Positions 1 through 40,569 of a stretch of 40,569 bases of DNA are shown here, one piece after another. The notes below the pieces were generated by a model. The model was not told the DNA's origin. It did no database searches and saw nothing but the letters and a program-made list of their open reading frames with translations. The translations under genes were made by a program, and so were the position numbers. Each line of letters begins with the position of its first letter. Position 1 is the first letter of the stretch. This stretch comes from an uncultured Bacteroidales bacterium (GTDB lineage: Bacteria > Bacteroidota > Bacteroidia > Bacteroidales > JAADJA01), in the NCBI GenBank assembly GCA_964408535.1, contig CAYOZZ010000144.1, positions 1 to 40,569 of the forward strand, in the 5' to 3' direction.

Positions 1-11
1 ATCCATAACTT

Positions 12-698
12 CTAAAATAAAACAAACAAATTCACCCCGAAAACGCTGGAATAGCCGGCCTCGGTTGTTGAATAAAACTTTTTCACATATAGGTTCATCA
101 CAGGATAAAGTCCTATTTTTATATTTTTATCAAGATTAATATCCGCTCCTAATCCAATAACAAGAGGTACACCGATTTTTTTGTCGTGACAATATGGCGT
201 AAGTCGCTGGCTATCCTCTACTTCGCCATTATTAAATTCCGACTTCTCTTTCGTATAAAGCAGAACTTCCAGTGCCATTCCGGTCTTCACTCCAAAACTA
301 AACCGCCCCTTTCTAATTAAATTCAAGTTAACTGTTATTGGAAATCCGAAAATATAGTATTCCGGTTTTATAGTAGTCAGATAATCCGTATAATTCGGAT
401 CCAGATTATCAACATTTACATTTACACGAAAACTTCGGTATTTGAAATAAACACCGGAAGTAAAACTAATCAACGAACTGTCGTTAAGCCTCTCAACCAT
501 AAGACCAATACTGTAATTATCTGTTATTCTTTCGTTTGTCGGCAAATCCTTATGTTTCTCAAAATATGCGGAAGCAAACTCATACCCGGCATTAAAGCCA
601 AATAAAAATTTGCGTGTTTGTGCATTACTTTCCAGGGAACTCAATCCCAAAAGAACAACCACAAAAACTATTTTATATTTCTTTATATATCTTAACAT
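12..698 (-). CDS. Outer-membrane beta-barrel protein (porin-like), substrate unknown
   Basis: ORF 12..740. The Met at 698 gives a clean signal peptide MLRYIKKYKIVFVVVLLGLSSLESNAQ. The sequence has an alternating beta-strand hydrophobicity pattern and an aromatic C-terminus (NLFVLF) typical of OM barrels. The choice of start (698 vs 740) is uncertain. Confidence 0.6.
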   Translation of the reverse strand: MLRYIKKYKIVFVVVLLGLSSLESNAQTRKFLFGFNAGYEFASAYFEKHKDLPTNERITDNYSIGLMVERLNDSSLISFTSGVYFKYRSFRVNVNVDNLDPNYTDYLTTIKPEYYIFGFPITVNLNLIRKGRFSFGVKTGMALEVLLYTKEKSEFNNGEVEDSQRLTPYCHDKKIGVPLVIGLGADINLDKNIKIGLYPVMNLYVKKFYSTTEAGYSSVFGVNLFVLF

Positions 699-1197
699 CC
701 TCTCCATCATCTTTATAAAGCATATAATAAATAACCTCATTATTATAATAAATTTTCACATATTCAATTATCTGATAGGCACAACGATCAGTATAAGTTC
801 CTTTAACAGTTACTTTTAGCGTATCCTTATCATAATCATTGTAAGAAAAAATATAATATTTAGTCAACGGAGCCCTTAATGCAGCCTCAATTTCCTGATA
901 ACGATTATCACCATAAGAAAAAAACTCTATTACCCCTCTATCACATTCATTCCCGTACTGATCATAAACTTTGAAATTCTGGTAAGTGTAATCAGGATTT
1001 TGATTATTGAAAAAGTTCTCTCCGGTTTCAGGATTCAGAACAACAAAGCCAAACCCAAACCATTCAAAAAACGAATCACCATCACATGGCTCCATACAGG
1101 AGGGAGTTAAGAGCAAAGGTATTGCAAATAAGAGGGATACAAACTTTAGTCTGGAAATTTTCAATACCGGTGCCAGATTAATACTTATAAATTTCAT
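673..1197 (-). CDS. Hypothetical exported protein or lipoprotein
   Basis: ORF 673..1236. The internal Met at 1197 gives a signal-like MKFISINLAPVLKISRLKFVSLLFAIPLLLTPSC. A TAtcTTTG -7 box at 1234..1241 on the minus strand overlaps the longer start, which favours 1197. No family recognised. Confidence 0.5.
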   Translation of the reverse strand: MKFISINLAPVLKISRLKFVSLLFAIPLLLTPSCMEPCDGDSFFEWFGFGFVVLNPETGENFFNNQNPDYTYQNFKVYDQYGNECDRGVIEFFSYGDNRYQEIEAALRAPLTKYYIFSYNDYDKDTLKVTVKGTYTDRCAYQIIEYVKIYYNNEVIYYMLYKDDGEDVKIYKEI

Positions 1198-1233
1198 TTT
1201 TGTATTTTGAGTTTTCAGATTGTATTTCGAAAA

Positions 1234-1241
1234 CAAAGATA
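1234..1241 (-). promoter_or_regulatory. Bacteroidota -7 promoter box (TAtcTTTG)
   Basis: Plus strand reads caaagata, the reverse complement of TATCTTTG. It lies ~37 nt upstream of the ATG at 1197. Confidence 0.4.
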
Positions 1242-1546
1242 AATAAATTTTTTAGATAATAAAGCATATTATAACCTGACTTACCCTCGCCTTTGGCAGG
1301 GCTGCATCCGGTGTTACAAATAGACCGTGCCTCCGGCACTTTTAAATTTTGCTGTATTCTATAGAACTTAGCCAAAAAAAAATAACTATTTTTATCCCAT
1401 ATTTAACATAACAGGTGTTCGGCAAATTGCACGTTCTTACCCTTAAGTCACCTAAAAGGGATTTTTAGATTTTATACAATTTGCGGTACACCCAAAGTAA
1501 CAAATACCGGTAATGCACGTAAAAAATAACAATTATTTCTATATCT

Positions 1547-3010
1547 ATGAAAGTAAAAACATTTGTATCATTGGTAGCCGGAGTAATGTTTTTCAGTGTT
1601 TCGGTTTCGCAGAATATGATCGGCTCATTCTCAGCAACGGGAGCAGGTTACAGTTCAACAGTATTAACCGATTATCAGACGGTAGGCCTTAACCCGGCAA
1701 ATCTGGGCTGGAAGCACAACAGCCATCTTATTAACTTCGGTATTGCCGAAACCGGATTTACCGTATATTCCGAACCCCTTAAACGGTCGCTGGTAAAAGA
1801 ACTCTGGGGAAGTAATGAGAATCAACTTAATACCCTGGAGGAGAAAGATGAGGCAGCCGAGCTATTCAGCAATACAAGGTTAGAAGTACAGGGAAGTGTT
1901 GACGGTATAGGGCTTTCATTTCAGGATGAGAAGATCGGAGGCTTTGCAATAACAGCAAAGGAAAAGTTGTACTGGAACTCTAAACTCGGTGATATGGTGG
2001 CCGACATTATATTTAAGGGATATAATGCCGATTATTTTGATTCACTTGCGGTCTCTCCCGAGGGCGACACTGTTGGGTGGGCTACTGTTCCTGCATTATT
2101 ATCCGATCTTATCGAAAACACACGGATTTCATTGCAATGGTACAGAGAATATAACCTGTCGTATGGAAGAAGTATTATAAACAAAGAAAATATTTCAATA
2201 TATGCGGGAGTAGGATTTAAATATCTTGAGGGTTACAATATGTTCAAATTCGGATATGAGGAAGGCAACGAATATATTGCAGCTGCTGCTCTGAATCCTG
2301 CCGTCGGTATCGCATTCGGGCCGACACCATCGGCAGTGGAGGGGAACAAATATCAGGCTATTGGTCACGGCTGGGGTCTGGATTTCGGCATTTCTGCATT
2401 CCTGTTCAAGCAGTTGCGTATTGCAGCCTCCCTTATTGATTATGGCAGTATAACCTGGGATGGGAATGTTTATACGGTTTCAAACGATTTTGTAAAAAAC
2501 ATCACAGATGAAGGGCTTAACAGCTATAGCATATTCGATCTTCAAAATACGGGAAGTTTTGATAATTTAAAATGGGGAGGCTGGGAAGGTGCCGAGAGCT
2601 ATACAACCGACCTGCCTATGAATATGCGTTTCGGTGCATCATACATATTGAAAAGCAAATATGAATTCGGAACCGATGTTTATGTTCCTATGAACAAAAC
2701 TGCTCCGGGAGCATACACAAATACAATGTTCGGGCTGGGAACAAGATTAATGCCGGTGAAATGGATGAGATTTTCAGCAGGTTTTGTTTACGGCGGTGAA
2801 ACGGGTTACGCAATCCCGGCAGGTATATCATTCTTTCCCTTCAACAACAGCAGTTTTATGTGGGAATTGGGATTTGCCATCAGGGATGTTGCAACCTATT
2901 TCGACCAAACTAAGCCTACTGTTTCGGTTGCACTCGGGTTGTTAAGATTCTCCTTTGGAAACCTTTCAAAGAAATCTGCCGGAAGCGAGACCGAAAATGC
3001 AGGAGGATAG
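1547..3010 (+). CDS. Large outer-membrane beta-barrel protein, unknown function
   Basis: 487 aa. Signal peptide MKVKTFVSLVAGVMFFSVSVSQ. Gly/aromatic-rich alternating strands, with a barrel-like terminal strand (LGLLRFSF) followed by a short tail. Confidence 0.6.
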   Translation: MKVKTFVSLVAGVMFFSVSVSQNMIGSFSATGAGYSSTVLTDYQTVGLNPANLGWKHNSHLINFGIAETGFTVYSEPLKRSLVKELWGSNENQLNTLEEKDEAAELFSNTRLEVQGSVDGIGLSFQDEKIGGFAITAKEKLYWNSKLGDMVADIIFKGYNADYFDSLAVSPEGDTVGWATVPALLSDLIENTRISLQWYREYNLSYGRSIINKENISIYAGVGFKYLEGYNMFKFGYEEGNEYIAAAALNPAVGIAFGPTPSAVEGNKYQAIGHGWGLDFGISAFLFKQLRIAASLIDYGSITWDGNVYTVSNDFVKNITDEGLNSYSIFDLQNTGSFDNLKWGGWEGAESYTTDLPMNMRFGASYILKSKYEFGTDVYVPMNKTAPGAYTNTMFGLGTRLMPVKWMRFSAGFVYGGETGYAIPAGISFFPFNNSSFMWELGFAIRDVATYFDQTKPTVSVALGLLRFSFGNLSKKSAGSETENAGG

Positions 3011-3055
3011 TTGACAAAATATTGTTATTTTAGCCCGGTCAATTTTTCCTGATCT

Positions 3056-4195
3056 ATGAAAATAACATTTATCACATCCGGGCACCTTCCAAAAGATGAT
3101 CGAATATATTATCATCAGGCCCGTACCCTTACGGATACAGGAAACAGTGCAGAAATAATCAGCAGCAAACAAGAATTTTCCGGCTCTGAAAATAGTGTCG
3201 GGTTTAATTGCTTCGAGGATATTTCTTTATCAAAAAAAGATAAAATTGCAAAATTTATAAAGCTGTTACAAAACTCAAAACCGGATATCATAATATGCTC
3301 CGAACCACTGACAATCCTTGCTGCGTCAAGATATAAAAAGCAAACCGATAAAAAACCGAAGATAATTTATGACATCACCGAGTGGTATCCTTCCAAAAAA
3401 TTCCTAACAGGTTACAACTCTGGTTTAAAAGTACCCCGTTTCTTTAAATTACTGATTTTCAATTTAATGATGACCGCAAAAGCTAATGCTTTTATCTTTG
3501 GTGAATGGTACAAAGGAAAACCATACCGCTTTTTATTTCCCGGAAAAAAATTTCTTTATTCAGGATATTACCCTGATTTGAAATACATAAGGTACAGAGA
3601 ACCCGGGATTGAAAAAGAGTTGTTGCGTCTGTCATATTCAGGCAAACTAAGTATTGAAAAAGGGTTCGGAAATTTTCTTGAAACAATAGAATTGCTTACA
3701 CTCAAAAGACCCGGCCTTAAAATTCGTATAAAAATTATCGGATGGTACGATTCCGAAAAGGAACAAAAGATTTTTGAAAAAATGATTGCTTCATTTCCAG
3801 AGAATGTGAGTTTTAAATTTTACCCTATGCAGGATTACCTGACATTCATCGAGTTAATAAATGATACCGATATCTTCCTTGACCTCCGCTCCGACGATTT
3901 TGAAAACCAACGCTGCCTACCGATAAAGTTGTTTTATTATGCCGCTTTAAAAAGACCTGTTATCTTCACCAACCTGAAAGCTATTCGCAAAGAGGTTGAT
4001 ATCAGTAAATTCGGACATCTTGTAAAGCCTGATAATATTGAAACGATTTCCGGTTTGATACTTAATTATATTGACAATCAAACAATTTATAACCGACATT
4101 GCACTTCGGCAAGGAAACTGGCAGAGAGCAAATATAACTGGGGTGCAATAAAAGATGAGTTTACTGAGTTTTTACAAAAATTGATTGAAGAATAA
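3056..4195 (+). CDS. Glycosyltransferase (GT-B fold, group 1/GT4-like)
   Basis: 379 aa. N-terminal MKITFITSG...YYHQARTL and a C-terminal LPIKLFYYAALKRPVIFTN motif resemble GT4 enzymes. Overlaps the next gene by 1 nt (TAATG). Confidence 0.6.
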   Translation: MKITFITSGHLPKDDRIYYHQARTLTDTGNSAEIISSKQEFSGSENSVGFNCFEDISLSKKDKIAKFIKLLQNSKPDIIICSEPLTILAASRYKKQTDKKPKIIYDITEWYPSKKFLTGYNSGLKVPRFFKLLIFNLMMTAKANAFIFGEWYKGKPYRFLFPGKKFLYSGYYPDLKYIRYREPGIEKELLRLSYSGKLSIEKGFGNFLETIELLTLKRPGLKIRIKIIGWYDSEKEQKIFEKMIASFPENVSFKFYPMQDYLTFIELINDTDIFLDLRSDDFENQRCLPIKLFYYAALKRPVIFTNLKAIRKEVDISKFGHLVKPDNIETISGLILNYIDNQTIYNRHCTSARKLAESKYNWGAIKDEFTEFLQKLIEE

Positions 4196-5394
4196 TGCTG
4201 TCGCGCGAAACCATATTCACAATAGTCACACGGTTTGTCGTTTTGATTACAAATTTCGTACTTGTAATGCTTTCGACACATTTCTGGGGTGATGAAGGGC
4301 GCGGACTGATAGCGTTGATAATTGCCGATATATCAATAATTGTAATATTGAATAATGTTTCTTCGGGAGGAACTCTGGCTTTTCACACTCCGAAATTCGA
4401 CAGGGATAAAATTTTCAGTGTGGCATATCCCGGAGCACTGTTAACCACAATAGCCGGGGCAATAATTTTCTCATTTATTCAGGGATTTGATTATTTTCAG
4501 TACCTTTTCGTTATCGCACTGCTTATCTCTTTTGCAACAACTACAAGTTTTTACTGGCTCGGGAAAAAGAATATAAAACTTTATAATCTTTTCACATTAC
4601 TCCCACCCGTTTTGATTCTTGCTTTTCTGATGATTCTCTATTTTCCGATAGGAAAAACCGGTGTTGAAGTATTTTTTTACGCTTATTATCTTTCGTACGG
4701 AAGTGTCTGGATAATAGGGCTTATCTCAATTTTCAACAAATCACGGTTCAGGTTCAGGTTCGACACTAAAATCTCAAAAAGTATTATCATTTACGGTTTT
4801 AAAAGTGAGTTAAGCTATTTTATTCAGTTTCTGAATTACCGGCTCTCCTATTATTTCATCTCCGCCTGGCTCGGGCTTGCCCTTCTCGGTATTTTTTCCG
4901 TGGCAATAGCCATAACCGAGGCGGTATGGGTGGTTAGCAAAAGCATTTCGGCAATTCATTATTCGAATGTAATCAATACGGAGAATCAGGTCGAGAGAAT
5001 CAGATTGACGGAAAAGGCGGCTCTGAATAGCTTTGCAGTTTCATTACTCGCTTTGATTGTGTTGTTTTTCATTCCGGAGGGTGTGTTTACTTTCGTTTTC
5101 GGCGATGACTTTGCAGGAGTTAAAACGCTGACGCTTTATCTTTTCCCGGGCATCATTGCTGTTGCCGTTTCAAATATTTACGGCCACTATTTTTCAGGAA
5201 TCGGAAAGATGAGGGTTCTGATTATCAAATCTTCCATAGGTCTTGCAGCTACTGCCGTTTTTCTGTTTCTTCTGTTAAAAAGATACGAGCTGACCGGTGC
5301 CTGCATAACACTTGATATTGCCTATATCGTTTCTTCGGTTTATCTCTACTTTATGTTTCATCAGGAAAAGAAAAAGATATTAAGGAGGGCTTAA
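4195..5394 (+). CDS. Polysaccharide/oligosaccharide flippase-like polytopic membrane protein (Wzx/MOP superfamily)
   Basis: 399 aa with about 10-12 hydrophobic helices. Translationally coupled to the glycosyltransferase. Confidence 0.5.
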   Translation: MLSRETIFTIVTRFVVLITNFVLVMLSTHFWGDEGRGLIALIIADISIIVILNNVSSGGTLAFHTPKFDRDKIFSVAYPGALLTTIAGAIIFSFIQGFDYFQYLFVIALLISFATTTSFYWLGKKNIKLYNLFTLLPPVLILAFLMILYFPIGKTGVEVFFYAYYLSYGSVWIIGLISIFNKSRFRFRFDTKISKSIIIYGFKSELSYFIQFLNYRLSYYFISAWLGLALLGIFSVAIAITEAVWVVSKSISAIHYSNVINTENQVERIRLTEKAALNSFAVSLLALIVLFFIPEGVFTFVFGDDFAGVKTLTLYLFPGIIAVAVSNIYGHYFSGIGKMRVLIIKSSIGLAATAVFLFLLLKRYELTGACITLDIAYIVSSVYLYFMFHQEKKKILRRA

Positions 5395-5912
5395 ATAAGC
5401 AGAAAATAGTTGTTAATTACCTGAATGGCAGCATTCACCCTGTCTTCTCCTTTGCCGTCAATAATAAAAAACGGGTATTTGTATTTCGCAAGCTCTTCCA
5501 AATAGATATCAAACAATTTTTGTCTTTCAGCAGGATTTTCCCTTAACGGGTCGGATTTCCATTCAAGGTCAATATCCATCAGCAGATGAAGGTCGTAACG
5601 GTGGCTTAACACTTTTTCAAGAATCCATGAATCACAATCGCCGTATTTGAATTCACTCCAGATTTTTGTCACAAACAGGTCGGTATCGCAAAAAAGGTAC
5701 TCATTGGCTTTCGCTGCCATTTCATTTTCCAGTTTAAGCTGACCCTGTGCAATCTTTACGATATCATCTTTTTCATATTTACCGCCTCTTTGCTTAAGAT
5801 ATTCTCTTGCATATTCCGGCACCCATACAGTATTGTAATGCTCCGCCAGTTGTCTGGCAAGCTCCGATTTGCCCGTGCTCTCCGGGCCTGTTATTGCTAT
5901 TCTTTTAACCAT
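5391..5912 (-). CDS. NadR-type AAA ATPase, ribosylnicotinamide kinase domain only
   Basis: 173 aa. Walker A ITGPESTGKS. VWVPEYAREYL and the C-terminal layout match the NadR kinase domain. Sits directly downstream of pnuC. No HTH or NMN adenylyltransferase domain. Confidence 0.7.
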   Translation of the reverse strand: MVKRIAITGPESTGKSELARQLAEHYNTVWVPEYAREYLKQRGGKYEKDDIVKIAQGQLKLENEMAAKANEYLFCDTDLFVTKIWSEFKYGDCDSWILEKVLSHRYDLHLLMDIDLEWKSDPLRENPAERQKLFDIYLEELAKYKYPFFIIDGKGEDRVNAAIQVINNYFLLI

Positions 5913-5928
5913 TTCTATTTTTTTTGAA

Positions 5929-5979
5929 CCATTAAGGAGTTAAGATTAGTTAAGATTTTCTCTTAATGTTCCTTAATGG
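5929..5979 (-). repeat. Intercistronic hairpin built from TTAAG(G/A) units
   Basis: ccattaagga (5929..5938) is the exact reverse complement of tccttaatgg (5970..5979). The inner units gttaaga/tcttaat also pair. The right arm overlaps the pnuC stop codon. Confidence 0.5.
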
Positions 5980-6599
5980 TTTACAACTTTTCTCTTCCAT
6001 TCAACATACCCCATAACCGCAAGAATCAGAAAAACAAGAAACTGGAAGCTGGTGAATACCAACCCCTTATAGGTATAAAGCGGAACGGAAATAACATCAC
6101 CGATAATCCAGAAAATCCAGCTTTCAACCTTCTTTAACGCCATCAGCAACATAGCCACGATAAAGACCGAAGTAGTGAAAGTATCAATATAAGGAACGTC
6201 GGTTGACCAATACTCAACATCATCACCGTTAAAATATTTCAGCAAGGAAATAATCAATATCAACGAAAACACAAACAATCCGCCTGTTATCATCCAGTCC
6301 TTTAACGTGTTGAATGTTATTTTCAATGGAGGTTTATCCGTCTTTCTCGTCCACATATACCACCCGTAAACACTCATTATGAAATAAAAGAGGTTTATTC
6401 CCGCATCGGCAAACAGTTTCACATTAAAACAAATATAAATATAAATCAAAACACTGATTATTCCGGTGGGATAAACCAGTATCTTTTCCTGTTTTGCAAA
6501 CCAAACACTCATAAGTCCGAAAACAACCGCAACAAACTCCAGCCAACTCGTATCCATCAGATTTGCAACAAAAGCATCCGTTAGTGAAGAAACATCCAT
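5973..6599 (-). CDS. pnuC: Nicotinamide riboside transporter PnuC
   Basis: 208 aa, about 7 TM helices. WLEFVAVVFGLMSVWFAKQEKILVYPTG and SVYGWYMW are PnuC-family signatures. Paired with the NadR-like kinase. Confidence 0.8.
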   Translation of the reverse strand: MDVSSLTDAFVANLMDTSWLEFVAVVFGLMSVWFAKQEKILVYPTGIISVLIYIYICFNVKLFADAGINLFYFIMSVYGWYMWTRKTDKPPLKITFNTLKDWMITGGLFVFSLILIISLLKYFNGDDVEYWSTDVPYIDTFTTSVFIVAMLLMALKKVESWIFWIIGDVISVPLYTYKGLVFTSFQFLVFLILAVMGYVEWKRKVVNH

Positions 6600-6660
6600 A
6601 GGTTAAAACTCAAAATTCATCCCGGCAGCTTCCGGGTTTTTCATCAATTATAAACTTCCG

Positions 6661-6668
6661 CAAAAATA
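6661..6668 (-). promoter_or_regulatory. -7 promoter box (TAttTTTG) for pnuC
   Basis: Plus strand reads caaaaata. Lies 62 nt upstream of the pnuC ATG. The leader contains the hairpin cccggaagctgccggg. Confidence 0.4.
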
Positions 6669-6707
6669 AACATTCAGCCGGAATAAAAAATTTCCTTTTA
6701 CCAACAC

Positions 6708-6724
6708 TACTTTTGCTACTTTTG
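6708..6724 (+). promoter_or_regulatory. Two tandem -7 promoter boxes (TActTTTG x2)
   Basis: tacttttg at 6708..6715 and again at 6717..6724, 18-27 nt upstream of the ATG at 6742. Confidence 0.45.
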
Positions 6725-6741
6725 CAGAAAAATTTTTAAAT

Positions 6742-7290
6742 ATGAAATTCATAAAGCATTCTATTCTGTTTATCATCATCGCTCTGTTTGTAAGCAGTTG
6801 TCTGACAGTTGAAAAGAAGGAATATAAATTTGAAATGAAGGATAGTCACTCCGGCACTTTGACGATTACATACATCAACATTATGTCAATGAAAAACGAT
6901 ACGGCCGATATGACTTCCGAAGATTTTAACGAATTACTTTCATCATATATCAACGGAACTGAGATTGAGAAGAACTATCAAAGTGCGATAGTACGGTCAA
7001 AAAGGCTTTATGAGCATAACGGACAACTTTACGGAGAGGTCGTGATTGATTTCTCAAACCTGAAAAGCGTGGGACTTTACCAATACGACAATAAATGTCC
7101 GTATATGTACAGCATCGGAACGGGTGTTGAGTCGGAGACCTTTCTAAGTACCGGCGGTGAATACGGAGGCGATTATATGCCTGTTGTATTCTGGCCAAAA
7201 ACAGAAAAGGTATTGACTCTCACAACACACATAACCACACCCGACGAAACATGCACCAGTCTGCTGGCGCAGTACAAAAAATGGAAGTAA
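6742..7290 (+). CDS. Hypothetical lipoprotein
   Basis: 182 aa. Signal peptide with lipobox (IIIALFVSSC). No family recognised. Confidence 0.55.
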   Translation: MKFIKHSILFIIIALFVSSCLTVEKKEYKFEMKDSHSGTLTITYINIMSMKNDTADMTSEDFNELLSSYINGTEIEKNYQSAIVRSKRLYEHNGQLYGEVVIDFSNLKSVGLYQYDNKCPYMYSIGTGVESETFLSTGGEYGGDYMPVVFWPKTEKVLTLTTHITTPDETCTSLLAQYKKWK

Positions 7291-7303
7291 GCCAGAATGA
7301 TAA

Positions 7304-7330
7304 TAAAAAAGAGCCGTTCCGGCTCTTTTA
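7304..7330. terminator. Bidirectional intrinsic terminator
   Basis: aaaaaaa-GAGCCG-ttc-CGGCTC-tttt between the convergent genes 6742..7290 (+) and 7334..7837 (-). Confidence 0.7.
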
Positions 7331-7333
7331 AAA

Positions 7334-7837
7334 TCACCTTCTTTCATAAGGTAGCGGCGGGCCTCCCCTCCTTTTTCTTTCCGATGCAAGTCTCTTCATC
7401 AAATCAACCCTGAATTGCTTTTCTGCCTCCAATAATATTAAAATCTTCTTTTCGGGGATCACCCCTTTCAGGTCGGATACAAATTTCTTTTTCAGATCAA
7501 GCATTTCCTGATCGTGATTAAGCTGATCGGCAATAAATTGTTGTGCGTCACTTTCCGTCATATCCTCAACCTCTTCAGGGCTAAAGTTATGAGCCTTGCG
7601 AAACTCCCTATTCTTCTCCCTAATCACCTTTTCGTTCGCATTATACACCGGCCAGAATTTTTCGGCTTCCTTTGAAGTAAGGTTTAATCTTTCGGTAAGA
7701 AAAGCAATCTTGTAGCTTTTTATTTTCTCCTGTCTTTCCGGCGTGGGTCTTTCGCCCTGTGCCCGGATGTTAAACGAAATTGCAAATAGCAGGATAACTG
7801 TTGCAACACTGAGCCGATTTACTTTTTTTGTTTTCAT
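7334..7837 (-). CDS. Periplasmic helical protein, third gene of an ECF sigma operon (Spy/CpxP-like)
   Basis: 167 aa. Signal peptide ending in AQ, Lys/Glu-rich helical repeats, Arg-rich tail. Follows the sigma and anti-sigma genes. Confidence 0.5.
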   Translation of the reverse strand: MKTKKVNRLSVATVILLFAISFNIRAQGERPTPERQEKIKSYKIAFLTERLNLTSKEAEKFWPVYNANEKVIREKNREFRKAHNFSPEEVEDMTESDAQQFIADQLNHDQEMLDLKKKFVSDLKGVIPEKKILILLEAEKQFRVDLMKRLASERKRRGGPPLPYERR

Positions 7838-7849
7838 AATTTAATGTGT

Positions 7850-8353
7850 TTATAAATTTAATAACAATTCAATATTATCCATATCTTCATCCGACAGATA
7901 CTCAATTACCTCATCATCAGAGATATCCGAATCCCGGAATAAATCTCTTTCATCATCCGAATTTGCCAAAAAAATCTCGATAATATCCTCCTCGTTCACG
8001 TCATCGAAAAAGTATGGATTTTCCTGTAAAACCTCGGTCAAAGTAATATCCGGAATAATCTGTATCTCATTTTTACTTTTGTTAAAAACAGTAAAAAACA
8101 AAAAAACAATTATTGTAATTATTCCGGCAAGACCTGCTGCATAGCCCGGTTTCAGGGATAACCTTTTCATAACCGACACCAAAGGATTTACCTTAGGTTT
8201 ACCGATACGATCAGCAATAGTTAAAGGAAGTTTTTCAAAATAGCCTTCAGGAACGCTAAAAGGACTTTCCCGCTTTATTCCCTGAAACAATTCCCGAATG
8301 CTTTCAGAATTTTCATTTGCTTTTTCCCGATATGTTTTCCTCTTGTGTGACAT
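7850..8353 (-). CDS. Putative anti-sigma factor (single-pass membrane protein)
   Basis: 167 aa. One TM helix (GYAAGLAGIITIIVFLFFTVF), acidic C-terminal domain. Immediately downstream of the ECF sigma gene. Confidence 0.5.
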   Translation of the reverse strand: MSHKRKTYREKANENSESIRELFQGIKRESPFSVPEGYFEKLPLTIADRIGKPKVNPLVSVMKRLSLKPGYAAGLAGIITIIVFLFFTVFNKSKNEIQIIPDITLTEVLQENPYFFDDVNEEDIIEIFLANSDDERDLFRDSDISDDEVIEYLSDEDMDNIELLLNL

Positions 8354-8385
8354 CGCAATATTTGATTCAGTTTTTAATGAATAGT

Positions 8386-8943
8386 TTAATCCTCTCTTAT
8401 AAATTCTTCTATCTTTTTTACGGCAAAATGGTATGAGGCTTTCAGTGCACCGACACTTGTACCTGTAATTTCCGAAATATCGTCATACTTCATCTCGTCA
8501 AAATATTTCATATTAAAGACCAGCCTCTGTTTTGCAGGCAGGGTAAGCAGGGCTTTTTGCAGTTTGAGCTGCACCTCATCTCCGGTAAACCAGTTGTCAT
8601 CCTCAATTTTTCTTGAAAGTTGCTTTTCATACCCTCCTGCATTCGCCGTTATAAACATCAGTTTACGGTTTTTCTTCTTTAAGAATGCAAGAGCCTCGTT
8701 TACGGCAATCCTGTAAATCCAGGTGTAAAGCTGAGAATCGGTACGGAAACCCGAAAGGTTTTTCCAAACTTTGACAAACGTATCCTGAACAAGGTCATCT
8801 GCATCATCATGAACAATAACCATCCTCCTGATATGCAGATATACCCTCCTTTGATACTTCCTCACAAGCAGATTAAACCCGTAATGACGTGAGCCTTCAT
8901 CACGAAACAATTCCAATATTTTCTTATCGCTTACCTCTGCCAA
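8386..8943 (-). CDS. ECF-type RNA polymerase sigma-70 factor
   Basis: 185 aa. Region 2 (DDADDLVQDTFVKVWKN...YTWIYRIAVN) and region 4 HTH (MKYDDISEITGTSVGALKASYHFAVKKI). Confidence 0.8.
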   Translation of the reverse strand: MAEVSDKKILELFRDEGSRHYGFNLLVRKYQRRVYLHIRRMVIVHDDADDLVQDTFVKVWKNLSGFRTDSQLYTWIYRIAVNEALAFLKKKNRKLMFITANAGGYEKQLSRKIEDDNWFTGDEVQLKLQKALLTLPAKQRLVFNMKYFDEMKYDDISEITGTSVGALKASYHFAVKKIEEFIRED

Positions 8944-9063
8944 TTTGCCGTTTTTTTTGAAACGAAGATAATAACTATTTGATTACTTCGGACGGTGAAG
9001 GTTTAAATGAGAGTTTTGGGATTGTTTTAATGCAAGCATTCTTCCGGCAATTTTATTTAGCCC

Positions 9064-9071
9064 CAAATTTA
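9064..9071 (-). promoter_or_regulatory. -7 promoter box (TAaaTTTG) upstream of the ECF sigma operon
   Basis: Plus strand reads caaattta, ~120 nt upstream of the start at 8943. Confidence 0.35.
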
Positions 9072-9400
9072 CAATAATTTACAGACACTATATTCCCGCC
9101 GTAGAAATAAATAATTCACCCCGGCTACCCAACCGAAAGCAGATACTCGAATGCATCACCCGAAAAGAATTTCACCTGCCGCCCAACTCAATGGCTTCTT
9201 TATCCATATCGTCCATAAACTTTTAAATCAAGGCAACGGTAATTTATTCTATCTGCGATTTAGGGTCGGGTAATCCTCCATCTTTTGCTTTTTCAACAAT
9301 AGCGGTATTTTTAGATATATGAGGAAAACATCTAAACATTTTCCTAAAAATCGAAATAAGTTAATAATTGTTAACTGTTTTTCTGTTTCTGTAAATTTAC

Positions 9401-9408
9401 TATTTTTG
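9401..9408 (+). promoter_or_regulatory. -7 promoter box (TAttTTTG)
   Basis: tatttttg lies 7 nt before the ATG at 9415. This argues against the longer 9319 start. Confidence 0.4.
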
Positions 9409-9414
9409 CATCCG

Positions 9415-10098
9415 ATGAAAAAAATATTTTTTCAAATAGTGATAATTTTCTTGCCGTTTTTTCTTTCGGCGCAGGTTCCGCCTCCGCAGGGTAACAAGGA
9501 AAGGGAGGCTGACACTACCGTCAGTGCTTCCGAAAACTTCAATCCCGAAGAGGTAAAAGAAGCCATACTGAAAAAGAGGTTCAGAGTGAGTGTTGAGGTT
9601 GGAGCTACCTTTGGCGGTTCGGCATATTACGGCAGCTATTTCGGGACGTACATCGCACCGCGCCTGAGCTACGACTTCACTCCCCGTTTTACTCTTAGCG
9701 GCGGCATTAGTCTGGCAAACTATTACGGTATCGGCAACAGCACTCCCGAATTTGGAGGAATGAATATGTACAACGGATATGGAATGCCAGTGAGTTCAGT
9801 CTTTATCGAAGGTTCTTACAGGCTGACCGATAACCTTGCCGTTTACGGTGCCGTACATCAGCAAATTGACCTTTTAAATATGCCGGGGCAGACACAGAAC
9901 AATTCAAACTACAACTTCAACGGCACATCAGTAAGGATGGGATTCAAATATAAAGTCAGCGACAATGTCTTCATTCAGGGAGAGGTCGGCATTTCAAACC
10001 GGCCGAGATATAATCCCTATTTCGGAGGCTACCAGCCCGACCCGTTTGCCAGCCCTATGATGAACAGGAGACACGACCCTTTTAACGATACGTTTTAA
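9415..10098 (+). CDS. Small outer-membrane beta-barrel protein
   Basis: ORF 9319..10098. The Met at 9415 gives the signal peptide MKKIFFQIVIIFLPFFLSAQ. Gly/Tyr-rich alternating strands. Confidence 0.55.
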   Translation: MKKIFFQIVIIFLPFFLSAQVPPPQGNKEREADTTVSASENFNPEEVKEAILKKRFRVSVEVGATFGGSAYYGSYFGTYIAPRLSYDFTPRFTLSGGISLANYYGIGNSTPEFGGMNMYNGYGMPVSSVFIEGSYRLTDNLAVYGAVHQQIDLLNMPGQTQNNSNYNFNGTSVRMGFKYKVSDNVFIQGEVGISNRPRYNPYFGGYQPDPFASPMMNRRHDPFNDTF

Positions 10099-10119
10099 CC
10101 CGAAAAACTTTTTTGAATA

Positions 10120-11016
10120 TTGGACACAATACTTTCCATACAAGGGCTTAACAAAAGATATGGAAAGATACATGCAGTGAATAACCTCACTTTTGAGATA
10201 GAGAAGGGAAACGTTTACGGGATCCTCGGCCCTAACGGAAGCGGAAAGACAACCACACTTAGTATAATCCTCGGTGTAGTATCACAGGACAGCGGTTCGT
10301 TTCTTTGGTTCGGGAAGCCGGCATCACCGGAAAGCAGAAAAAAGATAGGCGCAATACTCGAACATCCTATTTTTTACCCCTATATGTCGGCTGAGGACAA
10401 TCTGAAGATAATTGCAGACATCAAAGGTGTTGACGCCGGTGATATCGAAAGGGTTTTAAAAACGGTTGAGCTTTACGACAGGAAAGATTCAAAATTCAAA
10501 ACCTTTTCGTACGGTATGAAGCAGAGGCTTGCAATTGCCGGAGCTCTTCTCGGAAATCCGGAGGTGCTTATTTTTGATGAGCCGACAAACGGCCTCGACC
10601 CCAAAGGAATAGCAGAAATAAGAGAGCTGATAATTGACATTGCAAAACAGGGAATAACAATAATTCTTGCCAGCCACCTTCTTGATGAGGTTCAGAAAAC
10701 CTGCACACACGTTTTGGTTCTGAATAAAGGTCAGAAACTCTTTGCCGGAAAGGTGGACGAGGTGCTGAATGTTGCCGGTACGATTGAAATTGCTTCGGAT
10801 GATTTGGAAAAACTGCAATTTGCACTTAACGGCATTGATTTTATCAGCAATGTAAAACAGGAGGGCGACATACTGACGGCAAAAATTGAAGCAGGAAAAA
10901 CGATGTACGACCTGAATAAAATTCTTGTCGGAAACGAAATAATTGTGACACATCTCACAAAAAGAAAGCGTAGTCTCGAAAAACAGTTTTTGGAATTAGT
11001 AAGCGAAAATCAATGA
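10120..11016 (+). CDS. ABC transporter ATP-binding protein (ABC-2 exporter type)
   Basis: 298 aa. Walker A GPNGSGKTT, signature YGMKQRL, Walker B LIFDEPTNGLD. TTG start in the ORF track. ATGA overlap with the permease gene. Confidence 0.85.
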   Translation: MDTILSIQGLNKRYGKIHAVNNLTFEIEKGNVYGILGPNGSGKTTTLSIILGVVSQDSGSFLWFGKPASPESRKKIGAILEHPIFYPYMSAEDNLKIIADIKGVDAGDIERVLKTVELYDRKDSKFKTFSYGMKQRLAIAGALLGNPEVLIFDEPTNGLDPKGIAEIRELIIDIAKQGITIILASHLLDEVQKTCTHVLVLNKGQKLFAGKVDEVLNVAGTIEIASDDLEKLQFALNGIDFISNVKQEGDILTAKIEAGKTMYDLNKILVGNEIIVTHLTKRKRSLEKQFLELVSENQ

Positions 11017-11831
11017 TACGACTACTAAGAATAGAATTCAGAAAATTGAAACCATACAAAGCCTTTTGGGTTATGCTCATATTCTATACCCTTTTGCTTG
11101 CTATTATGGTTTTCGGAATTCCGGGTCTTATTGACTGGGTTGCCGAAAAATCGGGTGATTCCAAGATAAGGATTTTCAAGGCTATTGTATTTAATTTTCC
11201 TGATATCTGGCAAAACATAGCCTACGTTGCGAGTCTGAGGATTTTTATAAAGGTGATACTCGGACTTATTGTCATTGTCCTGATTACCAACGAATACAGC
11301 AACCTTACCATCAGGTCGAATATTATCAGCGGACTTAGCCGTGGTGAATTTCTGACAGGCAAGTTATTGCTACTTGTTGTGCTTGCAGTTTTTTCGACAA
11401 TTATCATCTTTCTGTCGGGGCTTTATCTCGGATTTACAAACTCATCGTCAAAGGATCTGTCCGATATTTTCGGGAAGATGTCGTTTCTCGGTGCCTATTT
11501 CCTTGAACTGTTCATTTTCCTCAGTTTCACTCTGCTCATTGGCTTATTGTTCCGCAAAACGGGATTTTCAATCATAATTCTGTTTGCATACATCATCATT
11601 GAGCAGATATTCGACCACAAGTTGCCGGATTCGTTTTCGCCGTACCTGCCTGTAAATGCTATGAACAATATTATACGGTCACCGAACACATCGCTTATAA
11701 AACTCAAATCGCCGGGCTTCAATTTTGATTTTCAGGAAGCCATATCCTTTGCTGATGTTGGTATTGCCCTTGCCTGGTGTGCCGTTTTTATTTCACTTTC
11801 ATTTTTTTTATTAAAAAAGAGGGATATTTAG
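11013..11831 (+). CDS. ABC-2 family transporter permease
   Basis: 272 aa, six hydrophobic helices. Translationally coupled to the ATPase. Confidence 0.7.
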   Translation: MIRLLRIEFRKLKPYKAFWVMLIFYTLLLAIMVFGIPGLIDWVAEKSGDSKIRIFKAIVFNFPDIWQNIAYVASLRIFIKVILGLIVIVLITNEYSNLTIRSNIISGLSRGEFLTGKLLLLVVLAVFSTIIIFLSGLYLGFTNSSSKDLSDIFGKMSFLGAYFLELFIFLSFTLLIGLLFRKTGFSIIILFAYIIIEQIFDHKLPDSFSPYLPVNAMNNIIRSPNTSLIKLKSPGFNFDFQEAISFADVGIALAWCAVFISLSFFLLKKRDI

Positions 11832-11854
11832 GTTGTGCGGGTTATCTTTTTTAA

Positions 11855-11862
11855 TACTTTTG
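11855..11862 (+). promoter_or_regulatory. -7 promoter box (TActTTTG)
   Basis: tacttttg lies 23 nt upstream of the ATG at 11885. Confidence 0.4.
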
Positions 11863-11884
11863 GTAACTGTTTTACCAGGGTCTA

Positions 11885-13621
11885 ATGCAACATTTAAGGT
11901 ATATAACATTGGTATTTTTGCTTTCTGTATCAAATGTTTACAGTGGTAACACCATTGACAGTCTGAATATTGCATTTAGTAAAGCAAAGTCACCTGCCGA
12001 AAAGCTGTCGGTATTAAACCGGCTTTTTGAAGCGGCATTACCCAAAGACGAAACAAGGGCAATGCATTATGCCGATCGTGCTCTTACTATCTCGGAATTT
12101 GCCGATGACGAAATGGAAAAGGGGATTGCATTATACAATAAGGGACTGTACCTGCTAATCATAGGCAAATCAAATGATGCAAGAACATACTTTAACAGTG
12201 CTTTGCAAATTTTCAAAGAAAATGAAAACGAAATATGGATTGCTAAAACATATTCCCAACTGGGGCAGGTTGTAAAAAATAATCTTGAATATGAAAAAGC
12301 GCTTGAATTGTTTTTCAAGGCGATGAAAATATTTGAAAAAACAAATAATACACCAAGGTCACTTGGTACTGTTTACAATCGAATTGGCGGTGTTTATTAT
12401 GATCAGGGAAATTATGACAAAGCATTTGGTTTTTGGGATAAAAACCTTCGGATCAGAGAGATGCTGAATGACAGTCTCGGGCTGTTAAGTGCATACAACA
12501 ATATCGGTGAAATTTACCGCTTGTCAGGTGATTTTGAAAAAGCCCTGATGTATTATAATGATGCAATCGCTATCAACACCGTTCTGCAAAAGCCAACTTA
12601 TTTCTCGATTTTTTATGATAATATCGGAAATATTTACCTTAGTACGAAACAGTACGACAGTGCTGCAAAATACCTCAATAAAAGTCTTGAGGTTGCCAAA
12701 CAGGAGCATGATAACAAAAGAGTGGCATTTGCCTATAATTCTCTCGGCAGTCTTTACCTTGCAATGAATGATTATAATACCGCAAAGAAATATTTCAGGA
12801 TTGCCGAGGAACTGGGAATAAAAATATCCAGTATCGAAGTACTGAAAGAGTCGTCTCTCGGACTTGGAAAATCCTTCGAACATCTTAACCGGTACGAAGA
12901 AGCCTACAATTATTATATCAGATTCAAACAATTGAGCGACAGCTTATCAAAACTAAACAGTTCTGAAGAGATAGCAAGGCTGGAAATGAGGTTACTGTTT
13001 GAAAACAAAATGCAATTAAACGATATTGTGCAGGAGAAAAAAGAATGGATCTATTTCATAATTGCCATCGGACTTTTTTTCATCATAATCGTTATTAGCT
13101 GGCTTTACGGAAGGCAGAAAATAAGAATAAAACATTCGCAGACTGCAAAAGAGAATCTCGAACTTGAAAGAAAAAGGCTTGAGGAGGAGATTGACTTCAA
13201 AAACAGGGAACTCGCTACAAACGTGATGTACATGGTTAAAAAGAATGAGTTAATAAACCATATCAGCGAGAAACTGATAAAGGCAAAATTGCGGTTCAAA
13301 AAGGAGAACATACCTGTGGCTGAAGAGATTATCCACACTCTTCAAATGAATGTTGATGACCAGATATGGGATACTTTTGAAAAACACTTTGAGGAGGTTC
13401 ATAAAAACTTCTATTCCAAACTGAACGAAAAGTATCCAAAACTGACAAAGAGGGATTTGAAATTATGTGCATTGCTGAGGCTTCATCTCAGCACTAAGGA
13501 AATTGCGACAATAATGCACCAAAACCCGGCAAGTGTGGAAGTTGCAAGAACCAGACTGAGAAAAAAACTTAATTTGTCAAATACTGAAATAAACCTTGTG
13601 ACATTTTTATCAGGAATTTAA
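11885..13621 (+). CDS. Transmembrane one-component regulator: signal peptide, TPR repeats, TM helix, coiled coil, LuxR/GerE HTH
   Basis: 578 aa. Repeated TPR-like A..Y...G..Y motifs, TM helix WIYFIIAIGLFFIIIVISWLYG, C-terminal LTKRDLKLCALLRLHLSTKEIATIMHQNPASVEVARTRLRKKLNL. Confidence 0.75.
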   Translation: MQHLRYITLVFLLSVSNVYSGNTIDSLNIAFSKAKSPAEKLSVLNRLFEAALPKDETRAMHYADRALTISEFADDEMEKGIALYNKGLYLLIIGKSNDARTYFNSALQIFKENENEIWIAKTYSQLGQVVKNNLEYEKALELFFKAMKIFEKTNNTPRSLGTVYNRIGGVYYDQGNYDKAFGFWDKNLRIREMLNDSLGLLSAYNNIGEIYRLSGDFEKALMYYNDAIAINTVLQKPTYFSIFYDNIGNIYLSTKQYDSAAKYLNKSLEVAKQEHDNKRVAFAYNSLGSLYLAMNDYNTAKKYFRIAEELGIKISSIEVLKESSLGLGKSFEHLNRYEEAYNYYIRFKQLSDSLSKLNSSEEIARLEMRLLFENKMQLNDIVQEKKEWIYFIIAIGLFFIIIVISWLYGRQKIRIKHSQTAKENLELERKRLEEEIDFKNRELATNVMYMVKKNELINHISEKLIKAKLRFKKENIPVAEEIIHTLQMNVDDQIWDTFEKHFEEVHKNFYSKLNEKYPKLTKRDLKLCALLRLHLSTKEIATIMHQNPASVEVARTRLRKKLNLSNTEINLVTFLSGI

Positions 13622-13623
13622 TA

Positions 13624-15240
13624 ATGGGAAGAAGAATAAAAATACTGATTTTGTTTTTTAGCATAACGCTTGCCGGCTTTTCGCAGGGCTCGGGCAATCT
13701 TGACAGCCTTATTAAATCCCTGTCCAACCCCATGGATGACATTGCAAAGGTTAACCTTTTAAATAAAATAGCTTCCGATATTTTCTTTATTGAGACGGAC
13801 AGCATGTATAGCTTTGCAAATGAAGCACTTGAAATCGCAGAAAATATTGATTATAAAAAAGGTATTGCAGAAGCTTATAATAACCTCGGTATTTATTACA
13901 GGGAAAACGGATTGTATGATGAAGCCAGCAAATATCATTTCAGGAGTCTGGAAATTATGGAAAGCATCGGCGATAAAAACGGGATTGCAAGATGTTATAA
14001 CCTGATAGGGATTATTTACTACTATCTGTCGGACTATGATCTTAGTTTAAAGTACTATCTTAAAGCATTGGATATCAACATTGAGCAAAACGATACTAAA
14101 TGGATCGGCGGTAATTCCAATAATATAGGGATGATTTATGAGATGAAAGGCGATTATCAAAAAGCACTGGAATATTACAATAAATCGCTTGAAATAAACA
14201 AGCAACTTGGAAATAAAAACTGGGTTGCCAATAATTACGGCAATATCGGCAGCCTATATCAAAAAACCGGTGACCCCAAAGCACTTGATTATCTGCAAAA
14301 AAGACTTGAACTGTCAAAGCAGACAAATAATTACGATGCTCAAATATCGGCAATACTGGAAATAGGCAAATATTACAACTCTGTTCACCGCTATTATGAT
14401 GCCTTAAAATATATTGCTTCCGATTCCATAAGAGTTAATGACAACCAGTCGTTGTTCCTTAAAAACAAAATCGCAAGGCAACTTGCTCTCGCTTATGCAG
14501 GTATCGGGAGGTATGACTCGGCCTGCAAATATCTAAAGTTGCACATTTTATTTGACGACAGCCTAAATATCGAAAACCATCTTAAAAAAATAACGCAAAT
14601 AAAGATGCAGTATGACTTCAGAAAAAATCAGAAAATTGAAGAACTGAGAAATCAAAAAAGAGAGTTGGTTTTTGTAGCTATTTCAAGTTTGCTGCTCGTG
14701 ATACTTCTTATTGCAGGATTATTATTTGCACGTCAAAAAGCCCTTGCAGACCAGCAAAAACTTGAGAGAAAAAAGCTGGAAATTGAAAATAAACTCTTAA
14801 TTGAGGACCTTGATTATAAAAACAAGGAACTGACTGATAATGTAAGGTATATGTTAGAAAAGAATGATATAATCAATATGGCTTCTGAAAAACTTAATCA
14901 GATAAAACCAAAATTTAAACCAGAAAACCGGGAGATACTGAATGATGTAATACTGGAGCTTCAATCAGGAACGGATGATGATATCTGGAAAGAGTTTGAA
15001 CTGCGTTTTAATCAGGTCCACAGCAATTTTTATAAGAACCTGAGAAAGGATTTCCCAGGTCTCTCCCCTTCCGAACAAAAGCTTGCCGCCTTTCTTCGAC
15101 TGAAAATGAGCACAAAAGAGATAGCCACAATTCTGCACCAAAGCCCCAAAAGCATCGAAACATCAAGAAACCGGTTACGAAAAAAACTCAATATCGTAAA
15201 TAAAGAAGTTACTCTTTTTGAATTTCTTTCAAAATATTGA
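13624..15240 (+). CDS. Paralogous TPR-TM-LuxR/GerE transmembrane regulator
   Basis: 538 aa with the same architecture. TM helix LVFVAISSLLLVILLIAGLLFA, HTH LSPSEQKLAAFLRLKMSTKEIATILHQSPKSIETSRNRLRKKLNI. Confidence 0.75.
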   Translation: MGRRIKILILFFSITLAGFSQGSGNLDSLIKSLSNPMDDIAKVNLLNKIASDIFFIETDSMYSFANEALEIAENIDYKKGIAEAYNNLGIYYRENGLYDEASKYHFRSLEIMESIGDKNGIARCYNLIGIIYYYLSDYDLSLKYYLKALDINIEQNDTKWIGGNSNNIGMIYEMKGDYQKALEYYNKSLEINKQLGNKNWVANNYGNIGSLYQKTGDPKALDYLQKRLELSKQTNNYDAQISAILEIGKYYNSVHRYYDALKYIASDSIRVNDNQSLFLKNKIARQLALAYAGIGRYDSACKYLKLHILFDDSLNIENHLKKITQIKMQYDFRKNQKIEELRNQKRELVFVAISSLLLVILLIAGLLFARQKALADQQKLERKKLEIENKLLIEDLDYKNKELTDNVRYMLEKNDIINMASEKLNQIKPKFKPENREILNDVILELQSGTDDDIWKEFELRFNQVHSNFYKNLRKDFPGLSPSEQKLAAFLRLKMSTKEIATILHQSPKSIETSRNRLRKKLNIVNKEVTLFEFLSKY

Positions 15241-15445
15241 TAAAATTCCTCCAATAATACACATCTGCCATTACACTATCTGTCAGCTATTTATAAAATT
15301 TGTATTGGTATTGTCACGGCATTTTTCCCTAAAGTATTGTTTTTATTATGGGTAATATTCGATATGTATGACTTTTGTAATGCACAATTTTTTGCACAGT
15401 TAAATGCAATAAAGGACTTTTGCAACCGAAACATTTTACCTGAAT

Positions 15446-15598
15446 ATGAAAAAGGAAAAATCAATGGAAACAAAAGATATCAACCTTGATCAGGAAATTA
15501 AACTGTTCATTGAAAAAAAGAAGCAGGAAAACTCTGCACTGAAAAAATTACTGTCAGCTCTTGACGATGCAAAGAAAAATAATAAAAAAATTGATTAA
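15446..15598 (+). CDS. Candidate small ORF (50 aa, Lys/Glu-rich helical)
   Basis: My own translation gives MKKEKSMETKDINLDQEIKLFIEKKKQENSALKKLLSALDDAKKNNKKID. It ends 18 nt before the sigma-factor ATG. It is below the ORF-track size cut-off and has no homology support. Confidence 0.25.
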   Translation: MKKEKSMETKDINLDQEIKLFIEKKKQENSALKKLLSALDDAKKNNKKID

Positions 15599-15616
15599 TT
15601 ATTGAAAGTTTTTACG

Positions 15617-16231
15617 ATGCAATCCGACAAAAACAATATGCAGACAGCAGATGATTCCAAAACACTTGAGATGCTTTATCAAAAGTATTCATCAAAAATG
15701 TACGGAATTTGTCTGAGATTTGCAGGAAATACAATGGAAGCTGACGATATTTTGCAGGAAGGTTTCATTAAGGTATATACAAAACTCAAATATTTCAGGA
15801 ATGAAGGATCATTAGAGGGCTGGATAAGAAGAATATTTGTTAATACTGCAATAAATTATTACAGGAAAAAATCGAGATACGCATTTAACGAGGATTTGGA
15901 AGATGTGCATTTCAATACTGCAAAACCGGAAAGCAGTTACAGTGATCTGCTTTCGAAGGAGGAACTGGTAAATCTTATTCAGAGTTTACCAAACGGATAC
16001 AGGACGGTTTTTAATTTAAATGTTGTTGAAGGATACACACATAAGGAAATTGGTGAGATGCTCGGAATATCCGACAACACTTCAAAATCACAATTAACAC
16101 GTGCGAAAAGTATTTTAAAAAAGAAAGTTCTTTCATTAATGAAGGAAAAAGTTAAAGTACCGTTTAACGATTTCAGGGTGATCAGAAACGAAACAGTCAG
16201 TTTGAGACAGGAATTACAGAAAGCTGTTTAA
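15617..16231 (+). CDS. ECF-type RNA polymerase sigma-70 factor with no adjacent anti-sigma gene
   Basis: ORF 15602..16231 (TTG). An ATG at 15617 is in frame. Region 2 EADDILQEGFIKVY...GWIRRIFVNTAINYYRK. Region 4 YTHKEIGEMLGISDNTSKSQLTRAKSILKK. Confidence 0.8.
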   Translation: MQSDKNNMQTADDSKTLEMLYQKYSSKMYGICLRFAGNTMEADDILQEGFIKVYTKLKYFRNEGSLEGWIRRIFVNTAINYYRKKSRYAFNEDLEDVHFNTAKPESSYSDLLSKEELVNLIQSLPNGYRTVFNLNVVEGYTHKEIGEMLGISDNTSKSQLTRAKSILKKKVLSLMKEKVKVPFNDFRVIRNETVSLRQELQKAV

Positions 16232-16413
16232 TTTTTCAACATTACCCAATAAAAAATAATATTTTTCGTTACATTTATGGCACGCAATTTGATAAAGCTA
16301 TACATAAATACAACGTTCTTTAAAAATTAGAAGTAAGGCTTCTCTCCCTTAATTGGTTTTGGTTAATAATTAGGTTTATTCTTTTCTTTTCTATTGTAAT
16401 GCCTTACTTTTAA

Positions 16414-16447
16414 ACCGGTGGAGGTAAAATCCTTCACCGGTTTTTTT
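16414..16447 (+). terminator. Intrinsic terminator
   Basis: ACCGGTGGAGG-taaaat-CCTTCACCGGT followed by a run of 7 T. Confidence 0.7.
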
Positions 16448-16493
16448 ATTTTCCTTGTTTATAACTATTTATAAAACATTAACATTTTGAAAC

Positions 16494-16501
16494 TATTTTT
16501 G
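16494..16501 (+). promoter_or_regulatory. -7 promoter box (TAttTTTG) for guaA
   Basis: tatttttg lies 23 nt upstream of the ATG at 16524. Confidence 0.45.
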
Positions 16502-16523
16502 CACGCCAAAAACAGGTCATAGC

Positions 16524-18053
16524 ATGCAGGAAACAATAATAATATTAGACTTCGGTTCACAATACACTCAACTGATAGCCAGACGGGTACGAGAGCTTAA
16601 TGTTTATTGTGAGATACATCCGTATAACGCAATTCCTGAAATAAACGGGAACATTAAAGGTGTCATTTTATCAGGAAGCCCATATTCCGTACGTGATAAT
16701 GATGCTCCTGTCCCGGATTTGTCATTAATTCGGAAAAAAATTCCAATTCTTGGAGTTTGCTATGGTGCTCAACACCTTGCCAACATTGACGGTGGTGAAG
16801 TTATGCCTTCAAAAATCAGGGAATACGGAAGGGCTAATCTCTCATTTATCGACAGTTCAAATGAATTAATGAAAGGAATGACCGGCGGTTGCCAGGTATG
16901 GATGTCGCACGGCGATACAATATTAAATATTCCTGACAATTATAAGATAATAACCAGCACAGCCGATGTTAAAGTCGGCGGCTTCAGGATTGAAGGTGAG
17001 GAAACCTGGGGAATTCAGTTCCACCCGGAAGTTTATCATACTACCGAAGGAATGACACTGTTAAGGAATTTTGTAGTTGACATTTGCGGATGCTCTCAAT
17101 CATGGACACCCGAATCATTTATTGATACGACTATTTCTTCTCTAAAGAAAAAACTCGGAAACGATAAAGTAGTCCTTGGACTATCAGGCGGTGTTGACTC
17201 GTCGGTTACTGCGGTTTTACTGCACAAGGCAATCGGGAAAAACCTGACATGTATATTTGTTGATAACGGGCTCCTGAGAAAAAACGAGTTTGAATCGGTA
17301 CTGGATTCATACAAACATATGGGACTCAACGTTATCGGCGTTGACTCGAAGAAAAGATTTTACAAGGCTCTCGAAGGAATTACCGATCCTGAACTTAAAA
17401 GAAAAGCCATCGGGAATACATTCATAGAAGTGTTTGACGATGAGGCACATAAGATTCAGGATGTAAACTGGCTTGCCCAGGGAACAATCTATCCTGACGT
17501 CATAGAATCAAAATCTGTTAAAGGGCCGTCGGCAACCATAAAATCGCATCACAATGTGGGAGGTCTGCCCGATTTTATGAAACTGAAGATTGTAGAACCT
17601 TTAAACACTTTGTTTAAGGATGAAGTACGCAGAATCGGTAAAGCACTGAAAATGGACGGAAGTCTGCTCGGACGCCACCCGTTTCCCGGGCCGGGCCTTG
17701 GAATCAGAATATTGAGCGATGTTACGGAAGAGAAAGTGAGAGTTCTTCAAGAGGCCGACCATATCTTTATCGAAGGGCTGAAGAATCACGGACTATATGA
17801 CAAAGTCTGGCAGGCAGGCGCAATTCTGCTCCCTGTTCAATCGGTCGGTGTTATGGGAGATGAACGCACTTATGAAAATGCAATCGTATTGCGTGCCGTG
17901 GAATCAACTGACGGGATGACAGCCGACTGGTCACATCTGCCTTATGAGTTTCTTGCTAAAATCTCAAATGAAATCATCAATAAGGTAAAAGGAGTTAACA
18001 GAGTGGTTTATGATATAAGTTCAAAACCTCCTGCTACAATTGAATGGGAATAA
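16524..18053 (+). CDS. guaA: GMP synthase (glutamine-hydrolysing)
   Basis: 509 aa. GATase start [18 protein letters not shown], catalytic GVCYG. ATP-PPase P-loop [10 protein letters not shown]. Conserved C-terminal dimerisation domain ending PPATIEWE. Confidence 0.95.
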
Positions 18054-18085
18054 TTACGTTAGTTATTATCAAACTGCTTAAGAAA

Positions 18086-20410
18086 ATGCAAAGAAGGAAA
18101 ATTTTATACTCGCTGATACTCATAATCGCAATACTGATAACCGTACCGGGGCTTTCGCAGAATGTATCCGTAAAAAAAACGGAAATAATTGAAAATATTG
18201 ACGGAACAGACTATTATTTGCATTTTGTAAAAAAGGGTCAGACATTATATAATATTGCCAAAGCCTACAATGTTACTGTCAATGATATCTTCAAAACAAA
18301 TCCGGCAGCCGAATCAGGTATCAAAACAGGTATGGTTTTGAAAATTCCGGTTAAAACAGTTGTGGAACAAAATGCAAATAACAAAACCTCTTCAAAAGAT
18401 AAAAATTTTTATTATCATATTGTTAAACCCAAGGAGACATTTTACGGACTTTCAAGGAGTTACAGCATCACGATTGAGGAGATAAAAAATGCAAATCCCG
18501 GAATTGGTGATGTTTTGAAAGAGGGAACTGTTCTGAAAATTCCGAAACATACATCCAAAACCCGGACAGTCGTAAATTCCTCAAAAACACATAGAGTTAC
18601 AGCAGGTGAAACCCTGTACGGCATTGCAAAACAATATAATGTAACAATAGGCGCCATAAAAAATGCAAACCCGGGATTAACCGACAAACTTGATATCGGG
18701 CAGGTATTGAAAATTCCAGAACAGGAAACCGAAGCGGAAACCGTATTGCAGGAAAAGGTTCGGAAAAAGAAACCGCAGTTTATAACACATACGGTTGTTT
18801 CGCACGAAACATTATATCAGATTGCAAGAAATTATGCCGTCGGTATTGATACCCTGATGCTTTACAACCCGGGGCTTTCAGAGTATATCTATACAGGACA
18901 AAAAATAAAGATTCCGGTTACTCATTCAACAAAAAATTACATTACACACACTGCACACAAGAATGACAAACTAAAAAAGATTGCCAAAAAGTATGATATT
19001 AGCTACACTTCTTTAACACAGATTAATCCGGGTATTTCAAATAAGGTAAAAAAAGGCCAGGTAATCAAGATACCTGTAACCCGTCAAGAAATTCCTGAAA
19101 AAACGGAACAGCAGGAGGAGATTCAGCCTGAACCTGTATTAGGCCCCTGTTCAGATATTGCCGGAAACAGAGAGAAAGTTTATAATGTAGCTCTTATGCT
19201 GCCGTTATATCTTGAACAAATTGACAGTATTGTCCCCGGTGAAACCATACCTTCCGGATTTAAACCTTTCAGATTTATTCAGTTTTATGAAGGATTTATG
19301 ATGGCAGTTGACTCAATGAAAAAAGCAGGAATGAATGTTAACATTTTCACTTATGATGTTGACAATACACCTGAAAAGATTGACAAGATACTTCAGACCT
19401 CCGAACTCAGCAGTATGGATGTTATCATCGGGCCGTTCTACGCGAGAAGTTTCCGTAAAGTGGCTGCTTTTGCAAAGACCTACGGTATAAAAATCATTAA
19501 CCCGTTATCATCTCGTGAGGAGATTATTCTGAACAACCCTTTCGTGTTTAAAATAAAACCCACCCTTGCGAGCCAGAGCGACCTGCTTGCGTCTTATATT
19601 GAAAAGGCATATCCCGAAAGTAATATCCTGATAGTCAGACACAACAAATATAAATTCCAGACCTTTGTCTCTTATGTCCGGAACACACTCAACCTTAACA
19701 GGGAAATGCATGTTATAATTAAAAATGACGTCATCGAAAGTAAACTGAAAAGCATCGAAGCCAACAATAAACTATACACCGAGAATATGCTTCTCGACAG
19801 GGAACAACTCCAAAGGACCCCTGAAGGAAGTACAACTTTCAGTAATATGGTTAAAGAAGTTATTTACTCCGAAGACAGTCTGACAGGTGTTAAACTGAAT
19901 CTTTCATTAGTCAGAAACAATGTTGTTATCATTCTGAGTGAAGATAAGTCATTTTCACAGGAACTCTTGTCACGTCTTAATAAACTTTCGGCAGATTATG
20001 ACATAAATGCAATCGGACTACCGGAATGGGGCAAGTTTGATGACCTTGAAACGGAGCCTCTTTTGAACCTGCATCTTCAGATTTTCAGTGAGAGTTATAT
20101 TGATTATGAAGAGAATAACACACTGGACTGGATAAAGAGTTACAGAGAAAAATTCAAAACCGAACCTTCCGTCAAAAAGTATGCTTTTGACGGATTCGAC
20201 ATAGGCTGGTACTTCCTGAATGCACTTTACAATTACGGCAGAGAATTTGAACAATGTATTGATAATATGGATATTACACTAATGCACACAAAATTCAAAT
20301 TCAAACATACTCCGGGAAACGGTTTCGAAAATACATACTGGAATATCTGTCGTTTTGAGGATTACACAATTGTAAAGATTCCGTTTGAGGAAACCGAACC
20401 ACAAGAGTAA
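18086..20410 (+). CDS. Five-LysM-repeat protein fused to a periplasmic-binding-protein (type 1, Leu/Ile/Val-binding-like) domain
   Basis: ORF 18044..20410. The Met at 18086 gives the signal peptide MQRRKILYSLILIIAILITVPGLSQ. Five LysM units each end in ...G(Q/T/M)(V/K)(L/I)KIP. The C-terminal ~400 aa look PBP1-like (YNVALMLPLYL...). Confidence 0.7.
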   Translation: MQRRKILYSLILIIAILITVPGLSQNVSVKKTEIIENIDGTDYYLHFVKKGQTLYNIAKAYNVTVNDIFKTNPAAESGIKTGMVLKIPVKTVVEQNANNKTSSKDKNFYYHIVKPKETFYGLSRSYSITIEEIKNANPGIGDVLKEGTVLKIPKHTSKTRTVVNSSKTHRVTAGETLYGIAKQYNVTIGAIKNANPGLTDKLDIGQVLKIPEQETEAETVLQEKVRKKKPQFITHTVVSHETLYQIARNYAVGIDTLMLYNPGLSEYIYTGQKIKIPVTHSTKNYITHTAHKNDKLKKIAKKYDISYTSLTQINPGISNKVKKGQVIKIPVTRQEIPEKTEQQEEIQPEPVLGPCSDIAGNREKVYNVALMLPLYLEQIDSIVPGETIPSGFKPFRFIQFYEGFMMAVDSMKKAGMNVNIFTYDVDNTPEKIDKILQTSELSSMDVIIGPFYARSFRKVAAFAKTYGIKIINPLSSREEIILNNPFVFKIKPTLASQSDLLASYIEKAYPESNILIVRHNKYKFQTFVSYVRNTLNLNREMHVIIKNDVIESKLKSIEANNKLYTENMLLDREQLQRTPEGSTTFSNMVKEVIYSEDSLTGVKLNLSLVRNNVVIILSEDKSFSQELLSRLNKLSADYDINAIGLPEWGKFDDLETEPLLNLHLQIFSESYIDYEENNTLDWIKSYREKFKTEPSVKKYAFDGFDIGWYFLNALYNYGREFEQCIDNMDITLMHTKFKFKHTPGNGFENTYWNICRFEDYTIVKIPFEETEPQE

Positions 20411-20557
20411 CCGGCAAATATATACTGACGAAGCCGGTATGTGAAAAGGTTAACCCGAATTATGCAATAGCAGGTCTTATCCTGAAATAGGTTGCCAGAG
20501 AAAATGAGAAAGCAACCGAAGACGGACTATCCTTTCATTAGTCTCTTCTCCCGGGCT

Positions 20558-20735
20558 GTTCCGGATTTAAGCGCCGGCACGTGGGTAAGCCTAATCCGGA
20601 ACCAAATATAATCCGGATTTGCAATCCGGCAAAACAACCCGCCCACAATCTCCGGATGACTGCTCTATGCTGACAAAAGGAAAAATTGAATTGTAATCCG
20701 ATTGATTGCACCGGAGTCATCAGGAGATTTAGCCC
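20558..20735 (-). ncRNA. Candidate structured RNA or MITE-like element, copy 1 (homologous to 39990..40160 on the plus strand)
   Basis: On the minus strand, AAUCUCCUGAUGACU (20729..20715) pairs with AGUCAUCCGGAGAUU (20661..20647). The same two boxes occur in copy 2. There are extra perfect hairpins: CCGGATT-tgc-AATCCGG at 20613..20629, and GTTCCGGATT (20558..20567) with AATCCGGAAC (20593..20602). Class unknown. Confidence 0.3.
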
Positions 20736-20848
20736 GAAAGAATCCCTGTAGGGACGACCTTTTTGTAACACTTGAACGCTGTTCGCAGGGCAAGTCCAAC
20801 GCTCCACCGCTCTTTCCTCTCCTATAGGGAATGGATAAAGGTATTGCT

Positions 20849-21574
20849 CTACGGCTCTTTCGTCATCACCAAAGTTATTACAAAGTCAATGTAATCGGTA
20901 AATAGAAAACTGTCGTCGGTCTGGGGATAGTTTTTTGAATAAATCGTTATTCCCCAGGCTGTCCGGTTTATTGAGAAACGTTCCGATTTTGCATACAAAG
21001 TATCATTCTTAATCGTTATTGTACTGATAAAGGAGACAGGTTTTACAATATCCTTAATTTTCAAATCGCCGTTTATCCGGTATCTGTTGTCACCTTTACC
21101 GGTAACACTACTAATTTTGAAAACGGATTCGGGATATTTCTTAACATCAAAAAACATATCCGATTTAAGAGTATTCTCAAGAGTGGCCTTCATTAAATAG
21201 TAATCAATATCAATATCAACAATACTGTCCATTAATATTTCAAAATTACCGCCGGTAATTTTGCCGTTATTAATTGTAATATTTCCGTTTTTCAACAAAA
21301 CATAGCCCTTATGTACAACGCAGTACCAATCCAATTTGCTTGCATTAAGGTCAACGGAATACTTTCCGTCCGGCAACTTTGCCGACGGAGCACCGGAATA
21401 ATTTGAACCGGAGTCGGTAACAGCTTGCTGAATCGGTACTTCTTCTTTAACCGGACTTGGATTTTGTTGATTATCAGGCTTTTTATCCTTCCCGGAATTG
21501 TTGCAGGAGGCAAAAAAAGCCGTTACAAAAACCGTAAACAATATCAATCCGGTATGAACAATACTTTTTTTCAT
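20849..21574 (-). CDS. YceI-like (polyisoprenoid-binding family) lipoprotein
   Basis: ORF 20849..21628. The Met at 21574 gives MKKSIVHTGLILFTVFVTAFFASC (lipobox). YceI-like motifs: DMFFDVKKYPESVFK, INGDLKIKDIVKPVSF, FSINRTAWGI. Confidence 0.65.
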   Translation of the reverse strand: MKKSIVHTGLILFTVFVTAFFASCNNSGKDKKPDNQQNPSPVKEEVPIQQAVTDSGSNYSGAPSAKLPDGKYSVDLNASKLDWYCVVHKGYVLLKNGNITINNGKITGGNFEILMDSIVDIDIDYYLMKATLENTLKSDMFFDVKKYPESVFKISSVTGKGDNRYRINGDLKIKDIVKPVSFISTITIKNDTLYAKSERFSINRTAWGITIYSKNYPQTDDSFLFTDYIDFVITLVMTKEP

Positions 21575-21575
21575 T

Positions 21576-22508
21576 TTAATCTTTATTTTCACCTTTAAAG
21601 GCAACACCTGTAATACGTCCGTCAACAATCATTTCTTTTATGGTTTCAGGAATATTTTTAGCACCTTCAAAGATAGTATTTTCAAATTCGGCACCAAAAA
21701 AGTTCACTCCTTTCAAATCGGCTCCCGTAAAATCGGCACCCTGAAGATGAGAACCCTGAAGATTGGCATACAACAACCTTGAGTTGATAAAAGTTGCGTT
21801 TTCAAGTCCTGCGCCGGTAAAGTCGGAATAGCTGAAATCAACAGAGTCCAGTTTTGAACCTTGCAGGACAGCCCTGAATAATTTTGTTTTAACAACAGTG
21901 CTTCCCGTAAAATCGGCGTGCAGAAATTCGGAATCTTTCATAAGCGATCCGGTAAAGTTGCAATTCTTTAAACTTGCCCTGTGGCCTTCCATCCCGAACA
22001 TATTAGCACCTCTGAAATCGGTGCTGTCGAGAACGGCTTCCGTTACGTGCACATGAAAAAGTCTGGCTTGTTTAAAATCGCAATTTGTCAGGTTTGAATT
22101 GTCGAATGTTGTCCAGCGAATATCGGCAACCCTGAAATCGGAACCTGCGAAATCACCGTTTGAGCACACTGCCGATCTGAAACTTGCCCCCCGGAAATCG
22201 CTGTTGTTTGCAACTGCCCCGTTCCAGTAAACATTGTCGAGATTTTCTCTTCTGAAATCATCTCCCGGCTGTGGAATCGGGATAATTCCCCTTTTGCGTT
22301 CCTTTCCGTCTATCAGCGGTGCAGGTTCATTTATAATAGCTTCAACCTGATCATCTTCGAGAAAATTTGCAACCTCAAACATATTTGTTGTGTCGGGAGG
22401 ATATGGGAAAAGATCGTTTCCCTGTTCAGTGACTTCAGCCCTGTTATTGCAGGCTGTAATTAACGCTGTAACGACAAAAGCAAATAATATATTTATGCGG
22501 ATGTTCAT
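21576..22508 (-). CDS. Pentapeptide-repeat lipoprotein
   Basis: 310 aa. Lipoprotein signal MNIRINILFAFVVTALITAC. About 40 consecutive A(D/N)LxX-type pentapeptides (for example ANLQGSHLQGADFTGADLKGVNFFGAEFENTIF). Confidence 0.8.
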   Translation of the reverse strand: MNIRINILFAFVVTALITACNNRAEVTEQGNDLFPYPPDTTNMFEVANFLEDDQVEAIINEPAPLIDGKERKRGIIPIPQPGDDFRRENLDNVYWNGAVANNSDFRGASFRSAVCSNGDFAGSDFRVADIRWTTFDNSNLTNCDFKQARLFHVHVTEAVLDSTDFRGANMFGMEGHRASLKNCNFTGSLMKDSEFLHADFTGSTVVKTKLFRAVLQGSKLDSVDFSYSDFTGAGLENATFINSRLLYANLQGSHLQGADFTGADLKGVNFFGAEFENTIFEGAKNIPETIKEMIVDGRITGVAFKGENKD

Positions 22509-22519
22509 CTTCAGCCTGA

Positions 22520-23395
22520 TTAAATTATATCGTTTCTGTTAAAATGCCTGTTTCCCAAAAAGCCGAGTAACCCACCGAGCAGGACCGGATATGCAATTGC
22601 AAAAACAATAAATACATTCCGTGTGACAATATCAAGAATATAATAAGATGCCGGCCCCATAACAGTCAGTTTAGGGTCGAAAAGTGCAAGCACTGCCGTT
22701 CTGAAAACCTGCAAAGGATTTATCATTCCAACGCCAATTACGATTTCAGGGTTCATCCTCATTTTCAGCATTATTCCCATAAGCAACAGGTCGAGAAAGG
22801 CAACAAGTATCAGCCAGATGATAAATGCCGAACTGACTGCCATATCCTGGGAGCGTGCTACGGACGAAATAAACATCCCTATACCGAGAAAGCAGAAGAC
22901 CATTGCTCCGAGAAGAAAACTGTAATAAGTAAACAAGTCCCACGGAACATCTATATTTGTAATGGTTCCCCAGATAGCAGCTCCGAGCAATGCAATGAAT
23001 ACCGGTACATAAATTACAATGAACCTGCCGATAAATTTCCCCCAGAAATAACCTGTAAATGAGACAGGTAGCGATAAAATGTATTCCATAACATTCGACT
23101 CCCTGTCACCAACGACCGATCTGACTGTTGAGATAAGCACATATATCGGCAGAATAACCATACTCACCTGCATAAATGTTACCATCAGCCTGCTCAAACC
23201 TACAAATCCGATTATCTGGGACTCGGTTATCCCCATTGCGAACATTACCGCTACAAAACCACCGAACAGAAGACTGTAAACCCAGAACCATCTTGACCGC
23301 AGGTTTTGTCTTACATCAAGTATTGTTATTTCTTTTATGCTTTTATCCATTTTATACTTTTTTGTGAAAGACAATTCTTGAATTGTCTTTACCAA
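22520..23395 (-). CDS. ABC-2 permease, NosY-like by context
   Basis: 291 aa, six TM helices. Alternative start at 23350 (MDKSIKEITIL). Lies in an operon with a NosL-like lipoprotein and an ABC ATPase. Confidence 0.65.
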   Translation of the reverse strand: MVKTIQELSFTKKYKMDKSIKEITILDVRQNLRSRWFWVYSLLFGGFVAVMFAMGITESQIIGFVGLSRLMVTFMQVSMVILPIYVLISTVRSVVGDRESNVMEYILSLPVSFTGYFWGKFIGRFIVIYVPVFIALLGAAIWGTITNIDVPWDLFTYYSFLLGAMVFCFLGIGMFISSVARSQDMAVSSAFIIWLILVAFLDLLLMGIMLKMRMNPEIVIGVGMINPLQVFRTAVLALFDPKLTVMGPASYYILDIVTRNVFIVFAIAYPVLLGGLLGFLGNRHFNRNDII

Positions 23396-23421
23396 ATCCG
23401 ATCTATCCTATTACCTTTTAA

Positions 23422-23487
23422 TGTGACAAGCGTCCACGCTGTCAACCCCTACCCTACTCCACATTGTGACAAGCGTCCAGGCTTGAT
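23422..23487 (-). repeat. Two REP-like hairpin copies between the nosL-like and nosY-like genes
   Basis: tgtgacaagcgtccacgctgtca (23422..23444) and tgtgacaagcgtccaggcttgat (23465..23487). Confidence 0.55.
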
Positions 23488-23497
23488 AACCTACTAT

Positions 23498-23965
23498 CTA
23501 TTTTTTATCCATCATCTTATGCTTCTTTATAAAATCCTCCCTCATTGTTTTTCCCTCTTCAATTCTTTTTATCATTGTATTGAAATCATAAGTCGAGTCC
23601 CTTTTCTCTTTCAAGGCACCGTAACCGTAGCCCATTGGCGTAGTATCGCCGAATCTGTACCAGGCTTTTGTTGCGTCAATCCATTCTCCGGTTTCACAAT
23701 CTCCAATCCATATTTTTGCGGTTTCACCGTTGAACTTTTTCCAATCGTCACCCTTCATATATTCAACCAGGCAGCCGATATCGTCAAACCAGATAACATC
23801 TTCATATTTGTTAATTGCCTGCACCGAATACTTCTGGTCGGCAAGCCCCATCAGGCATTGTGCACATACATCCCTGTCCCAGTTTATTTCACGGGGACTC
23901 TGGTCGGGCTCCGAACTACAGGCGAACCCCAACACTACTATTAATAATACAAATATTTTTTTCAT
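23498..23965 (-). CDS. nosL: NosL-family copper chaperone lipoprotein
   Basis: 155 aa. Lipobox LGFAC. DVCAQCLM metal motif near the N-terminus, FDDIGCLVEY, and TPMGYGYGA, all characteristic of NosL. Confidence 0.7.
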   Translation of the reverse strand: MKKIFVLLIVVLGFACSSEPDQSPREINWDRDVCAQCLMGLADQKYSVQAINKYEDVIWFDDIGCLVEYMKGDDWKKFNGETAKIWIGDCETGEWIDATKAWYRFGDTTPMGYGYGALKEKRDSTYDFNTMIKRIEEGKTMREDFIKKHKMMDKK

Positions 23966-23980
23966 AATTTTTATTTTTTA

Positions 23981-24008
23981 ATTGCGACAAGCGGCCACAC
24001 TTGTCAAT
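23981..24008 (-). repeat. Third REP-like hairpin copy, between the nosF-like and nosL-like genes
   Basis: attgcGACAAGcggccacaCTTGTCaat. Confidence 0.5.
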
Positions 24009-24012
24009 TATT

Positions 24013-24660
24013 TCAATTAACTTTTTTATCAACCGTAATTTCACCCAAATCCATTTCCACAACCCTGTTTACCAGCATCGAAATTTCATTCATCCTGTGG
24101 CTGCTCAGTATCATAAGAGCATTTTTTGAAAAATCCTGCAGCTTTGCAAACAAAATTTCACGTGCGGCAGGGTCAAGATTTGCCGAAGGTTCATCCATCA
24201 GTAATATTCTCGGTTCTCTTCCGAGAGCAAATGCAATTAATAACTTCTGCTTCATTCCTCCCGACAATTTAAAGAACGGTTTTGAAAGATTATCTTCAAT
24301 ACTAAGCCCCATTGAATGACTAATTTCAATAAACTTATCCCTTCCGGTATTTGTTATTTTCGAGATAAACTCAAGCAACTCTTTCACTGTCATTTTTAAA
24401 GGCGGGGGTGTCTGGGGGACAAAACCGACCTTCTGAAGTATTTCCTTCCTGTGCAGCCGTGGATTCATACCAAGGACATCCAGCTTGCCGTCAAATACAT
24501 ATTGCCCGAGGATACAACGAATCAGCGTTGTTTTCCCGGCACCGTTTTGCCCGATAAGTGCAACCCGTTCACCTTCCAAAAAATCGGTAGTCAGGTTTTT
24601 TACAACCGTTAACTTTTTAAAGGATTTTGACAATCCGTCAATCTTTATCAACTCTTCCAA
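24013..24660 (-). CDS. ABC transporter ATP-binding protein, NosF-like by context
   Basis: 215 aa. Walker A GQNGAGKTT, signature LSGGMKQK, Walker B LLMDEPSANLD. Confidence 0.8.
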   Translation of the reverse strand: MEELIKIDGLSKSFKKLTVVKNLTTDFLEGERVALIGQNGAGKTTLIRCILGQYVFDGKLDVLGMNPRLHRKEILQKVGFVPQTPPPLKMTVKELLEFISKITNTGRDKFIEISHSMGLSIEDNLSKPFFKLSGGMKQKLLIAFALGREPRILLMDEPSANLDPAAREILFAKLQDFSKNALMILSSHRMNEISMLVNRVVEMDLGEITVDKKVN

Positions 24661-24679
24661 ATCTGTCTCTCTTTTTGAA

Positions 24680-25609
24680 TTAAACTAATTTATCAAGTCC
24701 TTTTATTGAAAATTTCAGTGCTTCGCCCGGACAAACGTCAACACAAAGGCCGCATCTCGTACAGTCGGAACCGGTATAATGTACTTCGTCAGTTGCTTTT
24801 CCCCGTTTTACAAACCAAAGAGTATGAGGAACAAGACAAACATCCTGACAATCAGTGCAGTGAGCACATTTGTCAAGTTCAAATTTAATCCCGAGCGGAG
24901 CAGCCTTTCCGGTGATAGACCACGTTGCCCCGACAGGACAGACATAGCGGCACCAGAATCGTTTGCTGTACACAATCTCAAATAAAAGAACAGCAAGAAC
25001 CCAGAGCAAAATCAGCCCCGGTCCATAAATCATACTACGAGAAACAATCCCAACCATATTAATGTTTTCAAAAACTATATTTTTTGTTAACAATGCCAGC
25101 AAAAGAAACCCTGCCCAAAACACAAAACGCAGTCCGATATTGAATGTATGTTCCTTGATTTTCTTTTTCTTAACAAGATAATTATGCAGTTTTTCAGTCA
25201 TTTCGGCCAGGAAATGGTACGGACAAATCCACGAGCAATATGTCCTGCCTCCCATAATGCTTAAAAACAGAATTGTGAAAAACCCTATCCAGAAGTTCAT
25301 TGTCAACGACGGAAGGTAACCGCCGGGAATTGATATCAGAATAACCTGAAGGGCATTAAATGTATCCATCAGATAGAACCCTATCAATCTGGAGCCGCTC
25401 AGCGAGCCTTCAAGTATTGAGAGGTCGAAAGCAAATGAAACGACGAACATCAGGTTGATAGTCAACAAGGCTGCCCATCTGATATTTCTCCATTTATGTT
25501 TGTTTTTATGATTGTCGTGCCACTCTTTGTACGGAATACCGATTTTGGCATTAGGAAGCTGGTCTTTACTTTTCGGGGGTAACGGTGTCTTATTTTTATT
25601 TCCAAACAT
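24680..25609 (-). CDS. NapH/NosH/MauN-family membrane polyferredoxin (putative quinol dehydrogenase subunit)
   Basis: 309 aa, four TM helices. Two CxxxCP motifs (CSWICP, CRYVCP). Two C-terminal 4Fe-4S motifs (CAHCTDCQDVC, CTRCGLCVDVCP). Confidence 0.75.
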   Translation of the reverse strand: MFGNKNKTPLPPKSKDQLPNAKIGIPYKEWHDNHKNKHKWRNIRWAALLTINLMFVVSFAFDLSILEGSLSGSRLIGFYLMDTFNALQVILISIPGGYLPSLTMNFWIGFFTILFLSIMGGRTYCSWICPYHFLAEMTEKLHNYLVKKKKIKEHTFNIGLRFVFWAGFLLLALLTKNIVFENINMVGIVSRSMIYGPGLILLWVLAVLLFEIVYSKRFWCRYVCPVGATWSITGKAAPLGIKFELDKCAHCTDCQDVCLVPHTLWFVKRGKATDEVHYTGSDCTRCGLCVDVCPGEALKFSIKGLDKLV

Positions 25610-25614
25610 AGCGC

Positions 25615-26424
25615 TTACGATTTAATGGGTTCAACAACAATACTCGGTTCCTGTGTGGGACAAACCATAACGCATACACCGCATCCGGTACAGCCGTCCA
25701 AAACTTTCGGTTTGAAAGTCCCGTTGTTTTCGTCCATAACAATGGCCGTTTCACCGATTGGGCACTCCGTTACACATAAGTCGCAAACTTCACTGTCGAA
25801 GTTGTGTTCGCTGACAGGTGACGGTTTAGGATCTCCCGTTCGCGGTGAACGGTAAATACCCTTGAAATCATCACCTCTCGGTGTTCCTTTAAAGCCCTGA
25901 CCTTTAACGGCAAGGCAGGTTTTTTCGTTAACTTTTGCTATTCCCATCCTCACCTTTGTCTTCATCGCCTTAATCTGCACTTTGAAAGGATTGAAATCAG
26001 GATCGTTATAATCGTGGGTCTTTTCGTACTCGGCAATTGCCTCTTCACCGGCATCTTTAAATTGCTTGAAATAAAGAACGGCAGTGGGACATGTTTCGAC
26101 ACACTGAAGCGAATCGCAGGAGAAGTCGCAAGCCTGCGCCCTGACATCAATGTAAGGTGTGCCGTAAGATAAACCTTTCTCAATCCCTGCAAGTTTGATT
26201 GCCTGTACCGGGCATATCTGAACACATAATCCGCATTTTATACATCCGAAAATGAACTCATCTTCGTCAATCGCACCCGGAGGCCTCAGAAAATCCTGTG
26301 TTCTGGCATTCTCTCCGTGGAGCTTTTTGAGATATCCGACACCCGCACCGACAGCCGCAAGTGCCGTCACTGCTACAGCGCCTGATTTTAAGAAATCGCG
26401 TCTGTTAATGTCTGTTTTAGCCAT
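25615..26424 (-). CDS. NapG/NosG/MauM-family periplasmic 4Fe-4S ferredoxin with Tat signal
   Basis: 269 aa. Twin-arginine signal NRRDFLKSGAVAV. LRPPGA motif. Cys clusters CIKCGLCVQICP, CDSLQCVETCP, CDLCVTECP, CTGCGVCVMVCP. Confidence 0.75.
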   Translation of the reverse strand: MAKTDINRRDFLKSGAVAVTALAAVGAGVGYLKKLHGENARTQDFLRPPGAIDEDEFIFGCIKCGLCVQICPVQAIKLAGIEKGLSYGTPYIDVRAQACDFSCDSLQCVETCPTAVLYFKQFKDAGEEAIAEYEKTHDYNDPDFNPFKVQIKAMKTKVRMGIAKVNEKTCLAVKGQGFKGTPRGDDFKGIYRSPRTGDPKPSPVSEHNFDSEVCDLCVTECPIGETAIVMDENNGTFKPKVLDGCTGCGVCVMVCPTQEPSIVVEPIKS

Positions 26425-26450
26425 AATATGTGAATTAAATTTTGTTGAAG

Positions 26451-26458
26451 CAAAGGTA
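26451..26458 (-). promoter_or_regulatory. -7 promoter box (TAccTTTG) for the napG-like operon
   Basis: Plus strand reads caaaggta, 27 nt upstream of the ATG at 26424. Confidence 0.4.
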
Positions 26459-26502
26459 AGTGTTTTTAGTTTAGATATGCAATAAAATTAAATATAAAAA
26501 GT

Positions 26503-26553
26503 GTTATACCACCTGTAGTTTTATGGCAAAAATACATTTTCCGGTGGTATAAC
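26503..26553 (-). terminator. Long-loop hairpin downstream of the TonB-dependent receptor (terminator or processing site)
   Basis: gttataccacc (26503..26513) pairs perfectly with ggtggtataac (26543..26553) over a 29-nt loop. On the minus strand it is followed by a U-rich tract. Confidence 0.4.
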
Positions 26554-26573
26554 ATATTAATCATTCAAATAAA

Positions 26574-28655
26574 TTAAAATCTGTAGGTTGCACTTATATT
26601 AAAGCTGAGGCCGGGTTCGTAGAACAAGGAATTTGTTTCCGGTCCCATATTTTTGTATGCACGACTAAGATGCTCTACATAATTGTTGTTCAGCAAATTT
26701 GCTATTGATGCTCTAATCTCAAATGAACTGACCGGTTTGTAGGTAGCACCCAAATCAATAACAGCCCAGCCCGGTGTGGTTGTTTCCGCAAAACTTGAAG
26801 CTACCCTCGTTTGATCAGCGGCAAAACGCACTTTAATCATTGCCTCAACCTTATCAGAAAAATATTTAAATGATGCATTTCCCGAGAAAGGAGGAGTTTC
26901 GGGCAAAGGCTCGTCCCAGGTAATATTCTGGGCATAAGTATATCCTCCCGAAGCCGCAAAATTGAGGTGATCAATAAAAGTTATATCAAAGCCAAGCTCA
27001 AAACCGTAAAGCATAGCTTCATCAATGTTTGTAAACCTCTTTGCGTGAGCCGGTGGTTTGCAGGGCATAAACTTCTTGTCAATTGTTGTATCAACAAAAG
27101 CCGTGATATAGTCGGTAACATAAGAATAGAACAGGTCGGCATTAATGTTGAAATTATCAAAGGATTTTTTTGCAATCAAATCTGTCTGATGATTTGCTTC
27201 AGGCTTCAGATTCGGATTTCCGACATATTCATACGCATCCGAACCGACTGCCAAATGGTTTATGAAGCGTTCAAGCAGAGATGCCGATCTTACACCTCTG
27301 CCGACAGCCCATTGTAGTGTAAAATCTTTATCAGGTTGCCACGTTAAAGATGTATTTGCCGAAATGTTAAAGTCATTATCAGGTTGAATATTCCCGTTAT
27401 ACAGTTCGTTGAAATCAGGTGCCGGATTATCAATTTTCACCTCGACAAAGTCGAGCCTGAATCCGACATCCCACATAAGGTTTGAAGAAACCCGGTATTT
27501 GTTTTCAAAGAATAGACCGATGTCAGACGATTTTGAATTTTGCCAAATCAGGTCAACGAAAGATTTCGGTTGTGGCAATGTGTCGCCGGTGCAACTGTTT
27601 ATTTTAACAAGACGGTTTCTTTGCCCGTCTTTATTGATGTAGCCATAGTCAATACCTGCATATTGAATTATCTTGTCACCCGGTCGTAACCCGAATTCAA
27701 GCCTGCCTCCCATAGATTTGGATGTTACAGGTGCAACGGACTCGGTAAAAGCCCAGCTTGGACGCGCACGGGTTGACATTTCATGATCGACATACGAACC
27801 GTAAACCTTTGCCCGCAGTGAAAAGATTAAATCCGAGATGTCATTTGCCAGATAATCTAAATAGAGCATTGAGCTGTTGTCTTTATCTGCGTCCATAGGT
27901 AACCCGGCATGTTTTACATCTTTTGCAAATCCCTGTCTGAGCGTAAGTTGTATCCTGTTTTGTTTGTTCTTGCCGTGGTAATTCCCTATTTTGATTGAAT
28001 AACCTGTCCGGGTAAATGATGACGGTATTTCGGTGCCGTCACCGCTTTTATAGTTCCCGAAATTTTTATAATCGGCGTGAACGGAAAAGTCATAACCTTT
28101 GTTTGCCATCTGTACTCCGGCCTGACCGTAAAAATTACCTCCGTTAGTCATATAACCGCCTTCGACCATTCCCGAAATTTTAAACTTATTGGAATAGCCG
28201 GGGCCTTTGGTAACAAGATTTATAAGCCCGCCGACCGAAGGTCCGAATCTTACACTGTAAGGACCTTTTATCACCTCTATTTTTTCAATCTCCTCTGGCG
28301 AAATTTGCGAAATAGCCGGATCCATACGGTTAGGACAGGCATTGGATGACTTGCTGCCGCCGTCATACTGGACATTTAACTGGCTGTATTTGAATCCCCT
28401 CAATACGGGTTCCATCGCATAGTTGCCTCTCTTTACAATTCCGAAACCTGCTTCATTCTCAAACATCTCGCCCACATCATGAACCTGTTCCGTAGGTAAG
28501 GTCTGAGCCGAAATATTTGTTTTTAAAATGTTCTCGGATTTTCTCCCCTCAACAAATATTTCCTCAAGATAAACGGTGTCGTTTTGTGAAAACAACAGTA
28601 ATGGAGAACTTGCAATCAATATTATAATTAGTAATAATGTTATATTTTTGTTCAT
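26574..28655 (-). CDS. TonB-dependent copper receptor (OprC/NosA-like)
   Basis: 693 aa. Signal peptide, plug domain, terminal aromatic (TYRF). CPNRM (C107..M111, nt 28337..28323) and HEM (H291..M293, nt 27785..27777) match the CxxxM...HxM copper site described for OprC, with similar spacing (184 vs 180 residues). GLPMD motif. Confidence 0.75.
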   Translation of the reverse strand: MNKNITLLLIIILIASSPLLLFSQNDTVYLEEIFVEGRKSENILKTNISAQTLPTEQVHDVGEMFENEAGFGIVKRGNYAMEPVLRGFKYSQLNVQYDGGSKSSNACPNRMDPAISQISPEEIEKIEVIKGPYSVRFGPSVGGLINLVTKGPGYSNKFKISGMVEGGYMTNGGNFYGQAGVQMANKGYDFSVHADYKNFGNYKSGDGTEIPSSFTRTGYSIKIGNYHGKNKQNRIQLTLRQGFAKDVKHAGLPMDADKDNSSMLYLDYLANDISDLIFSLRAKVYGSYVDHEMSTRARPSWAFTESVAPVTSKSMGGRLEFGLRPGDKIIQYAGIDYGYINKDGQRNRLVKINSCTGDTLPQPKSFVDLIWQNSKSSDIGLFFENKYRVSSNLMWDVGFRLDFVEVKIDNPAPDFNELYNGNIQPDNDFNISANTSLTWQPDKDFTLQWAVGRGVRSASLLERFINHLAVGSDAYEYVGNPNLKPEANHQTDLIAKKSFDNFNINADLFYSYVTDYITAFVDTTIDKKFMPCKPPAHAKRFTNIDEAMLYGFELGFDITFIDHLNFAASGGYTYAQNITWDEPLPETPPFSGNASFKYFSDKVEAMIKVRFAADQTRVASSFAETTTPGWAVIDLGATYKPVSSFEIRASIANLLNNNYVEHLSRAYKNMGPETNSLFYEPGLSFNISATYRF

Positions 28656-28909
28656 CTGTCGTTAGTTTTTTGTTTTACCATAAAATTAATTTCACCCGGG
28701 GTTTTTATCAGGATACCGTTTGCATTAATCAAGCTCAAAGTCCGGATTAAAATAAATCACCCTGAACCAATATTCAATGCACAAAACATCATTTTGGCAA
28801 AATCCTGATACGTCTGATTTTAAATAAAATATGCTATATGTTTTTGTGAGATAAAGGCGTACCTTTTACTCTACCGGAAAAAACACATAAACCAAAAAAA
28901 CCGAATAAA

Positions 28910-29317
28910 TCAGACTATGCTCCGGGGAGGCGGAGTAAGGGTATCGTAAAATATTTCGATGAGTAAGTTTGGATGCTCATAGAATTTTAACACACAATTA
29001 TGAGGTTTTCGGAGGGTTGTTAAAATCCCTGAGCCAAGATAAATAATATTGTTGAAATCCAGATTCGGTGCAGGCGGCGGTGCGTTGTGTTCCTTCGATT
29101 GCTCATTGTTTACACTACGTTTAATCAAAGCACTTAGATAACTGATGTCACCCACAAGGGTTTTCCGCTCATTTTGCGAAAAACTGTTTTCATCAACAGG
29201 CTGCATCTTTAGTTTTGAGGAAATCTGATGATAGTAATACTGGAGATAAGGAGCGTAAGGTATCATAAAGAATGATACGTAAAACATTAGTAATATGAAT
29301 GCAACTCTCCTTCTCAT
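28910..29317 (-). CDS. Hypothetical membrane-anchored protein
   Basis: 135 aa. N-terminal hydrophobic helix, PPPAP stretch. The TAtaTTTG box at 29326..29333 lies 9 nt upstream. Confidence 0.4.
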   Translation of the reverse strand: MRRRVAFILLMFYVSFFMIPYAPYLQYYYHQISSKLKMQPVDENSFSQNERKTLVGDISYLSALIKRSVNNEQSKEHNAPPPAPNLDFNNIIYLGSGILTTLRKPHNCVLKFYEHPNLLIEIFYDTLTPPPRSIV

Positions 29318-29325
29318 TTCAGGTG

Positions 29326-29333
29326 CAAATATA
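29326..29333 (-). promoter_or_regulatory. -7 promoter box (TAtaTTTG)
   Basis: Plus strand reads caaatata, immediately upstream of the ATG at 29317. This implies a very short leader or none. Confidence 0.35.
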
Positions 29334-29603
29334 GTAAAAAATTTTATAGAAAGAGAAAAGTTGCTTATAATTATTTCCGAACAGAATTATTTATCCATGT
29401 TAATTCGGGTAATTCGTCAATTCGATAAATAGTGCATAAGGCAGATTCACTGTTACAATCCGAATGAGCAGTGGTACAAGGGGAAAAAGAACAGCATATT
29501 TTTTTCGCCACAACTCTGAAAATTTTCGGAGCAAAGACACAAAGGTTCACAAAGTTTTTTGTATTTGCTGCCGGATTAAGAGTCTGTAAGCCGTTTAATC
29601 ACT

Positions 29604-29764
29604 GCTATTCTGGATTTTTTATGATAACTTTTGCACCTGAATATCCCGGGCAATCCGTGTTAATTCGTGGAATCCGTGGGTATAAAAACTATGGATTGCT
29701 ATGTCCGGCATTGCTTGCGAAGCCTGAGCCACCGCCAAAGACAAAACCAACCTGCCATGATGAC
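29604..29764 (+). repeat. ~160 bp direct repeat, copy A
   Basis: About 92% identical to 31887..32046 (about 12 substitutions and 1 indel by eye). Ends 112 nt before the ATG at 29876. Confidence 0.85.
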
Positions 29765-29875
29765 AAGTCAGGCCGGAATCAAGGGAAGGTCATTTAATTA
29801 TAAAAATTAATTTCCATCTGATACCTATGTAAAAAAATCTTTATATTTTTACGCATAATTATTGATATTAATATT

Positions 29876-31879
29876 ATGTTTAGAATTAAATTAACCGTTT
29901 TATTTATTGCCGGTTTCGTAACGGCTTATGCTCAAAAGTTGGACACAACAGTTTTTAATTCCGTTTTCGAAAGAAAAGCCTTTAACTCTTATGCCGATTC
30001 ATCAAATCCTGATCCGTTAAAATTCTTTTGTGCTGTGAGTTATAAAAAAGGAGCATATGATAATATCCGAAAGTCCATTGATACAATTATGAACGATTTG
30101 TTTGATGAAGGAATTGCAAAAAAACCTTTAAAGAAAAAGGTGAAAATGATTTATAAGAGGGTTCACGAAGATATGTTAAAAAAATATGAGAATAATGTAA
30201 TTTTTAATGAAATATTATATTCGGGAGAGTATAACTGCGTTTCAGCCACAGCATTATATTCTGAAATTCTTGACAAAACGGGTATTAAATATAAAATTTT
30301 AGAGCAACCTGACCATGTCTATATTATAGTTGACCCTGATAATACCAGTATTCTTATGGAAAGTACAAATCCGCAGAAGGGAGTTATTATCTATGATGAA
30401 AGATTTAAAAAAGATTATGTTAAATATCTGTATAGTAATAAATTAATTGCAAAAGATGAATATATCAATAAAAGTACGGATGAACTTTTTAATGAATACA
30501 TGTACTCTGATGCAGAAATTGATAAGTACGAATTAGCAGGACTACATTATTATAACCGCGGTTCGTTTTTTATGGAAAAAGAGGAGTTTAATGATGCTGC
30601 AGCGTGTTATGAAAAAGCTTATTTCCTTTATCCCGGCAGTAAAACAATTGCTTTTTTATACTATATGGCACTCTCTAATGTATTAAACAATGAAGCGGCC
30701 GGGAATGATTTTCATGGTAAAACACTTGCCAAATATGTTAATATCAATATTCATGACGATGTCGTAATGCAATCTTCAGTTGATTTTTTTAAATCAGTGT
30801 TGAATACACTAATTGTTGAGCGTTCTGCCCCCGAAAAAGGTCAGAAATACTATTCGGAGTTTATATCATTTATCAGCGATTCCGTTAATACACAGGAATT
30901 TACTTTTAATTATTACTTTATAAACGGGTATTATTACCTTATTAAAGGAGAATACGAAAAGTCGCTGAATTATGCCGATACTGCATATCATATCCATCCT
31001 GACAATATGCATATTAAAGGAATAATACATGACGATTTCAGCAAAATCATCTTTTCAATGTCACAAACCAATTCAAATGTTTATATTGACACACTGTTTT
31101 ATTATTTCGACAAGTTCCCGTTTCTTTTTGATTATAATTATTTGGAGCAGTTTTTTTATTCAGTATGTTTTTTTAAAACAAAAGAGTATTTCGACCAGAA
31201 AAATGAAAAAGAAGGTACATTATTACTTCAAAAGCTTGATTTAATGCTAACTGGCAATCAGAATTTGGCTTCATCCTACAAGGGAATGAGCGGTATGCTA
31301 TACAGTATTGATCAATATTACAGGTATGACAAACCCAATGCCGATACACTAATATCCGTTTTCTCAAGATATCACAAGTACTTTCCTGATGATTATACCA
31401 TTAAAGCCAAATTGGAGGATATCAAGGAGAGAAAATCAAAAAATAAAAGTTTAAAATATGAAAATGTTTACGACCCGAGGGATGTGTTTCTGCAATTAAT
31501 GAATTTGACTCAGGACGAACAGGTGCAAAAGAAAACTATTCCGGAAGATTACAAAGGAAAGTTTAAGAAAATATTTACAGGTTGCTGGAATTCATCTAAA
31601 TACAAATTATCCGACAGCAATACGTTAAAAGACGGTAAACCGAGAAATATTACAGTAAGTAAGGGTTATCAACTAAAATATACGGTAGATGGCAAAACCA
31701 TCAAAGGTAAATGGTCAATTCGTCCTAAAGAAAAATTATTATATTTTACTTATGGGGATAATTCGGATTATTTGGTCTTTAGTATAGTAAAAATTGAAAA
31801 AGAACAAATAGAGCTTCGTCCCTACAAAAATGACAAGCTTTCAAACAAAATTATCATTTTTAAACCTTGTAAACAATAA
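29876..31879 (+). CDS. Secreted protein with a putative transglutaminase-like Cys-His core, a helical repeat region and a C-terminal beta domain
   Basis: 667 aa. Signal peptide ...VTAYAQ. GEYNCVSATALYSEILDKTGIKYKILEQPDHVYIIV...ESTNP resembles the Cys...His...Asp/Glu core of transglutaminase-like proteases. The function call is tentative. Confidence 0.5.
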   Translation: MFRIKLTVLFIAGFVTAYAQKLDTTVFNSVFERKAFNSYADSSNPDPLKFFCAVSYKKGAYDNIRKSIDTIMNDLFDEGIAKKPLKKKVKMIYKRVHEDMLKKYENNVIFNEILYSGEYNCVSATALYSEILDKTGIKYKILEQPDHVYIIVDPDNTSILMESTNPQKGVIIYDERFKKDYVKYLYSNKLIAKDEYINKSTDELFNEYMYSDAEIDKYELAGLHYYNRGSFFMEKEEFNDAAACYEKAYFLYPGSKTIAFLYYMALSNVLNNEAAGNDFHGKTLAKYVNINIHDDVVMQSSVDFFKSVLNTLIVERSAPEKGQKYYSEFISFISDSVNTQEFTFNYYFINGYYYLIKGEYEKSLNYADTAYHIHPDNMHIKGIIHDDFSKIIFSMSQTNSNVYIDTLFYYFDKFPFLFDYNYLEQFFYSVCFFKTKEYFDQKNEKEGTLLLQKLDLMLTGNQNLASSYKGMSGMLYSIDQYYRYDKPNADTLISVFSRYHKYFPDDYTIKAKLEDIKERKSKNKSLKYENVYDPRDVFLQLMNLTQDEQVQKKTIPEDYKGKFKKIFTGCWNSSKYKLSDSNTLKDGKPRNITVSKGYQLKYTVDGKTIKGKWSIRPKEKLLYFTYGDNSDYLVFSIVKIEKEQIELRPYKNDKLSNKIIIFKPCKQ

Positions 31880-31886
31880 GATTCGG

Positions 31887-32046
31887 GCTATTCTGTATTT
31901 TCATGATGACTTTTGCACCTGAATATCCCGGGCAATCCGCGTTAATTCGTGGAATCCGTAGGTATAAAAACTCAGGGTTGCTATGTCCGGCATTGCTTGC
32001 GAAGCCTGAGCCACCGCCAAAGACAAAACCGACCTGCCCGGATGAC
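31887..32046 (+). repeat. ~160 bp direct repeat, copy B
   Basis: See copy A. Ends 129 nt before the ATG at 32175. Confidence 0.85.
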
Positions 32047-32135
32047 CGGTAAAGCTGGGTATCCGTAACTGAATTTACATCTGATTTACAATTGTAAATA
32101 TTTGTTAAAAGTAATTTGCAGTATGGTTTTATATT

Positions 32136-32143
32136 TAAATTTG
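32136..32143 (+). promoter_or_regulatory. -7 promoter box (TAaaTTTG)
   Basis: taaatttg lies 32 nt upstream of the ATG at 32175. Confidence 0.4.
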
Positions 32144-32174
32144 CCATCGTACAAATAAATTAAGCGGAAATAGT

Positions 32175-32705
32175 ATGAAAAAATTAGCGATTTTATTATC
32201 AGTGGTTATTTTTACGACGTTCACTGTTAACGCCCAGCTTTCGACGGCAAAACAAAAGTCTGTTAAGCCTGTGCAAAAACAGGAAGTGAAAAAAGAAACT
32301 GCGGCAAATAAGCAGGCTGAAAATTCAAGTGCTGCCGTTATCAAGTTTGATAAAACGACTCACGATTACGGTACGATAGTGCAGAATGGAAACGGAAACT
32401 GTGAGTTTAAATTCACAAATGAAGGTAAAGAGCCGTTAATACTGACAAATGTTCGCTCATCCTGCGGTTGCACGGTACCGACCTGGCCAAGGGAGCCGGT
32501 ATTGCCCGGACAGTCAAAGGTTATAAAGGTTAAGTATGACACAAAACGTTTGGGAGTAATTAACAAGACAATTCACGTCTATTCAAATGCAGTCACACCT
32601 TCGGTAACTCTTAGGATTAAAGGAAAGGTGGTTGCAAGGTCAAACTCATCTGTTCCTTCGAAAAAAGTGATGGAGAGTACTGATGCAGCAAACAAAAAGA
32701 AATAG
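32175..32705 (+). CDS. DUF1573 domain protein (secreted)
   Basis: 176 aa. Signal peptide. HDYGTI...GNCEFKFTNEGKEPLILTNVRSSCGCTVPTWPREPVLPGQS..IKVKYD is the DUF1573 signature. Confidence 0.75.
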   Translation: MKKLAILLSVVIFTTFTVNAQLSTAKQKSVKPVQKQEVKKETAANKQAENSSAAVIKFDKTTHDYGTIVQNGNGNCEFKFTNEGKEPLILTNVRSSCGCTVPTWPREPVLPGQSKVIKVKYDTKRLGVINKTIHVYSNAVTPSVTLRIKGKVVARSNSSVPSKKVMESTDAANKKK

Positions 32706-32726
32706 TTAATTGTGGATTTGAATTGG

Positions 32727-32753
32727 AAAAGGCTGCTTTTTTAGCAGCCTTTT
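32727..32753. terminator. Bidirectional intrinsic terminator
   Basis: AAAAGGCTGC-tttttta-GCAGCCTTTT between the convergent genes 32175..32705 (+) and 32760..34133 (-). Confidence 0.75.
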
Positions 32754-32759
32754 TCTTTT

Positions 32760-34133
32760 TTAGTAGTTGTAAATCCTGTATTCCCAGGCACCGAGAGAAA
32801 CCCCGGCACCGGAATCAAATTCTATTTCATCACCTGAAAATATTTCTGCGTATTTTCCGGTAAAACCGGTGCCTTTAAGTTTTACATTTACCTGTTCGTC
32901 TGTAAGGTTTACAATAGTAAAAACCCTGTTACCGTCCTTTTCGCGAATAAATGCAAATACCGATTTGTCATCCGTGGTTTCTACCCGTTTCATTCTGCCG
33001 CCGTAATTTCCGTTCCAGAGTGCGACATTATTGGTTTTCATATTGTTCAGAGTCGTATAGAAACCAATAAGGGGTGACGTGAAGTCCCATTCTATCTCAT
33101 CTTTTTCAAAAAATTTCAGTCTTTTGTTTAATCCGGTTTCCTGTCCGCTGTAAATCAGCGGCATTCCCGGCAAGGTATATGTCAGGACGGCAAAAGCCTT
33201 TGCGCTTTCTCCCATTCTTTCGTTTACAGTGCCGTTCCAGGAATTTTCATCGTGGTTTGTTATAAAATTCATCCTGTAGGCATTTTGCGGAAATGTAGTA
33301 TCCTGCTTTTCAAAATATTGCTCAATGTTATCGGCGTTTGCTTCACCTTTGGCAATTTGATTCATAATATGATGAAGTTCCCAGGCGTATGTCATATCGA
33401 AAGCATGTATTTGCAAATCGGGTTGCTCCGCTTCGGCAAGCATAAATACAGGTTTTATTTTGTCCAATTTTGCTCTTGCCTGATTCCAGAACTCTGTCGG
33501 AACCATTCCTGCAACATCACAGCGATAACCGTCAACATCAGCCTCTTTCACCCAAAACTCCAGTGCGTCGGTCATAGCTTTCCAAAGCTCTTTGTTGTCA
33601 TAATTCAGGTCGGCAACATCAGTCCAGTCGAAAGGTGACACCATTTTACCGGTCGAATCTTTAGTGTACCAACCGGGATGCTCTGTTATCCAGGCATTAT
33701 CCCATCCCGTATGATTTGCAACCCAGTCTAATATAACCTTGAATCCCATATTGTGCGCTTTTCCGACAAGTTCTTTCAGGTCATCCATTGTACCGAATTC
33801 AGGATTAACCGCCTTATAGTCTTTAACGGCATAGTAACTGCCGAGAGTACCTTTTCTGTTCTTCTCACTAATGGGAAAAACCGGCATAAGCCAGAGAATA
33901 TCCACATCCATTTTTTTAAGTCTCGGCAAATGTTTTTCAAACGCTTTGAAAGTTCCCTCCTTTGTGTACTGGCGGATGTTAACTTCATAAATATTTGCGT
34001 TTTTGCTCCACTGCGGGTGTTTAACGTAGCTTTCGGGGTCCGCAGCCTTTTGATGCAACGTGCTGTTCTGCGGGTTATTACATCCTGCAAGCAATGCGAA
34101 AACGATTATTTGTAATATAACTCCTGTCTTCAT
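32760..34133 (-). CDS. GH13 alpha-amylase family lipoprotein
   Basis: 457 aa. Lipobox LLAGC. GH13 conserved regions DWVANH, GYRCDVAGM, MLAEAE and FITNHDE. Confidence 0.85.
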   Translation of the reverse strand: MKTGVILQIIVFALLAGCNNPQNSTLHQKAADPESYVKHPQWSKNANIYEVNIRQYTKEGTFKAFEKHLPRLKKMDVDILWLMPVFPISEKNRKGTLGSYYAVKDYKAVNPEFGTMDDLKELVGKAHNMGFKVILDWVANHTGWDNAWITEHPGWYTKDSTGKMVSPFDWTDVADLNYDNKELWKAMTDALEFWVKEADVDGYRCDVAGMVPTEFWNQARAKLDKIKPVFMLAEAEQPDLQIHAFDMTYAWELHHIMNQIAKGEANADNIEQYFEKQDTTFPQNAYRMNFITNHDENSWNGTVNERMGESAKAFAVLTYTLPGMPLIYSGQETGLNKRLKFFEKDEIEWDFTSPLIGFYTTLNNMKTNNVALWNGNYGGRMKRVETTDDKSVFAFIREKDGNRVFTIVNLTDEQVNVKLKGTGFTGKYAEIFSGDEIEFDSGAGVSLGAWEYRIYNY

Positions 34134-34153
34134 TTTTCCATTAATATTTTGGA

Positions 34154-34161
34154 CAAAGGTA
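34154..34161 (-). promoter_or_regulatory. -7 promoter box (TAccTTTG) for the amylase gene
   Basis: Plus strand reads caaaggta, 21 nt upstream of the ATG at 34133. Confidence 0.4.
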
Positions 34162-34199
34162 AAAGAAATATTAATTACGGCTCCATTTCAATTATTGAC

Positions 34200-34207
34200 T
34201 AAATTTG
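34200..34207 (+). promoter_or_regulatory. -7 promoter box (TAaaTTTG)
   Basis: taaatttg lies 21 nt upstream of the ATG at 34228. This supports the shorter start. Confidence 0.4.
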
Positions 34208-34227
34208 CAGGCTCACAAATTCATCGA

Positions 34228-34830
34228 ATGAAGAAGTTTTATCTTGAGATTGTAGTTTTCGTTTCGGGTGCCGTTGTGATGGCTTTTGAAATTATCGGCT
34301 CGCGAATGCTTGGGCCTTATGTGGGTACATCCATCACAGTCTGGTCTGCAATAATCGGTGTTATTCTTATGAGTCTGAGTCTCGGATATTATCTTGGAGG
34401 GAGATATGCCGACAGAAAACCTGAATTTACGCTTTTGGCAAAAATTATTATCGTTGCAGCCGTATTTATCATTTTTTCGACTGCAATAAAGGATGTGTTG
34501 CTGAAAAGCCTTCTTAATATAACCGGCAATGTCAAAGCCGTCTCGCTGCTTGCTTCACTGATACTTTTTTCTGTGCCGGGCTTTCTGCTTGGGATGGTTT
34601 CGCCTTTTGCAGCAAGGTTGAAAATAAACAACCTGAAAACGACCGGGGCAACAGTCGGAAATCTTTACGCCATTTCAACGGTCGGTAGTATTACCGGAAC
34701 TTTTCTGGCAGGATTTTATCTTATACCGGCATTTGCAGTGTCGCACATATTGTACATTCTTTCGGCTTCATTAATTATTTTTGCCGGAGGACTGTTTTTT
34801 GTTTATAAACCGCAAACGGAATTAAACTGA
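34228..34830 (+). CDS. Polytopic membrane protein resembling the N-terminal membrane domain of spermidine-synthase-like fusion proteins
   Basis: ORF 34060..34830. The Met at 34228 gives MKKFYLEIVVFVSGAVVMAFEIIGSRMLGPYVG. About 6 TM helices. No methyltransferase-fold domain follows. Confidence 0.45.
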   Translation: MKKFYLEIVVFVSGAVVMAFEIIGSRMLGPYVGTSITVWSAIIGVILMSLSLGYYLGGRYADRKPEFTLLAKIIIVAAVFIIFSTAIKDVLLKSLLNITGNVKAVSLLASLILFSVPGFLLGMVSPFAARLKINNLKTTGATVGNLYAISTVGSITGTFLAGFYLIPAFAVSHILYILSASLIIFAGGLFFVYKPQTELN

Positions 34831-34831
34831 T

Positions 34832-35641
34832 ATGAAATTAAAATCTTTATCTATCATTTTGGCCGGAGTTATCCTGATGTTGTCAGGATGCTCGGCACCC
34901 GAACAACATAGTCCGGCACCGGTAAGGATAGCAATATCAAAGGCTGTTCCCGAAAAGAGTTATAAAAATTATATCAGATGGCTGAAAGCTGCCGACTCCA
35001 CGGTTGTTTGTATTGATATGTATCACCTTGGTGTTGATTCGGCTTTGAAAGTACTTGAAACCTGTGACGGACTTCTTTTGACCGGAGGTGATGATATAAA
35101 TCCCGAAAGATATGGTGAGAAGTTTGACTCGACAAAATGCGACCTTCCCGACAATTACAGGGATACTCTGGAGTTTGCACTTATAGGGAAAGCGCTTAAA
35201 ATGAAACTCCCGATACAGGGTATTTGCCGCGGTCATCAGATTTTGAATGCCTACTTCGGAGGGACATTATATCAGGATATTCCTACTGACGTGGGAACAA
35301 ATGTTTTGCACCGTCATCCGCCGTATAAACCGGCAAACCACGATGTTAAAGTTGAGGAAAACTCGCTGCTGAATGAGGTTGCAGGAGTGACGGGGGGAAC
35401 TGTTAACAGCAATCATCACCAGGCTGTCAATAAACTTGCTCCCGGATTAAGAGCAGTGGCACATACAGACGACGGGTTAACCGAATCGGTTGAGTTAATT
35501 GATACTGACGGCATGGCCTATCTTCTTGGTGTACAGTGGCATCCTGAAGCTATGAGTTATGATAATCCGCTGTCAATCAATATTGCAAAGCGGTTTGTCA
35601 GGGAGGCGAAAAAAAGTAGGGCTCGACTACGTTCGCGCTGA
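34832..35641 (+). CDS. Gamma-glutamyl-GABA hydrolase family (peptidase C26, class I glutamine amidotransferase) with lipoprotein signal
   Basis: 269 aa. Lipobox MLSGC. Catalytic GICRGHQILN, plus HHQAV and VQWHPE. Confidence 0.75.
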   Translation: MKLKSLSIILAGVILMLSGCSAPEQHSPAPVRIAISKAVPEKSYKNYIRWLKAADSTVVCIDMYHLGVDSALKVLETCDGLLLTGGDDINPERYGEKFDSTKCDLPDNYRDTLEFALIGKALKMKLPIQGICRGHQILNAYFGGTLYQDIPTDVGTNVLHRHPPYKPANHDVKVEENSLLNEVAGVTGGTVNSNHHQAVNKLAPGLRAVAHTDDGLTESVELIDTDGMAYLLGVQWHPEAMSYDNPLSINIAKRFVREAKKSRARLRSR

Positions 35642-35727
35642 TGTATGATGGTTATAAAAAAACTCATAGTATATAAAACGGGTTAATGTCAATGATTTTT
35701 TGTTCTAACATCTAAAAATCAAACAAA

Positions 35728-36768
35728 CTAATCCAAAACCTTATGAACGGCATAATTGGTCCATTTTTCAAGAAGTTGCCTCATATCATCCGGAAAAGGA
35801 GCTTCAAAAAGCATTTTCTCATTTGTTGTAGGATGGATAAATCCGAGAGTTCTGGCGTGGAGTGCCTGGCGCGGACAGATTGAAAAACAATTTTTGACAA
35901 ACTGTTTATATTTTGTGAATGTCGTACCTTTTAAAATTCTGCTTCCTCCGTAAGTTTCATCGTTAAAGAGCGGATGTCCGATATATTTCATATGAGCTCT
36001 GATCTGATGTGTGCGGCCTGTTTCAAGCTGACACTCAACCAAAGTCACATATCCGAAACGTTCGGCAACTTTATAATGAGTAACCGCACTTTTCCCATAT
36101 TCGCCGTTTGGAAAAACAGCCATCATCTTTCTGTTTTTCAAGCTCCGGCCAACATGGCCTTCGATAGTTCCCTCATCTTCATCGAAGTCACCCCAGACAA
36201 GCGCGTTATATTTTCTGTCAATACTATGGTCAAAAAACTGCTCCGATATTTTTGCCTGGGCTATCTCATTTTTGGCAATCAGCATTACACCCGAAGTGTT
36301 TTTATCAATACGATGTACCAAATAGGGGCCGGGTTTTATCTTTTTTGTCTCACCTCCGTTCTGTTGGAAGTGCCACAACAGGGCATTCACAAGCGTACCC
36401 GAAAAATTTCCGTGAGCAGGATGTACAACCATTCCGGCATACTTATTCACCACAATAATATCATCATCCTCATAAAGAATTTCGATGGGAATATCTTCGG
36501 CAAGCATCTCTTTCGATCTGACAGGCTCTGCCATAACAATGGAAATAACATCTCCCGGTCTGACTTTATAAGAAGGTTTTACGGGTTCACCGTTAACAAG
36601 AATGTTTCCGCTGTTTGCTGCCGTCTGCAACCTGCTTCTCGAAGCATTTTCAATATGGTGCATCAGGTATTTGTCAATCCTCAATGGGCTTTGTCCCGGA
36701 TCAACATTAAATCTGTAATGCTCAAAAAGTTCCTGGTCCTCATTTGTCTGATCGGAAAGTTCTGTCAT
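35728..36768 (-). CDS. rluD: 23S rRNA pseudouridine synthase, RluD subfamily
   Basis: 346 aa. S4 domain (RIDKYL...). Catalytic HRIDKNTSGVMLIAK. GRTHQIRAH motif. Confidence 0.85.
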   Translation of the reverse strand: MTELSDQTNEDQELFEHYRFNVDPGQSPLRIDKYLMHHIENASRSRLQTAANSGNILVNGEPVKPSYKVRPGDVISIVMAEPVRSKEMLAEDIPIEILYEDDDIIVVNKYAGMVVHPAHGNFSGTLVNALLWHFQQNGGETKKIKPGPYLVHRIDKNTSGVMLIAKNEIAQAKISEQFFDHSIDRKYNALVWGDFDEDEGTIEGHVGRSLKNRKMMAVFPNGEYGKSAVTHYKVAERFGYVTLVECQLETGRTHQIRAHMKYIGHPLFNDETYGGSRILKGTTFTKYKQFVKNCFSICPRQALHARTLGFIHPTTNEKMLFEAPFPDDMRQLLEKWTNYAVHKVLD

Positions 36769-36778
36769 AGAAAATACC

Positions 36779-38944
36779 TTATTGGGTTATTATAAGTTTT
36801 GAAGTGTAGTGACGCGTGTAAGCCGAATCAAAAACGTCAACAATATAGATACCCTGTTTCAGTTCCGAAACCGTAACGGATGAGCCTGAATACGGAACAG
36901 AGTAGATCAATTGACCGTAAATATTGTATATACTGACTTTTAGATACTTCCACATCTCCGGTTTGGACGATTGTACGTTTGGAATAACAATATTTATCAT
37001 ACCGTCAGGTTCGGGTGGATTTGGATATATCAGTAGTTTTTCCGTGCTGTTTTTGTATCCTGCGTTTTCGTCCATTGGTACCAATTGGGCACCGAGCAAA
37101 GGTCTTATCATCAGTGAGCCTTCAAAATTCGAGTTTGTCCATTTACCGTCAACATTGTAAAATATTTTATCCTTTGAATTTGTGTTCCTGTCGAATCCGA
37201 TATTCAGATTGTCGTTGGTTGTCTGAACCCAGCCGATATAAAATTTACCTTGCCCGAGAATAAGCTCTTTATCGGTGAAATATTTATCAGCGAAATTATT
37301 GAATCCATCGGTAAAATCGGGCAGAACATTTTTCTTCTGATAGATTATCAGCCCGGGTTCTCCGTTGTTATCATTCCAGACTGTGATGTGAAACAATTTC
37401 TCGTTATAATTATGGACAACTTTGTTGAAAAACATACGCACACCCCTGAGAGTATCCGGTTTTTGCAGGTTGAACTGGTAAGCAAGCATTGCGCCGGCAG
37501 GAGATAAGCCGTAGCCTGCCTCTGCGGTTCCATCGTCATACGAAAGGTAATTATAGAAGTTTTGCTTTGCCGTCACAGTATCACCAAACTGGTTATTCTG
37601 GTCGTGAATTATATATGTAGCATTAAAACAGGCTGTATCGTGAGCATCCAAATCAAACAGGCAACAACCTGACATGAAATTCACAAAAGGCTGGTAACTG
37701 TTGCTGCTCATATTGAAAAGCGGTTCCATATATCCATCGTAAGATGTAGTGTAACTCTCAATGATTTCTCCCTCTTTATCCGTAACTAAAAACTCAAATG
37801 TTGAAAAATGCTGTACCGAATCAAGGTTGTTTGCATAAACATCAATTGTTTTTACAAATGAGAACAGATCATCGCTATACTGATAGTAAGGCATTGAGGA
37901 GTAGTTTAATAGCAGGCTTTTCGGTCTCTCGTTAAAACAGAGTTTCTTTTGATAGTAATCGTTATATTTCCGGTTTGCATTAAGGTAAACCATATCAATA
38001 TTCCACTGATCCGTATTGCTTTTCCAACTGTTGATATTTGATATGCTTCCGTAATTCCTAAATCTGAACTGAAAATCACCTTTAAGCCAGGATGTATCTT
38101 TTATGGGAATCGTAACATATCTGAAATATGTATTATACTTTTCGGTAAATGTCTCAAGAGAGTCGCCACCGGCACTCCATACTTCTTTCCAGTCGGTTGC
38201 CAGCGTGTAAATGGAATCGCAGGGAACCAGAACGGAATCGGTATATATCAGAATATCTTCAACGGTATAAAACGGAATATCACAATCAAGTTCGATTATA
38301 TCACCGGGAAACAAAGTGTCACCCTCGCCGTAATACTCCCCGTCAGGTTTTTGTATTTCATAAACGTGTAACCAGAACGACTCAATATATGAAAAGACCG
38401 TATCTTCGGTATATCTGCCGAATTCCAGTATTAACGAGTCGTGTGGCAATGGCGGAACACCTCTTCCCTGCGGCTGGTAATAAAACGAAAAATAAACCGA
38501 ATCAGCCGGAGTCAGTTTGCGCATACCCTGAATCCCGTCATCATAAATGGAATCAAGTCTTATCGGGAAAGAGGTCAGATAATCGGCTGCAAAAGGGAAA
38601 AAATTAGCATTTCCGTATATATCTCCGAACTCATCGAGAACATCAAAAGTCGCAACGCCCATGTTTATGGGGAAAACACCATAATCAGGATTCACATAAA
38701 CATAATCGTCAAGCCATTTGTTGCTGTCGGGATAGACACCTTTTTTTGAAAAATCATCGTAAAAAGGCAATTCAAGAGGATTATATTCGATAAACTCCGA
38801 TTTAAAATAAGCTCCGGGCTTTTCTTCAATAGACCTGCGATATTGTTTTATAACAGAGTTATTCCCGACACCTGTCAGATATTCCTGCGAAAAGAGTGTC
38901 AGAGGGAACAATGTTGCCAGTATGTAAACTAAATATCTTTTCAT
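36779..38944 (-). CDS. T9SS-secreted protein of unknown function (type A C-terminal sorting domain)
   Basis: 721 aa. Signal peptide. The C-terminal ~80 aa carry LLIYPNP...YNIYGQLIY...LKQGIYIVDV...KLIITQ. ATGA overlap with the upstream PASTA gene. Confidence 0.7.
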   Translation of the reverse strand: MKRYLVYILATLFPLTLFSQEYLTGVGNNSVIKQYRRSIEEKPGAYFKSEFIEYNPLELPFYDDFSKKGVYPDSNKWLDDYVYVNPDYGVFPINMGVATFDVLDEFGDIYGNANFFPFAADYLTSFPIRLDSIYDDGIQGMRKLTPADSVYFSFYYQPQGRGVPPLPHDSLILEFGRYTEDTVFSYIESFWLHVYEIQKPDGEYYGEGDTLFPGDIIELDCDIPFYTVEDILIYTDSVLVPCDSIYTLATDWKEVWSAGGDSLETFTEKYNTYFRYVTIPIKDTSWLKGDFQFRFRNYGSISNINSWKSNTDQWNIDMVYLNANRKYNDYYQKKLCFNERPKSLLLNYSSMPYYQYSDDLFSFVKTIDVYANNLDSVQHFSTFEFLVTDKEGEIIESYTTSYDGYMEPLFNMSSNSYQPFVNFMSGCCLFDLDAHDTACFNATYIIHDQNNQFGDTVTAKQNFYNYLSYDDGTAEAGYGLSPAGAMLAYQFNLQKPDTLRGVRMFFNKVVHNYNEKLFHITVWNDNNGEPGLIIYQKKNVLPDFTDGFNNFADKYFTDKELILGQGKFYIGWVQTTNDNLNIGFDRNTNSKDKIFYNVDGKWTNSNFEGSLMIRPLLGAQLVPMDENAGYKNSTEKLLIYPNPPEPDGMINIVIPNVQSSKPEMWKYLKVSIYNIYGQLIYSVPYSGSSVTVSELKQGIYIVDVFDSAYTRHYTSKLIITQ

Positions 38945-39822
38945 TCAACTTTTTTAAACAGCGTATCAACAGCAAGAGTGTCGGTGCGCAAAGAGTCAGG
39001 TAAAAACGTTTGCAAATATAATTCAAAATCAACCGAATCATCCGATCTGTACCAAAGATGTATAGAGTCGCCCGGATAATAAGACAGTTTCGTATCCCAA
39101 CGCGGGTCCTGCATATAAACCTTTGAATGTTCTTCATCAACAATACTGTCGAGATATATTTCGTGTCCAAGGTTAAAAGAGGCGGTATTGATGGAATAAA
39201 TTGCCTCCTCACGTGTTTTCCCAATCAGGAACGGAACCGGAATTTCGTAAGTTCTGTCACCGGAGCCGACAACAAGGTCAATCACGGAGCCTTTAACAAG
39301 TGTGTCGCCCGGAAAAATCGTGTCACCCTCAAACATCTGCTCAAGAACAGCATTCTTGTCAAAACTCGGAACATATTTCAGTTTACCAACCTGCAGTTTG
39401 CCCGATTCAAGCACATTAACCGCCTGTCGGAGTGTCAGGTCTTTCAGATCGGGCATAATAACCAGTTCCTGAGTCATTGCGACAACCGTAAGATAGACAT
39501 TCCTGCCCTTTTTGACCATTGTACCTGAATGTGGTAATTGCATCACAACCGTTCCGCCCGGTTTACTTTCATCATAGACCGAATCAATAATGAAAAAGTC
39601 AAAACCGGCGCCATATCCTGCTGAGTCTATCTGCATAACAGTCATATCTTTAAAGTCAGGCAGTTCCACTTCCTCACCATGCTCAGTGTAAATATCAAGG
39701 AATTTAATAGCCGTAAATATCAGGATCATCATCAGTATAACGGCAATACCGAGGTTTTTAAAAAACCGTTTACTAATAAGAAACCCGAGGAAATAGTTTT
39801 TACCTTTTTTTCCGCCTGCCAT
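38941..39822 (-). CDS. PASTA-domain membrane-anchored protein
   Basis: 293 aa. N-terminal TM helix, then three PASTA-like units (VELPDF..., VIMPDLKDLTLRQAVNVLES..., YEIPVPFLIGKTREEAIYSI...). Confidence 0.7.
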   Translation of the reverse strand: MAGGKKGKNYFLGFLISKRFFKNLGIAVILMMILIFTAIKFLDIYTEHGEEVELPDFKDMTVMQIDSAGYGAGFDFFIIDSVYDESKPGGTVVMQLPHSGTMVKKGRNVYLTVVAMTQELVIMPDLKDLTLRQAVNVLESGKLQVGKLKYVPSFDKNAVLEQMFEGDTIFPGDTLVKGSVIDLVVGSGDRTYEIPVPFLIGKTREEAIYSINTASFNLGHEIYLDSIVDEEHSKVYMQDPRWDTKLSYYPGDSIHLWYRSDDSVDFELYLQTFLPDSLRTDTLAVDTLFKKVE

Positions 39823-39838
39823 TTTAAATTTTTAGACT

Positions 39839-39846
39839 CAAAATTA
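39839..39846 (-). promoter_or_regulatory. -7 promoter box (TAatTTTG) for the PASTA/T9SS/rluD unit
   Basis: Plus strand reads caaaatta, 17 nt upstream of the ATG at 39822. Confidence 0.4.
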
Positions 39847-39989
39847 ACTTTATAACTAATCAAACAAAGAAATATTGTTTAAAACGGCAAAGGTACATTA
39901 AATTTTCTCATTTTAACCTCACTTTTGTAAAGCCCGGATTATACGATGGTATAATTATGGCTTGACAGCATTAACAAGAAGCAGAAGCG

Positions 39990-40265
39990 GTGTCCAATCT
40001 CCTGATGACTACAGGTGTCACAGTCCGTAATACTATTCAGCCCCAATTTCGTCTGCAAAATTGCCATCCGGAGATTTCGGGCAGGTTTTTGGCTGCGTCT
40101 AATTTTAAGAAGCCGGTTTGGTTTTTAGGTTAGGTTTATGTTGTGGGCATACCTGACCTTTGATCTCCATACAGGCTTTTCCGACTCAACCCTCCCAATT
40201 ACTATCGGGGCTCTCTAACAGTAGAGAGGGGAAACCCATCTATGTTCCAAGCTTCCACGCTTGGA
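39990..40265 (+). ncRNA. Candidate structured RNA or MITE-like element, copy 2
   Basis: AATCTCCTGATGACT (39996..40010) pairs with GCCATCCGGAGATT (40063..40076). The ~110 nt from 39996 are about 65-70% identical to the minus strand of 20625..20735. Downstream hairpins: CTCTCTA-acag-TAGAGAG and CCAAGC-ttccac-GCTTGG. Confidence 0.3.
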
Positions 40266-40282
40266 AATATATAAAACACCCT

Positions 40283-40420
40283 CCTTCGTGAACCTTTGAG
40301 CCTTAGTGTCTTAGTGGCATTATTAGTCCCGTAACGGATATTTTGTTTTTTTGCCACAAAGGCACTAAGAAACACAAAACCCCATTATTTAAGTTAGTGT
40401 AAATTCGTGTAATTCGTGGC
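40283..40420. repeat. Island of degenerate 9-10 nt tandem units arranged as an inverted repeat
   Basis: ccttcgtga/acctttgag/ccttagtgt/cttagtggc faces the inverted gccacaaag/gcactaaga/aacacaaaac. This is followed by agttagtgt/aaattcgtgt/aattcgtggc. Confidence 0.6.
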
Positions 40421-40569
40421 CCTGGCTCTATCGCTGTGATAAGCACCGGCCACCTTAACCCTAACCATATTCCCATACCGGCTTCCTTGCCATAACCCTC
40501 CACCTAAATTCGTGGGCCCCGGCTCTTTCGGATTCCAGCGCAAGCACTATCGTCAGTCTTTTGAAAGAA

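Follow-up and report, generated by a model that had tools for sequence, protein, structure and literature searches.

A REPIN-like intergenic repeat in an uncultured Bacteroidales lineage, probably mobilized by a RAYT-type transposase

REPINs, described by Bertels and Rainey (2011) as REP doublets that form hairpins and belong with RAYT transposases, consist of two conserved inverted sequences around a spacer that is conserved only in its pairing ability; they are ~89 bp long, occur in tandem arrays and flank RAYT genes (PMC3116915, PMC3337134). In TIRYTs, a RAYT-like gene lies between long terminal inverted repeats (Di Nocera et al., 2013; PMC3733652), and Bacteroidetes TnpAREP genes of subclass 2.6 are reported to have “atypical secondary structures” on their flanks, further copies of which occur in the same genome (2018; PMC6006769). 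The feature analyzed here lies in a stretch of 40,569 nt from an uncultured Bacteroidales bacterium (hereafter, the window) and is a lineage-specific REPIN-like repeat, a known kind of selfish DNA. Its core is best explained as a REP/REPIN-type non-autonomous repeat, probably mobilized by a RAYT and embedded in a BIME-like mosaic of intergenic modules; we give this reading a probability of roughly 75%.

How does this element compare with a REPIN? As in a REPIN, conserved inverted sequences enclose a less conserved spacer in a unit of ~80–90 nt; a long imperfect hairpin is predicted on one strand, in every copy that was folded; the element is extragenic, multi-copy and found in tandem arrays; and its relatives flank a single RAYT gene, with arms that co-vary with the RAYT lineage. 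Unlike in a REPIN, the arm is not itself a small palindrome, and the host is an uncultured member of the Bacteroidales rather than a proteobacterium; unlike in canonical REPs, the hairpin has no GT[AG]G tetranucleotide at its foot.

The window belongs to the chromosome of a Bacteroidota bacterium; it encodes housekeeping genes and several proteins that carry the type IX secretion sorting domain. A LysM-repeat gene (18044–20410, plus strand) and a YceI-like gene (20849–21628, minus strand) converge on a spacer of 438 nt (20411–20848) that is rich in hairpins. The original prediction, which viewed this spacer as the site of an unclassified structured element, described it accurately: every helix it listed is present on the minus strand, including the GUGGG/CCCAC helix, the 7-bp hairpin, the 10-bp helix and the bulged last helix. 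The spacer folds better than its shuffled versions on both strands (z −3.1 for minus, −2.5 for plus), the pattern that DNA palindromes give.

The core of the element, copy 1 (20647–20729, minus strand; 83 nt), was delimited from its sequence, aligned with 20 other copies and matched by the family nhmmer profile at E 7.5e-27. Two conserved inverted arms surround a variable interior of 53 nt with a conserved CAATTCAAT box. The 5′ arm, AATCTCCTGATGACT (20715–20729, minus strand), is near-invariant among the 21 copies; the 3′ arm, AGTCATCCGGAGATT (20647–20661, minus strand), pairs with it except for one pyrimidine-pyrimidine mismatch at position 8. The long-range helix had been put forward as 15 nt closing about 55 nt; the helix is real but not a perfect 15 bp, comprising 14 base pairs plus one U·C mismatch and enclosing 53 nt. 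The only palindrome inside the arms is a TCCGGA hexamer: pairing runs between the arms, not within them. Conserved sequence extends past the arms, with CCAA... on one side and ...TTGCGCGCCGG on the other; in the alignment, ..CCAA or GCAA precedes the 5′ arm, TTGCGCGCC follows the 3′ arm, and GTAG is absent. Next to the core on the minus strand, GTGGG (20646–20642) pairs with CCCAC (20585–20581).

The second copy that had been proposed near 39996 on the plus strand is also real. Copy 2 (39996–40076, plus strand; 81 nt; nhmmer E 4.7e-17) is inverted relative to copy 1, and its arms lie at 39996–40010 and 40062–40076; the 3′ arm, TGCCATCCGGAGATT, is degenerate, with two substitutions. Across the window, the arm motifs occur 4–5 times each against 0.13–0.25 expected, a count reached in 0 of 100 shuffles.

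Is the core an RNA? The original prediction held that it bears the marks of a selected RNA structure, because an inner stem appeared to keep its pairing while its sequence changed between the two copies (UCCG/CGGA in one, UAC-GG/CCGUA in the other). If so, the element would be a structured non-coding RNA or a cis-acting RNA motif family, such as a small RNA, a 3′-UTR stabilizer or a protein-binding RNA. Several observations favor this idea. The hairpin of copy 1 is stable (minimum-energy fold of −31.9 kcal/mol, z −4.2). Some of the innermost pairs of the helix turn into G·U on the element strand only: columns 19/74 hold UA in 10 copies and UG in 8. For copy 1 and the copies in L105, L178_A and L013/L022, the nearest upstream neighbor is a gene on the same strand, just before the element. 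In other bacteria, REPs are known to stabilize mRNAs and to end transcription (PMC6006769).

The aligned copies argue against it. Among the 21 sequences, AATCTCCTGATGACT and AGTCATCCGGAGATT hardly vary, and the same is true of a central RRTTCRAT box and of a short flank on the 3′ side, TTGYGSGC; elsewhere in the interior, the copies belong to at least three subfamilies between which no alignment is possible. The arm helix is the sole consensus structure that RNAalifold finds, with a covariation term of +0.13. All 14 of its pairs are either invariant or broken, and none (0/14) has changed on both sides; L178_A, L034_386 and L034_157 carry arm substitutions that have no counterpart in the opposite arm. 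Position 8 is U·C, U·U or C·C in window-type copies, always a pyrimidine-pyrimidine mismatch. Interior folds disagree from copy to copy (single-sequence z from −1.0 to −6.1) and have no common form. The two inner-stem pairings that had been singled out can be drawn, but the claim that pairing was kept does not hold: the stem is absent from the minimum-energy fold of copy 1 and is not conserved across the 21 copies, and the apparent compensation arises because the window's copies belong to two subfamilies of the repeat, not from selection on an RNA fold. The covariation analysis that had been proposed as a check thus returned no compensatory pair. Changes on both sides of the arm helix are seen only between RAYT lineages, as expected if a transposase and its substrate co-evolve.

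Database searches add to this picture. No Rfam 15 family matches the window at the gathering score, in line with the original failure to place the element in a known RNA family; in relaxed scans, 20300–20950 gave only chance-level matches at E ≤ 10 and the copy-2 locus (39830–40569) nothing at E ≤ 1. Furthermore, the element lies in either orientation with respect to neighboring genes, and copy 2 of the window, L107 and L178_B sit between divergent genes; tandem arrays and a link to a transposase would be unexpected for an RNA gene. A reading as an RNA gene is not supported, and we consider an RNA motif of any of these kinds very unlikely.

Other interpretations of the conserved sequences were rejected. 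The 5′ arm contains CUGAUGA, as a hammerhead ribozyme would, but on inspection no GAAA follows the next stem, and no Rfam model matches; UGAUGA is not part of a k-turn or a C/D box, as the two strands form a plain helix; and the conserved boxes do not encode a peptide, since one-base indels between copies rule out coding.

Where else does the element occur? In metagenome contigs, the two-arm pattern matched often by chance and picked out a single coherent group; there, the arms are spaced by 79–80 nt and the sequence between and beyond them can be aligned to the window. The family profile (nhmmer, E ≤ 1e-17) recovers 22 copies, counted across fragments of the lineage and not per whole genome, at ~15 intergenic loci, unrelated to each other, within a single uncultured Bacteroidales lineage (the window, L013, L015, L022, L034, L040, L051, L068, L091, L105, L107, L122, L157, L173 and L178). 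The element is discrete, repeated and hairpin-forming, as had been proposed, and the further copies sought in related sequences exist. The lineage's metagenomes presumably come from hydrothermal vents; the window's strain is present in IMG 3300026546, IMG 3300028908, ENA ERZ27262661 and ERZ27262694. The flanks of the copies are unrelated to one another, and every site is intergenic; the neighbors of dispersed copies encode T9SS cargo or secreted proteins, TPR, Fic and outer-membrane proteins, and ParE toxin-antitoxin proteins. In L034, the element is repeated in tandem, the array comprising 3.6 units, each 229 nt long and with one core. The strict two-arm pattern has 0 matches in 185,579 representative genomes; looser patterns find the family there in a single MAG, GMC4.concoct.313 (Bacteroidales, highly fragmented), and a variant element in MAG 356-308. 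The viral contigs and plasmids that were searched hold no copy, and so give no sign of a phage or plasmid origin.

A small, non-coding, multi-copy element with conserved inverted termini could also be a classical MITE, with the 15-nt arms serving as terminal inverted repeats for the DDE transposase of an insertion sequence elsewhere in the genome; indeed, in one strain (L184) a fragment of an IS4-like transposase lies beside the copy-2 locus. This fragment, however, is not bounded by the arms, and no insertion sequence with arm termini was seen in the loci examined, the pattern scans of the collections extending to termini up to 600 nt apart. No direct repeat that could be a target-site duplication surrounds any copy inspected, and conserved sequence runs past the arms; RAYT genes alone were repeatedly found with such elements on their flanks. 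The original prediction had itself allowed that its element might prove to be a plain MITE. In essence, it did prove to be of a mobile kind, being multi-copy, with inverted arms and with relatives that flank a RAYT gene; it is not a plain MITE, because target-site duplications are missing and the linkage is to an HUH single-strand DNA transposase, not to a DDE enzyme. The missing duplications are what HUH transposition would leave, and a classical MITE appears very unlikely.

The core does not fill its spacer alone. Downstream of it on the minus strand lies module “D” (20551–20637), with the 7-bp hairpin, CCGGATTgcaAATCCGG (20629–20613), and the 10-bp helix, GTTCCGGATT...AATCCGGAAC (20602–20593 with 20567–20558), followed by AGCCCGG; BLAST places it at 76–88% identity to sequences in L015, L107, L173 and L034, and it recurs in L068 too. 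The L034 variant, GTTCGGGATT..AATCCCGAAC, has both arms changed symmetrically. Module “H” (20497–20548, minus strand) contains a hairpin of GAAGAGACTA and TAGTCCGTCTTC (20548–20539 with 20529–20518) with a 2-nt bulge; it is 88% identical to L181 5320–5369 and is present in L183. Further on, a CACATACCGGCTTC box (20430–20443, minus strand) repeats the CCCATACCGGCTTC box, with which many composite units end: this box has 3 matches against 0.19 expected and is found also at 40472–40485 and in L015, L051, L091 and L183. A further mosaic of repeat modules begins 3′ of copy 2 (40077–40569, plus strand) and runs off the end of the window; its pieces match L091, L051, L015, L181 and L183 in differing orders, and in L181 a mosaic of the copy-2 type occupies 1.1 kb of intergenic DNA. 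The BIMEs of E. coli and the BOX elements of pneumococci are modular mosaic intergenic repeats; the two spacers of the window (20411–20848 and 39923–40569) resemble them in having short modules in variable order and number, but differ in that they share no sequence similarity with them and draw on a module set specific to this lineage.

Could the spacer be a bidirectional intrinsic terminator region that has grown long? It sits between convergent genes, and the hairpin at 20629–20613 followed by ATTATATTTG fits the terminator pattern. Yet one terminator-like site was found where 0.9 are expected by chance, the core hairpin has no T run after it, and the same modules lie between divergent genes and in tandem arrays. 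In the closest representative MAG (L001), the YceI gene has no element downstream and is followed by only a few tens of bases; because the neighboring gene differs too, this locus is not a clean empty site. We regard a terminator origin of the spacer as highly improbable.

If the core is mobilized by a RAYT, which one? Genes for RAYTs of ~200 aa are present in five related loci (L118, L024/L191, L193, L194 and L195), and in each the gene is flanked on both sides by such elements, in a REPtron-like arrangement. These measure 80–86 nt, and their arms are either the same as in the window or co-varying. It was the arm pattern that first led to L118 and L024, so that their link to the window is partly one of ascertainment; the contigs of the four closest homologues were for this reason fetched by protein identity only, L193, L194 and L195 being retrieved by protein homology alone. 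In all four, the genes turned out to be flanked by hairpin elements that measure 82–86 nt between the outer arm ends, mostly 83 nt, compared with 83 and 81 nt in the window. A search among more distant homologues for a RAYT of the exact window subtype (P0005, P0007 and P0009) led only to samples with no relation to this one, and no flank there matches.

The proteins encoded by L118 (245–853) and L024 (3836–4462; identical to L140 of MAG 356-308) are ~205 aa long and match the NCBIfam model NF047646 (“REP-associated tyrosine transposase”) with E-values of 9e-15 and 5e-15, respectively; their scores of 55 bits fall under the curated 80-bit equivalog cutoff. Pfam Y1_Tnp matches L118 weakly and L024 not at all. 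The sole match in the PDB is 4ER8, E. coli TnpArep (E 0.005), in an alignment that covers the HUH and the YI..NPV catalytic-tyrosine motifs: the HUH motif reads NHFHFM here, and the catalytic-tyrosine region YIHRNPVKARLV..W.FSSF. There are 4,034 database homologues at E ≤ 1e-10, several of them named “REP element-mobilizing transposase RayT” at the source. By these motifs and profile matches, the associated protein is a predicted RAYT-type tyrosine transposase of the HUH/Y1 class.

The arms follow the gene. Around L118 and L024, several elements of 82–84 nt lie on both sides of the gene in alternating orientation, with arms ATTCTCCNGATGACT / AGTCATCNGGAGAAT; L194 has AATCTCCCGGTGACT / AGTCACCGGGAGATT and L195 TCTCCCGATGAC / GTCATCGGGAGA. 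In L193, whose protein is 86% identical, the exact 5′ arm of the window, AATCTCCTGATGACT, stands right beside the RAYT gene, and the flanks also hold hybrid AAT/AAT and ATT/ATT forms. The arms thus track the RAYT lineage, as has been described for REP-RAYT pairs (PMC3116915, PMC3337134, PMC6006769). A profile built from window-type copies alone matches the RAYT flanks at E 7e-10 to 6e-4; it finds nothing in 20 shuffles, nor next to three RAYTs of greater distance (L196–L198). The flanking copies are close variants of the window subtype, not identical to it: they are mostly ATT...AAT, whereas dispersed copies are AAT...ATT, and among the RAYT loci examined no gene has the exact arms of the window on both sides.

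The 40.6-kb window itself contains no RAYT gene, and among the neighboring genes scanned, no transposase or recombinase adjoins a dispersed copy. Does the genome encode one elsewhere? The metagenome from which L118 originates also contains the window's strain, and the L118 RAYT gene is 79% identical to MAG 356-308 at the nucleotide level, as compared with 75–81% for the window. Equal divergence and a shared metagenome are suggestive of an L118-like RAYT in the window's genome; we infer that such a gene is present and that its product would mobilize the window's own copies.

The closest precedent for these proteins and their flanks is in the same phylum. Like the Bacteroidetes TnpAREPs (PMC6006769), the proteins described here come from Bacteroidota, are ~180–200 aa long and have NH.H and YIH.NP motifs; non-canonical hairpins, with further copies elsewhere in the genome, lie on either side of their genes. 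Their NHFH and YIHRNP, however, fit neither subclass 2.6 (NH[LIV]H, YIH[QN]NP) nor subclass 2.4 (NH[IFV]H, YIxNNP) exactly, and the WQ motif is not evident in them (PMC6006769). With TIRYTs (PMC3733652), the system shares RAYT-type genes, flanking repeats without a GTAG tag and the dispersal of such repeats through the genome in families of moderate abundance; it differs in that the repeats are discrete hairpin elements of ~83 nt in alternating orientation, not a single pair of long inverted repeats. The absence of a GT[AG]G foot, the non-palindromic arms and the motif mismatch weaken the label “canonical REP”, but not the statement that the element works like a REPIN.

Comparison of strains shows that the copies are sites of change. 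L188 has the window's arrangement at 99.9% identity. Between 9197 and the element, L178 is 99.3% identical to the window; across the modules the identity declines, and it stops at the 5′ arm. Past the element, L178 has genes for a ParE toxin-antitoxin pair, then another copy, oriented like the first, and an NAD kinase gene in place of YceI. Around copy 2, L183, L184 and L181 diverge from the window at 39922, 39947 and 40373, respectively: L183 has SnoaL-type genes and a core truncated at the central box, L184 the fragment of an IS4-like transposase, and L181 departs from the window from 40373 onward. Several contigs, such as L182 and L186, end at the repeats. These differences mark the elements as hot spots of rearrangement. 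Homologous recombination between copies is consistent with the way identity decays within the repeat, and recombination alone could explain the strain rearrangements; enzymatic exchange at the rearranged elements may also take place.

In L178, the ParE toxin-antitoxin pair, missing from the window's arrangement, lies between two direct copies; this brings to mind attC, a site-specific recombination site whose folded hairpin bounds mobile gene cassettes. The build of the element is loosely similar: two 7-bp boxes with an unpaired position between them, then a variable terminal structure. The arms, however, lack the RYYYAAC / GTTRRRY consensus, no integrase or recombinase gene lies near any copy among the neighboring genes scanned, and the gradual decay of identity through the modules fits homologous recombination; nor is L178 a clean insertion, since the flank beyond it differs as well (NAD kinase instead of YceI). 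An attC-like site is thus highly improbable.

A bolder version of the RAYT reading can be formulated. In it, the elements would be substrates of a Bacteroidota-specific RAYT subclass that acts on hairpins with a 15-bp stem and an interior of ~50 nt without a GTAG guide, and the RAYT would drive the capture of cassettes and their movement between strains at paired copies. The proposal draws on the ParE pair bracketed by direct copies in L178 and on breakpoints that fall inside elements in strains more than 99% identical; we consider it a long shot. If true, it would mean a REPIN-bounded, integron-like cassette system run by single-strand DNA transposition, in which the elements are not merely passive selfish DNA.

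The REP/REPIN-type reading of the core suggests the following model. One strand of the core can form a long imperfect hairpin. If TnpArep and IS200/IS605 are a guide (PMC6006769), the active form is presumably single-stranded DNA, and the enzyme that most likely recognizes the hairpin in this form is a RAYT, an HUH/Y1 protein that acts on single-stranded DNA and would be encoded by one gene elsewhere in the genome. The RAYT would cut and rejoin it, allowing copies to spread and persist in intergenic DNA. Only copies with intact arms would stay substrates, and the remainder would drift or be shuffled; this would account for invariant arms beside a freely drifting interior. The spacer has been filled by the core and at least three other short repeat modules, and recombination among copies would rearrange the genome between strains. 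An effect on transcription, such as a role as a 3′-end hairpin between convergent genes, is possible but would be secondary.

What does the element mean for the lineage and for REPIN-RAYT biology? A candidate new RNA is removed from the annotation, and the long, hairpin-dense spacers of this lineage are seen to be repeat mosaics, which are to be masked ahead of RNA-motif discovery. Because the repeats coincide with contig ends and strain-level breakpoints, they also account for the poor assembly of the lineage. For REPIN-RAYT biology, the system offers a clear example from an uncultured member of the Bacteroidota, with non-canonical hairpins that have no GTAG foot and a large interior; such hairpins fit published hints that the substrates of Bacteroidetes RAYTs are atypical.

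The surroundings of the core element, an 81-83-nt REP/REPIN-type repeat with two 15-nt inverted arms, differ among strains. The contig L178 is 99.3% identical to the window as far as a segment (L178 11441-12433) in which two direct copies of the core enclose a ParE-family toxin of 92 aa and its upstream partner of 83 aa. At the copy-2 locus, one strain (L184, where the locus lies in the opposite orientation to the window) carries a transposase fragment at 1290-1510 in place of the mosaic of short repeat modules; as judged from reading the translated sequence, it is like the transposases of the IS4/IS1634 type, and the point equivalent to window position 39947, immediately upstream of the PASTA gene, marks its start. 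Another strain, L183, has a truncated core (167-228) that starts at the central AATYCGAT box, without the 5' arm, and leads straight into the CCCATACAGGCTTC box; here SnoaL-like and NmrA-like genes, both absent from the window, separate the truncated core from the PASTA gene.

The window holds other repeats as well. A short repeat family, TGTGACAAGCGTCCACGCT, has four copies (23422-23440, 23465-23483, 23983-24001 and 40243-40261) and is also present, in the form ..ACCGAGCGTGGACGC.., at the related loci L034 and L040. Two of these copies lie in the window's spacer 23366-23495, of ~130 nt; in L001, a relative from the closest representative MAG, that spacer measures only ~32 nt. A longer direct repeat, of 161 nt and 91% identity (29616-29776 and 31898-32058), encloses a TPR gene (29876-31879, 667 aa); within it, a CGTGTTAATTCGTGGAATCCGTGGG stretch is related to the 'ACGAATT' modules that adjoin the core element at other loci.

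One RAYT (REP-associated tyrosine transposase) locus fetched by protein homology, L194, has its own irregularities upstream of the RAYT gene: on the opposite strand, the N-terminus of the RAYT is duplicated as a 27-aa stretch (304-384) at 70% identity, and the scaffold contains an N run near 450-460. Together, the duplicate and the N run suggest that this REPtron, a RAYT gene flanked by repeat copies, is rearranged or misassembled.

The mosaics hold further modules. One, GGCTTTTCCGACTCAACCCTCC...GGGGCTCTCTAACAGTAGAGAGGGGAAAC, has a hairpin inside and is common to two loci, the window (40160-40240) and L091 (about 690-751), at 82% identity. A unit of 9-10 nt (AAATTCGTG / CACGAATTA) is repeated in short tandem runs in the window (40395-40425 and 40505-40520), in L183 (60-130) and in the strain contig L181 (5185-5215 and 5410-5430); at several loci these runs form inverted copies that flank the composite units, ahead of the core and past the CCCATACCGGCTTC box. 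They look like iterated binding sites for a protein, a putative role.

Follow-up and report, generated by a model that had tools for sequence, protein, structure and literature searches.

Does a run of genes for copper import, electron transfer and copper delivery that carries neither nosZ nor nosD constitute a copper system of its own, or does it belong to an ordinary nitrous oxide reduction (nos) cluster? This question is raised by a stretch of 40,569 nucleotides from an uncultured Bacteroidales bacterium, which was analysed over its full length and is referred to here as the window. An earlier note had described eight same-strand reading frames as an eight-gene unit next to a small unrelated reading frame, and favored a stand-alone system serving some other cuproenzyme or copper homeostasis in general. 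Our analysis showed that the genes are most likely an ordinary accessory set for N2O reduction in an unusual arrangement rather than a new copper system, service to some other cuproenzyme being the less likely reading.

The eight same-strand reading frames were confirmed at the coordinates reported and were intact, and searches with Pfam and NCBIfam profiles recovered the domain content described, the family calls proving mostly right. The supposedly unrelated frame at 28910–29317 on the minus strand, however, is a conserved cluster member, homologous to the gene that separates nosD from the receptor gene in complete nos clusters (E 1e-11 and 9e-9). The unit therefore ends at 29317 and consists of nine intact genes on the minus strand, running from 29317 to 20849 in the order s-receptor-nosG-nosH-nosF-nosL-nosY-pentapeptide-YceI:

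29326–29333, minus strand: promoter-like motif TATATTTG, read from the sequence, 8 nt 5′ of the s ATG
28910–29317, minus strand: s, a small gene (135 aa) conserved in nos clusters, by homology to its counterpart between nosD and the receptor gene
26574–28655, minus strand: OprC/NosA-type TonB-dependent copper receptor, 693 aa, by plug and barrel domains and a match to the OprC copper ligands
25615–26424, minus strand: nosG, Tat-exported NapG-like polyferredoxin, 269 aa, by Tat signal and 4Fe-4S dicluster domains
24680–25609, minus strand: nosH, NapH/MauN-family membrane polyferredoxin, 309 aa, by TIGR02163 above cut-off and Fer4_5 domains
24013–24660, minus strand: putative nosF, ABC ATPase, 215 aa, TTG start, by ABC_tran domain and conserved position
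23498–23965, minus strand: nosL, lipoprotein homologous to Cu(I) chaperones, 155 aa, by a borderline Pfam NosL match and CxxCxM motif
22520–23350, minus strand: nosY, ABC-2 permease, 276 aa, by ABC2_membrane_2 domain and PDB match 7o0y_D
21576–22508, minus strand: pentapeptide-repeat lipoprotein, 310 aa, by pentapeptide repeats (110 bits)
20849–21574, minus strand: YceI-domain lipoprotein, 241 aa, last gene of the cluster, by YceI domain (65 bits)
20411–20848, no strand: structured 438-nt spacer between the cluster and a convergent LysM gene, by folding and repeats

As annotated in relatives, the likely start of nosY (23350) lies downstream of the start of the longest open reading frame; likewise, the YceI gene probably starts at the ATG at 21574, with a lipoprotein signal, its longest reading frame reaching 21628. 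The s protein, which is 91% identical in a relative (the 88% relative), has a hydrophobic helix at its N terminus and PPP at its C terminus, together with a GDIxYLxA...R motif. It had no match in a search of Pfam profiles, and an alignment of 55 unique homologues revealed no conserved Cys, His or Met. A tblastn search with both NosZ paralogues, cytochrome c, NosB and NosD of relatives gave zero matches in the whole 40.5-kb window, as the earlier note had claimed for nosZ, nosD and cytochrome c, and no nos genes lie in the sequence flanking the cluster, 11 kb on its upstream and 21 kb on its downstream side. Neither NosZ paralogue had a tblastn match in loci L007, L008 and L010–L013 either.

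Pfam profiles placed plug and barrel domains in the receptor, and its PDB matches were to OprC only (E 2e-35). The TonB-copper model TIGR01778 was the best NCBIfam match, although its 232 bits did not reach the equivalog cut-off of 472. The OprC copper ligands C143, M147, H323 and M325, which form a CxxxM-HxM site (PMC8610252), align with C107, M111, H291 and M293 of the window receptor, and all 46 of the unique nos-linked receptors compared share these residues. The nosG product combines an RRDFLK Tat signal with 4Fe-4S dicluster domains and shares 89% identity with its positional counterpart in L133, a nosZ-linked cluster; it is NapG-like, but it scored below the cut-offs of the NapG models (124.6 bits against 269 for NF007012, 86 against 178.85 for TIGR00397). 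NosH carries Fer4_5 domains and exceeded the cut-off of the NapH/MauN model TIGR02163 (223.2 bits against 213.05), and its gene is syntenic in all complete clusters.

The ATPase has an ABC_tran domain, yet its sequence alone is not diagnostic, since Pseudomonas stutzeri NosF was among the PDB matches at 83 bits with ABCA-family domains scoring higher. No NosF-specific model occurred among its 25 best NCBIfam matches, and the gene is assigned as a putative nosF only by its conserved position beside nosL and nosY in nosZ-linked clusters. For NosL, the Pfam profile PF05573 gave 23.3 bits, just short of the gathering threshold of 24, but 18 of 25 homologues matched it (E ≤ 0.01, best 1.1e-7), and the protein of the 88% relative (P0002) has a precomputed PF05573 match. 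The best PDB match of the NosL profile was P. stutzeri NosL, weak at E 0.04, with CxxCxM aligned to CHVCGM; residues invariant in the 25 homologues include C16 of the lipobox, C34, C37, M39, C65 and M111. NosY, with an ABC2_membrane_2 domain, matched a single PDB entry, P. stutzeri NosY (7o0y_D, E 6e-13, residues 12–235), whereas a control ABC-2 permease in the window (11013–11831) had no match to that protein in the PDB search.

A total of 53 species-representative genome loci and 60 metagenome loci were surveyed. In about 70 informative related loci the order is nosZ1-nosZ2-cytochrome c-nosB-nosD followed by s-receptor-nosG-nosH-nosF-nosL-nosY-pentapeptide-YceI. The window genes correspond to what directly follows nosD there, and sequence and synteny thus identify them as the distal portion that is standard in Bacteroidales clade II nos clusters. 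All surveyed loci with enough sequence past nosD continue into the s-to-YceI module, except L083; the same nine genes follow nosD in the same order in L001–L006, L014, L133 and most of L015–L131, and across about 110 surveyed loci the module is otherwise always joined to nosZ and nosD. Homologues of NosL with 55–71% identity sit in clusters ordered Z-c-B-D-s-T-G-H-F-L-Y-P-I. The pentapeptide gene follows nosY in nosZ-linked clusters of Bacteroidales, Lentimicrobiaceae, Flavobacteriaceae, Saprospiraceae and Melioribacteraceae, the YceI gene is the final one wherever sequence extends so far, and in the related complete clusters NosB and NosD are encoded along with a Sec-type NosZ that bears a c-type haem domain. 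The functional labels of the earlier note (outer-membrane copper import, quinol-linked NapGH-type module, NosFY-type ABC module, NosL) are supported, whereas the combination that it did not know as a unit is the normal distal part of clade II clusters in Bacteroidota. The unit is conserved in relatives, but among the loci surveyed its nosZ-less form is found in the window lineage and the 88% relative only.

The exact breakpoint is the nosD–s spacer, right after the ancestral nosD stop codon. In both the window lineage and the 88% relative the cut falls in this 38-nt spacer, and the window holds no remnant of nosZ or nosD. The halves are contiguous in L133/L134, the closest nosZ-linked relative (78, 75 and 89% amino acid identity for s, the receptor and NosG, respectively). 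In the front part of L133, the match to L083, a front half only, extends as far as position 15170, with the stop codon of nosD ending at 15177; in the back part, the match to the window starts at 15184 and that to L007 at 15196. The breakpoints are therefore complementary and lie inside one 38-nt spacer. Three loci, L083, L135 and L136, are front halves of the composition Z1-Z2-c-B-D that stop at the nosD stop codon and are followed by 4.65, 7.2 and 0.96 kb of unrelated genes, respectively. L083 and the back-half-only locus L008 come from one JGI sample, Ga0256913. The tetranucleotide correlation of L083 is highest with the window, L007 and L008 (0.969–0.971, against ≤0.957 for other nos loci outside the clade), and it has no homologous genes in common with these three. 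The two front halves are 82.9% and the two back halves 84.8% mutually identical, as expected if the halves pair in two genomes. A link between L083 and L008 is suggested by the shared sample, the composition and the complementary breakpoints, without physical linkage. Several observations count against a split: nosZ and nosD were found on no contig demonstrably belonging to the window's own genome, the flanks of the cluster in the window are free of nos genes, and exact look-ups of L083-type NosZ proteins led to samples other than those with window-type loci. For the near-identical assembly GCA_054028835.1, the species-representative scan gave no contig, and the assembly may not be in that collection. 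The two back halves differ in their upstream flanks and the two front halves in their downstream flanks, which indicates further rearrangements or a split that occurred more than once.

The Bacteroidota −7 promoter consensus is TAnnTTTG. The contiguous cluster L133 retains the motif TATATTTG in its 38-nt nosD–s spacer, and in L007 the motif reads TATTTTTG; the window contains 63 instances of the pattern where 48 are expected, which makes a single match weak evidence. At the other end, the 438-nt spacer, previously described as hairpin-rich, folds more stably than its shuffles (minimum free energy −142.9 kcal/mol against −125.3 ± 5.7, z = −3.1). It contains short interspersed repeats; segment 20638–20729 recurs in L007/L008 and segment 20638–20673 in L135/L136, and the strain variant L012 departs from the window sequence at 20551. 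The repeat region formerly placed at the cluster end does exist as a 161-nt direct repeat (29616–29776 and 31898–32058), but it flanks a neighboring TPR gene and not the cluster. Among 137 sequences (1.77 Mb), the intergenic short repeats of the window match only L007/L008, L012 and L135/L136.

Comparison with L007 gave dN/dS values of 0.02–0.11 for the intact genes, s having 0.11, and 0.28 for YceI, at dS 0.4–2.0. In Tajima relative-rate tests no acceleration was seen relative to L017 and L063, sisters that are nosZ-linked; the receptor, for instance, had 44–72 unique substitutions against 45–62 (chi-square ≤2.7). We know of no activity of NosF or NosY without NosD, and yet nosY is the most constrained gene of all (dN/dS 0.019), which speaks against a module working on its own. 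Strong purifying selection on all genes, among them nosF and nosY, for whose known role NosD is required, together with the lack of acceleration, argues that the ancestral role in N2O reduction has been kept.

The window genes are orthologous to and syntenic with those of nosZ-linked clusters, intact, under selection and conserved at the copper site. Judging from sequence comparison, we consider it probable that they are one part of a split nos cluster and continue to serve N2O reductase in trans, with nosZ and nosD most likely still present elsewhere in the genome of the window organism. An ancestral cluster with the full order from nosZ1 to YceI would have been broken in the nosD–s spacer; the back half would have retained its own promoter-like element and now stand between unrelated genes, and the front half, with both nosZ genes, cytochrome c, nosB and nosD, would most likely reside elsewhere in the same genome. 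Going by the protein families, the receptor would carry ionic copper through the outer membrane, NosL as a lipoprotein would bind Cu(I) and pass it to NosD docked on the NosFY ABC module, and this machinery would load the copper centers of NosZ. NosG and NosH may form a quinol-dehydrogenase module whose electrons reach the reductase via c-type haem. Such an arrangement would require NosD from the other locus to assemble in trans with NosFY from the window locus.

It is unlikely, though deserving of consideration, that nosZ, cytochrome c, nosB and nosD were lost and that the remaining genes form a stand-alone module for copper import, redox and delivery feeding another cuproenzyme or general copper needs. 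We are slightly more doubtful still of the specific form in which the back-half operon alone is a copper acquisition and redox module, with NosFY independent of NosD and both nosZ and nosD truly lost; genes for N2O-reductase maturation would then have been repurposed. Loss would agree with the empty flanks, with the recurrence of the nosZ-less arrangement in two lineages with different flanks, with a back half that has its own promoter-like motif, and with purifying selection in both lineages, since something maintains the genes. Moreover, copper receptors dedicated to one cuproenzyme are a recognized concept (CrtA; PMC12914433), and OprC homologues also occur in non-denitrifiers (PMC8610252). 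Against it stand the front halves with an exactly complementary breakpoint in the same clade, one of them in the same sample, the otherwise constant joining of the module to nosZ and nosD, and the lack of any rate acceleration relative to the nosZ-linked sisters, since a new partner or function should have left such a trace. Very little probability attaches to a decaying remnant, in which the enzyme genes were recently deleted and the non-functional leftovers have yet to accumulate mutations. That the window lacks nosZ and nosD, and that nosZ is patchily distributed among close relatives (PMC9697520), would fit it, but nine frames undisrupted in the window and its relative at the above dS are incompatible with neutral decay, provided that the split predates the divergence of both lineages, as the same breakpoint in each suggests. 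Least credible of all is an artefact of assembly or binning, with a chimeric junction upstream of s and a truly contiguous cluster in the genome, for although all sequences are metagenome assemblies and repeats lie close to the cluster ends, the window junction was recovered at 99.6–99.9% identity in independent assemblies (NCBI, two ENA samples and a Logan run), that of the back-half relative in ENA and JGI assemblies, and front-half junctions independently in L135 and L136.

The preferred reading, a split nos cluster, can be set against known systems. OprC of P. aeruginosa and NosA of P. stutzeri share with the window receptor the plug-and-barrel architecture and the four conserved CxxxM-HxM ligands, the comparison covering the ligand site. 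NosA was originally proposed to be tied to N2O reductase, and the window receptor is likewise nos-associated; however, oprC and nosA are proteobacterial and unlinked to nos genes, whereas the window-type receptor is embedded in a nos cluster of Bacteroidota. With NapGH of periplasmic nitrate reductase the locus has in common a NosH above the NapH/MauN cut-off and a NosG with Tat signal and NapG-like ferredoxin domains, but NosG lies under the NapG cut-offs, no nap genes are nearby and the pair occurs in nos clusters in all relatives. In the P. stutzeri NosDFY-NosL copper-delivery machinery, as represented by PDB entries 7o0y and 7osf (Mueller et al., 2022), NosY is the only solved relative of the window permease, NosL is the best, if weak, solved relative of the window NosL, and NosF is among the matches of the ATPase, though with 308 aa against 215; the defining periplasmic partner NosD is not encoded at the window locus. 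Finally, the clade II cluster of Wolinella succinogenes, as listed in PMC9697520 after Hein, Witt & Simon (2017), reads nosZ, B, D, G, C1, C2, H, F, Y, L and shares with the window the NapGH-like NosG/NosH electron module as well as NosF, NosY and NosL. Relative to that listing, the window has the order F-L-Y, window-type clusters carry an OprC-type receptor and s between nosD and nosG and end with the pentapeptide and YceI lipoproteins, and the window genes are physically detached from the Z-c-B-D part.

Eight minus-strand open reading frames (ORFs) with zero internal stops occupy 20849-28655, as the earlier note had described, and the gene labels it gave them were borne out at the domain level by profile searches. 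The same note had set aside a 135-aa ORF at 28910-29317 as unrelated. This ORF is homologous to s, a gene of nos clusters, and the unit in the window therefore consists of nine genes running from 29317 to 20849.

Genes of the nine-gene unit, in order of transcription
28910-29317, minus strand: s, 135 aa; homologue of the small gene lying between nosD and the receptor gene in related clusters
minus strand: receptor gene, TonB-dependent; top NCBIfam model TonB-copper, 232 bits, under the equivalog cut-off of 472
minus strand: nosG, NapG-like ferredoxin with a Tat signal (profile search)
minus strand: nosH, NapH/MauN family; 223 bits, above the cut-off of 213
minus strand: nosF, ABC ATPase (profile search)
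minus strand: nosL, NosL-like lipoprotein; Pfam 23.3 bits, just under the threshold of 24
minus strand: nosY, ABC-2 permease (profile search)
21576-22508, minus strand: pentapeptide-repeat lipoprotein (pentapeptide-repeat domain)
20849-21574, minus strand: YceI-domain lipoprotein (YceI domain)

Comparison with solved structures placed several of these proteins. The sole solved relative of the nosY permease is NosY of P. stutzeri, and the only solved relatives of the receptor are OprC. The copper ligands of OprC, C143, M147, H323 and M325 (PMC8610252), correspond to C107, M111, H291 and M293 of the receptor and are conserved in 46/46 unique nos-linked receptors. A NosL profile found P. stutzeri NosL as its top solved relative, weakly (E 0.04) and with the CxxCxM motif aligned, while the nosF ATPase sequence is not diagnostic by itself. 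Members of the s family combine a hydrophobic helix at the N-terminus with a GDIxYLxA...R motif and PPP at the C-terminus; there is zero conserved Cys, His or Met in the alignment, and no Pfam family. Recent preprints on the small nos proteins NosPQ proved not relevant to s, nor were preprints on copper in sulfidic waters relevant to the receptor.

The gene combination had been regarded as a unit of its own. Neighborhood comparison instead puts the same genes directly after nosD in nosZ-linked clusters: NosL homologues of 55-71% identity lie in loci with an identical gene set and order, directly after nosZ, a small cytochrome c gene, a gene for a membrane protein of ~260 aa and nosD. Of four ~260-aa proteins checked, two contain NHYIGM and GHN, quoted as NosB motifs in PMC9697520. 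The survey comprised 53 loci from species-representative genomes (NosZ query) and 60 metagenome loci (NosD query). Wherever sequence past nosD suffices, the order in Bacteroidales and Lentimicrobiaceae, with the exception of the metagenome locus L083, is Z-Z-c-B-D-s-T-G-H-F-L-Y-P-I (T, receptor; P, pentapeptide; I, YceI), s always standing between nosD and the receptor gene; in Flavobacteriaceae, Saprospiraceae and Melioribacteraceae it is Z-Z-c-B-D-G-H-F-L-Y-P-I. Since the pentapeptide and YceI genes recur in this order, they are regular members of the cluster rather than add-ons; they end the nos cluster in five families of Bacteroidota and Ignavibacteriota-like taxa, and the literature we found makes no mention of s or of either of these proteins alongside nos genes. 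More than 100 public loci carry the cluster type of which the window locus is an orthologue; the one unusual property of the window locus is that it is detached from nosZ and nosD. Individual variants were also seen among the surveyed loci: L053 has Z-Z-c-B and then neither nosD nor the module within 10 kb; L019, L091 and L094 carry a second receptor-like gene, and their G/H order is rearranged; L014 carries a 23S_rRNA_IVP-family gene (8676-9050) between nosH and nosF; and NosG of L001 (7071-8363) is extended to 430 aa.

The reported absence of nosZ and nosD held: the window has no trace of either nosZ paralogue, cytochrome c, nosB or nosD. A search for leftovers of these genes in the window and the other nosZ-less loci gave nothing at E <= 0.1, and the L083 front-half proteins (two NosZ paralogues, cytochrome c, NosB and NosD) gave no match to these loci at E <= 1. 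The nosZ-less arrangement was seen in two assembly groups, one of near-identical assemblies (L010, L011 and L013, 99.6-99.9% to the window) and one of a relative, L007/L008, whose proteins are 67-97% identical to those of the window (NosL 88%) and whose upstream flank differs, the homology between L007 and the window starting just 20 nt upstream of the s ATG. As for a front half in the genome to which the window belongs, the scan of species representatives (53 loci) gave none from the near-identical assembly GCA_054028835.1, and the candidate NosZ proteins P0142, P0137, P0140, P0246, P0245 and P0250 had exact matches only in samples other than the window's. At 9319-11831 (plus strand), a 259-aa unannotated ORF is followed by an ABC ATPase (298 aa) and an ABC-2 permease (272 aa). 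The possibility that this second ABC pair (10120-11831) is a hidden set of NosDFY type was rejected; the ATPase is of the generic Drr/lantibiotic type and the permease has no NosY match, hence the two genes have no relation to the nos module.

Housekeeping or unrelated genes make up the rest of the neighborhood, namely those for GMP synthase, a LysM protein, TPR proteins, an alpha-amylase and this second, generic ABC exporter. Neither Rfam families nor tRNAs were found in the window, and a scan for sigma-70 promoters and terminators gave matches no more than chance. The 438-nt spacer after the YceI gene (20411-20848), noted before as hairpin-rich, does fold more stably than its shuffles (z = -3.1), with no Rfam match; the spacer contains an 89-aa ORF (20538-20807), probably a spurious one. 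What had been called a repeat region is a 161-nt direct repeat (91% identical; 29616-29776 and 31898-32058) flanking a TPR-like gene at 29876-31879 (667 aa).

The position of the split was established from loci carrying the other half. In L083, Z1-Z2-c-B-D is followed by 4.65 kb of convergent unrelated genes, and this locus and the back-half-only L008 come from a common JGI sample, Ga0256913. The NosZ of L083 falls in a 90% cluster with two other informative members: L133/L134, in which the whole nos cluster is contiguous, and L135/L136, further front-half-only loci from two other samples. L133 matches L083 over 7432-15170 (Z1 91, Z2 93, c 84, B 92 and D 91% amino acid identity), and the match stops at the nosD stop codon (15177). 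From 15184 to 19104 L133 matches the window (s 78, T 75 and G 89%), and L133 is therefore the nosZ-linked locus most closely related to the window's module. In L133, 38 nt lie between the nosD stop and the s ATG; they contain TATATTTG, which is kept in the window and has TATTTTTG as its counterpart in L007. Straight after the nosD stop, the sequences of L083, L135 and L133 all diverge from one another. These base-level junctions of L083/L135, of the window and L007, and of L133 therefore place complementary front- and back-half breakpoints inside one 38-nt spacer. The Bacteroidota -7 promoter consensus is TAnnTTTG. TATATTTG fits it and is a candidate independent promoter for s, only suggestive because the motif is common in this AT-rich DNA (63 matches in the window versus 48 expected).

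The reading we favor is that the cluster was split at this spacer and that the front half probably lies elsewhere in the same genome. What ties the two halves together is indirect evidence. The tetranucleotide profile of L083 correlates at 0.969-0.971 with the window, L007 and L008, versus <=0.957 with nos loci outside the clade; L083 has zero homologous genes in common with the former three, while three of the latter come from its own sample and do have homologous genes in common with it. Identity between the two front halves is 82.9%, and between the two back halves 84.8%. The contigs with front halves, L083 and L135, show no direct sequence overlap with the window, L007 or the strain variant L012, except two short repeats.

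Short interspersed repeats of the window
20638-20729, 39963-40010, 40284-40323 and 40443-40514: intergenic

Among 137 sequences (1.77 Mb) these repeats occur only in L007/L008, L012 and L135/L136, being absent from the other ~120 loci compared, and they recur near rearrangement points (L007/L008 13111-13236; L012 6337-6408; L135/L136 221-459). L012 has the same cluster with a downstream flank that differs from window position 20551 on. In L007/L008, an ORF at 559-987 encodes an IS1595-type zinc-ribbon domain; it is located ~3.6 kb upstream of the s gene and could reflect past transposase activity close to the rearranged junction.

A stand-alone copper module, left by true loss of nosZ and nosD, is the strongest rival and an unlikely one. 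Between the two nosZ-less lineages dN/dS was 0.02-0.11 for eight genes and 0.28 for YceI (dS 0.4-2.0), nosY being the most constrained; such constraint on nosF and nosY speaks against a stand-alone role, as does the existence of complementary front halves. A rate shift was not found either: when the window lineage was set against its nosZ-linked sisters L017 and L063 in Tajima relative-rate tests, it showed no excess of unique substitutions (receptor, 44-72 versus 45-62), and the window proteins therefore evolve as in nosZ-attached clusters. Results with L014, L015 or L044 as sister were outgroup-dependent and were left out, because these are not true sisters for every gene. A remnant in neutral decay is very improbable, as the reading frames are intact across dS up to 2. 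An assembly artefact is the least credible of all, the junctions having been recovered in independent assemblies.

Synonymous divergence between window 20849-29317 and L007 4603-13067 is a mosaic: dS is ~0.4 for s, the receptor gene and nosH and 1.2-2.0 for nosG, nosF, nosL, nosY and the pentapeptide gene, and identity in the s-receptor spacer is 96.5%. Such a mosaic is suggestive of recombination inside the operon.

A separate feature of the related clusters in this Bacteroidota group is a tandem pair of NosZ paralogues whose metal sites complement each other. In Z1 (~749 aa) the CuA motif is retained and all seven CuZ histidine positions are substituted; Z2 (~795-905 aa) retains all seven histidines and ends in a CxxCH haem domain but has no CuA cysteines. 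Motifs were counted in 68 unique Z1 and 86 unique Z2 sequences, of which all the Z1 and 85 of the Z2 follow this pattern, both genes being complete in 75 loci.

Motifs in the NosZ paralogues
CuA motif: Z1 68/68, Z2 1/86
DxHH: Z1 0/68, Z2 76/86
GPLH: Z1 1/68, Z2 86/86
EPH: Z1 0/68, Z2 86/86
C-terminal CxxCH: Z1 0/68, Z2 85/86

Positions of the two genes in three loci
L083: Z1 3767-6016, Z2 6058-8457
L133: Z1 7709-9958, Z2 10001-12400
L135: Z1 1907-4156, Z2 4198-6597

The sole CuA-bearing Z2-type protein (L127) is without a Z1 partner. The motif distribution suggests an obligate Z1:Z2 heterodimer or a haem-fed CuZ subunit; no description of the pair was found in the literature searched, and it merits separate study.

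Judging from the protein families, copper would enter through the OprC-type receptor (PMC8610252), and NosL would hand Cu(I) to NosD on NosFY for NosZ maturation (PMC6530538; PMC8457098; Mueller et al., 2022, cited through another source), with NosGH relaying electrons from quinol towards the reductase (Hein et al., 2017, cited through PMC9697520). With the cluster split, NosD would need to meet NosFY in trans. The clean nosD-s split suggests that two units able to function at different locations make up the Bacteroidales nos cluster, one comprising the enzyme and NosD, the other supplying copper and electrons. Scans that show nosL, nosF, nosY, nosG and nosH without nosZ should be checked for a split cluster before a new copper system is proposed. 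The nosG, nosH, nosF, nosY and nosL genes of the window are canonical accessory genes of clade II nos clusters, and its receptor resembles OprC/NosA, a known copper importer; the presence of an OprC-type receptor with an intact copper site inside Bacteroidales and Lentimicrobiaceae nos clusters lends genomic support to the old, disputed idea that receptors of the NosA type supply N2O reductase with copper.
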